Shown: one piece after another, positions 1-64,000 of the stretch | Numbering within the stretch: position 1 is the stretch's first letter | Layout: each line of letters opens with the position of its first letter | Assembly: GCA_002269645.1 (NCBI GenBank) | Contig: NIVC01001843.1 | Location: 167,008 to 231,007 of the forward strand | Source: Macrostomum lignano | Lineage: Eukaryota | Length of the DNA stretch: 64,000 bases | Direction: 5' to 3' | Position numbers and translations under genes: made by a program | The notes under the pieces: model-generated | Databases searched by the model: none | What the model was told of the DNA's origin: nothing | What the model saw: the letters and a program-made list of their open reading frames with translations, nothing else

Positions 1-3000
1 CTCAACTGATCTGAGGTTGTTGAGTATCTCAACTGATCTGAGGTTGTTGAGTATCTCAACTGATCTGAGGTTGTTGAGTATCTCAACTGATCTGAGGTTG
101 TTGAGTATCTCAACTGATCTGAGGTTGTTGAGTATCTCAACTGATCTGAGGTTGTTGAGTATCTCAACTGATCTGAGGTTGTTGAGTATCTCAACTGATC
201 TGAGGTTGTTGAGTATCTCAACTGATCTGAGGTTGTTGAGTATCTCAACTGATCTGAGGTTGTTGAGTATCTCAACTGATCTGAGGTTGTTGAGTATCTC
301 AACTGATCTGAGGTTGTTGAGTATCTCAACTGATCTGAGGTTGTTGAGTATCTCAACTGATCTGAGGTTGTTGAGTATCTCAACTGATCTGAGGTTGTTG
401 AGTATCTCAACTGATCTGAGGTTGTTGAGTATCTCAACTGATCTGAGGTTGTTGAGTATCTCAACTGATCTGAGGTTGTTGAGTATCTCAACTGATCTGA
501 AGGTTGTTGAGTATCTCAACTGATCTGAGGTTGTTGAGTATCTCAACTGATCTGAGGTTGTTGAGTATCTCAACTGATCTGAGGTTGTTGAGTATCTCAA
601 CTGATCTGAAGGTTGTTGAGTATCTCAACTGATCTGAGGTTGTTGAGTATCTCAACTGATCTGAGGTTGTTGAGTATCTCAACTGATCTGAGGTTGTTGA
701 GTATCTCAACTGATCTGAGGTTGTTGAGTATCTCAACTGATCTGAGGTTGTTGAGTATCTCAACTGATCTGAGGTTGTTGAGTATCTCAACTGATCTGAG
801 GTTGTTGAGTATCTCAACTGATCTGAGGTTGTTGAGTATCTCAACTGATCTGAAGGTTGTTGAGTATCTCAACTGATCTGAGGTTGTTGAGTATCTCAAC
901 TGATCTGAGGTTGTTGAGTATCTCAACTGATCTGAGGTTGTTGAGTATCTCAACTGATCTGAGGTTGTTGAGTATCTCAACTGATCTGAGGTTGTTGAGT
1001 ATCTCAACTGATCTGAAGGTTGTTGAGTATCTCAACTGATCTGAGGTTGTTGAGTATCTCAACTGATCTGAGGTTGTTGAGTATCTCAACTGATCTGAAG
1101 GTTGTTGAGTATCTCAACTGATCTGAAGGTTGTTGAGTATCTCAACTGATCTGAAGGTTGTTGAGTATCTCAACTGATCTGAAGGTTGTTGAGTATCTCA
1201 ACTGATCTGAAGGTTGTTGAGTATCTCAACTGATCTGAAGGTTGTTGAGTATCTCAACTGATCTGAAGGTTGTTGAGTATCTCAACTGATCTGAAGGTTG
1301 TTGAGTATCTCAACTGATCTGAGGTTGTTGAGTATCTCAACTGATCTGAAGGTTGTTGAGTATCTCAACTGATCTGAGGTTGTTGAGTATCTCAACTGAT
1401 CTGAGGTTGTTGAGTATCTCAACTGATCTGAGGTTGTTGAGTATCTCAACTGATCTGAGGTTGTTGAGTATCTCAACTGATCTGAGGTTGTTGAGTATCT
1501 CAACTGATCTGAGGTTGTTGAGTATCTCAACTGATCTGAGGTTGTTGAGTATCTCAACTGATCTGAGGTTGTTGAGTATCTCAACTGATCTGAAGGTTGT
1601 TGAGTATCTCAACTGATCTGAAGGTTGTTGAGTATCTCAACTGATCTGAAGGTTGTTGAGTATCTCAACTGATCTGAAGGTTGTTGAGTATCTCAACTGA
1701 TCTGAAGGTTGTTGAGTATCTCAACTGATCTGAAGGTTGTTGAGTATCTCAACTGATCTGAGGTTGTTGAGTATCTCAACTGATCTGAAGGTTGTTGAGT
1801 ATCTCAACTGATCTGAGGTTGTTGAGTATCTCAACTGATCTGAGGTTGTTGAGTATCTCAACTGATCTGAGGTTGTTGAGTATCTCAACTGATCTGAGGT
1901 TGTTGAGTATCTCAACTGATCTGAAGGTTGTTGAGTATCTCAACTGATCTGAGGTTGTTGAGTATCTCAACTGATCTGAGGTTGTTGAGTATCTCAACTG
2001 ATCTGAGGTTGTTGAGTATCTCAACTGATCTGAGGTTGTTGAGTATCTCAACTGATCTGAGGTTGTTGAGTATCTCAACTGATCTGAGGTTGTTGAGTAT
2101 CTCAACTGATCTGAGGTTGTTGAGTATCTCAACTGATCTGAGGTTGTTGAGTATCTCAACTGATCTGAGGTTGTTGAGTATCTCAACTGATCTGAGGTTG
2201 TTGAGTATCTCAACTGATCTGAAGGTTGTTGAGTATCTCAACTGATCTGAGGTTGTTGAGTATCTCAACTGATCTGAGGTTGTTGAGTATCTCAACTGAT
2301 CTGAGGTTGTTGAGTATCTCAACTGATCTGAAGGTTGTTGAGTATCTCAACTGATCTGAAGGTTGTTGAGTATCTCAACTGATCTGAAGGTTGTTGAGTA
2401 TCTCAACTGATCTGAAGGTTGTTGAGTATCTCAACTGATCTGAAGGTTGTTGAGTATCTCAACTGATCTGAAGGTTGTTGAGTATCTCAACTGATCTGAA
2501 GGTTGTTGAGTATCTCAACTGATCTGAAGGTTGTTGAGTATCTCAACTGATCTGAGGTTGTTGAGTATCTCAACTGATCTGAAGGTTGTTGAGTATCTCA
2601 ACTGATCTGAGGTTGTTGAGTATCTCAACTGATCTGAGGTTGTTGAGTATCTCAACTGATCTGAGGTTGTTGAGTATCTCAACTGATCTGAGGTTGTTGA
2701 GTATCTCAACTGATCTGAGGTTGTTGAGTATCTCAACTGATCTGAGGTTGTTGAGTATCTCAACTGATCTGAGGTTGTTGAGTATCTCAACTGATCTGAG
2801 GTTGTTGAGTATCTCAACTGATCTGAGGTTGTTGAGTATCTCAACTGATCTGAGGTTGTTGAGTATCTCAACTGATCTGAGGTTGTTGAGTATCTCAACT
2901 GATCTGAAGGTTGTTGAGTATCTCAACTGATCTGAAGGTTGTTGAGTATCTCAACTGATCTGAAGGTTGTTGAGTATCTCAACTGATCTGAAGGTTGTTG

Positions 3001-6000
3001 AGTATCTCAACTGATCTGAAGGTTGTGAGTATCTCAACTGATCTGAAGGTTGTTGAGTATCTCAACTGATCTGAAGGTTGTTGAGTATCTCAACTGATCT
3101 GAAGGTTGTTGAGTATCTCAACTGATCTGAAGGTTGTTGAGTATCTCAACTGATCTGAAGGTTGTTGAGTATCTCAACTGATCTGAGGTTGTTGAGTATC
3201 TCAACTGATCTGAGGTTGTTGAGTATCTCAACTGATCTGAGGTTGTTGAGTATCTCAACTGATCTGAGGTTGTTGAGTATCTCAACTGATCTGAAGGTTG
3301 TTGAGTATCTCAACTGATCTGAAGGTTGTTGAGTATCTCAACTGATCTGAGGTTGTTGAGTATCTCAACTGATCTGAGGTTGTTGAGTATCTCAACTGAT
3401 CTGAGGTTGTTGAGTATCTCAACTGATCTGAGGTTGTTGAGTATCTCAACTGATCTGAAGGTTGTTGAGTATCTCAACTGATCTGAAGGTTGTTGAGTAT
3501 CTCAACTGATCTGAGGTTGTTGAGTATCTCAACTGATCTGAGGTTGTTGAGTATCTCAACTGATCTGAGGTTGTTGAGTATCTCAACTGATCTGAAGGTT
3601 GTTGAGTATCTCAACTGATCTGAGGTTGTTGAGTATCTCAACTGATCTGAGGTTGTTGAGTATCTCAACTGATCTGAGGTTGTTGAGTATCTCAACTGAT
3701 CTGAAGGTTGTTGAGTATCTCAACTGATCTGAAGGTTGTTGAGTATCTCAACTGATCTGAAGGTTGTTGAGTATCTCAACTGATCTGAAGGTTGTTGAGT
3801 ATCTCAACTGATCTGAAGGTTGTTGAGTATCTCAACTGAGTCTCAACTGATCTGAAGGTTGTTGAGTATCTCAACTGATCTGAAGGTTGTTGAGTATCTC
3901 AACTGATCTGAAGGTTGTTGAGTATCTCAACTGATCTGAAGGTTGTTGAGTATCTCAACTGATCTGAAGGTTGTTGAGTATCTCAACTGATCTGAAGGTT
4001 GTTGAGTATCTCAACTGATCTGAAGGTTGTTGAGTATCTCAACTGATCTGAAGGTTGTTGAGTATCTCAACTGATCTGAGGTTGTTGAGTATCTCAACTG
4101 ATCTGAGGTTGTTGAGTATCTCAACTGATCTGAAGGTTGTTGAGTATCTCAACTGATCTGAGGTTGTTGAGTATCTCAACTGATCTGAGGTTGTTGAGTA
4201 TCTCAACTGATCTGAGGTTGTTGAGTATCTCAACTGATCTGAGGTTGTTGAGTATCTCAACTGATCTGAAGGTTGTTGAGTATCTCAACTGATCTGAGGT
4301 TGTTGAGTATCTCAACTGATCTGAGGTTGTTGAGTATCTCAACTGATCTGAGGTTGTTGAGTATCTCAACTGATCTGAGGTTGTTGAGTATCTCAACTGA
4401 TCTGAAGGTTGTTGAGTATCTCAACTGATCTGAGGTTGTTGAGTATCTCAACTGATCTGAGGTTGTTGAGTATCTCAACTGATCTGAGGTTGTTGAGTAT
4501 CTCAACTGATCTGAAGGTTGTTGAGTATCTCAACTGATCTGAGGTTGTTGAGTATCTCAACTGATCTGAGGTTGTTGAGTATCTCAACTGATCTGAAGGT
4601 TGTTGAGTATCTCAACTGATCTGAGGTTGTTGAGTATCTCAACTGATCTGAAGGTTGTTGAGTATCTCAACTGATCTGAGGTTGTTGAGTATCTCAACTG
4701 ATCTGAGGTTGTTGAGTATCTCAACTGATCTGAAGGTTGTTGAGTATCTCAACTGATCTGAGGTTGTTGAGTATCTCAACTGATCTGAGGTTGTTGAGTA
4801 TCTCAACTGATCTGAAGGTTGTTGAGTATCTCAACTGATCTGAGGTTGTTGAGTATCTCAACTGATCTGAGGTTGTTGAGTATCTCAACTGATCTGAAGG
4901 TTGTTGAGTATCTCAACTGATCTGAAGGTTGTTGAGTATCTCAACTGATCTGAAGGTTGTTGAGTATCTCAACTGATCTGAGGTTGTTGAGTATCTCAAC
5001 TGATCTGAAGGTTGTTGAGTATCTCAACTGATCTGAAGGTTGTTGAGTATCTCAACTGATCTGAAGGTTGTTGAGTATCTCAACTGATCTGAAGGTTGTT
5101 GAGTATCTCAACTGATCTGAGGTTGTTGAGTATCTCAACTGATCTGAGGTTGTTGAGTATCTCAACTGATCTGAGGTTGTTGAGTATCTCAACTGATCTG
5201 AGGTTGTTGAGTATCTCAACTGATCTGAGGTTGTTGAGTATCTCAACTGATCTGAGGTTGTTGAGTATCTCAACTGATCTGAGGTTGTTGAGTATCTCAA
5301 CTGATCTGAGGTTGTTGAGTATCTCAACTGATCTGAGGTTGTTGAGTATCTCAACTGATCTGAGGTTGTTGAGTATCTCAACTGATCTGAGGTTGTTGAG
5401 TATCTCAACTGATCTGAGGTTGTTGAGTATCTCAACTGATCTGAGGTTGTTGAGTATCTCAACTGATCTGAGGTTGTTGAGTATCTCAACTGATCTGAGG
5501 TTGTTGAGTATCTCAACTGATCTGAGGTTGTTGAGTATCTCAACTGATCTGAGGTTGTTGAGTATCTCAACTGATCTGAGGTTGTTGAGTATCTCAACTG
5601 ATCTGAAGGTTGTTGAGTATCTCAACTGATCTGAGGTTGTTGAGTATCTCAACTGATCTGAAGGTTGTTGAGTATCTCAACTGATCTGAGGTTGTTGAGT
5701 ATCTCAACTGATCTGAGGTTGTTGAGTATCTCAACTGATCTGAAGGTTGTTGAGTATCTCAACTGATCTGAAGGTTGTTGAGTATCTCAACTGATCTGAA
5801 GGTTGTTGAGTATCTCAACTGATCTGAAGGTTGTTGAGTATCTCAACTGATCTGAAGGTTGTTGAGTATCTCAACTGATCTGAGGTTGTTGAGTATCTCA
5901 ACTGATCTGAGGTTGTTGAGTATCTCAACTGATCTGAGGTTGTTGAGTATCTCAACTGATCTGAAGGTTGTTGAGTATCTCAACTGATCTGAGGTTGTTG

Positions 6001-9000
6001 AGTATCTCAACTGATCTGAGGTTGTTGAGTATCTCAACTGATCTGAGGTTGTTGAGTATCTCAACTGATCTGAGGTTGTTGAGTATCTCAACTGATCTGA
6101 GGTTGTTGAGTATCTCAACTGATCTGAGGTTGTTGAGTATCTCAACTGATCTGAGGTTGTTGAGTATCTCAACTGATCTGAGGTTGTTGAGTATCTCAAC
6201 TGATCTGAGGTTGTTGAGTATCTCAACTGATCTGAGGTTGTTGAGTATCTCAACTGATCTGAGGTTGTTGAGTATCTCAACTGATCTGAAGGTTGTTGAG
6301 TATCTCAACTGATCTGAGGTTGTTGAGTATCTCAACTGATCTGAGGTTGTTGAGTATCTCAACTGATCTGAAGGTTGTTGAGTATCTCAACTGATCTGAG
6401 GTTGTTGAGTATCTCAACTGATCTGAGGTTGTTGAGTATCTCAACTGATCTGAAGGTTGTTGAGTATCTCAACTGATCTGAAGGTTGTTGAGTATCTCAA
6501 CTGATCTGAAGGTTGTTGAGTATCTCAACTGATCTGAAGGTTGTTGAGTATCTCAACTGATCTGAAGGTTGTTGAGTATCTCAACTGATCTGAAGGTTGT
6601 TGAGTATCTCAACTGATCTGAAGGTTGTTGAGTATCTCAACTGATCTGAAGGTTGTTGAGTATCTCAACTGATCTGAGGTTGTTGAGTATCTCAACTGAT
6701 CTGAAGGTTGTTGAGTATCTCAACTGATCTGAGGTTGTTGAGTATCTCAACTGATCTGAGGTTGTTGAGTATCTCAACTGATCTGAGGTTGTTGAGTATC
6801 TCAACTGATCTGAGGTTGTTGAGTATCTCAACTGATCTGAGGTTGTTGAGTATCTCAACTGATCTGAGGTTGTTGAGTATCTCAACTGATCTGAGGTTGT
6901 TGAGTATCTCAACTGATCTGAAGGTTGTTGAGTATCTCAACTGATCTGAAGGTTGTTGAGTATCTCAACTGATCTGAAGGTTGTTGAGTATCTCAACTGA
7001 TCTGAAGGTTGTTGAGTATCTCAACTGATCTGAGGTTGTTGAGTATCTCAACTGATCTGAAGGTTGTTGAGTATCTCAACTGATCTGAGGTTGTTGAGTA
7101 TCTCAACTGATCTGAGGTTGTTGAGTATCTCAACTGATCTGAGGTTGTTGAGTATCTCAACTGATCTGAGGTTGTTGAGTATCTCAACTGATCTGAGGTT
7201 GTTGAGTATCTCAACTGATCTGAGGTTGTTGAGTATCTCAACTGATCTGAGGTTGTTGAGTATCTCAACTGATCTGAGGTTGTTGAGTATCTCAACTGAT
7301 CTGAGGTTGTTGAGTATCTCAACTGATCTGAGGTTGTTGAGTATCTCAACTGATCTGAGGTTGTTGAGTATCTCAACTGATCTGAGGTTGTTGAGTATCT
7401 CAACTGATCTGAGGTTGTTGAGTATCTCAACTGATCTGAGGTTGTTGAGTATCTCAACTGATCTGAGGTTGTTGAGTATCTCAACTGATCTGAGGTTGTT
7501 GAGTATCTCAACTGATCTGAGGTTGTTGAGTATCTCAACTGATCTGAGGTTGTTGAGTATCTCAACTGATCTGAGGTTGTTGAGTATCTCAACTGATCTG
7601 AGGTTGTTGAGTATCTCAACTGATCTGAGGTTGTTGAGTATCTCAACTGATCTGAAGGTTGTTGAGTATCTCAACTGATCTGAAGGTTGTTGAGTATCTC
7701 AACTGATCTGAAGGTTGTTGAGTATCTCAACTGATCTGAAGGTTGTTGAGTATCTCAACTGATCTGAAGGTTGTTGAGTATCTCAACTGATCTGAAGGTT
7801 GTTGAGTATCTCAACTGATCTGAGGTTGTTGAGTATCTCAACTGATCTGAAGGTTGTTGAGTATCTCAACTGATCTGAGGTTGTTGAGTATCTCAACTGA
7901 TCTGAAGGTTGTTGAGTATCTCAACTGATCTGAGGTTGTTGAGTATCTCAACTGATCTGAAGGTTGTTGAGTATCTCAACTGATCTGAGGTTGTTGAGTA
8001 TCTCAACTGATCTGAAGGTTGTTGAGTATCTCAACTGATCTGAGGTTGTTGAGTATCTCAACTGATCTGAGGTTGTTGAGTATCTCAACTGATCTGAAGG
8101 TTGTTGAGTATCTCAACTGATCTGAGGTTGTTGAGTATCTCAACTGATCTGAGGTTGTTGAGTATCTCAACTGATCTGAGGTTGTTGAGTATCTCAACTG
8201 ATCTGAGGTTGTTGAGTATCTCAACTGATCTGAAGGTTGTTGAGTATCTCAACTGATCTGAGGTTGTTGAGTATCTCAACTGATCTGAGGTTGTTGAGTA
8301 TCTCAACTGATCTGAAGGTTGTTGAGTATCTCAACTGATCTGAGGTTGTTGAGTATCTCAACTGATCTGAGGTTGTTGAGTATCTCAACTGATCTGAAGG
8401 TTGTTGAGTATCTCAACTGATCTGAAGGTTGTTGAGTATCTCAACTGATCTGAAGGTTGTTGAGTATCTCAACTGATCTGAGGTTGTTGAGTATCTCAAC
8501 TGATCTGAAGGTTGTTGAGTATCTCAACTGATCTGAAGGTTGTTGAGTATCTCAACTGATCTGAAGGTTGTTGAGTATCTCAACTGATCTGAAGGTTGTT
8601 GAGTATCTCAACTGATCTGAGGTTGTTGAGTATCTCAACTGATCTGAAGGTTGTTGAGTATCTCAACTGATCTGAGGTTGTTGAGTATCTCAACTGATCT
8701 GAGGTTGTTGAGTATCTCAACTGATCTGAGGTTGTTGAGTATCTCAACTGATCTGAGGTTGTTGAGTATCTCAACTGATCTGAGGTTGTTGAGTATCTCA
8801 ACTGATCTGAGGTTGTTGAGTATCTCAACTGATCTGAGGTTGTTGAGTATCTCAACTGATCTGAGGTTGTTGAGTATCTCAACTGATCTGAGGTTGTTGA
8901 GTATCTCAACTGATCTGAGGTTGTTGAGTATCTCAACTGATCTGAGGTTGTTGAGTATCTCAACTGATCTGAGGTTGTTGAGTATCTCAACTGATCTGAG

Positions 9001-9697
9001 GTTGTTGAGTATCTCAACTGATCTGAAGGTTGTTGAGTATCTCAACTGATCTGAGGTTGTTGAGTATCTCAACTGATCTGAGGTTGTTGAGTATCTCAAC
9101 TGATCTGAAGGTTGTTGAGTATCTCAACTGATCTGAGGTTGTTGAGTATCTCAACTGATCTGAAGGTTGTTGAGTATCTCAACTGATCTGAGGTTGTTGA
9201 GTATCTCAACTGATCTGAAGGTTGTTGAGTATCTCAACTGATCTGAAGGTTGCTGAGTATCTCAACTGGTCTGAAGGTTTTTGAGTATCTCAACTGATCT
9301 GAGGTTGTTGAGTATCTCAACTGATCTGAAGGTTGTTGAGTATCTCAACTGATCTGAAGGTTGTTGAGTATCTCAACTGATCTGAAGGTTGTTGAGTATC
9401 TCAACTGATCTGAAGGTTGCTGAGTATCTCAACTGATCTGAAGGTTGCTGAGTATCTCAACTGATCTGAAGGTTGTTGAGTATCTCAACTGATCTGAAGG
9501 TTGTTGAGTATCTCAACTGATCTGAGGTTGTTAAGTATCTCAACTAATCTGAAGGTTGCTGAGTATCTCAACTGGTCTGAAGGTTGTTGAGTATCTCAAC
9601 TGATCTGAAGGTTGTTGAGTATCTCAACTAATCTGAAGGTTGCTGAGTATCTCAACTGATCTGAGGTTGTTGAGTATCTCAACTGATCTGAAGGTTG
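1..9697. repeat. Large satellite array, 27-bp unit CTCAACTGATCTGAGGTTGTTGAGTAT and 28-bp variant (...TGAAGG...), running off the left edge
   Basis: About 350 near-identical head-to-tail units. The palindrome GTTGAG-TAT-CTCAAC spans each unit junction. Anomalous units occur at ~3025 and ~3840, and substitutions accumulate after ~9250. Confidence 0.99.
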
Positions 9698-10314
9698 GGT
9701 ATCTGAACTAATTTAGGCATGCCTAGGAGAAAGAGGATTTCACTAATTTATAAATGGTTGCCTCGTCAGTGCAAAATTTTGACGCACAATCTACAGTCAC
9801 TACTTTGGTAAGCTAGCTTTATGATTGGAAATTATCTGGTTAATTTCACACAGAATTAGTGCTATCATACAGCTAGGAAACCAAAGAGTGTGACTGAGAC
9901 GCTGGAAACTCACCCTTGTGGTGACCGCGTTGATCGCTAAAGTCAAGGCGACTTAATTGAATCGCTAGTAATTGCATGGATTTTATTTATAGAGCCCTCG
10001 GCTTCCGACAAACTGCATAATGGTGCCTCACGCCGCCCGCCTTCCTGTCCTCGATCGTGGACCTCAATGCTGCAAAGCAGAATCAGAAGGGGCCCACTGA
10101 GGCAAACATCCCCACTCAGATTCAATTAGTAAAGCGAATGGTTTCTGGGCAAAGTGTAACAATTTTTGTAATGGCTGCCCCTGGCTTGGCTGACCGTGCC
10201 TTCCTGTTTTATGCATTGTAATATTGACTCATCCAAGCAATTATTGGCTTATTGATGTTGATCTTCAATTCATGAGCAACCATCAGTCTTTTAAACTGTG
10301 CGAGTGCCTGTCCG

Positions 10315-11202
10315 TAAATGTGTCTGGCTGTCCGTCTGTGTGTCTCAGTCTCTTAGTGTCTGTCTGTCCGTCTGTGTGTCTCAGTCTCTTAGTGTCTGTC
10401 TGTCCGCCTATGTGTCTTAGTCTCTTAGTGTCTGTCTGTCCGTCTATGTGTCTTAGTGTCTGTCCGTCTACTTGTCTTAGTGTCTGTCTGTCCGTCTGTG
10501 TGTCTTAGTGTCTGTCCGTCTATGTGTCTTAGTCTCTTAGTGTCTGTATATGTGTCTTAGTCTCTTAGTGTCTGTCTGTCCGTCTATGTGTCCTAGTCTC
10601 TTAATGTCTGTCTGTCCGTCTATGTCTCTTAGTGTCTGTGTCTGTATATGTGTCTCAGTCTCTTAGTGTCTGTCTGTCCGTCTAGGTCTCTTAGTGTTTG
10701 TGTCTGTATATGTGTCTCAGTCTCTTAGTGTCTGTCTGTCCGCCTATGTGTCTTAGTCTCTTAGTGTCTGTCTGTCCGTCTATGTGTCTTAGTGTCTGTC
10801 CGTCTACTTGTCTTAGTGTCTGTCTGTCCGTCTGTGTGTCTTAGTGTCTGTCCGTCTATGTGTCTTAGTCTCTTAGTGTCTGTATATGTGTCTTAGTCTC
10901 TTAGTGTCTGTATATGTGTCTTAGTCTCTTAGTGTCTGTCTGTCCGTCTATGTGTCTTAATGTCTGTCTGTCTACGTGTCTTAGTGTCTGTCTGTCCGTC
11001 TGTGTGTCTTAGTGTCTGTCCGTCTATGTGTCTTAGTGTCTGTCTGTCCGTCTAAGTGTCTTACTCGAAGTGTCTGTCCGTCTATGTGTCTTAGTGTCTG
11101 TCTGTCCGTCTATGTGTCTTAGTGTCTGTCTGTCCGTCTATGTGTCTTAGTGTCTGTCTGTCCGTCTATGTGTCTTAGTGTCTGTCTGTTCATGTCTCTT
11201 AG

Positions 11203-11287
<85 letters not shown>

Positions 11288-11315
11288 GCTTGTCTGTCTG
11301 TCTGTCTTTCTGTTT
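10315..11315. repeat. Compound TGTC/TCTTAG low-complexity repeat ending in a (CTGT)n microsatellite
   Basis: Direct reading: GTGTCTTAGTGTCTGTCTGTCCGTCTAT-like units, then pure CTGT at ~11203-11290. Confidence 0.95.
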
Positions 11316-11649
11316 GTCTGTCTATTTAATAAGATGCTGTATCGTACTCTAGTCAATAGCGGCGTGAAAAAAATTAAGCAGAATGAGACTCGGCTACTCT
11401 CGAGGGCTTATAAGAGGCTAAAATATTGCTCAAAAGGTAGATAAATTAACCATGGCACGTGTCTCGTGGACACACAGTAGCCAGGAGACTGAGGGAACAT
11501 GCACAAAAGGTAAAGCTGGACAGAGAGGAGAAGAAGAGGCAGTTCCAGCGACAATTAAATTTGCTCAGAGTTCCAGGCTGCTTTCTATTCAAAATGAAAG
11601 GTCAAAGTATTTTAAGTAGATGGATATATGTACTGCTAGATAATACTAG

Positions 11650-12344
<695 letters not shown>

Positions 12345-13011
12345 TCTACATGTATATGGAATGCATACGCAAGCCCAGCGCACGTTGGCACACAAGAACG
12401 CAAGAGCATTCACTAGCGAAGGCGGAAAAATACATATTGAGCAAGCGCAAAAGACTGATAGAAAAATAGTGCCTCAGTCCGTTCTCGCGGTAAGAGCGAG
12501 TTTAAGGGCAGGGGTTGGGGCGGCGCAGGCGGTCGCACTGGGGCCGTCGAGCTCCGAGTACAGCTCTGCCCCGGGTGTCAGTGGCTGCTCCATCCGACAC
12601 GTGCGACAGGCACGGAGTGAGTGGCCTTAGAAAAGATGGACGGGGCTCATTTATGCTCACCTCTCAGCTTAGCGTCTGTCCGCTCTGCAATGCCCCCCGA
12701 GCTAATTGTCTTCAATTTATGCTCAACCACCCCTTACTTTGATCCAGCTAAACGCTAAGACACGACCCTCAACAACGGCTGCAAAAATAGCCCAGAAGAC
12801 GCTAAACATTGAAACAGAAAAATAAAAATTTTCTCCCGTCAACAGCTTGAACTTGTTTTGCGCGTACATTATTATATTATTGCAAAGTTGGCTGCATTTC
12901 CGGACTTGGTTAGTGCGGACCACTATGTTCCATCTGGAAGCCACCGAGCAGGTGATTTAGTTCGTCAATTGCTAATTGAAGGCAGTATTATTCGATAATT
13001 GGACAGCGGCC

Positions 13012-16000
13012 ATGCTAACCGAGGACACCAAAGTGATTGTTATCTGCATGGTCATATCCGGCTTTGTGATTGTGCTCGGCTTTCTAGTGTGCTTACTGTG
13101 TCCCTGCTGTCCTCTGCAGCGACTGCTGGACCGCTGCATTCGAAGGAATGCCGTCAGTGAGTTTGATTTTTTCTAAATGTACTTTAGCAAGCAGGAAGTC
13201 TGGAACAATCAAACCCCCAAAGTCCTGAGCGTTAAGCTTTCTTTCCCAAAGGGTTTTCAGCTATTGGCTCTCTTCGGGTTGTTGAGTCCTCGGGTCATTG
13301 GGTGTTTCGGTCGTTGGTTCCTCGAGTCATTTAGTGTTTGGGTCGTTGGGTCCTCGAGTCATTGGGTGTTTGGGTCGTTGGGTCCTCGAGTCATTTAGTG
13401 TTTGGGTCGTTGGGTCCTCAAGTCATTTGGTGTTTGGGTCGTTGGGTCCTCGAGTCATTTAGTGTTTGGGTCGTTGGGTCCTCGAGTCATTTAGTATTTG
13501 GGTCGTTGGGTCCTCAAGTCATTTGGTGTTTGGGTCGTTGGGTCCTCGAGTCATTTAGTGTTTGGGTCGTTGGGTCCTCGAGTCATTTAGTGTTTGGGTC
13601 ATTGGGTTCTCGAGTCATTTGGTGTTTGGGTTGTTGGGTCCTCGAGTCATTGGGTGTTTGGGTTGTTGAGTTCTCGAGTCATTTAGTGTTTGGGTTGTTG
13701 AGTTCTCGAGTCATTTAGTGTTTGGGTCGTTGGGTCCTCAAGTCATTTGGTGTTTGGGTCGTTGGGTCCTCGAGTCATTTAGTGTTTGGGTCGTTGGGTC
13801 CTCGAGTCATTTAGTATTTGGGTCGTTGGGTCCTCAAGTCATTTGGTGTTTGGGTCGTTGGGTCCTCGAGTCATTTAGTGTTTGGGTCGTTGGGTCCTCG
13901 AGTCATTTAGTGTTTGGGTCGTTGGGTCCTCGAGTCATTTAGTATTTAGGTCGTTGGGTCCTCGAGTCATTTAGTGTTTGGGTCGTTGGGTCCTCGAGTC
14001 ATTTAGTATTTGGGTCGTTGGGTCCTCGAGTCATTTAGTGTTTAAGTCGTTGGGTCCTCGAGTCATTTAGTGTTTAAGTCGTTGGGTCCTCGAGTCATTT
14101 AGTATTTGGGTCGTTGGGTCCTCGAGTCATTTAGTGTTTGGGTCGTTGGGTCCTCGAGTCATTTAGTGTTTAAGTCGTTGGGTCCTCGAGTCATTTAGTG
14201 TTTGGGTCGTTGGGTCCTCGAGTCATTTAGTGTTTAAGTCGTTGGGTCCTCGAGTCATTTAGTGTTTGGGTCGTTGGGTCCTCGAGTCATTTAGTGTTTG
14301 GGTCGTTGGGTCCTCGAGTCATTGGGTGTTCGGGTTGTTGTGTCCTCGAGTCATTGTGTGTTTGGGTCGTTGGGTCCTCGAGTCATTGGGTGTTCGGGTT
14401 GTTGTGTCCTCGAGTCATTTAGTGTTTGGGTTGTTGGGTTCTGGAGTCATTTGGTGTTTGGGTTGTTGGGTCCTCGAGTCATTGGGTGTTTGGGTTGTTG
14501 GGTCCTCGAGTCATTGTGTGTTTTGGTTGTTGAGTTCTCGAGTCATTTGGTTTTGGGGTTGTTGGGTCCTCGAGTCAATCGGTGTTTGGGTCGTTGGGTC
14601 TTTGAGTTTTCTTAGGTTATCAGGTCCTTTAGTTCTTGAGTCATTGAAGCCTTATTGAGTCATTGAGTTCTTGTGCTCATGGGGTCCTCGGATCTTCGAA
14701 TATTTACATGTAGCTACTCTAGATCTCAAGAATTTTGGTCTTGAGGTTCTTAAGTCATTGGATCTTTAGGATTTAGAATCCATAAGTCAATAATGTCTTC
14801 AAACGAGAGTCTCTGATTCTTAATTTTTTTCGGTCTCGGGGTTCTCGGGCTTGAGATACCTTTGACCCATTGACAAACGTTTTCTTAACCAGGAAAAGGC
14901 AAGGAGACGACAAACTGCTTGAAGGACTGCTGCTCAGATGAGACCTCATCAATCATTGAAGCAAACTTCAATGAAAAATACCCCTACGGAGGCATTCAGG
15001 TTAGTCAACTTTTTGGTCGCTGATTTACTTTGTATATTTTTGTTGCGTTTTCGGATGTTTAAACTTAGTACTGCACTCAAGGACAACAAATGCATTGTAT
15101 CTATCCTACCTTAATTCTTACTTAAGTCGTCCTGTTTCTGTACTGTCTAGAAAAATATGGAACAACATACACATTTTGGAATACGAGTATTGGAAAACGA
15201 GGAGAATGAAGTTATATAGCCAGTTGTTGTTCGGGAATATTTCCCTGCCCTGCATGTTCAAATACGAGTCAGTCAGATTTCTTAGAGAAAGTCAATGTAA
15301 AACCCTGTTGGAACACTACATATTCATCAAGTTTCATACTGCTAACTAACTGATTTATCGTTCACAGGCCTCTGGCGAGGTGCAATCAGTCTCAGGCATC
15401 TCCTATCCCAAAGCCTGGGAGCAGAAGCGCTTTGAAGCCGAGCCTAAGCCGTACATTACGCTGAACTTTTCCGTCACCCGCCAGAGCGACTGTCTGGTGG
15501 TGTACCTGTACAAAGCGGACGGCACACCCGGCCCCAAGCTGGGCCTGTGCCACAACAACTTTGCCCAGGTGCAACTGAGCGACGCGCGCAGTCAGACAGT
15601 CATAGCCGATGTCAGAACTCGCTTCATCAGCCACACAATGTCGCCAGTGTTCAATGAGACGCTGATCTTATCCATGCCATCCAATCTGCCAGCTGATCGG
15701 CTGAGCCTGTGCATTCAATGCATGGACTACGATAGGTTCAGTAGAGAGCGAGTCATTGGCGAAGTTCGAGTGCCTCTGCCGGTTGACTCGGAACAGACTG
15801 TTCAGTATAACAGCGTCCTGAGCGAGCCTCCTTTGGTGAGAACCCTGTCACACCTGTATCCCTGTCACACCTGTATCCCTGCCACACCTGTATCCCTGCC
15901 ACACCTGTATCCCTGCCACACCTGTATCCCTGCCACACCTGTATCCCTGCCACACCTGTATCCCTGCCACACCTGTATCCCTGTCACACCTGTATCCCTG

Positions 16001-19000
16001 CCACACCTGCATCCCTGCCACATCTGTATCCCTGCCACACCTGTATCCCTGCCACACCTGTATCCCTGTCACATCTGTACCCCTGCCACACCTGTACCCC
16101 TGTCACACCTGTATCCCTGCCACACCTGTATCCCTACCACACCTGTATCCCTGCCGCTGCCACACATGAATCCCTGCCACACCTGTATCCCTGCCACATC
16201 TGTATCCCTGCCACATCTGTATCCCTGCCACACCTGTATCCCTGCCACACCTGCATCCCTGCCACATCTGTATCCCTGCCACATCTGTATCCCTGCCACA
16301 CCTGTATCCCTGCCACACCTGCATCCCTGCCACACCTGTACCCCTGTCACACCTGTATCCCTGCCACACCTGTATCCCTGCCACACCTGTATCCCTGCCA
16401 CATCTGTATCCCTGCCACACCTGTATCCCTGCCACACCTGTATCCCTGCCACACCTGTATCCCTGTCACACCTGTATCCCTGCCACACCTGTATCCCTGC
16501 CACACCTGTATCCCTGCCGCTGCCACACATGAATCCCTGCCACACCTGTATCCCTGCCACACCTGTATCCCTGCCACACCTGTATCCCTGCCACACCTGT
16601 ATCCCTGCCACACCTGTATCCCTGCCACACCTGTATCCCTGCCACACCTGTATCCCTGCCACACCTGTATCCCTGCCACACCTGTATCCCTGCCACACCT
16701 GTATCCCTGCCACACCTGTATCCCTCCCACACCTGTATCCCTGCCACACCTGTATCCCTGCCACAACTGTATCCCTGCCACACCTGTATCCCTGCCACAC
16801 CTGTATCCCTGCCACACCTGTATCCCTGCCACACCTGTATCCCTGCCACAACTGTATCCCTGCCACACCTGTATCCCTGCCACACCTGTATCCCTGCCAC
16901 ACCTGTATCCCTGCCACACCTGTATCCCTGCCACACCTGTATCCCTGCCGCTGCCACACATGAATCCCTGCCACACCTGCATCTCTGCACCGACTTTACC
17001 CCATCCCCCCTCGCAACACAGAAAATACTAATCATAAATCTTTATAAGATCATTGATAGATAATTTATTTAGTCCTGAACCGTAAACCCTAAGCCCTGAG
17101 CCTTAAACCCTAACACCAAACCTTAGCCCTGATCGAAACTCGTCTCTCAGAGTCCCTCAGAATCCCTCAGAATCCCTCAGAATCTCTCAGAATCCCTCAG
17201 AATCCCTTAGAATCCCTCAGAATCTCTCAGAATCCCTCAGAATCCCTCAGAATCCCTCAGAATCCCTCAGAATCCCTCAGAATCCCTCAGAATCCCTCAG
17301 GGTCCCACAGAATCCCCCAGAATCCTTCAGAATCCCTCAGAATCCCTTAGAATCCCTCAGAATCTTTCAGAATCCCTCAAAATCCCTCAGAATCCCTCAG
17401 AATCCCTCAAAATCCTTCAGAATCCCTCAGAATCCCTCAGAATTCCTCAGAATCCCTCAGAAGCCCTCAGAATCCTTTAGAATCCCTCAGAATCCTCCAG
17501 AATCCCTCAGAATCCCTCAGAAGCCCTCAGAATCCTTTAGAATCCCTCAGAATTCCTCAGAAGCCCTCAGAATCCCTCAGAATCCCTCAAAATCCTTCAG
17601 AATCCCTCAGAATCCCTCAGAATTCCTCAGAATCCCTCAGAAGCCCTCAGAATCCTTTAGAATCCCTCAGAATCCTCCAGAATCCCTCAGAATCCCTCAG
17701 AAGCCCTCAGAATCTCTCAGAATCCCTCAGAATCCCTCAGAAGCCTCAGAATCCTTTAGAATTCATCAGAATCCTTCAGAATCCCTCAGAATTTAAAAAC
17801 CAGCTAAACTGAATTCTCCACATTCCGTTTCAGACTGAGAAAGGTGAAATCCTCATCGCCCTGCACTACATGCCCACAGCGGAGCGCCTTATTGTAATGC
17901 TCCTAAAAGCAAACAATGTCCTAACACAAGAGCGAAGAATTCCAGGTGAGCGCTATAATCGCATACTAATTACTCAGCTCCTCTGAATAGAAATCTTATT
18001 ACTCATCAGTGAAGCTATATTCTGTACTGTTCTCTTCTCATTTGGTCTGCACAAAGTTTGCTCAAGATAATATTGTCCATCATAAAGAGAATATCGAGAG
18101 CTCGTGTTTGCCTACTTTGGCATTATATACGAGTACATGTATATACGAGCAATATGCGATGTTGAAGTATGAGTCCAGCTTGATGACGCAGAGAGGTGGT
18201 AAACATTTGTCCCGCAGTTTAAACACATAGCCGTACTAAAGTCTTCACTCGGCTTTTGTTGCAATAATAAAAGAGGTTAATGTTCTTTATTTAAGCGACG
18301 CTACGAGTTTGTTACATTCTTCATTGAGCACTAATTGACCTTCGAATGAATCTTTGTTGAAAGTCTTCTCGAAGTGCTAAACACATGAAAACACTGACGC
18401 CATCGAAACGAATCAGTGATCTTGGTGGGTGGCCCCTGTGTCTTGATTTGGTGCCCCTGTGTCTTGGTTGGGTGCCTCTGTGTCTTGGCTGGTGCCCCTG
18501 TGTCTTGGTTGGGCGCCCCTGTGTCTTGGTTGGGTGCCTCTGTGTCTTGGTTGGGTGCCTCTGTGTCTTGGTTGGGCGCCCCTGTGTCTTGGTTGGGTGC
18601 CCCTGTGTCTTGGTTGGGCGCCCCTGTGTCTTGGCTGCATGGTGCCCCTGTGTCTTGGTTGGGTGCCCCTGTGTCTTGGTTGGTGCCTCTGTGTCTTGGT
18701 TGGGTGCCTCTGTGTCTTGGTTGGGTGCCTCTGTGTCTTGGTTGGGTGCCTCTGTGTCTTGGTTGGGCGCCCCTGTGTCTTGGTTGGGTGCCCCTGTGTC
18801 TTGGTTGGTGCCTCTGTGTCTTGGTTGGGTGCCTCTGTGTCTTGGTTGGGTGCCTCTGTGTCTTGATTTGGTGCCCCTGTGTCTTGGTTGGGCGCCCCTG
18901 TGTCTTGGTTGGGTGCCCCTGTGTCTTGGTTGGTGCCTCTGTGTCTTGGTTGGGTGCCTCTGTGTCTTGGTTGGGTGCCTCTGTGTCTTGGTTGGGTGCC

Positions 19001-22000
19001 TCTGTGTCTTGGTTGGGCGCCCCTGTGTCTTGGTTGGGTGCCCCTGTGTCTTGGTTGGTGCCTCTGTGTCTTGGTTGGGTGCCTCTGTGTCTTGGTTGGG
19101 TGCCTCTGTGTCTTGATTTGGTGCCCCTGTGTCTTGGTTGGGTGCCCCTATGTCTTGGTTGGGTGCCTCTGTGTCTTGGCTGGTGCCTCTGTGTCTTGGT
19201 TGGGTGCCCCTGTGTCTTGGTTGCATGGTGCCTCTGTGTCTTGGTTGGGTGCCTCTGTGTCTTGGTTGGGTGCCCCTGTGTCTTGGTTGCATGGAGCCTC
19301 TGTGTCTTGGTTGGGTGCCTCTGTGTCTTGGTTGGGTGCCTCTGTGTCTTGGTTGCATGGTGCCTCTGTGTCTTGGTTGGGTGCCCCTGTGTCTTGGCTG
19401 GGCGCCCCTGTGTCTTGGTTGGGTGCCCCTGTGTCTTGGCTGGGTGCCCCTGTGTCTTGGTTGGGTGCCCCTGTGTCTTGGCTGGGTGCCCCTGTGTCTT
19501 GGTTGGGTGCCCCTGTGTCTTGGTTGGGTGCCTCTGTGTCTTGGTTGGGTGCCTCTGTGTCTTGGTTGGGCGCTCCTGTGTCTTGGTTGGGTGCCTCTGT
19601 GTCTTGGTTGGGTGCCTCTGTGTCTTGGTTGGGCGCCCCTGTGTCTTGGTTGGGTGCCTCTGTGTCTTGGCTGGGTGCCTCTGTGTCTTGGCTGGGTGCC
19701 TCTGTGTCTTGGTTGGGTGCCTCTGTGTCTTGGCTGGGTGCCTCTGTGTCTTGGTTGGGTGCCTCTGTGTCTTGGTTGGGCGCCCCTGTGTCTTGGTTGG
19801 GTGCCTCTGTGTCTTGGCTGGGTGCCTCTGTGTCTTGGTTGGGTGCCTCTGTGTCTTGGTTGGTGCCTCTGTGTCTTGGCTGGTGCCCCTGTGTCTTGGT
19901 TGGGTGCCTCTGTGTCTTGGTTGGGCGCCCCTGTGTCTTGGTTGGTGCCCCTGTGTCTTGGCTGGTGCCCCTGTGTCTTGGTTGGGCGCCCCTGTGTCTT
20001 GGTTGGGTGCCTCTGTGTCTTGGTTGGTGCCTCTGTGTCTTGGTTGGGTGCCTCTGTGTCTTGGTTGGGTGCCTGTGTCTTGGTTGGGCGCCCCTGTGTC
20101 TTGGTTGCATGGTGCCTCTGTGTCTTGGCTGCATGGTGCCTCTGTGTCTTGGTTGGGCGCCCCTGTGTCTTGGTTGGGTGCCCCTGTGTCTTGGTTGGGT
20201 GCCCCTGTGTCTTGGTTGGGTGCCCCTGTGTCTTGGTTGGGTGCCCCTGTGTCTTGGTTGGGTGCCTCTGTGTCTTGGCTGCATGGTGCCTCTGTGTCTT
20301 GGTTGGGCGCCTCTGTGTCTTGGTTGCATGGTGCCTCTGTGTCTTGGCTGCATGGTGCCCTGTGTCTTGGTTGGGCGCCCCTGTGTCTTGGTTGGGTGCC
20401 CCTGTGTCTTGGTTGGGTGCCTCTGTGTCTTGGTTGGGTGCCCCTGTGTCTTGGTTGCATGGTGCCTCTGTCTTGGTTGGGCGCCCCTGTGTCTTGGCTG
20501 CATGGTGCCTCTGTGTCTTGGTTGGGCGCCCCTGTGTCTTGGTTGGGCGCCCCTGTGTCTTGGTTGGGCGTCCCTGTGTCTTGGTTGGGTGCCCCTGTGT
20601 CTTGGTTGCATGGTGCCTCTGTGTCTTGGTTGGGTGCCCCTGTGTCTTGGTTTCATAATGCCTCTGTGTCTTGGTTGGGTGCCTCTGTGTCTTGGTTGGG
20701 CGCCCCTGTGTCTTGGTTGGGTGCCCCTGTGTCTTGGTTGCATGGTGCCTCTGTGTCTTGGTTGGGCGCCCCTGTGTCTTGGCTGCATGGTGCCTCTGTG
20801 TCTTGGTTGGGCGCCCCTGTGTCTTGGTTGGGCGCCCCTGTGTCTTGGTTGGGCGTCCCTGTGTCTTGGTTGGGTGCCCCTGTGTCTTGGTTGGGTGCCC
20901 CTGTGTCTTGGTTGGGTGCCCCTGTGTCTTGGTTGCATGGTGCCTCTGTGTCTTGGTTGGGTGCCCCTGTGTCTTGGTTTCATAATGCCTCTGTGTCTTG
21001 GTTGGGTGCCTCTGTGTCTTGGTTGGGCGCCCCTGTGTCTTGGTTGGTGCCTCTGTGTCTTGGTTGGGTGCCTCTGTGTCTTGGTTGGGTGCCTCTGTGT
21101 CTTGGTTGGGCGCCCCTGTGTCTTGGTTGGTGCCTCTGTGTCTTGGTTGGGTGCCTCTGTGTCTTGGTTGGGTGCCTGTGTCTTGGTTGGGCGCCCCTGT
21201 GTCTTGGTTGCTGCCTCTGTGTCTTGGTTGGGCGCCCCTGTGTCTTGGTTGCTGCCTCTGTGTCTTGGTTGCTGCCTCTGTGTCTTGGTTGGGTGCCTCT
21301 GTGTCTTGGTTGGGTGCCCCTGTGTCTTGGTTGGGTGCCCCTGTGTCTTGGTTGCTGCCTCTGTGTCTTGGTTGCTGCCTCTGTGTCTTGGTTGCTGCCT
21401 CTGTGTCTTGGTTGCTGCCTCTGTGTCTTGGCTGGTGCCCCTGTGTCTTGGTTGGCGCCCCTGTCTTGGTGGGTGCCCCCTGTTTCTCAGTTGGCGCCCC
21501 TGTGTCCTGGTTGGGCGCCCCTGTGTCCTGTTTGGCGTCCCTGTCCTGGTGTCAACTTAAAATCTTAGGTTAAGTTTCGGGAGTAGAGCAATTTATTTTT
21601 TTTGGGAGGTGGGGCAGCCACCCCTACGCCACAGCTCATAAATGCATTATACTGACTCCCAGCTAACCATCGAAATCACCGCACGCAGCTCCCTACTTAC
21701 AAGTAGTCCTACTGGCAAATGGATCGGCAGCATTCAAGAAGCGAACCAGACTGTTTGAGGAAAGTTCAAGACCAGTATTCAACGAGTCAGTGACAGTTAG
21801 CGTGCCCAGACACAGCCTAGGCCGAGTGACCCTGATCGTGTCCCTGATGAACTGTCACCTGAGGAAGCGAATCAGGCCGGACCTTGACAACTGCCTGGGC
21901 TACGTTGTCTTCTCTAGCAGCTGCTACGGCAGCGGCAAGGTGCACTGGACAGAGATGCAGAATAGGCCGCGGACTGCGCTAGCGTATTGGCATAAATTAT

Positions 22001-22005
22001 GCTAA
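13012..22005 (+). CDS. Synaptotagmin-like protein (N-terminal TM, C2A, C2B), 5 exons, about 382 aa, probably Ca2+-independent
   Basis: Exons 13012-13156, 14893-14999, 15368-15835, 17834-17945 and 21689-22005 all have GT-AG boundaries with consistent phases (1,0,0,1) and total 1149 nt. TM segment VIVICMVISGFVIVLGFLVCLLCPCC has a Cys cluster. C2A motifs are SPVFNETL and MDYDRFSRERVIGEV. C2B motifs are GEILIALHYMPTAERL, PYLQV, PVFNESV and HWTEMQNRPRTALAYWHKL. Confidence 0.9.
13275..14660. repeat. 32-bp minisatellite GGGTCGTTGGGTCCTCGAGTCATTTAGTGTTT in synaptotagmin intron 1
   Basis: About 40 tandem units with degenerate edges. Confidence 0.97.
15845..16975. repeat. 17-bp minisatellite CACACCTGTATCCCTGC in synaptotagmin intron 3
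   Basis: Starts about 10 bp after the donor at 15836. It explains the HLYPCHTCIPATPVSLP tail of ORF 15380-16963. Confidence 0.97.
17150..17792. repeat. 10-bp tandem repeat CAGAATCCCT in synaptotagmin intron 3
   Basis: About 60 units ending about 40 bp before the acceptor at 17833. Confidence 0.97.
18432..21548. repeat. 20-24-bp minisatellite CTGTGTCTTGGTTGGGTGCC(C/T) in synaptotagmin intron 4
   Basis: About 145 units with variants (GCATGG insertion, GGTG deletion). It produces long spurious ORFs on both strands. Confidence 0.97.
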
Positions 22006-22504
22006 TTAGGCATCAATCTGCTGCCACCCCGAAGCCCCTCCCCTCGATACTTATGCAGATACATGGTACCTGACTAATATTGCACGTGGTTTACTTTCAA
22101 TGAATATCGATGTTTAGGGATGCAATTTCGTTACGCACTACTGACAGCTACTTAAGTACGAGTATAGGTATAGAATATTGTAAGTTTAATCAGGAATGAG
22201 TCGCAATGATGGTCATGTGTACTTACATGTAACTAGGGCATCAGTGTATCCAGTTCCTGCTGACACCCGCAAGTCACCCAAGTGTGGGGACGCATTTTTA
22301 ACCGGTTATTCCTCATCCCGAGGCACTGACTTTCCTGCTGTATATCTGTGTTCTGGCAATTTCGCATCAAAACTCTTTGGTTATTTGTCTTTTAATGAAA
22401 AAATGTACAACCAAGTAGCTTTTCTGTTGACCATATTTTCATGCATGTAGTATGCGCAAATTAATTGTTGTACTTGTGTTGTACTTGTACGATTTTCTGC
22501 TACT

Positions 22505-22558
22505 TAAACAGACAGACACACAGACACACAGACATACAGACAGACAGACAGGCAGACA

Positions 22559-22599
<41 letters not shown>

Positions 22600-22638
22600 A
22601 CAGACAGACAGACAGGCAGACAGACAGACAGACAGACA

Positions 22639-22719
<81 letters not shown>

Positions 22720-22800
22720 ACAGACAGACAGGCAGGCAGGCAGACAGGCAGACAGAGACAGACACTAAGAGACACTAAGAGACACTAAGACAGACAGAAA
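22505..22800. repeat. (CAGA)n/(CAGG)n compound microsatellite
   Basis: Direct reading. Confidence 0.95.
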
Positions 22801-23164
22801 CAGAATCACAAACTAAGATTTGACATTAATTGGCTTTCAATGCCATGCATGCAATTACTATTGACGAATCTCCATTTTCACAGTACGTCCTGTACTATGA
22901 TTTTTATGCTACACAGTGCAAAGAATATAAAAACAGTCCATTTATGACTATAAGTATTTTGCCTTATTTCATATAGCTACTACAGATGGCGATAACATAT
23001 TCTATTTTGCTCACTAGCTAGCGAATAAACACTGCAACAAATGATTTCTTTGTTTGATTCTTTGTACTCGTTTTAAGGTCGCGATGCACTTTATAAACTT
23101 GTATGATACATGAATACGAGTCAATTAATTTTGTTTAATCGAAATTCGTACTTATAAAGGAATT

Positions 23165-23385
23165 ATTTTAGAATCTCAACCCCTGATGCCTGAGAATGTG
23201 AGAATCTCAGACCATGGGTGACTGAGAATGCGAGAATCTCACCCATTGATGCTTGAGATGAGAATTTGAAAATCTCACCCCTTGATGCCAGCTAAGAATG
23301 TGAAAATCTCACCCATGCTAGAGAATGTGAGAATCTCACCCCTGGATGCCAGAGAATTTGAGAATCTTACCCTTCTCACCCCTTG
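23165..23385. repeat. Degenerate ~33-bp repeat GAGAATGTGAGAATCTCACCCCTTGATGC
   Basis: About 6 diverged copies. Confidence 0.8.
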
Positions 23386-24679
23386 CTGATCTAAACACTA
23401 CCTAATACACTTCTACGTGAATGCAGTCAACAAAATAAGTAACACCGTTAAAATTCGAAGAAATCTACAATAATTTAATGACGCGTGGGGGCAGATGGGC
23501 TTTGTGCTAAAATGAAAAGCCCTAAGTATTATTATATTATTAAATAGCATTACATGACAAAACGAGAATTCCAGTATAGTTTCAGGATTTAATTTAATAA
23601 AAAACCGCAAACAGCCTACTTATATCAGTAGTGAATTCAGTGCAATACTAAGGAGGTTTTTCGTTTAGGGTGCACAAAAACAAAAGTTTTAATAATGGAG
23701 GAAAAATGCGACACATAGCTAATATTTAGTTAGTAATAAGTAATGCTTTTTCTGCACTTTTTACTTCTCAGACATTTAAAAACTAAAATAACTTATTTTA
23801 TCATCATGATCAATTAACGTAAAAGAGATTTTTTAAAATGCAAAATTCACCTTAACTGAATGGTGGGTTAGTGGCGTAGGCGGGCATTGGGGGAGATGGG
23901 TCTAGTGGCTGTTAATATAATACACAAAATTCACTATTGTAACACAATGCGAAAGGGGGGCTAAATATATTTTTATTTTGCTTTTTTTCATCTTAAAAAC
24001 AAGCTAAAAGAAGCTAAACACACGGCAAAAATAGAGCAGGCAGACGAGGGCCAATGAATCAGTGAGCCAGTTAAAGCAGCTACTCATCAATCTGCAATTA
24101 ACAATCATTATACATCGCAATTTAAATGCCCCCTTTGTAAATAACAGATAAAATCGGCCGCTTATAGTAGTAACATGCGCGCAAAGCAGTAGATTTTTTA
24201 TCGAATAAATGTTTCAAATTAGCTCGTAAATAGACCGATAAAGGCAGCTTTCTAATAAAAATTTACAATCGATTGAAAAGGGACCAAAAAATCAATCACT
24301 TTTTTGTTATAATGCTTTGAACAAACTTAACAATGCAAGAAGATAGTTAGTTAGAAAATCCGCTACTGTCAAAATAGGATTGTTACAAATAAAACAAGAG
24401 GGAAAGCGAAGGAAAATGCAGGATTAAATTAAGATGCAAAGTTTTCTTTTTTTCTAAGAAAAAGCACAGCAACTTCGTAGGTACATAATTAACAAAATCG
24501 ACAATCAAATTTCGGCACATATTTAAAAAACGCCCTGCGCACTGCACGAAAATGCACAAATCAACTCGTGTAGGTAATAAATATACTTTTAAAGTAGTGA
24601 ACTGTCTGTAAAGTTTTTCTAAACGTGCCATGGGGGTGGTTGGGTAAGGGTGTTGGTTAGGAGAGGCGGGTGTACATTG

Positions 24680-25390
24680 AGGGGTGAAGGGGTAATGAAG
24701 GGGTAGGGGAGAGGTGGAGGGGTAGGGGTTTGGTTGAGAGCGGTGAGTGTACTTTGTGGGGGGGGTAAGAGGGGTAGGGGTTTGGTTGAGAGCGGCGAGT
24801 GTACTTTGTGGGGGGGGTAAGAGGGGTAGGGGTTTGGTTGAGAGCGGCGAGTGTACTTTGTGGGGGGGGTAAGAGGGGTAGGGGTTTGGTTGAGAGAGGC
24901 GAGTGTACTTTGTGGGGGGGGGTAAGAGGGTTTGGTCGAGAGCGGTGAGTGTACTTTGTGGGGGGTAAGAGGGGTAGGGGTTTGGTTGAGAGCGGCGAGT
25001 GTACTTTGTGGGGGGGGTAAGAGGGGTAAGGTTTGGTTGAGAGAGGCGAGTGTACTTTGTGGGGGGGTAAGAGGGGTAGGGGTTTGGTTGAGAGCGGCGA
25101 GTGTACTTTGTGGGGGGGGTAAGAGGGGTAAGGTTTGGTTGAGAGAGGCGAGTGTACTTTGTGGGGGGTAAGAGGGGTAGGGGTTTGGTTGAGAAAGGCG
25201 AGTGTACATTGGGGGTAAGAGGGGTAAGGTTTGGTTGAGAGAGGCGAGTGTACATTGGGGGGTAAGAGGGGTAAGGTTTGGTTGAGAGAGGCGAGTGTAC
25301 ATTGGGGGGTAAGAGGGGTAAGGTTTGGTTGAGAGAGGCGAGTGTACATTGGGGGTAAGAGGGGTAAGGTTTGGTTGAGAGGCGAGTGTA
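24680..25390. repeat. ~51-bp G-rich minisatellite GGGGTTTGGTTGAGAGCGGCGAGTGTACTTTGTGGGGGGGGTAAGAGGGGTA
   Basis: About 14 units with variable G-run lengths. Confidence 0.95.
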
Positions 25391-27024
25391 TTTTGTTTGA
25401 TGGGCAAGGCTGCCGAGAGGCGAGTGTTCACTGGGGAGATAAGAAGTCTAGAAAATAAAAAGTGATAAACTCAGTGCGTTCTAAAATGTGTGTACAAAAG
25501 TATTTATCCTCAAGGAGTTATTAAATTATGCAGCCCCCAAAAAAGCAATTTCAATAACAGACAGCAACTACCAGAGTTTGCGTATGCGCTATGCTTATCA
25601 AATCATAGCGGTTCAGAGAGAAAAATTAGTAACAGAAAAATAAATTATCACAGAATTAAAAAAAATCGAGGGCGCAACGAAGACAGGTGCTCGGGTGGGG
25701 GCCACTGACGCTGCAAAAATTAATGCAAATAAATAAATATTGTAAAAAGCTTACTGACACGAATAAATAAATAAATAAATTGAACGCATGCAATGCAAAG
25801 CGCCAAGAGTGGAATCAGACATTCACAAGTAGGACCCGGCTGTACTGATCATCATATTGTACAGAGCAGGCAATTAAATTAATTGGTGAGCGGCCACAAA
25901 CTAGAGCAAGAAACCATGAGAAAACAAACAGCAAAAAACCACAAAACTAACCACTGTGAAAATTCTAAATGCTACTGAATAGTAGTATAGTAGTAATATA
26001 ATGCAAAGTAAATTCAACCTGCAATTAAAATGGCTCTAGGTATATTAAAACAGATTAACCAATTAATTACGGCGATACGCGATTAGCAGCAAATTAAAAG
26101 CTATATTGTTAAATTAATAAATGAAGCTTGCATGAAAGTGTGGCTACTACAAAACAGTAAATTTCCATTCTTAGAAAAAAGCATCAAATTTAGGCACTTG
26201 GGGAACAAACTTTAATTTGAATAATTTATTAGTGAAAAATACGAGAAAAAAAGATTTCATACTCATACATACTACTTGTATACTAATTCTACTAGCTAAG
26301 TAGTATGAACCTGGCATCGCCGCTAAAAAAACAGATCGGTTATTATTATTTTAAAATCAGAAAGATTATATAGACAATTACAGTAAATATTATATATCTG
26401 TAGACACATATATATATAAGATGCAAGGATTAAATGAGCAAAACAAATTTCCAACCGGAGCAAAAATGCACCGACTCTTTATAAACGCATATTGGGGGGG
26501 TGGGGATGGAGAAGGCGGATCGATGGGGCGGGGAGGCTGCTGGGAAGGAGCGACAGGTAGAAAATGAAATCTGAAAAAACCCGACCATGCATAGAAGCGC
26601 ACCATTTATACTACTAATAATAACAATAATGTAACAAGCTTGATTAATTTATAACAAAAGTCTAGCACAGCGAATCTAACATAGAATTATAAAGGCAAAA
26701 TCATAATTCCTTTTTAAGATGGCATTTAATTAAAAACCAGCAGGTGCAAAGCAATATAAGCTTCTTTATAGGATTTCTAATAATAAAATAGAAAATATGA
26801 AATAAAATGCGCTTTCATAAAATCCGCTTCAGTTGGGTTTTATCTATTTATTAGTCATAACAGGATCAAATATTGACCATAGATTTAACCCGATCAATAG
26901 GTGACACCCATACACCTGGATTAGTCTGCCTGCATATGACAGATCCAAGACTCTTAAGTTTATAACACACTGACTGACAAGTGGCTAAAGATCTTTTGTG
27001 ACTTTAATATTAATCAATAATAGG

Positions 27025-27435
27025 TTAGTGACCCATTCTACAATAGTGAGTCAGTTCGTGACCCATTCCACAATAATGAGCCGTTCGTGACCCATTCCAC
27101 AATAGTGAGTCCGTTCGTGACCCATTACACAATAGCGAGTCAGTTCGTGACCCAATCTACAATAGCGAGTCAGTTCGTGACCCAATCTACAATAGCGAGT
27201 CAGTTCGTGACCCATTCCACAATAGTGAGTCCGTTCGTGACCCATTACACAATAGCGAGTCAGTTCGTGACCCAATCTACAATAGTGAGTCAGTTCGTGA
27301 CCCATTACACAATAGCGAGTCAGTTCGTGACCCATTACACAATAGCGAGTCAGTTCGTGACCCAATCTACAATAGTGAGTCAGTTCGTGACCCATTACAC
27401 AATAGTGAGTCAGTTCGTGACCCAACCTACAATAA
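27025..27435. repeat. 30-bp minisatellite GTGACCCATTCCACAATAGTGAGTCAGTTC
   Basis: About 13 units. Confidence 0.96.
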
Positions 27436-28121
27436 TAGGTCAGTGTGTCAGCAATCAAGGATTTGCCACCGCAGGCAGGCAAACTAAATATGAATAAAAA
27501 TGCTAGAAATTCACCAAATAAAGGTATAGTTTAGTAAATTAGAGAAAATAATGAAGGGTGGGGAAAATCAAATTTAATAATAAATTTAACTAATCTTAAA
27601 TTAATTTTTTTTAAATTTAAACAAATATGAGAGAAAAGCAATCTGAAGCAGTCATTAGGCCGAATAAATTTAAATGTTCTGTTTTTAAGACTTTTTTAAG
27701 TAAAAAAATATTAATTTAGTTGCCAGCACGTCCTCTTATCAGTAGTAGCTTCTTATTAATGTCAAAGTCCTCTAATCTATTTGCCTTAATTTATCATCTT
27801 AGTGTACATTCTCCAATGTACACTCTGCAATGTACGTACGCTCGTAGTTAAATGTACACTTATAAAACGTACATAGATTAGTGTACATAGCTTGTACACT
27901 TTTAAATGAACATTGCTTCATCTACACTGTTCAATGTATGTACGCGGCTTTATACGCCCTCTCCAATGTACATATCATGATGTACACGACTCTGATGCAA
28001 AAAATTTAATGTACACTCTTCAATGTACATAGCTGGGTGTACACAGCTTACTACTGCTCCAGCTAGCAACTCCAGTAGAACGCGTGCAACCTCTTGCCAA
28101 AGCAGCAATAAAATCGCGGGC

Positions 28122-31100
28122 TCACTTAAACTGACAATACGGCCGAATTAACAAAATCGGTTGAAAAGTCGTGGGCGCAGCATGGACCACCTGCTGCACT
28201 GGCTGCGCGGCCTGCTGCATCGGGCGCAAATTAAGAGTTGGCCGCACTGCGACAGACTTCTCGGCGCCACTCTCCGAAGTCAATATGGCGTTAATAGCGT
28301 CGCGAATACGCGCCATTTTGGCGCCATCAGACGATCGAACTAGCATACTGCCGTCGGGTAGAATTTGCAAGCCTTCTGGGCTACTGGGCTGTGGCTCGTC
28401 TTCGCTCAGAGGATTTAGATCGGACTCCTGCCGCTGGCGCTTCGCTGCAGTCGGCTGCGGCTGCTCCAGCTGAGCCTCCAGCTCAGCGCGCAGCGACTCC
28501 TTGAACCGGAGCTGGCGAAGGCACCAGCCAAGATCGGCAGCTGGCAGCTGGCGGAATCGTTCGGCCTTCCAGCGGGCAGCCAGGTGGGTGCACTGGCCGA
28601 TGGTGCAGCCAGTCTGGACTGGGGTCAACTGGCTGGTGAGAAACCGGAGCAGGTCGCGGGCAGGTGAGGCCACCACCCGGACCCGAAAGCTAACTCGGCC
28701 AATCAGACAGCCGAGCTGGTCGAATGCTTCAATCACGGTGATCAGATTGGCCAGGGCCAGGTGGCTGAGTCGCTGGTTGTTGCGCATGTGGTCCTGGGGG
28801 GGGGGGTTAGAGAGATCCATGGCGATTCATGGCTTTGCTGCTCTACATTTTTCTGCTACTTTCTCTTTGCTTGGCACGCATCGGAGTGTACATATCACGT
28901 TGTACATATCAGGATGTACATATCAGGGTGTTTTTAGCCGGTTTTCATAACAGGTGTACACACCAGGGTGTACATATCAGGATGTATATATCAGGATGTA
29001 CATATCAGGATGTATATATCAGGGTGTACATATCAGGGTGTACATATCAGGGTGTACATATCAGGGTGTACATAACAGGTTGTACATATCTGGGTGTACA
29101 TATCAGGGTGTGCATAACGGGTGTGCATACAGTCAAATCTGGGCGCGCATATAATCCAAATCCTCAAAAACCACAACCAACTCCCTCCCCAAAATACCTG
29201 GCAGCAGTTATAGCGCAGGGTAAGCCACATTCTGCCCGCCTCTGGCAGCCCAGTGCAGTACAGGCAGCTCTGCTGTCTGTCCGGATCCAAGTGGACCAAT
29301 CCCTCCAAACTGTGACTGGCGATGCTAACCAACAACTGGCCATTAGACACGGAGCAAGTTGAGCAGGGCTGCGGATAGTCGCCAGGCAATAAACCGATGG
29401 CCTGGCAACGAATCAGCAGCTTGCTGACTGGCACCTCGCTGCTGATGTCCAGATTTAGATGCCGCTTGCCGCTTTTGTCCTCCAGGTAGACGGTGGCCGG
29501 TACGCGAAGGTCGGCGTCCAGTTTCCGGCGGGGGAAATGCGTCAGCAGAGGATTAGGCGAAGCGGTAGCGGCGGCGGCGGCCTCGGCGGGGGGAGAGTCG
29601 GAACCGGCTGGCTGAGTATCGGGCAGGATTGCCGACTCCAACAGCTGACGGTCTTCGGCGCTGAACTGGGAGGTGCGAGAGTTTAAAAGGGCAATTCTAA
29701 GAAATAGCTCAGAAAGCAATTTTAATTCGCTAATTTCAGGGACGCCAAACAGTGTGTATCAGGAACATCCCACTTTCTATTTTTATCAGAAAGAATAAGC
29801 CTAAAAGGTGTTTGGAAGCAATACTTTTTATTAGGGATATTTCTAAGAAACCACTTTCACCAAGAGTATTTCTAGGAAACTACTTTTATTAAAGGCCTCT
29901 CTCTCTCTCCATTTCTAAGAAACCAAAGATATTTCTAAGAAAAAACTTTAACTAACGATATTTTTCATATTTCTAAGAAAACATTTTTGTTAAATATATT
30001 TCTAAGAAAGCAATTTCACTACACAAACGATATTTCTAAAAAACCAGTTTTTAAAAAGATATTTCTAAGAACCAGCTTTATAATTAAAGATATTTCTAAA
30101 AAACAACTTTCACTAAGGATATTTTTAAGATTAACCGCGCTCAATAACGAGATTTCTAAGATTCAGGCTCTTATTAAGGAAAAAATATTCCTTTAAACTA
30201 ATTCTTATTACAAAAGTATTGCTTGAGTTAAGATAGCTCGTGAAGTGGGAAGTACGACAATTTTTTGACTGACAACGTCACAACGATTTAGGGTACGTTG
30301 GGGGTTTAGGTTAGGGTTTAGGATGGGGTTAGGGATTAGAATAGGGGTTTATGTTAGGGTAAAGTTTCAGGTTAGGCTAAGACCCTAATTTAAACGGGGG
30401 GCATTACAAACCCGAAAGTGCTAGCAACGCCCAACGCTATTTTAGTTTTCGGAGTTATGATATTTCGAGTTTATAATGGCGATCCATTAAGATAGACTAC
30501 TGTAACAAGTTCAATCCGGATTAAACTCACGCCAAAGTAGTTTTCGCCGCGCTCAAAAATTCGATTGTGCAGACTGTCACCGCGGCATTCGGTCAGAGTC
30601 TGCGGCCGAACCGTGAAGCCGCAGTTATTAGGCAGATCATTGTAGGACTCGAATGAGGCTAGCGGCTGCTGCTGCTGTCGTTCTTTGTCGGGGCTGTCCG
30701 GGTGGTCCTCTGGCTGAGCCAGCTCGTCCATGCAGCCCCAGATAGCCGGGTCGTTCTGAGTAGCAATTCCATTTTGATAGAGTTGCTTAGAGGGGGCATT
30801 GTAATTCGATAGTGACTGTCAAGTGTCTGTGAGTGATTGACGGGTAGCTGAAGGATCAGTGGGGTAGCTGAAGGATCAGTGGGGGTAGCTGAAGGATCAG
30901 TGGGGGTAGCTGAAGGATCAGTGGGGTAGCTGAATGATCAGTGGGGGTGGCTAAATGATCAGTGGGGGTGGCTGAATGATCAGTGGGGGTGGCTGAATGA
31001 TCAGTGGGGGTGGCTGAATGATCAGTGGGGGTGGCTGAATGATCAGTGGGGGTGGCTGAAGGATCAGTGGGGTAGCTGAATGATCAGTGGGGGTGGCTGA

Positions 31101-33621
31101 ATGATCAGTGGGGGTGGCTGAATGATCAGTGGGGGTGGCTGAATGATCAGTGGGGGTGGCTGAATGATCAGTGGGGGTGGCTGAAGGATCAGTGGGGTAG
31201 CTGAATGATCAGTGGGGGTGGCTGAATGATCAGTGGGGGTGGCTGAATGATCAGTGGGGGTAGCTGAATGATCAGTGGGGGTGGCTGAATGATCAGTGGG
31301 GGTGGCTGAATGATCAGTGGGGGTGGCTGAATGAACAGTGGGGGTAGCTGAAGGATCAGTGGGGTAGCTGAAGGATCAGTGGGGGTGGCTGAATGATCAG
31401 TGGGGGTGGCTGAATGATCAGTGGGGGTAGCTGAAGGATCAGTGGGGGTGGCTGAAGGATCAGTGGGGTAGCTGAAGGATCAGTGGGGGTAGCTGAAGGA
31501 TCAGTGGGGTGGCTGAAGGATCCCAATGAAAAAGGTACCTAGGCCAAGAGGCGTTAAAGAATAACTTCACTTGCGTCGCCCCGGAGCTGTTGCAGAAAAC
31601 AGAGGTAAAATAGCGCGCTAGAGTCGCTGTAAACTGTAGAGTCACTGAGTTGTGTGTGAAGCGCATTTGATTTATTTATTAGTCACATCTCTAGCAAAAG
31701 TTTAGCGCCAAAACAAGGATTTTGGACATTTCTACAAGTCACGTGACCGCTTGTGACGCAACAGTCGCCTCCGCCGCATTATGTTATCTGATACATGTAC
31801 ATGTTCAACCAGAAGAAGTGATTCAGAAGAAATATAAAGCAGTAATGATTACCTGACCGCCGCATACTTGCAGAACCTGCTGTTGAGACGGAGCCTGATA
31901 GCATGACTGAACATGCTGATTAGGATTCTGCTGCTGAAACTGCAAGAAATGTGACTGCCAGTCTTCAAACTCAATGTTAAATTGTTGCTGACATTGTTGT
32001 TGCTGTTGTTGCTGCTGGTGGTACAGCGTTAGCTGCTTATAACAAGGCGACTCAGGTAAATTTGAATTGCTCAACGAGTAATTGCCGCAAGATACGCTCG
32101 AGGAATATGGCGATGCCCTGCAGCGGGTGGGGATTTGGGAATTAAGTTTTATTAAAGCAACACAACAAGAGCGACCGTTCACTGAGGATCGACTCTTACT
32201 GAGTGAGGATCTGGACTCTGCTGTAGAATGAGTCAATAATGATCTGGACTCTGCTGTAGAATGAGTCAGTGAGGATCTGGACTCTGCTGTAGAATGAGTC
32301 AATGAGGATCTGGACTCTGCTGTAGAATGAGTCAGTGAGGATCTGGACTCTGCTGTAGAATGAGTCAGTGAGGATCTGGACTCTGCTGTAGAATAAGTCA
32401 ATGAGGATCTGGACTCTACTGTAGAATGAGTCAGTGGGGATCTGGACTCTGCTGTAGAATGAGTCAATGAGGATCTGGACTCTGCTGTAGAATGAGTCAG
32501 TGAGGATCTGGACTCTGCTGTAGAATAAGTCAATGAGGATCTGGACTCTACTGTAGAATGAGTCAGTGGGGATCTGGACTCTGCTGTAGAATGAGTCAAT
32601 GAGGATCTGGACTCTGCTGTAGAATGAGTCAGTGAGGATCTGGACTCTGCTGTAGAATAAGTCAATGAGGATCTGGACTCTACTGTAGAATGAGTCAGTG
32701 GGGATCTGGACTCTGCTGTAGAATGAGTCAATGAGGATCTGGACTCTACTGTAGAATAAGTCAATGAGGATCTGGACTCTACTGTAGAATGAGTCAGTGG
32801 GGATCTGGACTCTGCTGTAGAATGAGTCAGTGAGGATCTGGACTCTGCTGTAGAATAAGTCAATGAGGATCTGGACTCTACTGTAGAATGAGTCAGTGGG
32901 GATCTGGACTCTGCTGTAGAATGAGTCAATGAGGATCTGGACTCTGCTGTAGAATGAGTCAGTGGGGATCTGGACTCTGCTGTAGAATGAGTCAGTGAGG
33001 ATCTGGACTCTGCTGTAGAATGAGTCAGTGAGGATCTGGACTCTGCTGTAGAATGAGTCAGTGAGGATCTGGACTCTGCTGTAGAATGAGTCAGTGAGGA
33101 TCTGGACTCTGCTGTAAAATGAGTTAATGAGGATCTGGACTCTGCTGTAGAATGAGTCAGTGGGGATCTGGACTCTGCTGTAGAATGTAGAATGAGTCAG
33201 TGGGGATCTGGACTCTGCTGTAGAATGTGTCAATGGGGATCTGGACTCTACTGTAGAATGAGTCAATGAGGATCTGTAGAAAGGGTCAATGAGGCTGTAA
33301 ACCCTAACCCAAGCTCAACAATGTCAATAAGGAAGTAGCTCAGGATTAGGAACTTATTAGCTAAAAGATCATTTAGAAGAAAGAAGAAAGCTTTCTTCAG
33401 CTAGAAGAAATAATTTTTTTTAGAATTCAAACACGGTACTAAATCAACGATGTTGAATGTTTTAAATTTAAAACTAGCCTATAGTGCATTTACAAGAATT
33501 TTATAATTGCAACTTACGCTCCGGAGAGTGACAGAAACAGCGAACTGCTGCTTCCGGGAGAGTCGGACAGACCGTAAGTTGACGAAGCTGGTCTCGTACT
33601 CGCACTAGGAGCTGTTGTCAT
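28122..33621 (-). CDS. Divergent p53-family-like transcription factor, 5 exons, about 592 aa
   Basis: Exons read on minus are 33621-33518, 32117-31868, 30815-30531, 29665-29198 and 28793-28122. All are GT-AG with consistent phases (2,0,0,0), total 1779 nt, and contain no internal stop. [16 protein letters not shown] aligns with p53 [29 protein letters not shown] with YMCNSSCMGGMNR, and [13 protein letters not shown] with the DBD start. The gene model is better supported than the family call, which rests on manual alignment only. Confidence 0.75.
28885..29115. repeat. 14-bp repeat GTACATATCAGG(G/A)T in intron 4 of the p53-like gene
   Basis: About 15 units. Confidence 0.93.
29830..30170. repeat. 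Degenerate GATATTTCTAAGAAA-based repeat in intron 3 of the p53-like gene
   Basis: About 10 recurrences of ATTTCTAAGAA at roughly 30-35 bp spacing. Confidence 0.75.
30845..31522. repeat. 20/21-bp minisatellite GCTGAA(T/G)GATCAGTGGGG(G)T(G/A) in intron 2 of the p53-like gene
   Basis: About 32 units. Confidence 0.97.
32200..33285. repeat. 33-bp minisatellite GAGGATCTGGACTCTGCTGTAGAATGAGTCA(G/A)T in intron 1 of the p53-like gene
   Basis: About 32 units. The in-frame unit length explains the [14 protein letters not shown]. Confidence 0.97.
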
Positions 33622-35514
33622 CGCAACACACTGTTTGGTATAATTATTTCAGCACCTGGCCTGACTTCACTATAGCTTTAATAATAATTGCTTCAGGCTT
33701 TCCGTGATAATAAATATAAATTTTTATAATTTAATGCGCACTTGTTTGCTTTAAAATAGCAACCAAAGACAAATGAAAATGCCGACTGGATAGAACTAGA
33801 GAGACAAGGGAATAAAAACAAAACAACGGGCAATATGTGTATCTGCTTCTAAGAGATTTGGAGAAGGTCCGGGAAAAAGAGAAGACTGGCTCAAGAGAGA
33901 GAGAGAAACCGAGACTGAGAACGAGGACTCCAAGGAGAGTGCAGATCGAGACAAGCCAAGAGGAAGGCCAGGCTTGGTTAAAAGGCTGGGCGTTTTACTG
34001 TTTAGTAGCAGCAAGCGCGCTGAGAAAGGGCCAGAGAAGGGCGGACTTGTGCGTGGCCGGCCTCCCACTCCAGTAGCAGGGGCTGATTATGGTCTGGGGA
34101 GGGGGATGGCATGAGAAACGGAAGGGTATTGGGGTAGATAGATGATAGCCTGTGCGTACACTGCCAAACTGGGGGTGGTGGGTTTGGGGTTTGTGAAGAG
34201 AGAGAAGGACAAGGCGGAGAGAGGGGGATAGAGGACCGGCGTTGAAATACTGGGGTAGGCATTTTGCGGGGCACTGTACAATTAATGTACATTCCATTCA
34301 TAAGATAAAGGTCTGTCACGTCAGGTCCTCGCGCGCATAAATAAGGGGACGAGAAGGAAAGAAAAAAGAAGGGAAGCATAGCATTGAAATTGTACCTCCC
34401 TCCCCGCGCTTCAGTTTTGATTGCACAAACGATAATACTGCTATGCGTATAAATAAAACTTCTACGCATATGTCGAATGGCTTTGTATCTACAAATGCCA
34501 TAGCCTATTTGTACAAATTTGTAGCCTTGGCTTTTAGCTATTCTAAAATAATTTCGTGCCTGGCAGACCTACTATTCATTCATTCCCTTGGCCTCCGCCC
34601 AATTTTGCTCTAGAGAAACATTTGCCCTCTTAATTCTGAACATTATAAACAAATAAATATGCCAGTTCTAACATACATTTCGTCCCAGACCCCAGTAAAT
34701 TGTATGTAACCAAATAGACAACCAACGCATCCAACAAAACTGCCTGATGCCATAGTGCTTGGCTAAGGCTGGCAGAAAAATCAACCAGCTTCACATTTAA
34801 AAGCATGGTAACTGAAGAAACACGCAAGCAGTAGTTAAGCAGACGTGCATGTAGTTGATGTTAGTTGACTAAATTGTAATTCGTCAATGCCATTCTTTGT
34901 ATAGTGTAAATGAAAGCAGATTCTAATAATGTGCCCTCTTAGCAACTAGCAAGGTAGCAGCTGAGATTTAAACCTTAGAAAGGGGATAGGAGCCAAGGCA
35001 ACGCTTGGCAATACAAGGACTGCTTGCTTGCCTGCCTGCATGGGTGGCGGTTGCTTACTTGTGGTTGACACGCACTGGATCAGGTTTCTGTTCAGTGTTC
35101 ACCGTCAGTCTCTAACACCCCTGCACATTCGTCAAGCACTGGTATCACCAGTCAGTCACTTTTAATCGAACGAAATCTAATATACAATTACCTTTGCATA
35201 CCTAATGAGATAAGTCAGCACGAAATAATTTATTAGATAAAGAAGATTGCTAACTTCGCTAAGCTAAGTCTGATAATAAAACGCGAGGCCTCATATGGTC
35301 TTTCTTGCCAGTTATTTTTTAATTTTCACAAATTGTACACCGGACAAAAATGTGCGGTCCCTTGAGAGATAGAATGATTTTTTGCGAATTTATTTTATTT
35401 GAGTCTTACAGGCGAGACAGTCGGCTGAAGACAAGAATATTTAATTCTAGCCTAGCACTCCTTTATCACAATACAGAAGAAAAATTGAGAAGACAGAAAG
35501 ACAGAAATACACAA

Positions 35515-35540
35515 ACAAACAAACAAAAAGGCAAGCAGAC

Positions 35541-35579
<39 letters not shown>

Positions 35580-35611
35580 CAGACAGACAGACAGACAGAC
35601 AGACAAGAAAA

Positions 35612-35674
<63 letters not shown>

Positions 35675-35690
35675 CAGACAGACAGACAGA
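35515..35690. repeat. (GACA)n microsatellite
   Basis: Direct reading. Confidence 0.95.
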
Positions 35691-35958
35691 CCGTGGGAAT
35701 GGCACAGAGCATACAGAAGAAGAAAGACAAGAAGGGTCGCCGCGGCAGGAAACAAAACAATGAAAGAGAGACAACCAATCTAGGTAAAAAGCAACTGCAA
35801 GGATATAAACAGAAATGATCAGAAGCAAATTCCAATAGACAATAATGTATTTATATAGGACTTCCGATTAACTGATTCAATGTGTACACAATAAGCAAGC
35901 GCAATTGACACAGCAACAGTACGCGGCAAATTCTTGACGAACAATCCGAAGACTTTCG

Positions 35959-37851
35959 TTATTGTTCTTCGCAGGGGATGCTCCGGTTGCGTAGCTTACT
36001 GCGATCCGGCACAATGCCCGGCTCAATGCGCTGGAATGGGTGCGTGGGAATTGCATTGTGATTGCATGCAGAACACCTAAGCAACTGGCTGAACCCCTGA
36101 CACGAAGTATACAGATACCTGACACAAACTATACAGACACCTGACACAAAGTATACAGACACCTGACACAAAGTATACAGATACCTGACACAGAGTATAC
36201 AGATACCTGACACAAACTATATGGACACCTGACACAAACTGTACAAACACCTGACGCAAACTATCCAGATACCTGACACAAACTGTACAGACACCTGACA
36301 CAAACTATCCAAAAATCTGACACAAGCAATACAGACACCTGACACAAACTATCCAGAAACCTGACACAAGCTATCCAGACACCTGACACAAACTTTACAG
36401 ACACCTGACACAAACTATACAAACACCTGACACAAACTATACAAACACCTGACACAAACTATACAAACACCTGACACAAACTATACAGACACCTGAAACA
36501 AGCTATACAGATACCTGACACAAACAATACAGACACCTGACACAAACTATACAGATACCTGACACAAGCAATACAGACACCTGACGCAAACTGTACAGAC
36601 ACCTGACGCAAACTATCCAGACACCTGACCCACCTCGGCAGGTTGCAGCAGCTGCAGCAGCCAGACAAGCGCCAGATTAAGCAGGGCAAAGATGAGGAAA
36701 ATTTTGCCACCAACGGGACCGCAAGCTGTGAGATAGTTGGCCAGCCTATGCCTGGTCGGCTCGGGACCCCGGCGTCGAGTACCCGCCTGTAGACGCACTC
36801 AGTCCTCAGGGCGACATTGCGCCACGTGTAAATATCGCGAACCGACTCGTGCAGCCGGTGAAAGTCCTCGGGCTGCCGGCGACCGTCGGGGCCTTGGCGA
36901 CACTCGGCGATGGCCTGTTCAAGACCGTCAGCCAATGAGGTCGCATCTGGCTCAGCTAGCCGGATCAGGTCAGACGGCAGAACCTCGGGATGCCGCCAAC
37001 ATTGGTGCTGACCACCGACAGGCCGCAGCTCGCACCTTCCAGGATGGCCATGCAGAACGCTTCGGTTAGCGACGTATTTAGAAAGATGTCGCCTCTGACC
37101 AGGTGGGCTCGCACCTGAAAAATTTGGGGGATTATCGGGTCACTGAGCTGGTGAACATCTTGGATTAGTGTTATTACTGGAAGGTTAAGTTGCCTACCAT
37201 ACCCCCTGTGCCTTCCCCATACCCCTGTGCCTTCACCATACCTCTGTGCCTTCCCCATACTCCTGTGCCTTCCCCATACCCTTTGCCTTCCCCATACTTT
37301 TTGTGCCTTCTCTATACCCATTTGTGCCTTCCCCATACCCCCTGGGCCTTCCCTATACCCCTTGTGCCTTTCCCATACCCCCCGTGGCCTTCCTCATACC
37401 CTGTGCCTTCCCTATACCCCCTGTGGCCTTCCTCATACCCCGTGCCTTACCCATACTCATTCTTCCCCATACCCCCTGCACCTGTGCCTTCCCAATACCC
37501 CCTGTTTACGGGCATCAATTTGCTACCTCACCTGATGATGGGGCACCTGGCCCTGCAGCAGCACCCGGTCCTGAATGCCCAGCCGCTCCCGCAACTCCTC
37601 CAGCACCAGCCGTTTCGGCCCGTCGCCGCCGATTAAAAATCGAACGTCAGAGTGACGCTGGCAAATGATCGGGATGACCCGGGACAGCAGGTCCACGCCT
37701 TTGCGGTACACAAGGCGGCTCAGCACCACTATGGTTACTGCGGGTGATTTGCATGTATCTATGTCTGTCTGTCTGTCTGTCTGTCTGCCTACCTGTCTGT
37801 CTATCTGTCTGTCTATCTGTCTGCCTGTCTGCCTACCTGTCTGTCTGTCTA

Positions 37852-37890
<39 letters not shown>

Positions 37891-37915
37891 ATCTGTCTGT
37901 CTACCTGTCTGTCTA

Positions 37916-37988
<73 letters not shown>

Positions 37989-39560
37989 GTCTATTTTATT
38001 GCCTCCGTGTCTGTCTGTCCATCTATCTACTCCATCAAAAGATAAACGCACTGTAATTAGTATCTCGCTGATCCGGGTCCGGCGTGAACACATCAGCATC
38101 GATAGCGTTGGGAATGACAGAGATGCGACTGGGGCACAGCATTGCGCGTAGTGCCGTATTTTCTTTGCTGAAATGATAGTGCAAACTTGTTTTAATAGGT
38201 CATTTTTTTCTTGTACATTTTTCGAAGAATTCACCGAGAATACTACTGGAAGTAAGGTAAAAGAGAAATGCGAATGCGATCCAAAAAATTATTTCGCACT
38301 CGAAGTTAAAGAATTGTCAGTAGCGACGAGAGGATATCTTAAGGCCAGTAATAGAGGAAGCTGGCTCAGCAACTGAGGATCTGAGAGGCTGGCCCAGCAA
38401 CTGAGGATCTGAGAGGCTGGCCTAGCAACTGAGGATCTGGGAGGCTGGCCCAGCAACTGAGGATCTGAGAGGCTGGCCCAGCAACTGAGGATCTGGGAGG
38501 CTGGCCCAGCAACTGAGGATCTGGGAGGCTGGCCCAGCAACTGAGGATCTGGGAGGCTGGCCCAGCAACTGAGGATCTGAGAGGCTGGCCCAGCAACTGA
38601 GGATCTGGGAGGCTGGCCCAGTTACTGAGGATCTGGGAGGCTGGCCAAGCAACTGATGATCTGAGAGGTTTAATGTAAACAGAACTGAACAAGTTATCAA
38701 AAAAGATCTTTACCTGGTATGCGATACGCAAATTACGTGACAGGTATCGCTCAAGATTCCATTGAGCAGTTTGTTAGTCAGGATGGAGCTGACATCGGCA
38801 AAGCCGAACAGCGAATGATCGGTGAAGACGGTGGGAAGGCCGAGTGTGCGGGCGTGCAGCAGAGTCTGGTTGGCCAGAGCGCTGAAGGCCGAGTGGCCGT
38901 GGACCAGGCCGACTCGTTCGCGAATGAGCACCTGTCTGACTAGAGGTAGCGTTAGCAGAACCGTAGGCAAAACGCACTGGTTGTAGAAGGGCAGGAATGG
39001 CAAATAGTACACCTGTGATTGATGATAAACGAGTGACTAAGAATGATTAATGACCAACTAATGACACAGGGAATGATTGATGACTAAATAATGACACAGG
39101 GAATGATTAATGACCAACTAATGACACAGGGAATGATCAATGACCAACTAATGACACAGGGAATGATCAATGACCAACTAATGACACAAGGGAATGATCA
39201 ATGACAAACTAATGAGCAACTAGTGAAAGGAAATCACCAAAATCCCCAGACAGAGACTGTAGATCTGATTGTAATTAATCAGCCACATATAAATGACCAA
39301 CTAATGATTCAAAAATATTTTAAGCACAGCTCAAAGTTACCAACCTTCAGCCCATTCATCATCCATCGCACTCCTCGCCTTTCACTATTTTTTCCATAGG
39401 CATGGGTGATCACAATAACCCTGTGGCCCAAGCTGATTAAGCACTGGGCTAGCTGGTAGATGTGTGTCTCAACACCACCCATATTAGGAAAAAAGAAATC
39501 AGAAACCATGGCGATGCAAATTTTTTTGTTGATGACATCCTTGTCATTGATGTCTCCCAT
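35959..39560 (-). CDS. PIGA: Phosphatidylinositol N-acetylglucosaminyltransferase catalytic subunit (GPI-GnT, GT4 family), 6 exons, about 463 aa after two inferred 1-nt corrections
   Basis: Exons are 39560-39345, 39012-38714, 38167-38052, 37737-37532, 37114-36634 and 36030-35959. Hallmark motifs are [75 protein letters not shown] and the TM segment [15 protein letters not shown]. Exon 5 needs frame changes at ~36988 and ~36764. Confidence 0.96.
36095..36630. repeat. 22-bp minisatellite AGACACCTGACACAAACTATAC in PIGA intron 5
   Basis: About 24 units starting right at the donor. Confidence 0.96.
37195..37505. repeat. ~19-20-bp repeat CCCCATACCCCTGTGCCTT in PIGA intron 4
   Basis: About 15 diverged units. 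Confidence 0.92.
37760..38020. repeat. (CTGT)n microsatellite in PIGA intron 3
   Basis: Direct reading. Confidence 0.95.
38365..38668. repeat. 28-bp minisatellite CAGCAACTGAGGATCTG(A/G)GAGGCTGGCC in PIGA intron 2
   Basis: About 10 units. Confidence 0.96.
39045..39210. repeat. 30-bp repeat GAATGATTAATGACCAACTAATGACACAGG in PIGA intron 1
   Basis: About 5 units. Confidence 0.92.
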
Positions 39561-41101
39561 GGTTGAGACATTGGGTGCCAAATTAGGCAAATCAGATATA
39601 GTGTCTGAGTTCTGTAATCAATAGTTTAAATAAATTACTTGAAATAATAATTTTTGTAATCAGTTAAATTTTTTTAAAAGTAAAAACCTTTGTAAACATT
39701 TTTATATAGTTAGATTTATATACATTACTAATGTTAGGAAAAAATGCTAGGAGTGTTTGCATTTTAACAGCATTTTACATCATATATAACTAATATCTAT
39801 ACTAATTATTGTCTACTTTTTGTATTTTTCAATTAGTAAATTACTTATAGAAAGTGAGGTGTTATGAATTTGATATATTGTATGCTTCCAATCATAGATG
39901 CGCAACTGCTGGCTGACCTGGCCACCGTAAATTGTGCACATCAGAGTGATGTATGGTTGAGATAGGATAGTAGGGTTGAGGTATAAAAACTTCAAGGGTG
40001 GGCTAAGATGAATTGAAGGAACAGGTGCCAACACAAGGTCTCAATTGAGCCTGTTGGGTGCATGTCAGATATAGAGGTGCTTTTGTGCTTGCTTTGTTTA
40101 GATAAAGTGAGGGTAGGGTAGTAGGGCAGAGGTGAACACGCTTCACACTACACTCTAAATTGTCAAAAAGAGATGTCAAAACTGATTTCATTGTAAGAGT
40201 TGAAAGATAGGGCTTAGATGCCAACACAATGTCTCAAAATAACAAAATTGTGTGCATGATGGAGGTGTCAACATGATGTCTTAAAATAACAAAATCATGT
40301 GCATGTTGGGGGTGATGTGGGATGGGGGTTGTTCTATTTTAACTTTGAAAACTTGTTTTATAGATGACAAAGTGTCCACTCCACACTAAGTCACTTTGTC
40401 ATCCACCCTCTGAGATATTGGACAGATCGTCATCTACATAATGAAGTTGTAAGATGACAAAGTGTCCAGGTAACAATGACAAAGTATATAGGTCCAGCAT
40501 AACTAAATATTTTCATCATATTATTTTTCATAGCTACTTTGCTTTTGATCACTTTGTCATCCAATCTGACGAAATGGAATCCGACGATCTGACCAGTGAC
40601 CACACATTTTCTAATCCCAGCATTCCCAGGATATTGACAGAATACGGGATTTTGTGACCCCTACTTACACTTGGCAATTTAGTAAAAGTTTTTAAATAAA
40701 AACTAATTCGACATCATTTTGGTTACTATAGGCCCTAGACCCTAGTACAATTAGGCTACTACTACTGGACCTGTCAACTAGAATTAGCTAACTAGTGGCT
40801 GGCTGTTGCTAAACCAGTCTGCAGTCGTCGCTAGAGAACTCTTAAGGCCTTTTCATATTGCTTGTTCTGGTTCTAGAACCAGATCCAATTTGTAAAGTAT
40901 AACTTTTTGTCTCCTAAACTAGAGGGATATAAGTGCTTTAAAGTTGTGATTATTGAATGGCAATAGCCAAAAAGAAAATGAAAAATTGTGCAAAGTGAAG
41001 CTGAAAGGCAGTCAAATACTGAGCAAAGTTAAATAGTTAATATTGCTTTTTTTCTTAGAAGATCCGAATCGATTCTGGTTATGGAATTGGTAATGTGAAA
41101 A

Positions 41102-42083
41102 GGGTCTACGACAATTGACTGCCACAATTTGACTGCGGTCAATTTGACTGTGGACAACTTGACTGCCAAGCAATTTGACTGCTGACAAAATGACTGCCAA
41201 CAAAATGACTGCGGACAAAATGACTGCCAAAAATTTGACTGCGGACAAAATGACTACCGACAAAATGACTGCCAACAAAATGACTGCCGACAAAATGACT
41301 GCCGACAAAATGACTGCCGACAAAATGACTGCGGAAATTTGACTGCCGACAATATGACTGCGGCAATTTGGCTGCCGACAATATGACTGCGGCAATTTGA
41401 CTGCCCACAACACAATATGACTGCGGCAGTTTGACTGCTGAGCAATTTGACTGCCAGCGAAATGACTGCCGGAAAAATGAAGAGGAATTTTGTTGGCAGT
41501 CAAATTGCTCGGCAGTCAAATTGCTGCAGTCATTTTGCTGGCAGTCAAATTGCCGCAGTCATATTGTCGGCAGTCGAATTGCCGCAGTCATATTGTTGGC
41601 AGTCAAATTTCCGCAGTCATTTTGTCAGCAGTCATTTTGTTGGCAATCATTTTGTTGGCAGTCAAATTGTCGGCAGTCATTTTGTCCGCAGTCATTTTGT
41701 CGGCAGTCAAATTGTCGGCAGTCATTTTGTCGGCAGTCATTTTGTCCGCAGTCAAATTGTCGGCAGTCATTTTGTCCGCAGTCATTTTGTTCGCAGTCAT
41801 TTTGTCGGCAGTCAAATTGCTCGGCAGTCAAATTGTCCGCAGTCAAATTGACCGCAGTCAAATTGTGGCAGTCAGTGGCGTAGGGAGGGGGGGATCAGGG
41901 GGGATGTATCCCCCCCCGAAGAGCCTGACCAAAACTTTTTTGTTGCACTTTTTCGCTATACATGCTACCATGTGAGCACTTTTACCTTGGTGTATCCCCC
42001 CCCGTAGGAAATTCACCTTGGTGTATCCCCCCCGTAGGAAATTCCTGGCTACGCCCCTGGTGGCAGTCAATTGTCGTGCACCC
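41102..42083. mobile_element. Foldback-type non-autonomous DNA transposon (MULE/FB-like) with internally repetitive inverted arms and a 9-bp TSD
   Basis: The left end GGGTCTACGACAATTGACTGCC mirrors the right end ...CAATTGTCGTGCACCC. The arms are built from (TT/AA)TGACTGC/GCAGTCA subrepeats. The identical 9-mer ATGTGAAAA lies at 41093-41101 and 42084-42092. Confidence 0.9.
41873..42059. mobile_element. 187-bp hAT-like MITE nested in the right arm of the foldback element
   Basis: TIRs are CAGTGGCGTAG and CTACGCCCCTG (10/11 match). A perfect 8-bp TSD GTGGCAGT lies at 41865-41872 and 42060-42067. An 8-bp TSD with CAG-ends is typical of hAT. Confidence 0.9.
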
Positions 42084-42872
42084 ATGTGAAAAGCTCCCCT
42101 TAGACGTCTGGCCTCATTTCGAAGAAAAAGCAAAAGTTAAATCCTGTCATTTACTATTTGATATCAAAACAAGATATTTTTTTATAAAATATATTTTGTC
42201 AGTATTACTTTAACATTAAGGCTTAAAAAGACAAGTTAAGGGATATTTTTACCTTATTTGTTTAACATTTTAACATTAATTAAAACTTAATTTAACCTTA
42301 ATCGTCCTTTAACATGGAGATCAAATATCAAATATGAATGTCAGTTTCGGTCTAAGTTATAAAGATTTCAGTGGGCCTATATACTTAGCATAGGCCTCGT
42401 CGGAATTTAGAAAGTGTTTTAGTACAGGAGATGTTCAGATAGAGCCTAGATTCTAGAAGTTTTACTTCGCAATTATATTTTTTTTCATTAAATCAATTTT
42501 TAATCTTTAAGGTGGCTAGGCAATTAATGTTTCATAGTTAAACTGAAATGAACATTTTTACCAGTTGGTAGTTTGCTTGTCTAGACTTAAAGGTACTATC
42601 AACAAGACTTTTGTTTAACCTATAATAATTTATAATAGGCTTAACCTATGCCTATGGTAATCAATTAGTTAATAAAAGGCCCCTAATCAATTGCAACTCC
42701 CTGATTTACACTGACCATGCAACTTACTTTTGATCAAAAGTGTGACTTAATTTTAAAAGAAACTGTTAAGCAAAAGTTAATGCAATTTTAGATAAATGGT
42801 AAAAGTAACTATAACTGTCCTATTTATTTAGGCTAAATCCCTTATCATATCATCTCAATTAATATTGTAGGC

Positions 42873-43162
42873 GGCAATGGCTAGAGTTCCGGCACCAGAA
42901 CCCATTTTCTAATGGCTACGGATCCGGCAGTGCCATTATAATATAGATGGAACATTATATTTTTCTTTCTACAGGTGGCTGATATTGAGATTTTGTTCTA
43001 GATTAAAATTTAAGACAATATGATAAGATTCGGGACGAGATGCTTCTAATATTCAGACTTCTTAAGATATGTTCTTAGCAGTCTTTATATGCTTCTATAT
43101 GGCACTGCCAGATCCCTAGCTGTTAGAAAACGGGTTCTTGTGCTGGAACTCTAGCCATTACC
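42873..43162. mobile_element. 290-bp MITE with ~62-bp TIRs and a 9-bp TSD (Merlin- or MULE-like)
   Basis: GGCAATGGCTAGAGTTCCGGCACCAGAACCC... mirrors ...GGGTTCTTGTGCTGGAACTCTAGCCATTACC. The flanks are ATTGTAGGC (42864-42872) and ATTATAGGC (43163-43171). Confidence 0.85.
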
Positions 43163-43172
43163 ATTATAGGCC

Positions 43173-43834
43173 GGTTATCCTTCAGTTTTGTTCGTTTAAT
43201 TATTTTCAGAGTCTTATATTATTTTTTACCCCTTTTTCAGCATGGCAGGTTGCCCATCTGCTCTGACGACAATTGTTGCGACACGAAATAAGATTATCAA
43301 ATTATTTGGTGGCCCTGAAAAGGGCCATTTTATCGTTTAGGTACAATTACTATTACTATACACTAGCTGTGAAGAGTGTTTAGGCAGCATAGTAGTGGCT
43401 TACCCAGTATAGGAAGTCCACCAGTTGGGTTAGCTGCAAGTGGCTATGCTCAAAGAACAAGCCCTTCCTGATAGACTCCTAAGCGCAGCAGTCCTTGCAG
43501 GCCTAGGCCCAGCCATCAACGTAATGATCACCAGCTTGATGACGTTAAAGCCGCATTTGGGGTGTCGTAAGCAGTTGTCGTTATGGCACTGGCACTCGTT
43601 GGGCAGCAGCCGGTACTTCACCAGCCAGTGCATCACAGATTGTGTGTCAGCAGTCAGGATAGCAAGGTCATGTATCTTCATGAACAGAAGATTGCATAGG
43701 TCAGTTGTTGGCCTGACCTCAGCCAGTGGGACAATTGTCGTCGGAGTAGATGGGCAACTCGCCATGCTGAAAAAGGGGTAAAAAATAATAAAAGACTCTG
43801 AAAATAATTAAATGAATGAAACTAAAGGATAGCC
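43173..43834 (-). mobile_element. Internally deleted Merlin/ISXO2-like DNA transposon (662 bp) with 104-bp TIRs
   Basis: TIRs at 43173-43276 and 43731-43834 are about 90% identical by manual count. The flanks are TTATAGGCC and TTGTAGGCC. The element carries a transposase N-terminal relic. Confidence 0.82.
43404..43765 (-). pseudogene. Decayed N-terminus of a Merlin/ISXO2-type transposase
   Basis: Frame 1 reads ...HWLVKYRLLPNECQCHNDNC.... After a frameshift it reads YVDGWA*ACKDCCA*ESIRKGLFFEHSHLQLTQLVDFLYW, then GTAAG. This matches the Merlin-type pattern DG..W.C..C....SIR.G.FF..S.L.....Y.W. There are two in-frame TAG stops and no DDE domain. Confidence 0.72.
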
Positions 43835-45725
43835 TTGTAGGCCTACTATCTATTTTCTTTTATATAGGGGGCCTAGGCCTAGGCATTTTTCTGACTTACC
43901 CCTAGTCTATCACAATAGGATATCCAATGAGCCTATTTTTTAGCATGTGGATAGGGGCCTAAACAAAAATGGTAAAAAAGTGGTCTTCTTGGAATGGCTA
44001 TAATTTTTTCAATATTAAAGATATGGAAAAATCTTATATAAAGTATTATATTATAGGCCTTTTCATTGAAAATAGACAAATAAATCTTTCATTTCAAACG
44101 ATAGCTATATATTTTACTTGTTTAGTACATGATTACAAAGATAAAAAGCAATACCTAGAATACTAAAATAAGTAATAAAATAAAAAAGTTAAAAACATTT
44201 TATTGTAAAAAATGAGTAGGCCTACAAGTATAATCATAGGGCCTTAGACTTGTAACTAAATATTATTATCAATTATAATTTATATAATTTATGCAATATT
44301 ACAATTTTGCAAATTTTACTCTTTATAAGCTTATTATCTACTAGGCCTAGGCTCTAGTCCAAATGTAATACCAAACAGAGGTAGATCCAAAGTGGATAGA
44401 AGAGAGGGCTAAGGAGGCCATGCCCCTCTTAGCCATGGCCAAGAAAGTATAGCCTATTTTTTGGCCATAGGCTTATAGCTAAGAGGGGAAAGCAAATCGT
44501 TTTTAATGTTAGGTCATATATGTGCAACCTCAAAACTTTGGTTGGCTATATGATTTAGTTTTAACAAAAATGCAATATAGTTTTTGGCCAATAATGCGAC
44601 TTATATGTAAAAGATACACTAAAGCAAATTAACAACTTTGAGTAAATAGCAGAAGTAACTATGACTGTATTATTAAGGCAAAATGCCTCATCATCTACTT
44701 AGTACTACTTGCGTATTTATTTTGGTGGGCATTTTTGTGACTTACCTTGGTTGGCCACCAAATCGGTTGGCCAGATTGGCCAACTTGGCCAACTGTTGCG
44801 CATGTATGTATTAGGTTATAATGCTTAATGTGTCCAACTTGGCCTCTTTTCCTATTTTGAATTTTCTAAATCCATGCCTATTATTATCACCAAAAGTATT
44901 AAAACTGTTTACCAAAGTGCTTATTACCAAAAGTTCTTATCACAAATGAAACTTATAAGTAACCAAATTGAACAAGTAGGCCTTCTTTTAAACAGGTCTT
45001 AAAAGTTAAATCAATACTTACATGTAAGTTAGAATTCTTTTTTTTGGTCAATTGCTTTTTATTAGTTTAAATAAAAAAATTGAGCATTATTCAAACAAAT
45101 ATTTAAAACCATAGCCATATGGGCATTTGTTACAAAATTATAAGATTTACTAAGGCTTAGAAAATATAAACATTTAATGACTTTATATCAATAGTAAAAA
45201 AGTAATATATGCATACCTATTAGCCAACCTAGCCTATTTGAATTTGGCTATTATAAACTATTAGATTTTTCTTTTGTTTATATTTGACAATGTTTAATAA
45301 CAAATATATATATATATTTTTCTCTCTTGTTAGATTAGTCATAAAACTTAATATTTTTTGTTAGAATCAAGTTACATAATGAGTATAATTTCAAAGGTTG
45401 CATATATATAAGCAAATAATATATTGCATTATACTATATGCCTAAATTTTTCCTTAATATAAGTATATTGTGCTTAGGCCTCTTGTGCATAGGTCGTTGT
45501 TTAGAAAAGCTCAAACATTACAATTTTAATGTGCAATTTTAATATAGGTTCAGATTTACAGACTTTGGTCTATTATGGTAGCATTTGAAAAAATCTTGAT
45601 CTGAACATTGTTACTACTATTAAATTTTATTTATAACATAGGTTAAATAAACAGATTTTTTACCTTAAAACAAAACTGATTTTAAATGCTTATTTATAAT
45701 AAATGCATGCCCATTTTGGCACCAA

Positions 45726-48700
45726 ATGGGTGCAGATCAGAGCAGACCAGATGATCAAGATGGACAAAATTGGCAGAATAGCAACAGTGCCAATGCTGCT
45801 AGCAGCAACAATAGCAACAACAATGCTACCTCCAATAGTATAAGTGAACCCATGGGCAACAACTTTGTGCAGAGCTTGTCTTCAACTCATAGACAGGCTG
45901 GTAGGCAGCAGACAGCTCAGTTGCCGCAGTCTCAACCAGTGCTTACTAGTAGTAGTAGTAATTTTGCAGCAGCTCTGTCCACTGCTACAGTGGCTAGTAT
46001 GAGTGGCAATGGTGCAGTTGGCCCTGTCCAGTCTCGCACACTGCCACATCACTTTGCTAGACCACCGCCTGCTCATTATCAGCAGCATCATCAACACCAG
46101 CTGGCGCAAGCAGTTGCTGGTGCTGCCCAAATTCCACCTCGTCAAGTTCCGCATCAGCACCATACTCCAGCAAGACTGCCTCATCATCATGTTGAAAATA
46201 GTACGGCAAATAATAATAATAATACTTTGCAGTTTATTAAGCATCATCGAATGCCAGACAGGCTGCCTGCACATCAGCATGGTAAGTATTTTGTCTGTAT
46301 GTGGGTTTTTCTGACAGCCTAGAAGTTTATTTAGTGGTTTCGAGCTGACATCCCAGCAGTTTATCATTGGGTTGCGAGCTGACATCCCAGCAGTTTATTA
46401 TTGGGTTTCGAGCTGACATCCCAGCAGTTTATCATTGGGTTTCGAGCTGACATCCCAGCAGTTTATCATTGGGTTGCAAGCTGACATCCCAGCAGTTTAT
46501 TATTGGGTTGCAAGCTGACATCCCAGCAGTTTATCATTGGGTTGCAAGCTGACATCCCAGCAGTTTATCATTGGGTTTTGAGCTGACATCCCAGCAGTTT
46601 ATTATTGGGTTTCGAGCTGACATCCCAGCAGTTTATCATTGGGTTTCGAGCTGACATCCCAGCAGTTTATCATTGGGTTGCAAGCTGACATCCCAGCAGT
46701 TTATTATTGGGTTGCAAGCTGACATCCCAGCAGTTTATCATTGGGTTGCGAGCTGACATCCCAGCAGTTTATCATTGGGTTGCAAGCTGACATCCCAGCA
46801 GTTTATCATTGGGTTGCAAGCTGACTAGTTGATTTATTTCATGCAAAACTTCAGCAACACCTGGCCAAGTAGCAACAGCAGCCGCCGCCACAGCCCCACC
46901 GCAGTTGCCGCCGCAGCCGCAGCCACTCTGCAGGACGCCAACAGTGGCCGTCGCGATCGCGATCCCGATCCATATCGATATCGAATAGATAGGCGCCAAT
47001 CAGATAAGCCGAGGATACAGCTGATACAGCAGAAGCACGAGCATAGCGGAGCCGGTGCTAGACAAAAAAATGAAGTTTATCATCCACAGGTAAACTTGAT
47101 TGCTTGGCAAATTGTTTTATTTCATGAGAGAGGACTGCAATCTTTAGGGTTATTAAGTAATTTGATTGCTAGATAAAATTTTGCAAGGTAAATTGCGATA
47201 AAATGGGAATCATATTGAAAGATAACTTATGGGTATTATTTAGGATAAATTATAATTTTGGGATAAATTGAAATATATATTTTACTTAAATTATCAAGGA
47301 CTTTAAGAAATGAATTGTGCATAATACTCACGGATAAATTATGGATGATATTTCGGGATAAATTATGAATGATATTTGGGGATCAATTATGAATGATATT
47401 TGAGGATAAATTATGGATGATATTTCGGGATAAATTATGAATGATATTTGGGGATAAATAATGAATGATATTTCAGGATAAATTATGGATGATATTTCGG
47501 GATAAATTATGGATGATATTTCGGGATAAATTATGGATGATATTTCGGGATAAATTATGGATAATATTTCAGGATAAATTATGGATGATATTTCGGGATA
47601 AATTATGGATGATATTTCGGGAGAAATTATGGATGATATTTGGGATAAATTATGAATGATTTTTGGGGATCAATTATGAATGATATTTGAGGATAAATTA
47701 TGGATGATATTTCGGGATAAATTATGAATGATATTTGGGGATAAATAATGAATGATATTTCAGGATAAATTATGGATGATATTTCGGGATAAATTATGGA
47801 TGATATTTCGGGATAAATTATGGATGATATTTCGGGATAAATTATGGATAATATTTCAGGATAAATTATGGATGATATTTCGGGATAAATTATGGATGAT
47901 ATTTCGGGAGAAATTATGCATGTTTTGAGGGATAAATTATGGATGATATTTCTGGATAAATTATGGATGATATTTGGGATAAATTATGAATGATTTTTTG
48001 GATAAATTATGGATGATATTTCGGGATGAATTATGGATGATATTTCGGGATAAATTATGAATGATATTTAGGGATAAATTATGGATGATATTTCGGGATA
48101 AATTATGGATGATATTTAGGGATAAATTATGGATGATATTTAGGGATAAATTATGGATGATATTTCGGGATAAATTATGGATGATATTTAGGGATAAATT
48201 ATGGATGATATTTCGGGATAAATTATGGATGATATTTCGGGAGAAATTATGGATGATATTTTGGGAGAAATTATGGATGAAATTTCGGGAGAAATTATGC
48301 ATGTTATTGAGGAATAAATTTTGAATGATACTCGTAATTAGGGATGAAATATTGGATGACAATGGGGGAAAATTATCGATGATGATTAGCGGATAATTAT
48401 GGATAACATGGGGGGATAAAATTGTAGATGATATTAGCGATACATTATTTATATTTTGAGGATAAAGTCATAAGTACTAGCACACTATATGCATTAGTTA
48501 AAGTTGCCGCCACTCCATTCCGCTATTGCTGCCGCAGGTGGAAGCAATCAGCCCAGCACCTGAGGAGAATCTCGCCGATCAGCGTCTCCAGAAAGAGAAA
48601 ACCGAAGTTGGCTACAGACTAATCAGCATCGAGAATGACATTAAAAGTGTCCAAGACCAGCTATTGGCAAAAACTGCCGAACGAGACAAATTATTAAGCC

Positions 48701-50462
48701 GAGTACGACAAAGCGAAACCGAAGAGGGCCGTCGCCGAGAAGACGAGGAGCTTGAGCAGCGGCTGGTGAATCCGTTTGCTGCTATCGTAGCCGAGAACCG
48801 GCGCAAAGCGGCACAGAGCCACAGGAAAGTGTGGCCGGAGCCGGTGCCGGATTCGCCCTATTATAATCAGCCGTCGGATGTGGCCGCTATACGCGATCAG
48901 GAGCTTCGGCATCGGGAATTTAAGCCGCGCCTAATTCGACACCTACGTCGCATCCGGCTAGCTAATGAGAGGCGCGAGCGTCATTTGCGCGACTCTTATA
49001 ACGATCTGCAGCGGCATTGGACCCGCCGACTGGAGCGTCTGGCCAACAGTGGCAAGCAGAAGCAGCGCGAGGCGAAATGGCGCGATTATTTTGAACGATA
49101 TTTTCCCGAGCTACGCAAGAGTAGAGACGAAAAAGAGAAGATGGAGCGGTTCTATGCTCAGCCGGCTCAGACGGCCAGAACCGAAGGCGAAGTGGCCGAT
49201 ATGATGGAGCTGATTAAACGGGCGAAAGAAGAGGAAGAGCGAATGAAAAGCTTGGCGGTATTGCCGCCGATGCTTCTAGCACCGTGGGATATCGCTAGGC
49301 GCTACGTGAACACGCAGGGCTTGCTACTGACTGACCCCAGCCAGCATTGGAGTAGTCATCAAGATTTGTCATTCAAATGGACAGAGGCTGAGAGGCAAAT
49401 ATTTCGGGAGAAATTTCTTGTGTTTGGCAAAAACTTTAGCGCTATAGCAGCCTATTTGCATGGCAAATCGGTTAGCGAATGCGTGCAGTTCTATTATCTC
49501 ACTAAGAAGAAGGAAGGCTACAAGATTTTGTTTAAGAAGCAGAACATTCGTCGCAGAGTTAATAAAGGAGCTGCCGCTGCCGCTGCCGCTGCCGCTGCTG
49601 CTGCCGCTGCTGCTGCTGCTGCTGCAGCTTCAAATCATCAGCATCTGCAGCCGGTAGTGTTCAACCAGTTCGGCCTAGCAGCAGCAGCACTGCTCAAGCT
49701 GAGCAGCAGACTCAACAATCAACGCCTCAGCAGCAGCAGCAGTCTGCAGTTGAAGATGACTTTGACGATGTCAGCATGGACGGACAGGAGCAGGAGGAGC
49801 AACAGGAGACTTCTAATCAGCAGACCGAGGCCGATGGTAGTATTGAACTGCCACGCGGCGGCGTTAGCGGCAGTCCGCGCGATCGAACTTCGATTGGCAC
49901 TTTGGAGGAGCCGTCTCACACACAGCAGCAAAAGCAGCAGCTGCCTTTGACTCAGCGGTGTATTCGCGACAGGATTCACATGACTATTGAACAGAATTTT
50001 ATACCATCGCCGACGGGTATTATGCAACAACAGCAAGAGCAGCACCAGTTGTTCAGAGAATATTTGCCTAATAAGCGAGAGTATCCTGCAATGCAGCAGC
50101 CTCAGCTGCATCAACCGCTAGCCAAACAGCCTAGGTTTGATTCTCATATTAATCAGCAGGCTCAATCGCCTTCGATTAGGCATTCCGCATTTGAGCCAGT
50201 CATTCAGCAGCATCATCAGCATCTGCAGCAGCCGCTGCCGCCTCCTCTGTCCAAGGCTACTATGGACCAGCGGCATCACCAGCAACTTCTTGCTGCTGCG
50301 GCTGCTGCTGCGGCTTGGCAGCAACAGCAGCAACAACAGCAACAACAACAACAACAACAACAACAGCAGCAACTTTATCGTCCAAGGCTTCCCGTCTATC
50401 CGGAGCCTGCCGCATCTACTAGAGCAATAATGCAGGAAAATTTCTTGCAAGCTCAACAGTTT

Positions 50463-50504
<42 letters not shown>

Positions 50505-51095
50505 CAACAGGCTCAGCCTCATCACAGGCATTTGCCTCAGCATGGCGCTCCGACACTGCCGCCGCCACCGCAGCCGCCGCCTTCGTGGCTCCCGGGCATG
50601 GCTGGCATGTCCCAGACTGACATCTACGCGGCTAAGGCTGAGCAAACTTATCGAGATGAGGTTGAAAGCTATCGAAAATTTCGCGATCGAGCGCTTAGCG
50701 ACGCCGAGCGGACTCGCACAAGCTCGGAGGCCAGCCAGTTGTACGTGCTGATGAAGAAGCGACAGGCTATGGCCGCTGCTGCTGCAGCTTCCTCTACTGC
50801 CGCAACGGTTCCTCCTCAGCTGCCTGACGCCATGCCTCCGCCGGCGCACGCCGCCCCGCAGAAGAAGCCGTTGGTGCCTCAGGCGCCGCCTCCGCCGCCG
50901 CCTGCTTCGCCGCTGCAACAACAGCAGCAGCAGCAGCTGGCCGCTCTGGCCCAGTCTATGCAGCACAAGCACCCTCACCTGCATGGCCAGCTCAAGCCGC
51001 ATCACTCTCATCAGCACAGTCAGTCACAGCAGCAGCAGCAGCAGCAAGTTCAACAACAAATCAATTTTGTTGCTGATATACACGCTAAATTGCTA

Positions 51096-51135
<40 letters not shown>

Positions 51136-52301
51136 CGCATCATCATCATCATCATCATCATCATCACCGTCAGCAGACATCAGCGGCATCTTATCAAACG
51201 AATACAACAGCTACTGTTGCGTCAGCCAGCATCAGCAGCAGTGGCAACGGGTTTGTCTCTAGCGACTCAGCTGGTATTCATCGGCGCAGCTCCAGTTTTG
51301 GTAGCTCGTCAGCTATTGCCGCTGAACGGCACCCATTGTTAACAGAGCAGCAGCAGCAGCAGAAACCACAGCAGCCACAGCAGCAGCAGCAACAGATATC
51401 AGCCGCAAGCAGAGGCTCAGCTTTGCTGGCAGCAGCCGCTACGCCTGAGAAAACTGTCACCGCTGCCAAATTAATAGACGTTATTATTCACAACCAGATT
51501 GTTAGCAATCTGCATTCGCCTCCGCAGCAGCAGCAACAGCAGCAGAAGCAACAATCTCAGCAGCAGCATCAACAGCCACACCGTCCCAGAGCAAACAGCA
51601 GTGCAGCTACGGTTGGCAATTCGTCAGCAGGCACCGCCGGCAGCCTAAGCGTGCTCACATTTGGCGATCATATTGAGAAAATAATTTGCGACGATTTTAA
51701 ATTAGATAAACAACAGCAACAGCAGAAGAAGAAAGAAGAGCAGCAACAGGCTGCTGCTGAGAAGGCCGATTCGGATTCGGGCTCGACTGCGGCAGCCGCG
51801 CCACGCAGCCAGTCGGGCACGCCAACAGGCAAGCACTGGTCAGACGTTGCTAAAACTTTGCACAAAAGTATCGAACAGCAAATCTTACAGAACCAGCAGG
51901 CTTCTTCTAGTAGCAGCAATAATGCTTCAGGCGATGCTAGCAGGCCAATAAAAAAACGATTCATGTTCGGCTCGTCCGTGTCGGCTCCGACTGTCGACGA
52001 GGCGACGCCCGCTAGACAGGCAACTCCGCCGAGTGCTCCAGCTGTGCAGCAAAGCTCCGCTGCAGATGCTGCTGCTGCTGCTGCTGCTGCCCAGTCAAAA
52101 GCAGAGGAGCAGCCGGAAGCCCAGCCTACCAATGCTACAGCTGCGTCTGATCGAACAGCTCAAGAATCTCTAAACTCCGATACAGTCAGTCAAGAAGCAG
52201 AGGGAAAACAGGAGCAGCAACAACAGCAGCAGTCCTCTTCTGCCGCCACCAGTCCGGGAGACTTGCAGATCGATTTAGAAGCCAAAGTGTCTGATACCTA
52301 A
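45726..52301 (+). CDS. NCOR: Nuclear receptor co-repressor (NCoR/SMRT/SMRTER family), 3 exons, about 1520 aa after inferred frame corrections
   Basis: Exons are 45726-46281, 46855-47089 and 48538-52301. YHPQ|VEAISP spans the intron 2 junction. The GPS2-binding and coiled-coil region includes IVAENRRKA, YNQPSD and YFERYFPELRK. The SANT/DAD reads WTEAERQIFREKFLVFGKNFSAIAAYLHGKSVSECVQFYYLTKK. CoRNR-like boxes are TAAKLIDVIIHNQI and TFGDHIEKIICDDF. Phase breaks occur at exon 1/2 and at ~49633, and the start codon is uncertain. Confidence 0.9.
46340..46825. repeat. 34-bp minisatellite GAGCTGACATCCCAGCAGTTTATCATTGGGTT(TC/GC) filling NCoR intron 1
   Basis: About 14 units. Confidence 0.97.
47330..48330. 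repeat. 24-bp minisatellite GATAAATTATGGATGATATTTCGG in NCoR intron 2
   Basis: About 40 units, including a duplicated block of about 300 bp (47340-47640 and 47640-47940). Confidence 0.96.
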
Positions 52302-52344
52302 TCTATTAGATTGCGTTATTAAAACAAAAGAGAGAAGAATATTT

Positions 52345-52350
52345 AATAAA
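52345..52350 (+). promoter_or_regulatory. Candidate polyadenylation signal AATAAA of the NCoR-like gene
   Basis: Canonical hexamer 44 nt after the stop codon. Confidence 0.5.
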
Positions 52351-52549
52351 AAAATGCGTTGTCAGTCATTCCATGTCGTCATGTTAGCCATGCTTTTGTG
52401 CAGCTTTCTGTAGAACCTGTCTCAGCCTGCCGCCCAAAGAGACAGTTGTTTTTAAATTAAAACTTCCTTTTTTAACTCACTGTCTGTCTGCTTGCTTTAT
52501 AGACGTTTCTCCCGGTCAAGTTGCGAAATAACCGAAGCAAGACTTGGCA

Positions 52550-54490
52550 CCCCTGGGTTAGAGTGCTCGGTCCTCCGTCTCTCCTGGGTTAGAGTGCTCG
52601 GTCCTTCGTCTCTCCTGGGTTAGAGTGCTCGGTCCTCCGTCACTCCTGGGTTAGAGTGCTCGGCACTCGGTCACTCCTGGGTTAGAGTGAATTAAAACTC
52701 GGTTTAATTAAAACTTCTTTTTTTAACTCACTGTCTGTCTGCTTGCTTTATAGACGTTTCTCCCGGTCAAGTTGCGAAATAACCGAAGCAAGACTTGGCA
52801 CCCCTGGGTTAGAGTGCTCGGTCCTCCGTCTCTCCTGGGTTAGAGTGCTCGGTCCTTCGTCTCTCCTGGGTTAGAGTGCTCGGTCCTCCGTCACTCCTGG
52901 GTTAGAGTGCTCGGCACTCGGTCACTCCTGGGTTAGAGTGCTCGGTCCTCCGTCTCTCCTGGGTTAGAGTGCTCGGTCCTCCGTCTCTCCTGGGTTAGAG
53001 TGCTCGGTCCTCCGTCTCTCCTGGGTTAGAGTGCTCGGTCCTCCGTCTCTCCTGGGTTAGAGTGCTCGGTCCTCCGTCTCTCCTGGGTTAGAGTGCTCGG
53101 TCCTCCGTCTCTCCTGGGTTAGAGTGCTCGGTCCTCCGTCTCTCCTGGGTTAGAGTGCTCGGTCCTCCGTCTCTCCTGGGTTAGAGTGCTCGGTCCTCCG
53201 TCTCTCCTGGGTTAGAGTGCTCGGTCCTCCGTCTCTCCTGGTTAGAGTGCTCGGTCCTCCGTCTCTCCTGGGTTAGAGTGCTCGGTCCTCCGTCTCTCCT
53301 GGGTTAGAGTGCTCGGTCCTCCGTCTCTCCTGGGTTAGAGTGCTCGGTCCTCCGTCTCTCCTGGGTTAGAGTGCTCGGTCCTCCGTCTCTCCTGGGTTAG
53401 AGTGCTCGGTCCTCCGTCTCTCCTGGGTTAGAGTGCTCGGTCCTCCGTCTCTCCTGGGTTAGAGTGCTCGGTCCTCCGTCTCTCCTGGGTTAGAGTGCTC
53501 GGTCCTCCGTCTCTCCTGGGTTAGAGTGCTCGGTCCTCCGTCTCTCCTGGGTTAGAGTGCTCGGTCCTCCGTCTCTCCTGGGTTAGAGTGCTCGGTCCTC
53601 CGTCTCTCCTGGGTTAGAGTGCTCGGTCCTCCGTCTCTCCTGGGTTAGAGTGCTCGGTCTCCGTCTCTCCTGGGTTAGAGTGCTCGGTCCTCCGTCTCTC
53701 CTGGTTAGAGTGCTCGGTCCTCCGTCTCTCCTGGGTTAGAGTGCTCGGTCCTCCGTCTCTCCTGGGTTAGAGTGCTCGGTCCTCCGTCTCTCCTGGGTTA
53801 GAGTGCTCGGTCCTCCGTCTCTCCTGGGTTAGAGTGCTCGGTCTCCGTCTCTCCTGGGTTAGAGTGCTCGGTCCTCCGTCTCTCCTGGGTTAGAGTGCTC
53901 GGTCCTCCGTCTCTCCTGGGTTAGAGTGCTCGGTCCTCCGTCTCTCCTGGGTTAGAGTGCTCGGTCCTCCGTCTCTCCTTGGTTAGAGTGCTCGGTCCTC
54001 CGTCTCTCCTGGGTTAGAGTGCTCGGTCCTCCGTCTCTCCTGGGTTAGAGTGCTCGGTCCTCCGTCTCTCCTGGGTTAGAGTTCTCGGTCCTCCGTCTCT
54101 CCTGGGTTAGAGTGCTCGGTCTTCCGTCTCTCCTGGGTTAGAGTGCTCGGTCCTCCGTCTCTCCTGGGTTAGAGTGCTCGGTCCTCCGTCTCTCCTGGGT
54201 TAGAGTGCTCGGTCCTCCGTCTCTCCTGGGTTAGAGTGCTCGGTCTTCCGTCTCTCCTGTTAGAGTGCTCGGTCCTCCGTCTCTCCTGGGTTAGAGTGCT
54301 CGGTCCTCCGTCTCTCCTGGGTTAGAGTGCTCGGTCCTCCGTCTCTTCTGGGTTAGAGTGCTCGGTCCTCCGTCTCTCCTGGGTTAGAGTGCTCGGTCCT
54401 CCGTCTCTCCTGGGTTAGAGTGCTCGGTCTCCGTCTCTCCTTGGTTAGACTTCTCGGTACTCGCTCACTCCTGGGTTAGAGTGCTCGGTA
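52550..54490. repeat. 31-bp satellite CTCCTGGGTTAGAGTGCTCGGTCCTCCGTCT with a duplicated left flank
   Basis: More than 50 highly homogeneous units. Segment ~52455-52688 is repeated at ~52706-52938. Confidence 0.97.
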
Positions 54491-54629
54491 CTCGCTCACT
54501 CGGAAGTGAGTAAACCAATATTTGCATTTGACCTGGCTTCTTGACCGGAAAAACCTATATATGCATGCGTGTGTCTATTTTGTTCTCACTAAACTATCAT
54601 TTTGCCAAATGATAATAAATGTAAAATGA

Positions 54630-54668
<39 letters not shown>

Positions 54669-55774
54669 ATAGCAAACTTGAAAATTCTGCGTTTGTAGTG
54701 TAATCAATAATCAACTTTATGCACTTGTACGTTTGTATTTTTGATCAATAATTTTTCTTTGTCACTAATAAATGACCGTCCGTATTTAATAATAATTATT
54801 ATTATTGTGGCTGTCTGCCGTGGCTTAAATCGTTTTGTTATGTCATATTTTAAATGATGTAATGTGCATCACTTTATAAATGGTATATTTATAAAGTATT
54901 AGTTACTGGTATTGTGATTTTTATTCAATATTGTAATCCATCTGTTTTAACAAATATTAAAGTTCCAAGACTATTGCTACTCACAGTTATAGTTGCAAGA
55001 AGACCGCGATTCCTTTCTCGGAATGGTTAATTAGAAATATGTGCATACTGAAACTATAAAATATAGATATGTTTGTTTGTTTTATTAAACTGAGGCTGTC
55101 ACTATTTAGTTACTGTTGGTGCACTTGTGCTAAAATACGCGTATATCTAAATGTGTACCGAGTGTAAACATTGTGCTAAACCTATTTTTTAACAAAAGTA
55201 GGAAAAATACCTAGTGTTACATGCCCTTAGAGTTCAATGTCTCGTACCTTGTGTTCCTTTGCATCTTTTCATGCGTTTTCAAGATTATTTCTAGAAAAAA
55301 TAATGAAAATAATTTTTTAAACTCTACTCTGTGTGTGCATCCATTGGTTAGTACGTTTGTTGCATTGTTGTAGATTAATATATATTGTGTGTGCTCTGCT
55401 GCGCGCGGTTACTATCGGTAACTAATATTGTTTACGATCAAAAACTATATATTTAACATAATAAGATCATGTACGAATCAATGTTGAATATCGCGCTGGA
55501 TAATACAGCGGTGACAAATTATTAAAAAAAAGACTTTTTATGAGGCTATATATGTGGCTATGGATTTTCGAGAGGTTTGTCTTTATTTATTTAATTGGTA
55601 ATTACGGCGCTCTTGTAGAAGCAGCACCTCTGTCAGTTAGTATGGACAGTTGAGAAAATACTGCTGCAAGTTGATAATATTAATTATGATTATAATTAAC
55701 TGGGTAGTTAGTTAGATTTCACTGACGAGCTAAATACATTTTCTCTGTAGATAACCATAATTTTCTGGGTAGCT

Positions 55775-56985
55775 AATTAAAATTTGTTCGGTAGCTAATT
55801 AGAATTTGTTCGGTAGCTAATTAGAGTTTGTTCGTTAGCTAATTAGAATATGTTCGGTAGCTAATTAGAATTTGTTCGGTTGGTAATTAGAATTTGTTCG
55901 GTAGCTAATTAGAAATTGTTCGGTAGCTAATTAGAATTTGTTCGGTAACTAATTAGAAATTGTTCGGTAGCTAATTAGAATTTGTTCGGTAACTAATTAG
56001 CATTTGTTCGGTAGCTAATTAGAATTTGTTCGGTAACTAATTAGCATTTGTTCGGTAGCTAATTAGAATTTGTTCGGTAGCTAGTTAGAATTTGTTCGGT
56101 AGATTGTTAGAATTTGTTCGGTAGCTAATTAGAATTTGTTCGGTAGCTAATTAGAATTTGTTGGGTAGCTAATTAGAAATTGTTCGGTAGCTAATTAGCA
56201 TTTGTTCGGTAGCTAATTAGAATTTGTTCGGTAACTAATTAGCATTTGTTCGGTAGCTAATTAGAATTTGTTCGGTAGCTAGTTAGAATTTGTTCGGTAG
56301 ATTGTTAGAATTTGTTCGGTAGCTAATTAGAATGCTTCGGTAGCTAATTAGAATTTGTTCTAGATTGTTAGAATTTGTTCGGTAGCTAATTAGAATTTGT
56401 TCGGTAGCTAGTTAGAATTTGTTCGGTAGCTAATTAGAATTTGTTCAGTAGATTGTTAGAATTTTTCGGTAGCTAATTAGAATTTGTTTGGTAGCTAGTT
56501 AGAATTTGTTCGGTAGCTAATTAGAAATTGTTCAGTAGTTAATTAGAATTTTTTCGGTAGCTGATTAGAATTTGTTCGGTAGCTAATTAGAATTTGTTCA
56601 GTAGCTAATTAGAAATTGTTCGGTAGCTGATTAGAATTTGTTCGGTAGCTAATTAGAATTTGTTCGGTAGATTAGAATTTGTTCGGTAGCTAATTAGAAT
56701 TTGTTCGGTAGCTAGCTAATTAGAATTTGTTCAGGATTGGTTTTTCGGTAGCTAATTAGAATTTGTTCTAGTTAGTAGCTAATTAGAAATTGTGTTCAGT
56801 ATTAGAATTTGTTCGGTAGCTAATTAGAATTTGTTCGTTAACTAGATTAGAATTTGTTGGGTAGCTAATTAGAATTTGTTCGGTTGGTAATTAGAATTTG
56901 TTCGGTAGCTAATTAGAATTTGTTCAGTAGGTAATTAGAATTTGTTCGTTAACTGATTAGAATTTGTTGGGTAGCTAATCAAAGT
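55775..56985. repeat. 22-bp minisatellite TAGAATTTGTTCGGTAGCTAAT upstream of SLC38A10
   Basis: About 50 units. Confidence 0.96.
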
Positions 56986-57159
56986 TCGCTGGTAGTATAG
57001 GTTGTTAACTGGTTCAGTGTAGTAATAAAAGTTAATTAGCTGAATAATATGATAGTCAAGGATTGACAGTTGTAAATATTGGAATAAATGAGCTGTCTAA
57101 TTAAATACAAATACGGATGCAATGTCTTTATATGCCTTGTTTGCATGCGAAATCTTCAA

Positions 57160-59168
57160 ATGGGAGAAGTTCGCGATGCAGCCATCACCCTTAGCAACAG
57201 CATTATCGGTGTGGCAATTCTCGCTATGCCCTACTGCTTTGCCCAGGTGTGTGTGTTGCCAATGATGCTTTTGCATATGAAAATCACTTTGCGTTGTATT
57301 TAATAACTAGCATTAGTTGACGGGTTTCAGCTGGTTCTGTTCGAGCTTGATGATGGATTCTGTCAATAATTCACGTCTATTCATAAATCCGTGTTTTAGA
57401 TCTTATTCAGTAGATCTTTTATTTATAGATCTTATTCAGTAGATCTTGTAGTTCTAGATCTATTCAGTAGATCTTGTAGTTCTAGATCTATTAGTTCTAG
57501 ATGTATTCAGTAGATCTTGTAGTTCTAGATGTATTCAGTAGATCTTGTAGTTCTAGATGTATTCAGTAGATCTTGTAGTTCTAGATCTATTCAGTAGATC
57601 TTGTAGTTCTAGATCTATTCAGTAGATCTTGTAGTTCTAGATCTATTCAGTAGATCTTGTAGTTCTAGATGTATTCAGTAGATCTTGTAGTTCTAGATGT
57701 ATTCAGTAGATCTTGTAGTTCTAGATCTATTCAGTAGATCTTGTAGTTCTAGATCTATTCAGTAGATCTTGTAGTTCTAGATCTATTCAGTAGATCTTGT
57801 AGTTCTAGATCTATTCAGTAGATCTTGTAGTTCTAGATCTATTCAGTAGATCTTGTAGTTCTAGATCTATTCAGTAGATCTTGTAGTTCTAGATCTATTC
57901 AGTAGATCTTGTAGTTCTAGATCTATTCAGTAGATCTTGTAGTTCTAGATCTATTCAGTAGATCTTGTAGTTCTAGATCTATTCAGTAGATCTTGTAGTT
58001 CTAGATCTATTCAGTAGATCTTGTAGTTATAGATCTTGTAGTTATAGATCTATTCAGTAGATCTTGTAGTTCTAGATGTATTCAGTAGATCTTGTAGTTC
58101 TAGATCTATTCAATAGATCTTGTAGTTCTAGATGTATTCAGTAGATCTTGTAGTTCTAGATGTATTCAGTAGATCTTGTAGTTCTAGATCTATTCAGTAG
58201 ATCTTGTAGTTCTAGATCTATTCAGTAGATCTTGTAGTTCTAGATCTTGTAGTTATAGATCTTGTAGTTATAGATCTATTCAATAGATCTTGTAGTTCTA
58301 GATGTAGTTCAGTAGATCTTGTAGTTATAGATCTATTCTAGATCTTGTAGTTCTAGATGTATTCAGTAGATCTTGTAGTTCTAGATGTATTCAGTAGATC
58401 TTGTAGTTCTAGATCTATTAGTAGATCTTGTAGTTCTAGATGTATTCAGTAGATCTTGTAGTTCTAGATCTATTCAGTAGATCTTGTAGTTCTAGATCTA
58501 TTCAGTAGATCTTGTAGTTCTAGATCTATTCAGTAGATCTTGTAGTTCTAGATCTATTCAGTAGATCTTGTAGTTCTAGATCTATTCAGTAGATCTTGTA
58601 GTTCTAGATCTATTCAGTAGATCTTGTAGTTCTAGATCTATGTAGTAGATCTTGTAGTTATAGATCTATTCAGTAGATCTTGTAGTTCTAGATGTAGATC
58701 TTGTAGTTCTAGATGTATTCAGTAGATCTGTAATTAGACTCTTATCACTATGGGATGCTGCAGAGGCAGACTATTCCCATATGACCATTGCGCAGCAGAT
58801 GATTTTCTAGCCTGCCGGGATGCACAATTTCCTTTCGTAAATTAGAACAATAATTAAGTTGTTTTTAAGCATAAAATGTTGAATTACTCGATAAATTAAT
58901 ATATGCAGCACTAGAAATGCTTAATTAATTAGCTCGTATTGCGAGTTTTGTCACGATCTAGCTGGGACACTTTTTTAAGTTCCGAAGGTTTATCTTATTT
59001 CTGCGAAATTATGTATAGTTCTCTATACTTCTCTACTACTAACGATGATACTTTAAGAGGGGTCGCCAAGCTGTGTGCTAACCAGTTTTTAGTATTGTAG
59101 TTAGCTAGTTCTAGTGCCTATCGTTTCCATGGTTTAAGCTGGCTGAATCCTCTGTTTCTTATGCTAAA

Positions 59169-59203
<35 letters not shown>

Positions 59204-59205
59204 GC

Positions 59206-59236
<31 letters not shown>

Positions 59237-61963
59237 CCTGTCTGTCTGTCTGTCTGCCTGCCTGTCTGTCTGTCTGTCTGCCTGTCTGTCTGTCTGTCTG
59301 TCTATGTGTCTGTATTTATATCTGTCTGTCTAAGTGTCTGTCTGTCTGCCTGTCTATCTGTTTTTTCTTCTGTCTTCCGTCTGCCTGCGTATCTGCCTGT
59401 CTACCTCTTAGTCCTGGTCAATAGTCAATCATTATAACCATGCACCAGTTATCCAGTAAGCAATCACGTTATGAACGCACTAGAAACGCTAATTAAAAGT
59501 TACGACCTAAAAAGTTACAGATTTTGGTTTCACTCGCAGTGCTCTGCATCTTTAACATAATGTCTAGCATTGATTTGTCAATTTATTGCGCAGTTAGCAA
59601 TCTTCATTTTGCACTTTTAGTTTTCCGGCTGTGAGCAGCTTGGTGCCTCTGAGTTGAAAAATTATGAAACTCGAAATTCGAGCTCAGTCTGCTGATGAAG
59701 GTGGAGGGTGAACAGGGGAAGGAGGGCTTAACAGGGTTTCCCCAGCCTCTCTCGTTTTATCCCGAGAAGCTTTAAAGCTGATTAACGTTGCAACTGCCTT
59801 TGTGTCCCGGGAGAGTGGGCCTTCTCTAGTGTCTCTCAAATGATAAATTCTTTATAATCTGCTTCATAAAACCTAAGCAGGTGCCAGTGCAAGCCCAGTT
59901 TTAATCTTTTCGATTAATTCGGTGATAGGAACGTGTAAATGCATTTAGAATCATGGGCAGAGTTTTAGGGAGAGACGTATGTTGAGATTAGAGAGAGTCA
60001 ATGAGAGATCTAGATGTTGAGATTAGAGAGAGTCAATGAGAGATCTAGATGTTGAGATTAGAGAGAGTCAATGAGAGATCTAGATGTTGAGATTAGAGAG
60101 AGTCAATGAGGGATAGATGTTGAGATTAGAGAGAGTCCATGATAGATCTAGATGTTGAGATTAGAGAGAGTCAATGAGGGATAGATGTTGAGATTAGAGA
60201 GAGTCCATGAGAGATAGATGTATAGATTAGAGAGTCAAGATAGATGTTTGGATTAGAGAGAGTCAATGAGAGATGTTGAGTTTAGAGTGTCAAGGAGAGA
60301 TAAATGTATGGATTAGAGCGTGTCAATGAGAGATAGATGTATTTATTAGAGGGAGTCAATGAGAGATAGATGTTGAAATTGAAGAGAGTAAATAAGAGAT
60401 AGATGTATAGATTAGAGAATAGAGAGTCAAGATGGATGTTTGGATTAGAGAGAGTCAGTGAGAGATGTTGAGTTTAGAGTGTCAATGAGAGATAAATGTA
60501 TTTATTAGAGGGAGTCAATGAGAGATAGATGTTGAGATTGAAGAGAGTCAATAACAGATAGATGTATAGATTAGAGAATAGAGAGTCAAGATGGATGTTT
60601 GGATTAGAGAGAGTCAATGAGAGATGTTGAGTTTAGAGTGTCAGGGAGAGATAGATGTTGAGATTAGAGAGAATCAAGGAGATTGATTTTGAGTTTAGAT
60701 TGTCAAGGAAAGATAAATGTATGAATTAGAGAGGGAGTCAATGAGAGATATATGTTGAACTTAGAGGGAGTCAATGAGAGATAGATGTTGAGATTAGAGT
60801 TGGCGTCAAGGAGCGGTGTTCCATCGCTAAACGAATATATGATTAATGTCTATAAAATAACGTTGGCTGACTTCTTTTTTCTTCGATATGTTTCGCTGTG
60901 AAAGAAAGCTGTTGTTTTTTCTTTTTAATTTAGGGCAAAAACAGTGCCGGGCAGCAGGTCAATGGCTTCTTCTGTTGGCCGCATGTTTTCGTCTTACGAT
61001 GGCTTTTCTAGCTTTGTTTACGTTCGAGTTGATCACGGTTAACTGGCTACTCAGCTTGAGTAAGGGCTAAGAACTAATTCTAATTATGAAAACTAGTCTC
61101 AGTGTTGATGAAATACGGTTCAAATTCACTGTGAATGGTGCTCATAACTCAACTCAAAGCTGGTCTAAAAGACACTCATAAACTACCCTAAGAAGTGACT
61201 CATAAGCTACCCCAAGAAGTGACTCATAAACTACCTAAGAAGTGACTCATAAGCTACCCTAAGGAGTGACTCATAAGCTACCCTAAGGAGTGACTCATAA
61301 GCTAGTCTAAGGAGTGACTCATAAGCTAGTCTAAGAAGTGACTCATAAGCTACTCTAAAAATGACTCATAAGCTACTCTAAAAATGACTCATAAGCTACT
61401 CTAAAAATGACTCATAAGCTACTCTAAAAATGACTCATAAGCTACTCTAAAAAGTGACTCAAAAGCTAGCCTAAGAAGTGACTCATAAGCTAGCCTAAAA
61501 AGTGACTGATAAGCTACTCTAAGAAGGGCCTCATTCGTATTCCCGCCCACAGTGCGGCTTCATTCTAGCCACAATTTTGCTGGTCCTGTCCGGCCTAGCA
61601 ACTGTGCACTCCTGCAGCATGCTGCTGAAATCAGCCCTAGCAACTAAACGTAGAAGCTACGAGTTTCTGGCTCACCACGTGTACGGTCCGCTTGGTAAAG
61701 TTGCTGTCGAGTTCAGCTTGATTGGACTGTCAGTCGGAAGTCTGGTAGCATTTTTCGTCATCATTGGCGACCTGTGTCCTCAAGTGTTGGCGTCCTTATT
61801 AAATTTGTCGCCTAATATTGTTCAGACGCCAACTGGGCGAGCCGTTGTCATGGCAACCATTGCTCTGTGCGTTATTATGCCTCTGTCGATGATGCGAGAT
61901 CCGTCTGTGTTGTCTAAGATTAGCGCGGCTTCGCTTGCGTTCTACGCGATCTTCATGCTGCAC
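57160..61963 (+). CDS. SLC38A10: Sodium-coupled neutral amino acid transporter family member, exons 1-2 only (gene continues beyond the window)
   Basis: Exon 57160-57246 reads [29 protein letters not shown]. Exon 61553-61963 reads [14 protein letters not shown]...[40 protein letters not shown]...FFVIIGDL.... Both introns are phase-0 GT-AG. The motif pattern PYCFAQ|CG, KRRSY, GK..VE and IIGDL matches SLC38A10. Confidence 0.88.
57410..58735. repeat. 28-bp minisatellite AGATCTATTCAGTAGATCTTGTAGTTCT in SLC38A10 intron 1
   Basis: About 45 units. Confidence 0.97.
59165..59400. repeat. (CTGT)n microsatellite
   Basis: Direct reading. Confidence 0.95.
59975..60800. repeat. Purine-rich ~35-bp repeat GAGATTAGAGAGAGTCAATGAGAGATCTAGATGTT
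   Basis: About 22 increasingly diverged units. Confidence 0.9.
61170..61525. repeat. 23/24-bp repeat GACTCATAAGCTACTCTAAAAAT
   Basis: About 14 units ending about 27 bp before the acceptor at 61552. Confidence 0.94.
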
Positions 61964-62029
61964 GTGAGTTGGGGGGGGGGGCTACATGCAGGCCTTCAGC
62001 TGACTGGATGGGGTAGGGAGGGAGGTAGG

Positions 62030-62560
62030 GAGAGGTAGACTGCTCGATTGGGAGAGGTAGACTAGTAGATTGAGGTAGACTAGTAGATTGGAAGAGGTAA
62101 ACTAGTAGACAAAGAGAGGTAGATTGGGAGAGGTAGAGTAATAGGTTGGGATAGGTGCTAGTAGATTGGGAGGGGTGGACTAAGCAGACAGGGAGAGTTA
62201 GACTAAGTAGCAGGAAGAGATAGACTAAAGTGGATTTGGAGAGGTAGACTGGTAAATTGGAAAAGGTGAACTAGTAGATAAGGAGAGGTAGATTGGGAGA
62301 GTTAGACTAAGTAGACAGGGAGAGGGGAGAGGTAGACTAGCATATTGGGAGAGGTAGACTAAGTAGACAGGAGAGGGGGAGAGGTAAACTAATATATTGG
62401 GAGAGGTAGACTAATATATTGGGAGAGGTAGACTAAGATATTGGGAGAGGTAGACTAATATATTGGGAGAGGTAGACTAATATATTGGGAGAGGTAGACT
62501 AATATATTGGGAGAGGTAGACTAATATATTGGGAGAGGTAGACTAGCAGATAAAGAGAGA
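62030..62560. repeat. 22-bp purine-rich repeat GGGAGAGGTAGACTAATATATT in SLC38A10 intron 2
   Basis: Degenerate on the left and homogeneous at 62390-62545. Confidence 0.9.
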
Positions 62561-62929
62561 TTAGACAGTTAGACTGCTAGATAGACCAACTCCCTGTCAT
62601 TAGTGCCATGATGAGTCATCCCAATCGTGTAAAGCGCATTTATGCGCGCCCTGCCTCTTTTGAGTTATGTATTTAGAAATGATGCTGATTAATCCAGCAT
62701 TTTTGAGTCTCTGCCACCTGCTGGCTGCGAGGGCGGTTGGCTTTGACCCTGTTGCATTCCCCTTTCTTTTTTATCTCAAAAGAGATTAATGATGAGAGAG
62801 CTGTTATAGCTCAAAGTAGGCCTAATTGTATGATAATGAGACGTTGGCGAGTATTTTCGAGTACCTTAGCGTTGAGTATTACTTTCGAGTTTGTGAGAAT
62901 TTACAATTATAACAATAGTATATATTAGT

Positions 62930-64000
62930 AGATTATCAGAGACAGCATGTGAGATTATCAGAGACACCATATGAGATTATCAGAGACACCACATGAGATT
63001 ATCAGAGACATCATATGAGATTATCAGAGACACCATATGAGATTATCAGAGACACCATATGAGATTTTCAAAGACACCATATGAGATTATCAGAGACACC
63101 ATATGAGATTATCAGAGACACCATATGAGATAATCAGAGACACCATATGAGATTATCAGAGACATCATATGAGATTATCAGAGACACCATATGAGATTAT
63201 CAGAGACACCACATGAGATTATCAGAGACCGCATGTGAGATTATCAGAGACACCATATGAGATTATCAGAGACATCATATGAGATTATCAGAGACACCAT
63301 ATGAGATTATCAGAGACACCATATGAGATTATCAGAGACACCATATGAGATTTTCAAAGACACCATATGAGATTATCAGAGACACCATATGAGATTATCA
63401 GAGACACCATATGAGATAATCAGAGACACCATATGAGATTATCAGAGACATCATATGAGATTATCAGAGACACCATATGAGATTATCAGAGACACCATAT
63501 GAGATTATCAGAGACACCATATGAGATTTTCAAAGACACCATATGAGATTATCAGAGACACCATTTGAGATTATCAGAGACACCATATGAGATTATCAGA
63601 GACACCATATGAGATTATCAGAGACATCATATGAGTTATCAGAGACACCATATGAGATTATCAGAGACACCATATGAGATTATCAGAGACACCATATGAG
63701 ATTATCAGAGACACCATATGAGATTATCAGAGACACCATATGAGATTATCAGAGACACCATATGAGATTATCAGAGACACCATATGAGATTATCAGGGAC
63801 ACCATATGAGATTATCAGAGACACTATATGAGATTATCAGAGACACCATATGAGATTATCAGAGACACCATATGAGATTATCAGAGACACCATATGAGAT
63901 TATCAGAGACACCATATGAGATTATCAGAGACACCATATGAGATTATCAGAGACACCATATGAGATTATCAGAGACCGCATGTGAGATTATCATAGACAA
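62930..64000. repeat. 22-bp minisatellite GAGATTATCAGAGACACCATAT running off the right edge
   Basis: About 48 units. Confidence 0.98.

What the first reader, a model, noticed from the sequence alone, without database searches (positions are those of the whole stretch)
28122..33621. Hidden, highly divergent p53-family gene split across repeat-filled introns
Seen: five exons splice in frame into a 592-aa protein that no single ORF in the track reveals. Established: the p53 DBD ends in GRxSFEVRVCACPGRD, with DNA contacts R248, R273, A276 and R280. Here [16 protein letters not shown] keeps the R273, A276, P278, R280 and D281 equivalents, and HMRNNQR keeps the M243 and R248 spacing. Upstream, [20 protein letters not shown] aligns with [21 protein letters not shown] and LLIRCQAI with TRVRAMAI. 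Downstream come an NLS-like AAKRQRQ and a strand-turn-helix [23 protein letters not shown] placed like the tetramerisation domain. Inference: a lineage-specific p53 paralog, possibly too divergent for routine annotation.
Basis: partly seen in the sequence, partly recalled or inferred. Interest (0 to 1): 0.85.

Follow-up and report, generated by a model that had tools for sequence, protein, structure and literature searches.

The report
Possible divergent p53-like flatworm gene
This is a real, expressed and already annotated five-exon gene of the flatworm Macrostomum lignano; about 70 residues of its protein resemble the DNA-contacting end of the p53 DNA-binding domain above chance, but the rest of the domain and the fold could not be confirmed.

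Summary
The window is Macrostomum lignano (assembly Mlig_3_7, contig NIVC01001843.1). The flagged span 28122-33621, minus strand, is exactly the annotated gene BOX15_Mlig013162g1 (PAA63439.1, 'hypothetical protein', 577 aa). The gene is therefore not hidden. Its GenBank model comes from an RNA-seq-guided annotation.

All five exons have GT-AG borders. All four introns hold tandem repeats. The length is 577 aa (annotated) or 587 aa (an upstream in-frame acceptor), not 592.

Two further intact copies lie beside the same PIGA neighbour. The most diverged pair gives dN/dS = 0.12, so the gene is under purifying selection.

**For p53 homology.** Residues 338-412 match p53 residues 212-282 (S7/S8-L3-S9-S10-H2):
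- phmmer against the PDB gives only p53 in the top 60 hits (E = 0.002 for the whole protein, 1e-4 for the segment).
- hhalign gives 84% probability.
- My vertebrate p53 sub-profile scores 27 bits, against a maximum of 14.5 in 3000 shuffles.
- Equivalents of M243, R248, R273, A276, P278, R280 and D281 are kept.

**Against or untested.**
- Pfam P53 and P53_tetramer give no hit.
- The N-terminal half of the domain and the 'tetramerisation' stretch show no signal.
- Similarity falls to 9 bits against a p63-type domain.
- Both AlphaFold models were low-confidence, and Foldseek found no p53 fold.
- No homologues exist outside M. lignano in the databases searched.

Verdict: a plausible (about 55%) but unproven, highly divergent p53-like transcription factor.

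The parts
33518..33621 (-). Exon 1 (ATG at 33621; 104 nt; Ser/Thr-rich N-terminus)
   Evidence: GT donor follows at 33517-33516. 100% and 99% identical in the two other genomic copies.
31853..32117 (-). Exon 2 (265 nt). Q-rich region with the acidic-hydrophobic motif [15 protein letters not shown] (aa 81-95). A possible activation domain, by inference only.
   Evidence: AG acceptor and GT donor. Motif coordinates. No family match.
30531..30785 (-). Exon 3. Two in-frame AG acceptors lie 30 nt apart: 30785 gives 587 aa, and 30755 (used by GenBank) gives 577 aa.
   Evidence: P0003 equals the window model minus [10 protein letters not shown].
29198..29665 (-). Exon 4 (468 nt, aa 209-364). Holds the Ala/Pro-rich linker and the Cys-rich, strand-prone region that would have to form S1-S8 of a p53-like sandwich. 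The last ~27 residues (338-364) begin the p53-like segment.
   Evidence: No detectable similarity to the p53 N-terminal half.
28122..28793 (-). Exon 5 (672 nt including the stop codon, aa 365-587). Holds the rest of the p53-like segment, a helical region, KRQRQ, and the C-terminal tail.
   Evidence: This is the only one of 561 window ORFs that hits a vertebrate p53 profile (E = 9.5e-6 to 1.5e-4).
28650..29278 (-). The p53-like segment, aa 338-412, split by intron 4. It aligns with p53 212-282 (S7/S8, L3, S9, S10, start of H2). It includes HMRNNQR (28770-28790) and [16 protein letters not shown] (28653-28700).
   Evidence: phmmer against the PDB, hhalign, own profiles and shuffles. Coordinates.
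32118..33517 (-). Intron 1, with a 33-bp tandem repeat x32 (32202-33276)
   Evidence: Length is 1400 nt here, against 633 and 577 nt in the other copies.
30786..31852 (-). Intron 2, with a 21-bp tandem repeat x33 (30842-31522)
29666..30530 (-). Intron 3, with 29-31-bp AT-rich repeats (29967-30130)
28794..29197 (-). Intron 4 (phase 0, between Q364 and D365, inside the L3-equivalent), with the 14-bp repeat GTGTACATATCAGG x17.6

Best explanation
The locus is a functional, RNA-supported, protein-coding gene of Macrostomum lignano (BOX15_Mlig013162g1).

Its most likely product is a fast-evolving nuclear transcription factor. The DNA-contacting surface of that factor descends from the p53-family DNA-binding domain.

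Inferred mechanism: the segment at aa 338-412 would form the S8-L3-S9-S10-H2 loop-sheet-helix part of the domain. In that reading:
- R372 (R248 equivalent) reaches into the minor groove.
- R401 (R273 equivalent) contacts the backbone.
- A404, S405 and R408 (A276, C277 and R280 equivalents) read the major groove, so the protein would bind a p53-type CWWG-centred half-site.
- D409 (D281 equivalent) would buttress R408.
- H366 and C362/C363 would supply the L3 zinc ligands.
- The Q-rich N-terminus with its acidic-hydrophobic motif would act as the activation domain.

Shown here: the gene structure, its intactness and the selection on it, and the above-chance similarity of about 70 residues. Inferred only: the fold of the whole domain, zinc binding, DNA specificity, oligomerisation, and the biological role.
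For: Gene reality:
- Identical to an annotated GenBank gene built from RNA-seq.
- Three intact copies with GT-AG introns sit next to PIGA. For window against L002, dS = 0.043, dN = 0.0053, dN/dS = 0.12.

p53 likeness:
- Whole-protein phmmer against 177,635 PDB sequences gives only p53 core domains in the top 60. The best E is 0.002, aligning aa 347-432.
- The segment alone gives E = 1.1e-4.
- hhalign of the Macrostomum alignment against 17 vertebrate p53 sequences gives probability 84%, E = 7.3e-6, 36% identity over 69 columns. It places H366 on C242, M367 on M243 and R372 on R248.
- My own p53 profile scores 16.8 bits (per-comparison E = 1.6e-7).
- The C-terminal sub-profile scores 27.1 bits, against a maximum of 14.5 in 3000 shuffles.
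- Global alignment z-score is 10.8.
- Of 561 ORFs in the window, only exon 5 hits the p53 profile.
- From S215 to D281, 16 of the columns invariant across p53 and a p63-type domain are also kept here.

No rival family: no other family matches any part of the protein.
Against: - Pfam PF00870 and PF07710 give no hit, even for the isolated segment.
- Similarity is uneven across the family: 22-26 bits to mammalian p53, 12-19 bits to bird, amphibian and fish p53, and only 9 bits to a p63-type domain. An ancient homologue should resemble all of them about equally.
- The N-terminal half of the domain shows no signal.
- AlphaFold2 gave pLDDT 35.8 without an alignment, and 38.9 even with 17 p53 rows in the alignment. 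Foldseek found no p53-like fold in either model.
- An exhaustive HMMER search of 1.84 billion representatives found no relative outside M. lignano. No intermediate sequences therefore link it to p53.
- Intron positions (after aa 208 and aa 364) do not coincide with human TP53 intron positions. This rests on my own knowledge of TP53 exon borders.
Confidence: 0.55

Rival explanations
1. Chance resemblance. The gene is a genuine Macrostomum-restricted orphan protein with no evolutionary relation to p53. The ~70-residue match is a statistical accident, made to look better by a few mammal-specific residues.
For: - Pfam P53 is silent.
- The score drops from 26 to 9 bits moving from mammalian p53 to a p63-type domain.
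- Nothing is detectable in the N-terminal half or in the oligomerisation region.
- AlphaFold did not produce a p53 fold, even with p53 rows in the alignment.
- There are no intermediates in 1.84 billion representatives.
- Patterns could be 'found' at several alternative registers by eye, which shows how easily such matches arise.
Against: - E = 0.002 against the whole PDB, with all top 60 hits from one family.
- 0 of 3000 shuffles reach half the margin.
- hhalign gives 84% probability.
- The matched residues are the family's invariant DNA-contact and structural positions, not random ones.
Confidence: 0.35
2. It is not an extra paralog. It is the M. lignano orthologue of the flatworm p53-1 / Smed-p53 gene, diverged beyond Pfam recognition. 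It would then work in the stem-cell-to-epidermis lineage, as in planarians and schistosomes.
For: - Flatworm p53-1 orthologues are reported widely among flatworms, and a p53-type motif is reported as a conserved epidermal-lineage marker motif in a three-species study that includes M. lignano (PMC9478680; PMC11398382).
- No paper I could search describes a canonical M. lignano p53.
Against: No comparison with any flatworm p53 sequence was possible here. The database tools returned only vertebrate p53 or nothing. This is a sub-case of the best explanation and inherits its uncertainty.
Confidence: 0.15
3. A decaying or non-functional duplicate (pseudogene) that retains a fragment of a p53 domain.
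For: Only a fragment of the domain is recognisable.
Against: All three copies keep a full open frame and all splice sites. dN/dS is 0.12 (17 synonymous against 7 non-synonymous changes). The model comes from transcript evidence.
Confidence: 0.03

Closest known systems
Vertebrate p53 core DNA-binding domain (e.g. PDB 1TSR/1TUP, 2AC0, mouse 1HU8)
   Same: Residues 338-412 align with p53 212-282 at about 36% identity. Equivalents of P223, E224, G226, T231, Y234, N235, M243, R248, G262, L265, G266, R267, F270, R273, A276, P278, R280 and D281 are kept.
   Different: - C275 becomes V, C277 becomes S, R282 becomes L and R249 becomes L.
- C242 becomes H, and the C238 register is ambiguous.
- A 6-residue insertion (SHLALA) sits between the R248 equivalent and S9.
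- There is no recognisable S1-S6, L1 (K120) or L2 (C176/H179), and no tetramerisation domain.
- It is below the Pfam threshold.
C. elegans CEP-1 (a p53 homologue that escaped ordinary similarity searches). This comparison rests on my own knowledge, not on a test here.
   Same: The scenario is the same. A lineage-restricted, very divergent protein in which mainly the DNA-contact and zinc-site residues of the C-terminal half of the domain are recognisable.
   Different: CEP-1 has a solved p53-type fold and demonstrated function. Neither exists for this protein.
Flatworm p53 homologues: Smed-p53, and S. mansoni p53-1 and p53-2 (PMC9478680)
   Same: Same phylum. Flatworm p53 genes are known to be divergent and to include lineage-specific paralogs (p53-2, found only in parasites).
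   Different: Those genes are described as having a recognisable DBD by SMART. This one has none by Pfam. That study reports no p53-2 orthologue in 19 free-living flatworm datasets.

Membership tests
p53 family (p53/p63/p73, Pfam PF00870) | Score above the curated Pfam P53 gathering threshold | tested here: not met
   No PF00870 hit at E <= 10 for the full model, for P0003, for the 175-aa domain region, or for the 89-aa segment. Caveat: HMMER filters drop most matches with E above ~0.1.
p53 family | Loop-sheet-helix and L3 signature (S8-L3-S9-S10-H2) with the DNA-contact residues R248, R273, A276 and R280, plus D281 | tested here: met
   - phmmer against the PDB: E = 0.002 and 1.1e-4, top 60 hits all p53.
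- hhalign: 84%, placing R372 on R248, R401 on R273, A404 on A276, R408 on R280 and D409 on D281.
- 27.1 bits against a shuffle maximum of 14.5.
p53 family | N-terminal half of the beta-sandwich (S1-S7, L1 with K120, L2) | tested here: not met
   No hit to the p53 94-211 profile. An unbiased placement scan puts the p53 121-163 and 163-211 profiles elsewhere, and not significantly. The PDB gives no hit.
p53 family | Zinc site: C176, H179 (L2) and C238, C242 (L3) | tested here: inconclusive
   hhalign puts H366 on C242, with C362/C363 flanking a gap at C238. The L2 ligands cannot be aligned. Candidates are C295, C309 and C312, by MAFFT or by eye only.
p53 family | p53-type immunoglobulin-like beta-sandwich fold | tested here: inconclusive
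   AF2 single sequence gave pLDDT 35.8. AF2 with p53 rows in the alignment gave pLDDT 38.9 and pTM 0.36. Foldseek against the PDB gave no hit with E <= 0.001, and p53 ranked only 32nd (E = 0.49). Low-confidence models can neither confirm nor refute.
p53 family | C-terminal tetramerisation domain (PF07710) | tested here: not met
   No Pfam hit. No hit to my p53 319-360 profile. MAFFT lines up DG...R..M.R..N.A.L, but this has no statistical support.
p53 family | Sequence-specific binding to RRRCWWGYYY-type sites and transactivation | not testable with these tools
   Requires EMSA, SELEX or DAP-seq, and reporter assays.
Flatworm p53-1 orthologue group | Reciprocal best hit or phylogenetic grouping with Smed-p53 and Sm-p53-1 | not tested
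   No flatworm p53 sequence could be retrieved. Searches returned vertebrate p53 only or nothing.

The most novel reading that the evidence does not exclude
This triplicated orphan is the only p53-family gene of Macrostomum, an early-branching flatworm. It would have diverged beyond profile recognition, much as CEP-1 has in nematodes. Alternatively, it is a free-living-flatworm p53 paralog that earlier surveys missed. Either way it would add a data point on what flatworm p53 originally did: control of the stem-cell-to-epidermis lineage, or a genotoxic stress response.
Probability: 0.15. Interest if true: 0.6.

Novelty: new member of a known kind. Interest (0 to 1): 0.4.

Why it matters
M. lignano is a transgenic, regeneration-capable and reportedly cancer-free flatworm model. 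No p53 gene of this species is described in the papers I could search.

Work on schistosomes and planarians has reopened the question of the ancestral role of p53. That work found no second p53 in free-living flatworms (PMC9478680).

If this 'hypothetical protein' really carries a p53-type DNA-reading surface, it is a direct candidate for RNAi, in situ and DAP-seq experiments in an early-branching flatworm. It would also be an example of how far the domain can drift while keeping its contact residues.

If the resemblance is chance, the locus is just one of many Macrostomum orphan genes with repeat-laden introns.

Tried and rejected
- **First splice model.** My first model, with the exon-4 acceptor at 29696, was out of frame. 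The acceptor at 29665 restores the frame.
- **Full-length search of 5.8 billion proteins.** It found only the M. lignano cluster. The candidate list was probably swamped by poly-Q words.
- **Exhaustive phmmer of exons 4+5 against 1.84 billion representatives.** It found only the protein itself and one multi-stretch hit that looks like low complexity.
- **Domain-only search at E <= 10.** It found nothing.
- **Search with human p53 to obtain invertebrate or flatworm relatives.** The 120 hits listed were vertebrate p53 plus a few uncharacterised or artificial entries, one carrying a p63-type domain; none was invertebrate. No flatworm comparison or phylogeny was therefore possible.
- **AF2 without an alignment, and Foldseek on that model.** Both were uninformative.
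- **AF2 with p53 rows in the alignment.** This is circular by design, so I treated it as modelling only. It was still low-confidence, and Foldseek found no p53 fold.
A z-score of 3.4 appears only if the position is fixed beforehand. It disappears in an unbiased scan.
- **UniProt name 'Rep-A_N domain-containing protein' for the truncated older model P0004.** Pfam does not reproduce it.
- **Pseudogene reading.** Rejected on dN/dS and intact frames.
- **Literature searches for a described M. lignano p53 or for these gene identifiers.** Nothing was found.


Full report
**What is there**

The window is eukaryotic and extremely rich in tandem repeats: 70 TRF rows, including a 27-bp satellite of 355 copies.

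Reading the minus strand from 33621, I built a five-exon model with canonical GT-AG borders and polypyrimidine tracts. The exons are 33621-33518, 32117-31853, 30785-30531, 29665-29198 and 28793-28122. They join in frame into 587 aa. Each of the four introns contains a tandem array.

**Identity of the locus**

A protein search returned PAA61369.1, 'hypothetical protein BOX15_Mlig020042g1 [Macrostomum lignano]', at 97% identity. Its cluster also holds PAA54084.1, PAA63439.1 and a truncated older model.

PAA63439.1 (P0003, 577 aa) is identical to my model except for ten residues. GenBank uses an in-frame acceptor 30 nt further downstream in exon 3.

Its contig, GCA_002269645.1 NIVC01001843.1, is byte-identical to window 18122-43621. 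The annotated gene spans exactly 28122-33621.

The GenBank annotation of this assembly was derived from a genome-guided RNA-seq transcriptome (StringTie/TACO/TransDecoder). Simple and tandem repeats make up 15% of the genome (PMC5730564).

So the gene is neither hidden nor unannotated, its junctions have transcript support, and repeat-filled introns are normal here. The stated length of 592 aa is wrong; it is 577 or 587.

**Is it a working gene?**

The assembly holds three copies. This fits the redundancy reported for the DV1 line.
- All three lie next to a PIGA glycosyltransferase gene.
- All have intact frames and GT-AG at all four introns.
- Intron lengths differ mainly through repeat copy number.

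Between the window copy and the most diverged copy there are 17 synonymous and 7 non-synonymous differences. That gives dS = 0.043, dN = 0.0053 and dN/dS = 0.12, which indicates purifying selection.

**Is it p53-like? Evidence for**

- phmmer of the whole protein against all PDB sequences gives p53 core domains as all 60 listed hits, with best E = 0.002. It aligns aa 347-411/432 with p53 ~220-281.
- The 89-aa segment alone gives E = 1.1e-4, again only p53.
- A profile I built from 17 vertebrate p53 sequences scores 16.8 bits over aa 347-411.
- A sub-profile of p53 212-292 scores 27.1 bits, while 3000 shuffles of the query reach at most 14.5.
- A global alignment has z = 10.8.
- hhalign of the Macrostomum alignment against the p53 alignment gives 84% probability and E = 7.3e-6 for aa 338-412 against p53 212-282.
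A six-residue insertion follows, then [10 protein letters not shown] on PILTIITLED, and [16 protein letters not shown] on GRNSFEVRVCACPGRD.
- Scanning all 561 stop-to-stop ORFs of the window with the p53 profiles picks out only exon 5.
- No other family matches any part of the protein in Pfam or the PDB.

**Is it p53-like? Evidence against, or missing**

- Pfam's curated P53 and P53_tetramer models give no hit at E <= 10, even on the isolated segment.
- The similarity is uneven: 22-26 bits to mammalian p53, 12-19 to bird, amphibian and fish p53, and 9 bits to a p63-type domain. Part of the score therefore comes from residues that are not family-wide.
- The N-terminal half of the domain is not detectable. 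There is no hit to a p53 94-211 profile and no PDB hit.
A free placement scan puts that profile best at aa 542-583, and not significantly.
- The proposed tetramerisation stretch gives no hit.
- The structural test was uninformative:
  - AF2 on the single sequence gave pLDDT 35.8, and Foldseek found nothing.
  - AF2 with 17 p53 rows in the alignment, a deliberately favourable and circular set-up, still gave pLDDT 38.9 and pTM 0.36. Foldseek again found no p53 fold.
- An exhaustive HMMER search of 1.84 billion representatives and two word-indexed searches found no relatives outside M. lignano. No deep alignment or intermediate sequences are therefore available.
- The search with human p53 returned no invertebrate sequence. 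I could make no comparison with flatworm p53 genes, and I could not determine whether M. lignano has a canonical p53.

**Weighing**

A database-wide E of 0.002 falls on a single family. That family's invariant DNA-contact residues are the matched positions, and hhalign gives 84%. Together these make real but very remote homology somewhat more likely than chance.

Against this stand the silent curated profile, the taxon-dependent score, the missing N-terminal half and the failed models, which keep the case open.

My estimates:
- About 55% that the protein carries a p53-derived DNA-binding surface.
- About 35% that the resemblance is chance in an orphan protein.
- The remainder for other readings; the pseudogene reading is about 3%.
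- The orthologue reading (15%) is a sub-case of the 55%, not an addition to it.

On the membership criteria the gene cannot be filed as a p53-family member. The Pfam threshold, the N-terminal half and the tetramerisation domain are not met, and the fold and zinc site are inconclusive. It can be called a candidate.

**Likely mechanism if the homology is real (inference)**

The protein would be a nuclear transcription factor with these parts:
- A Q-rich N-terminus with an acidic-hydrophobic motif (aa 81-95) as the activation region.
- A central zinc-stabilised sandwich.
- R372 reaching into the minor groove.
- R401, A404, S405 and R408, with D409, on the loop-sheet-helix reading a CWWG-type core.
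- A helical region and a basic KRQRQ patch after the domain.

Oligomerisation is unknown.

**Literature context**

Flatworm p53 genes regulate the stem-cell-to-epidermis lineage. A second, parasite-specific paralog handles genotoxic stress, and no such paralog was found in 19 free-living flatworm datasets (PMC9478680).

A p53-type motif is reported as a conserved epidermal-lineage marker motif in a three-species multiome study that includes M. lignano (PMC11398382).

I found no paper describing an M. lignano p53 or mentioning these gene identifiers.

**Verdict**

The p53 interpretation is partly supported: the C-terminal third of the domain matches, and the rest does not. If true, it would be a new, very divergent member of a known family. 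Interest is moderate.

Noticed in passing
window 30755-30785 (minus strand): Exon 3 has two in-frame AG acceptors 30 nt apart. The upstream one adds [10 protein letters not shown]. GenBank models of all three copies use the downstream one.
   Followed up: partly
window introns, compared with L002:6001-12182 and L003:6001-10664: The three genomic copies differ mainly in intron length, through tandem-repeat copy number. Intron 1 is 1400, 633 and 577 nt. Intron 2 is 1097, 2213 and 1076 nt. Intron 4 is 404, 789 and 403 nt. Exons are 96-100% identical; the 96% is exon 2, whose Q-run is 9 nt longer in L003.
   Followed up: yes
window 27800-28030 and 28886-29129: The palindromic core TGTACA is clustered in intron 4 (14-bp repeat GTGTACATATCAGG) and again, irregularly spaced, just downstream of the stop codon. 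ATGTACA occurs 34 times in the window against 9.4 expected, mostly in these two places.
   Followed up: partly
window 1-9697: A 27-bp satellite (CTCAACTGATCTGAGGTTGTTGAGTAT) of about 355 copies at 97% identity runs off the window start. It creates many spurious long ORFs in several frames.
   Followed up: no
window 15380-16963 (+): An ORF with a genuine C2 domain (Pfam E = 2.7e-12) reads straight on into a 17-bp tandem array (15843-16949). This gives a 527-aa ORF with a repetitive Pro/Cys/His tail. It is unclear whether the tail is coding or whether the ORF simply runs through the repeat.
   Followed up: partly
window 18420-21535: A GC-rich 21-bp array (about 147 copies, strong AT skew) generates ORFs of up to 1050 aa on both strands. 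These are almost certainly non-coding.
   Followed up: no
window ~36400-39700 (minus); L001:4011-6657: A PIGA-type GPI-anchor glycosyltransferase gene is the upstream neighbour. The same neighbour sits beside all three copies of the p53-like gene, so these are segmental or whole-genome duplicates.
   Followed up: yes
window 48526-52301 (+): A long Q/A-rich ORF pair with a SANT/Myb domain (Pfam E = 2.7e-7). From memory, it resembles a nuclear-receptor-corepressor (NCoR/SMRT)-type protein.
   Followed up: partly
window 61577-62038 (+): An exon of a transmembrane amino-acid transporter (Pfam Aa_trans, E = 2.4e-13).
   Followed up: partly
protein P0004 (UniProt A0A1I8I2E8): An older, truncated 350-aa model of the same gene is named 'Rep-A_N domain-containing protein' in UniRef. 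A Pfam scan finds no domain in it.
   Followed up: yes
(tool behaviour): A search with only the domain region (187 aa) returned no hit at E <= 10, not even the gene's own cluster. That negative result is therefore weaker than it looks.
   Followed up: no
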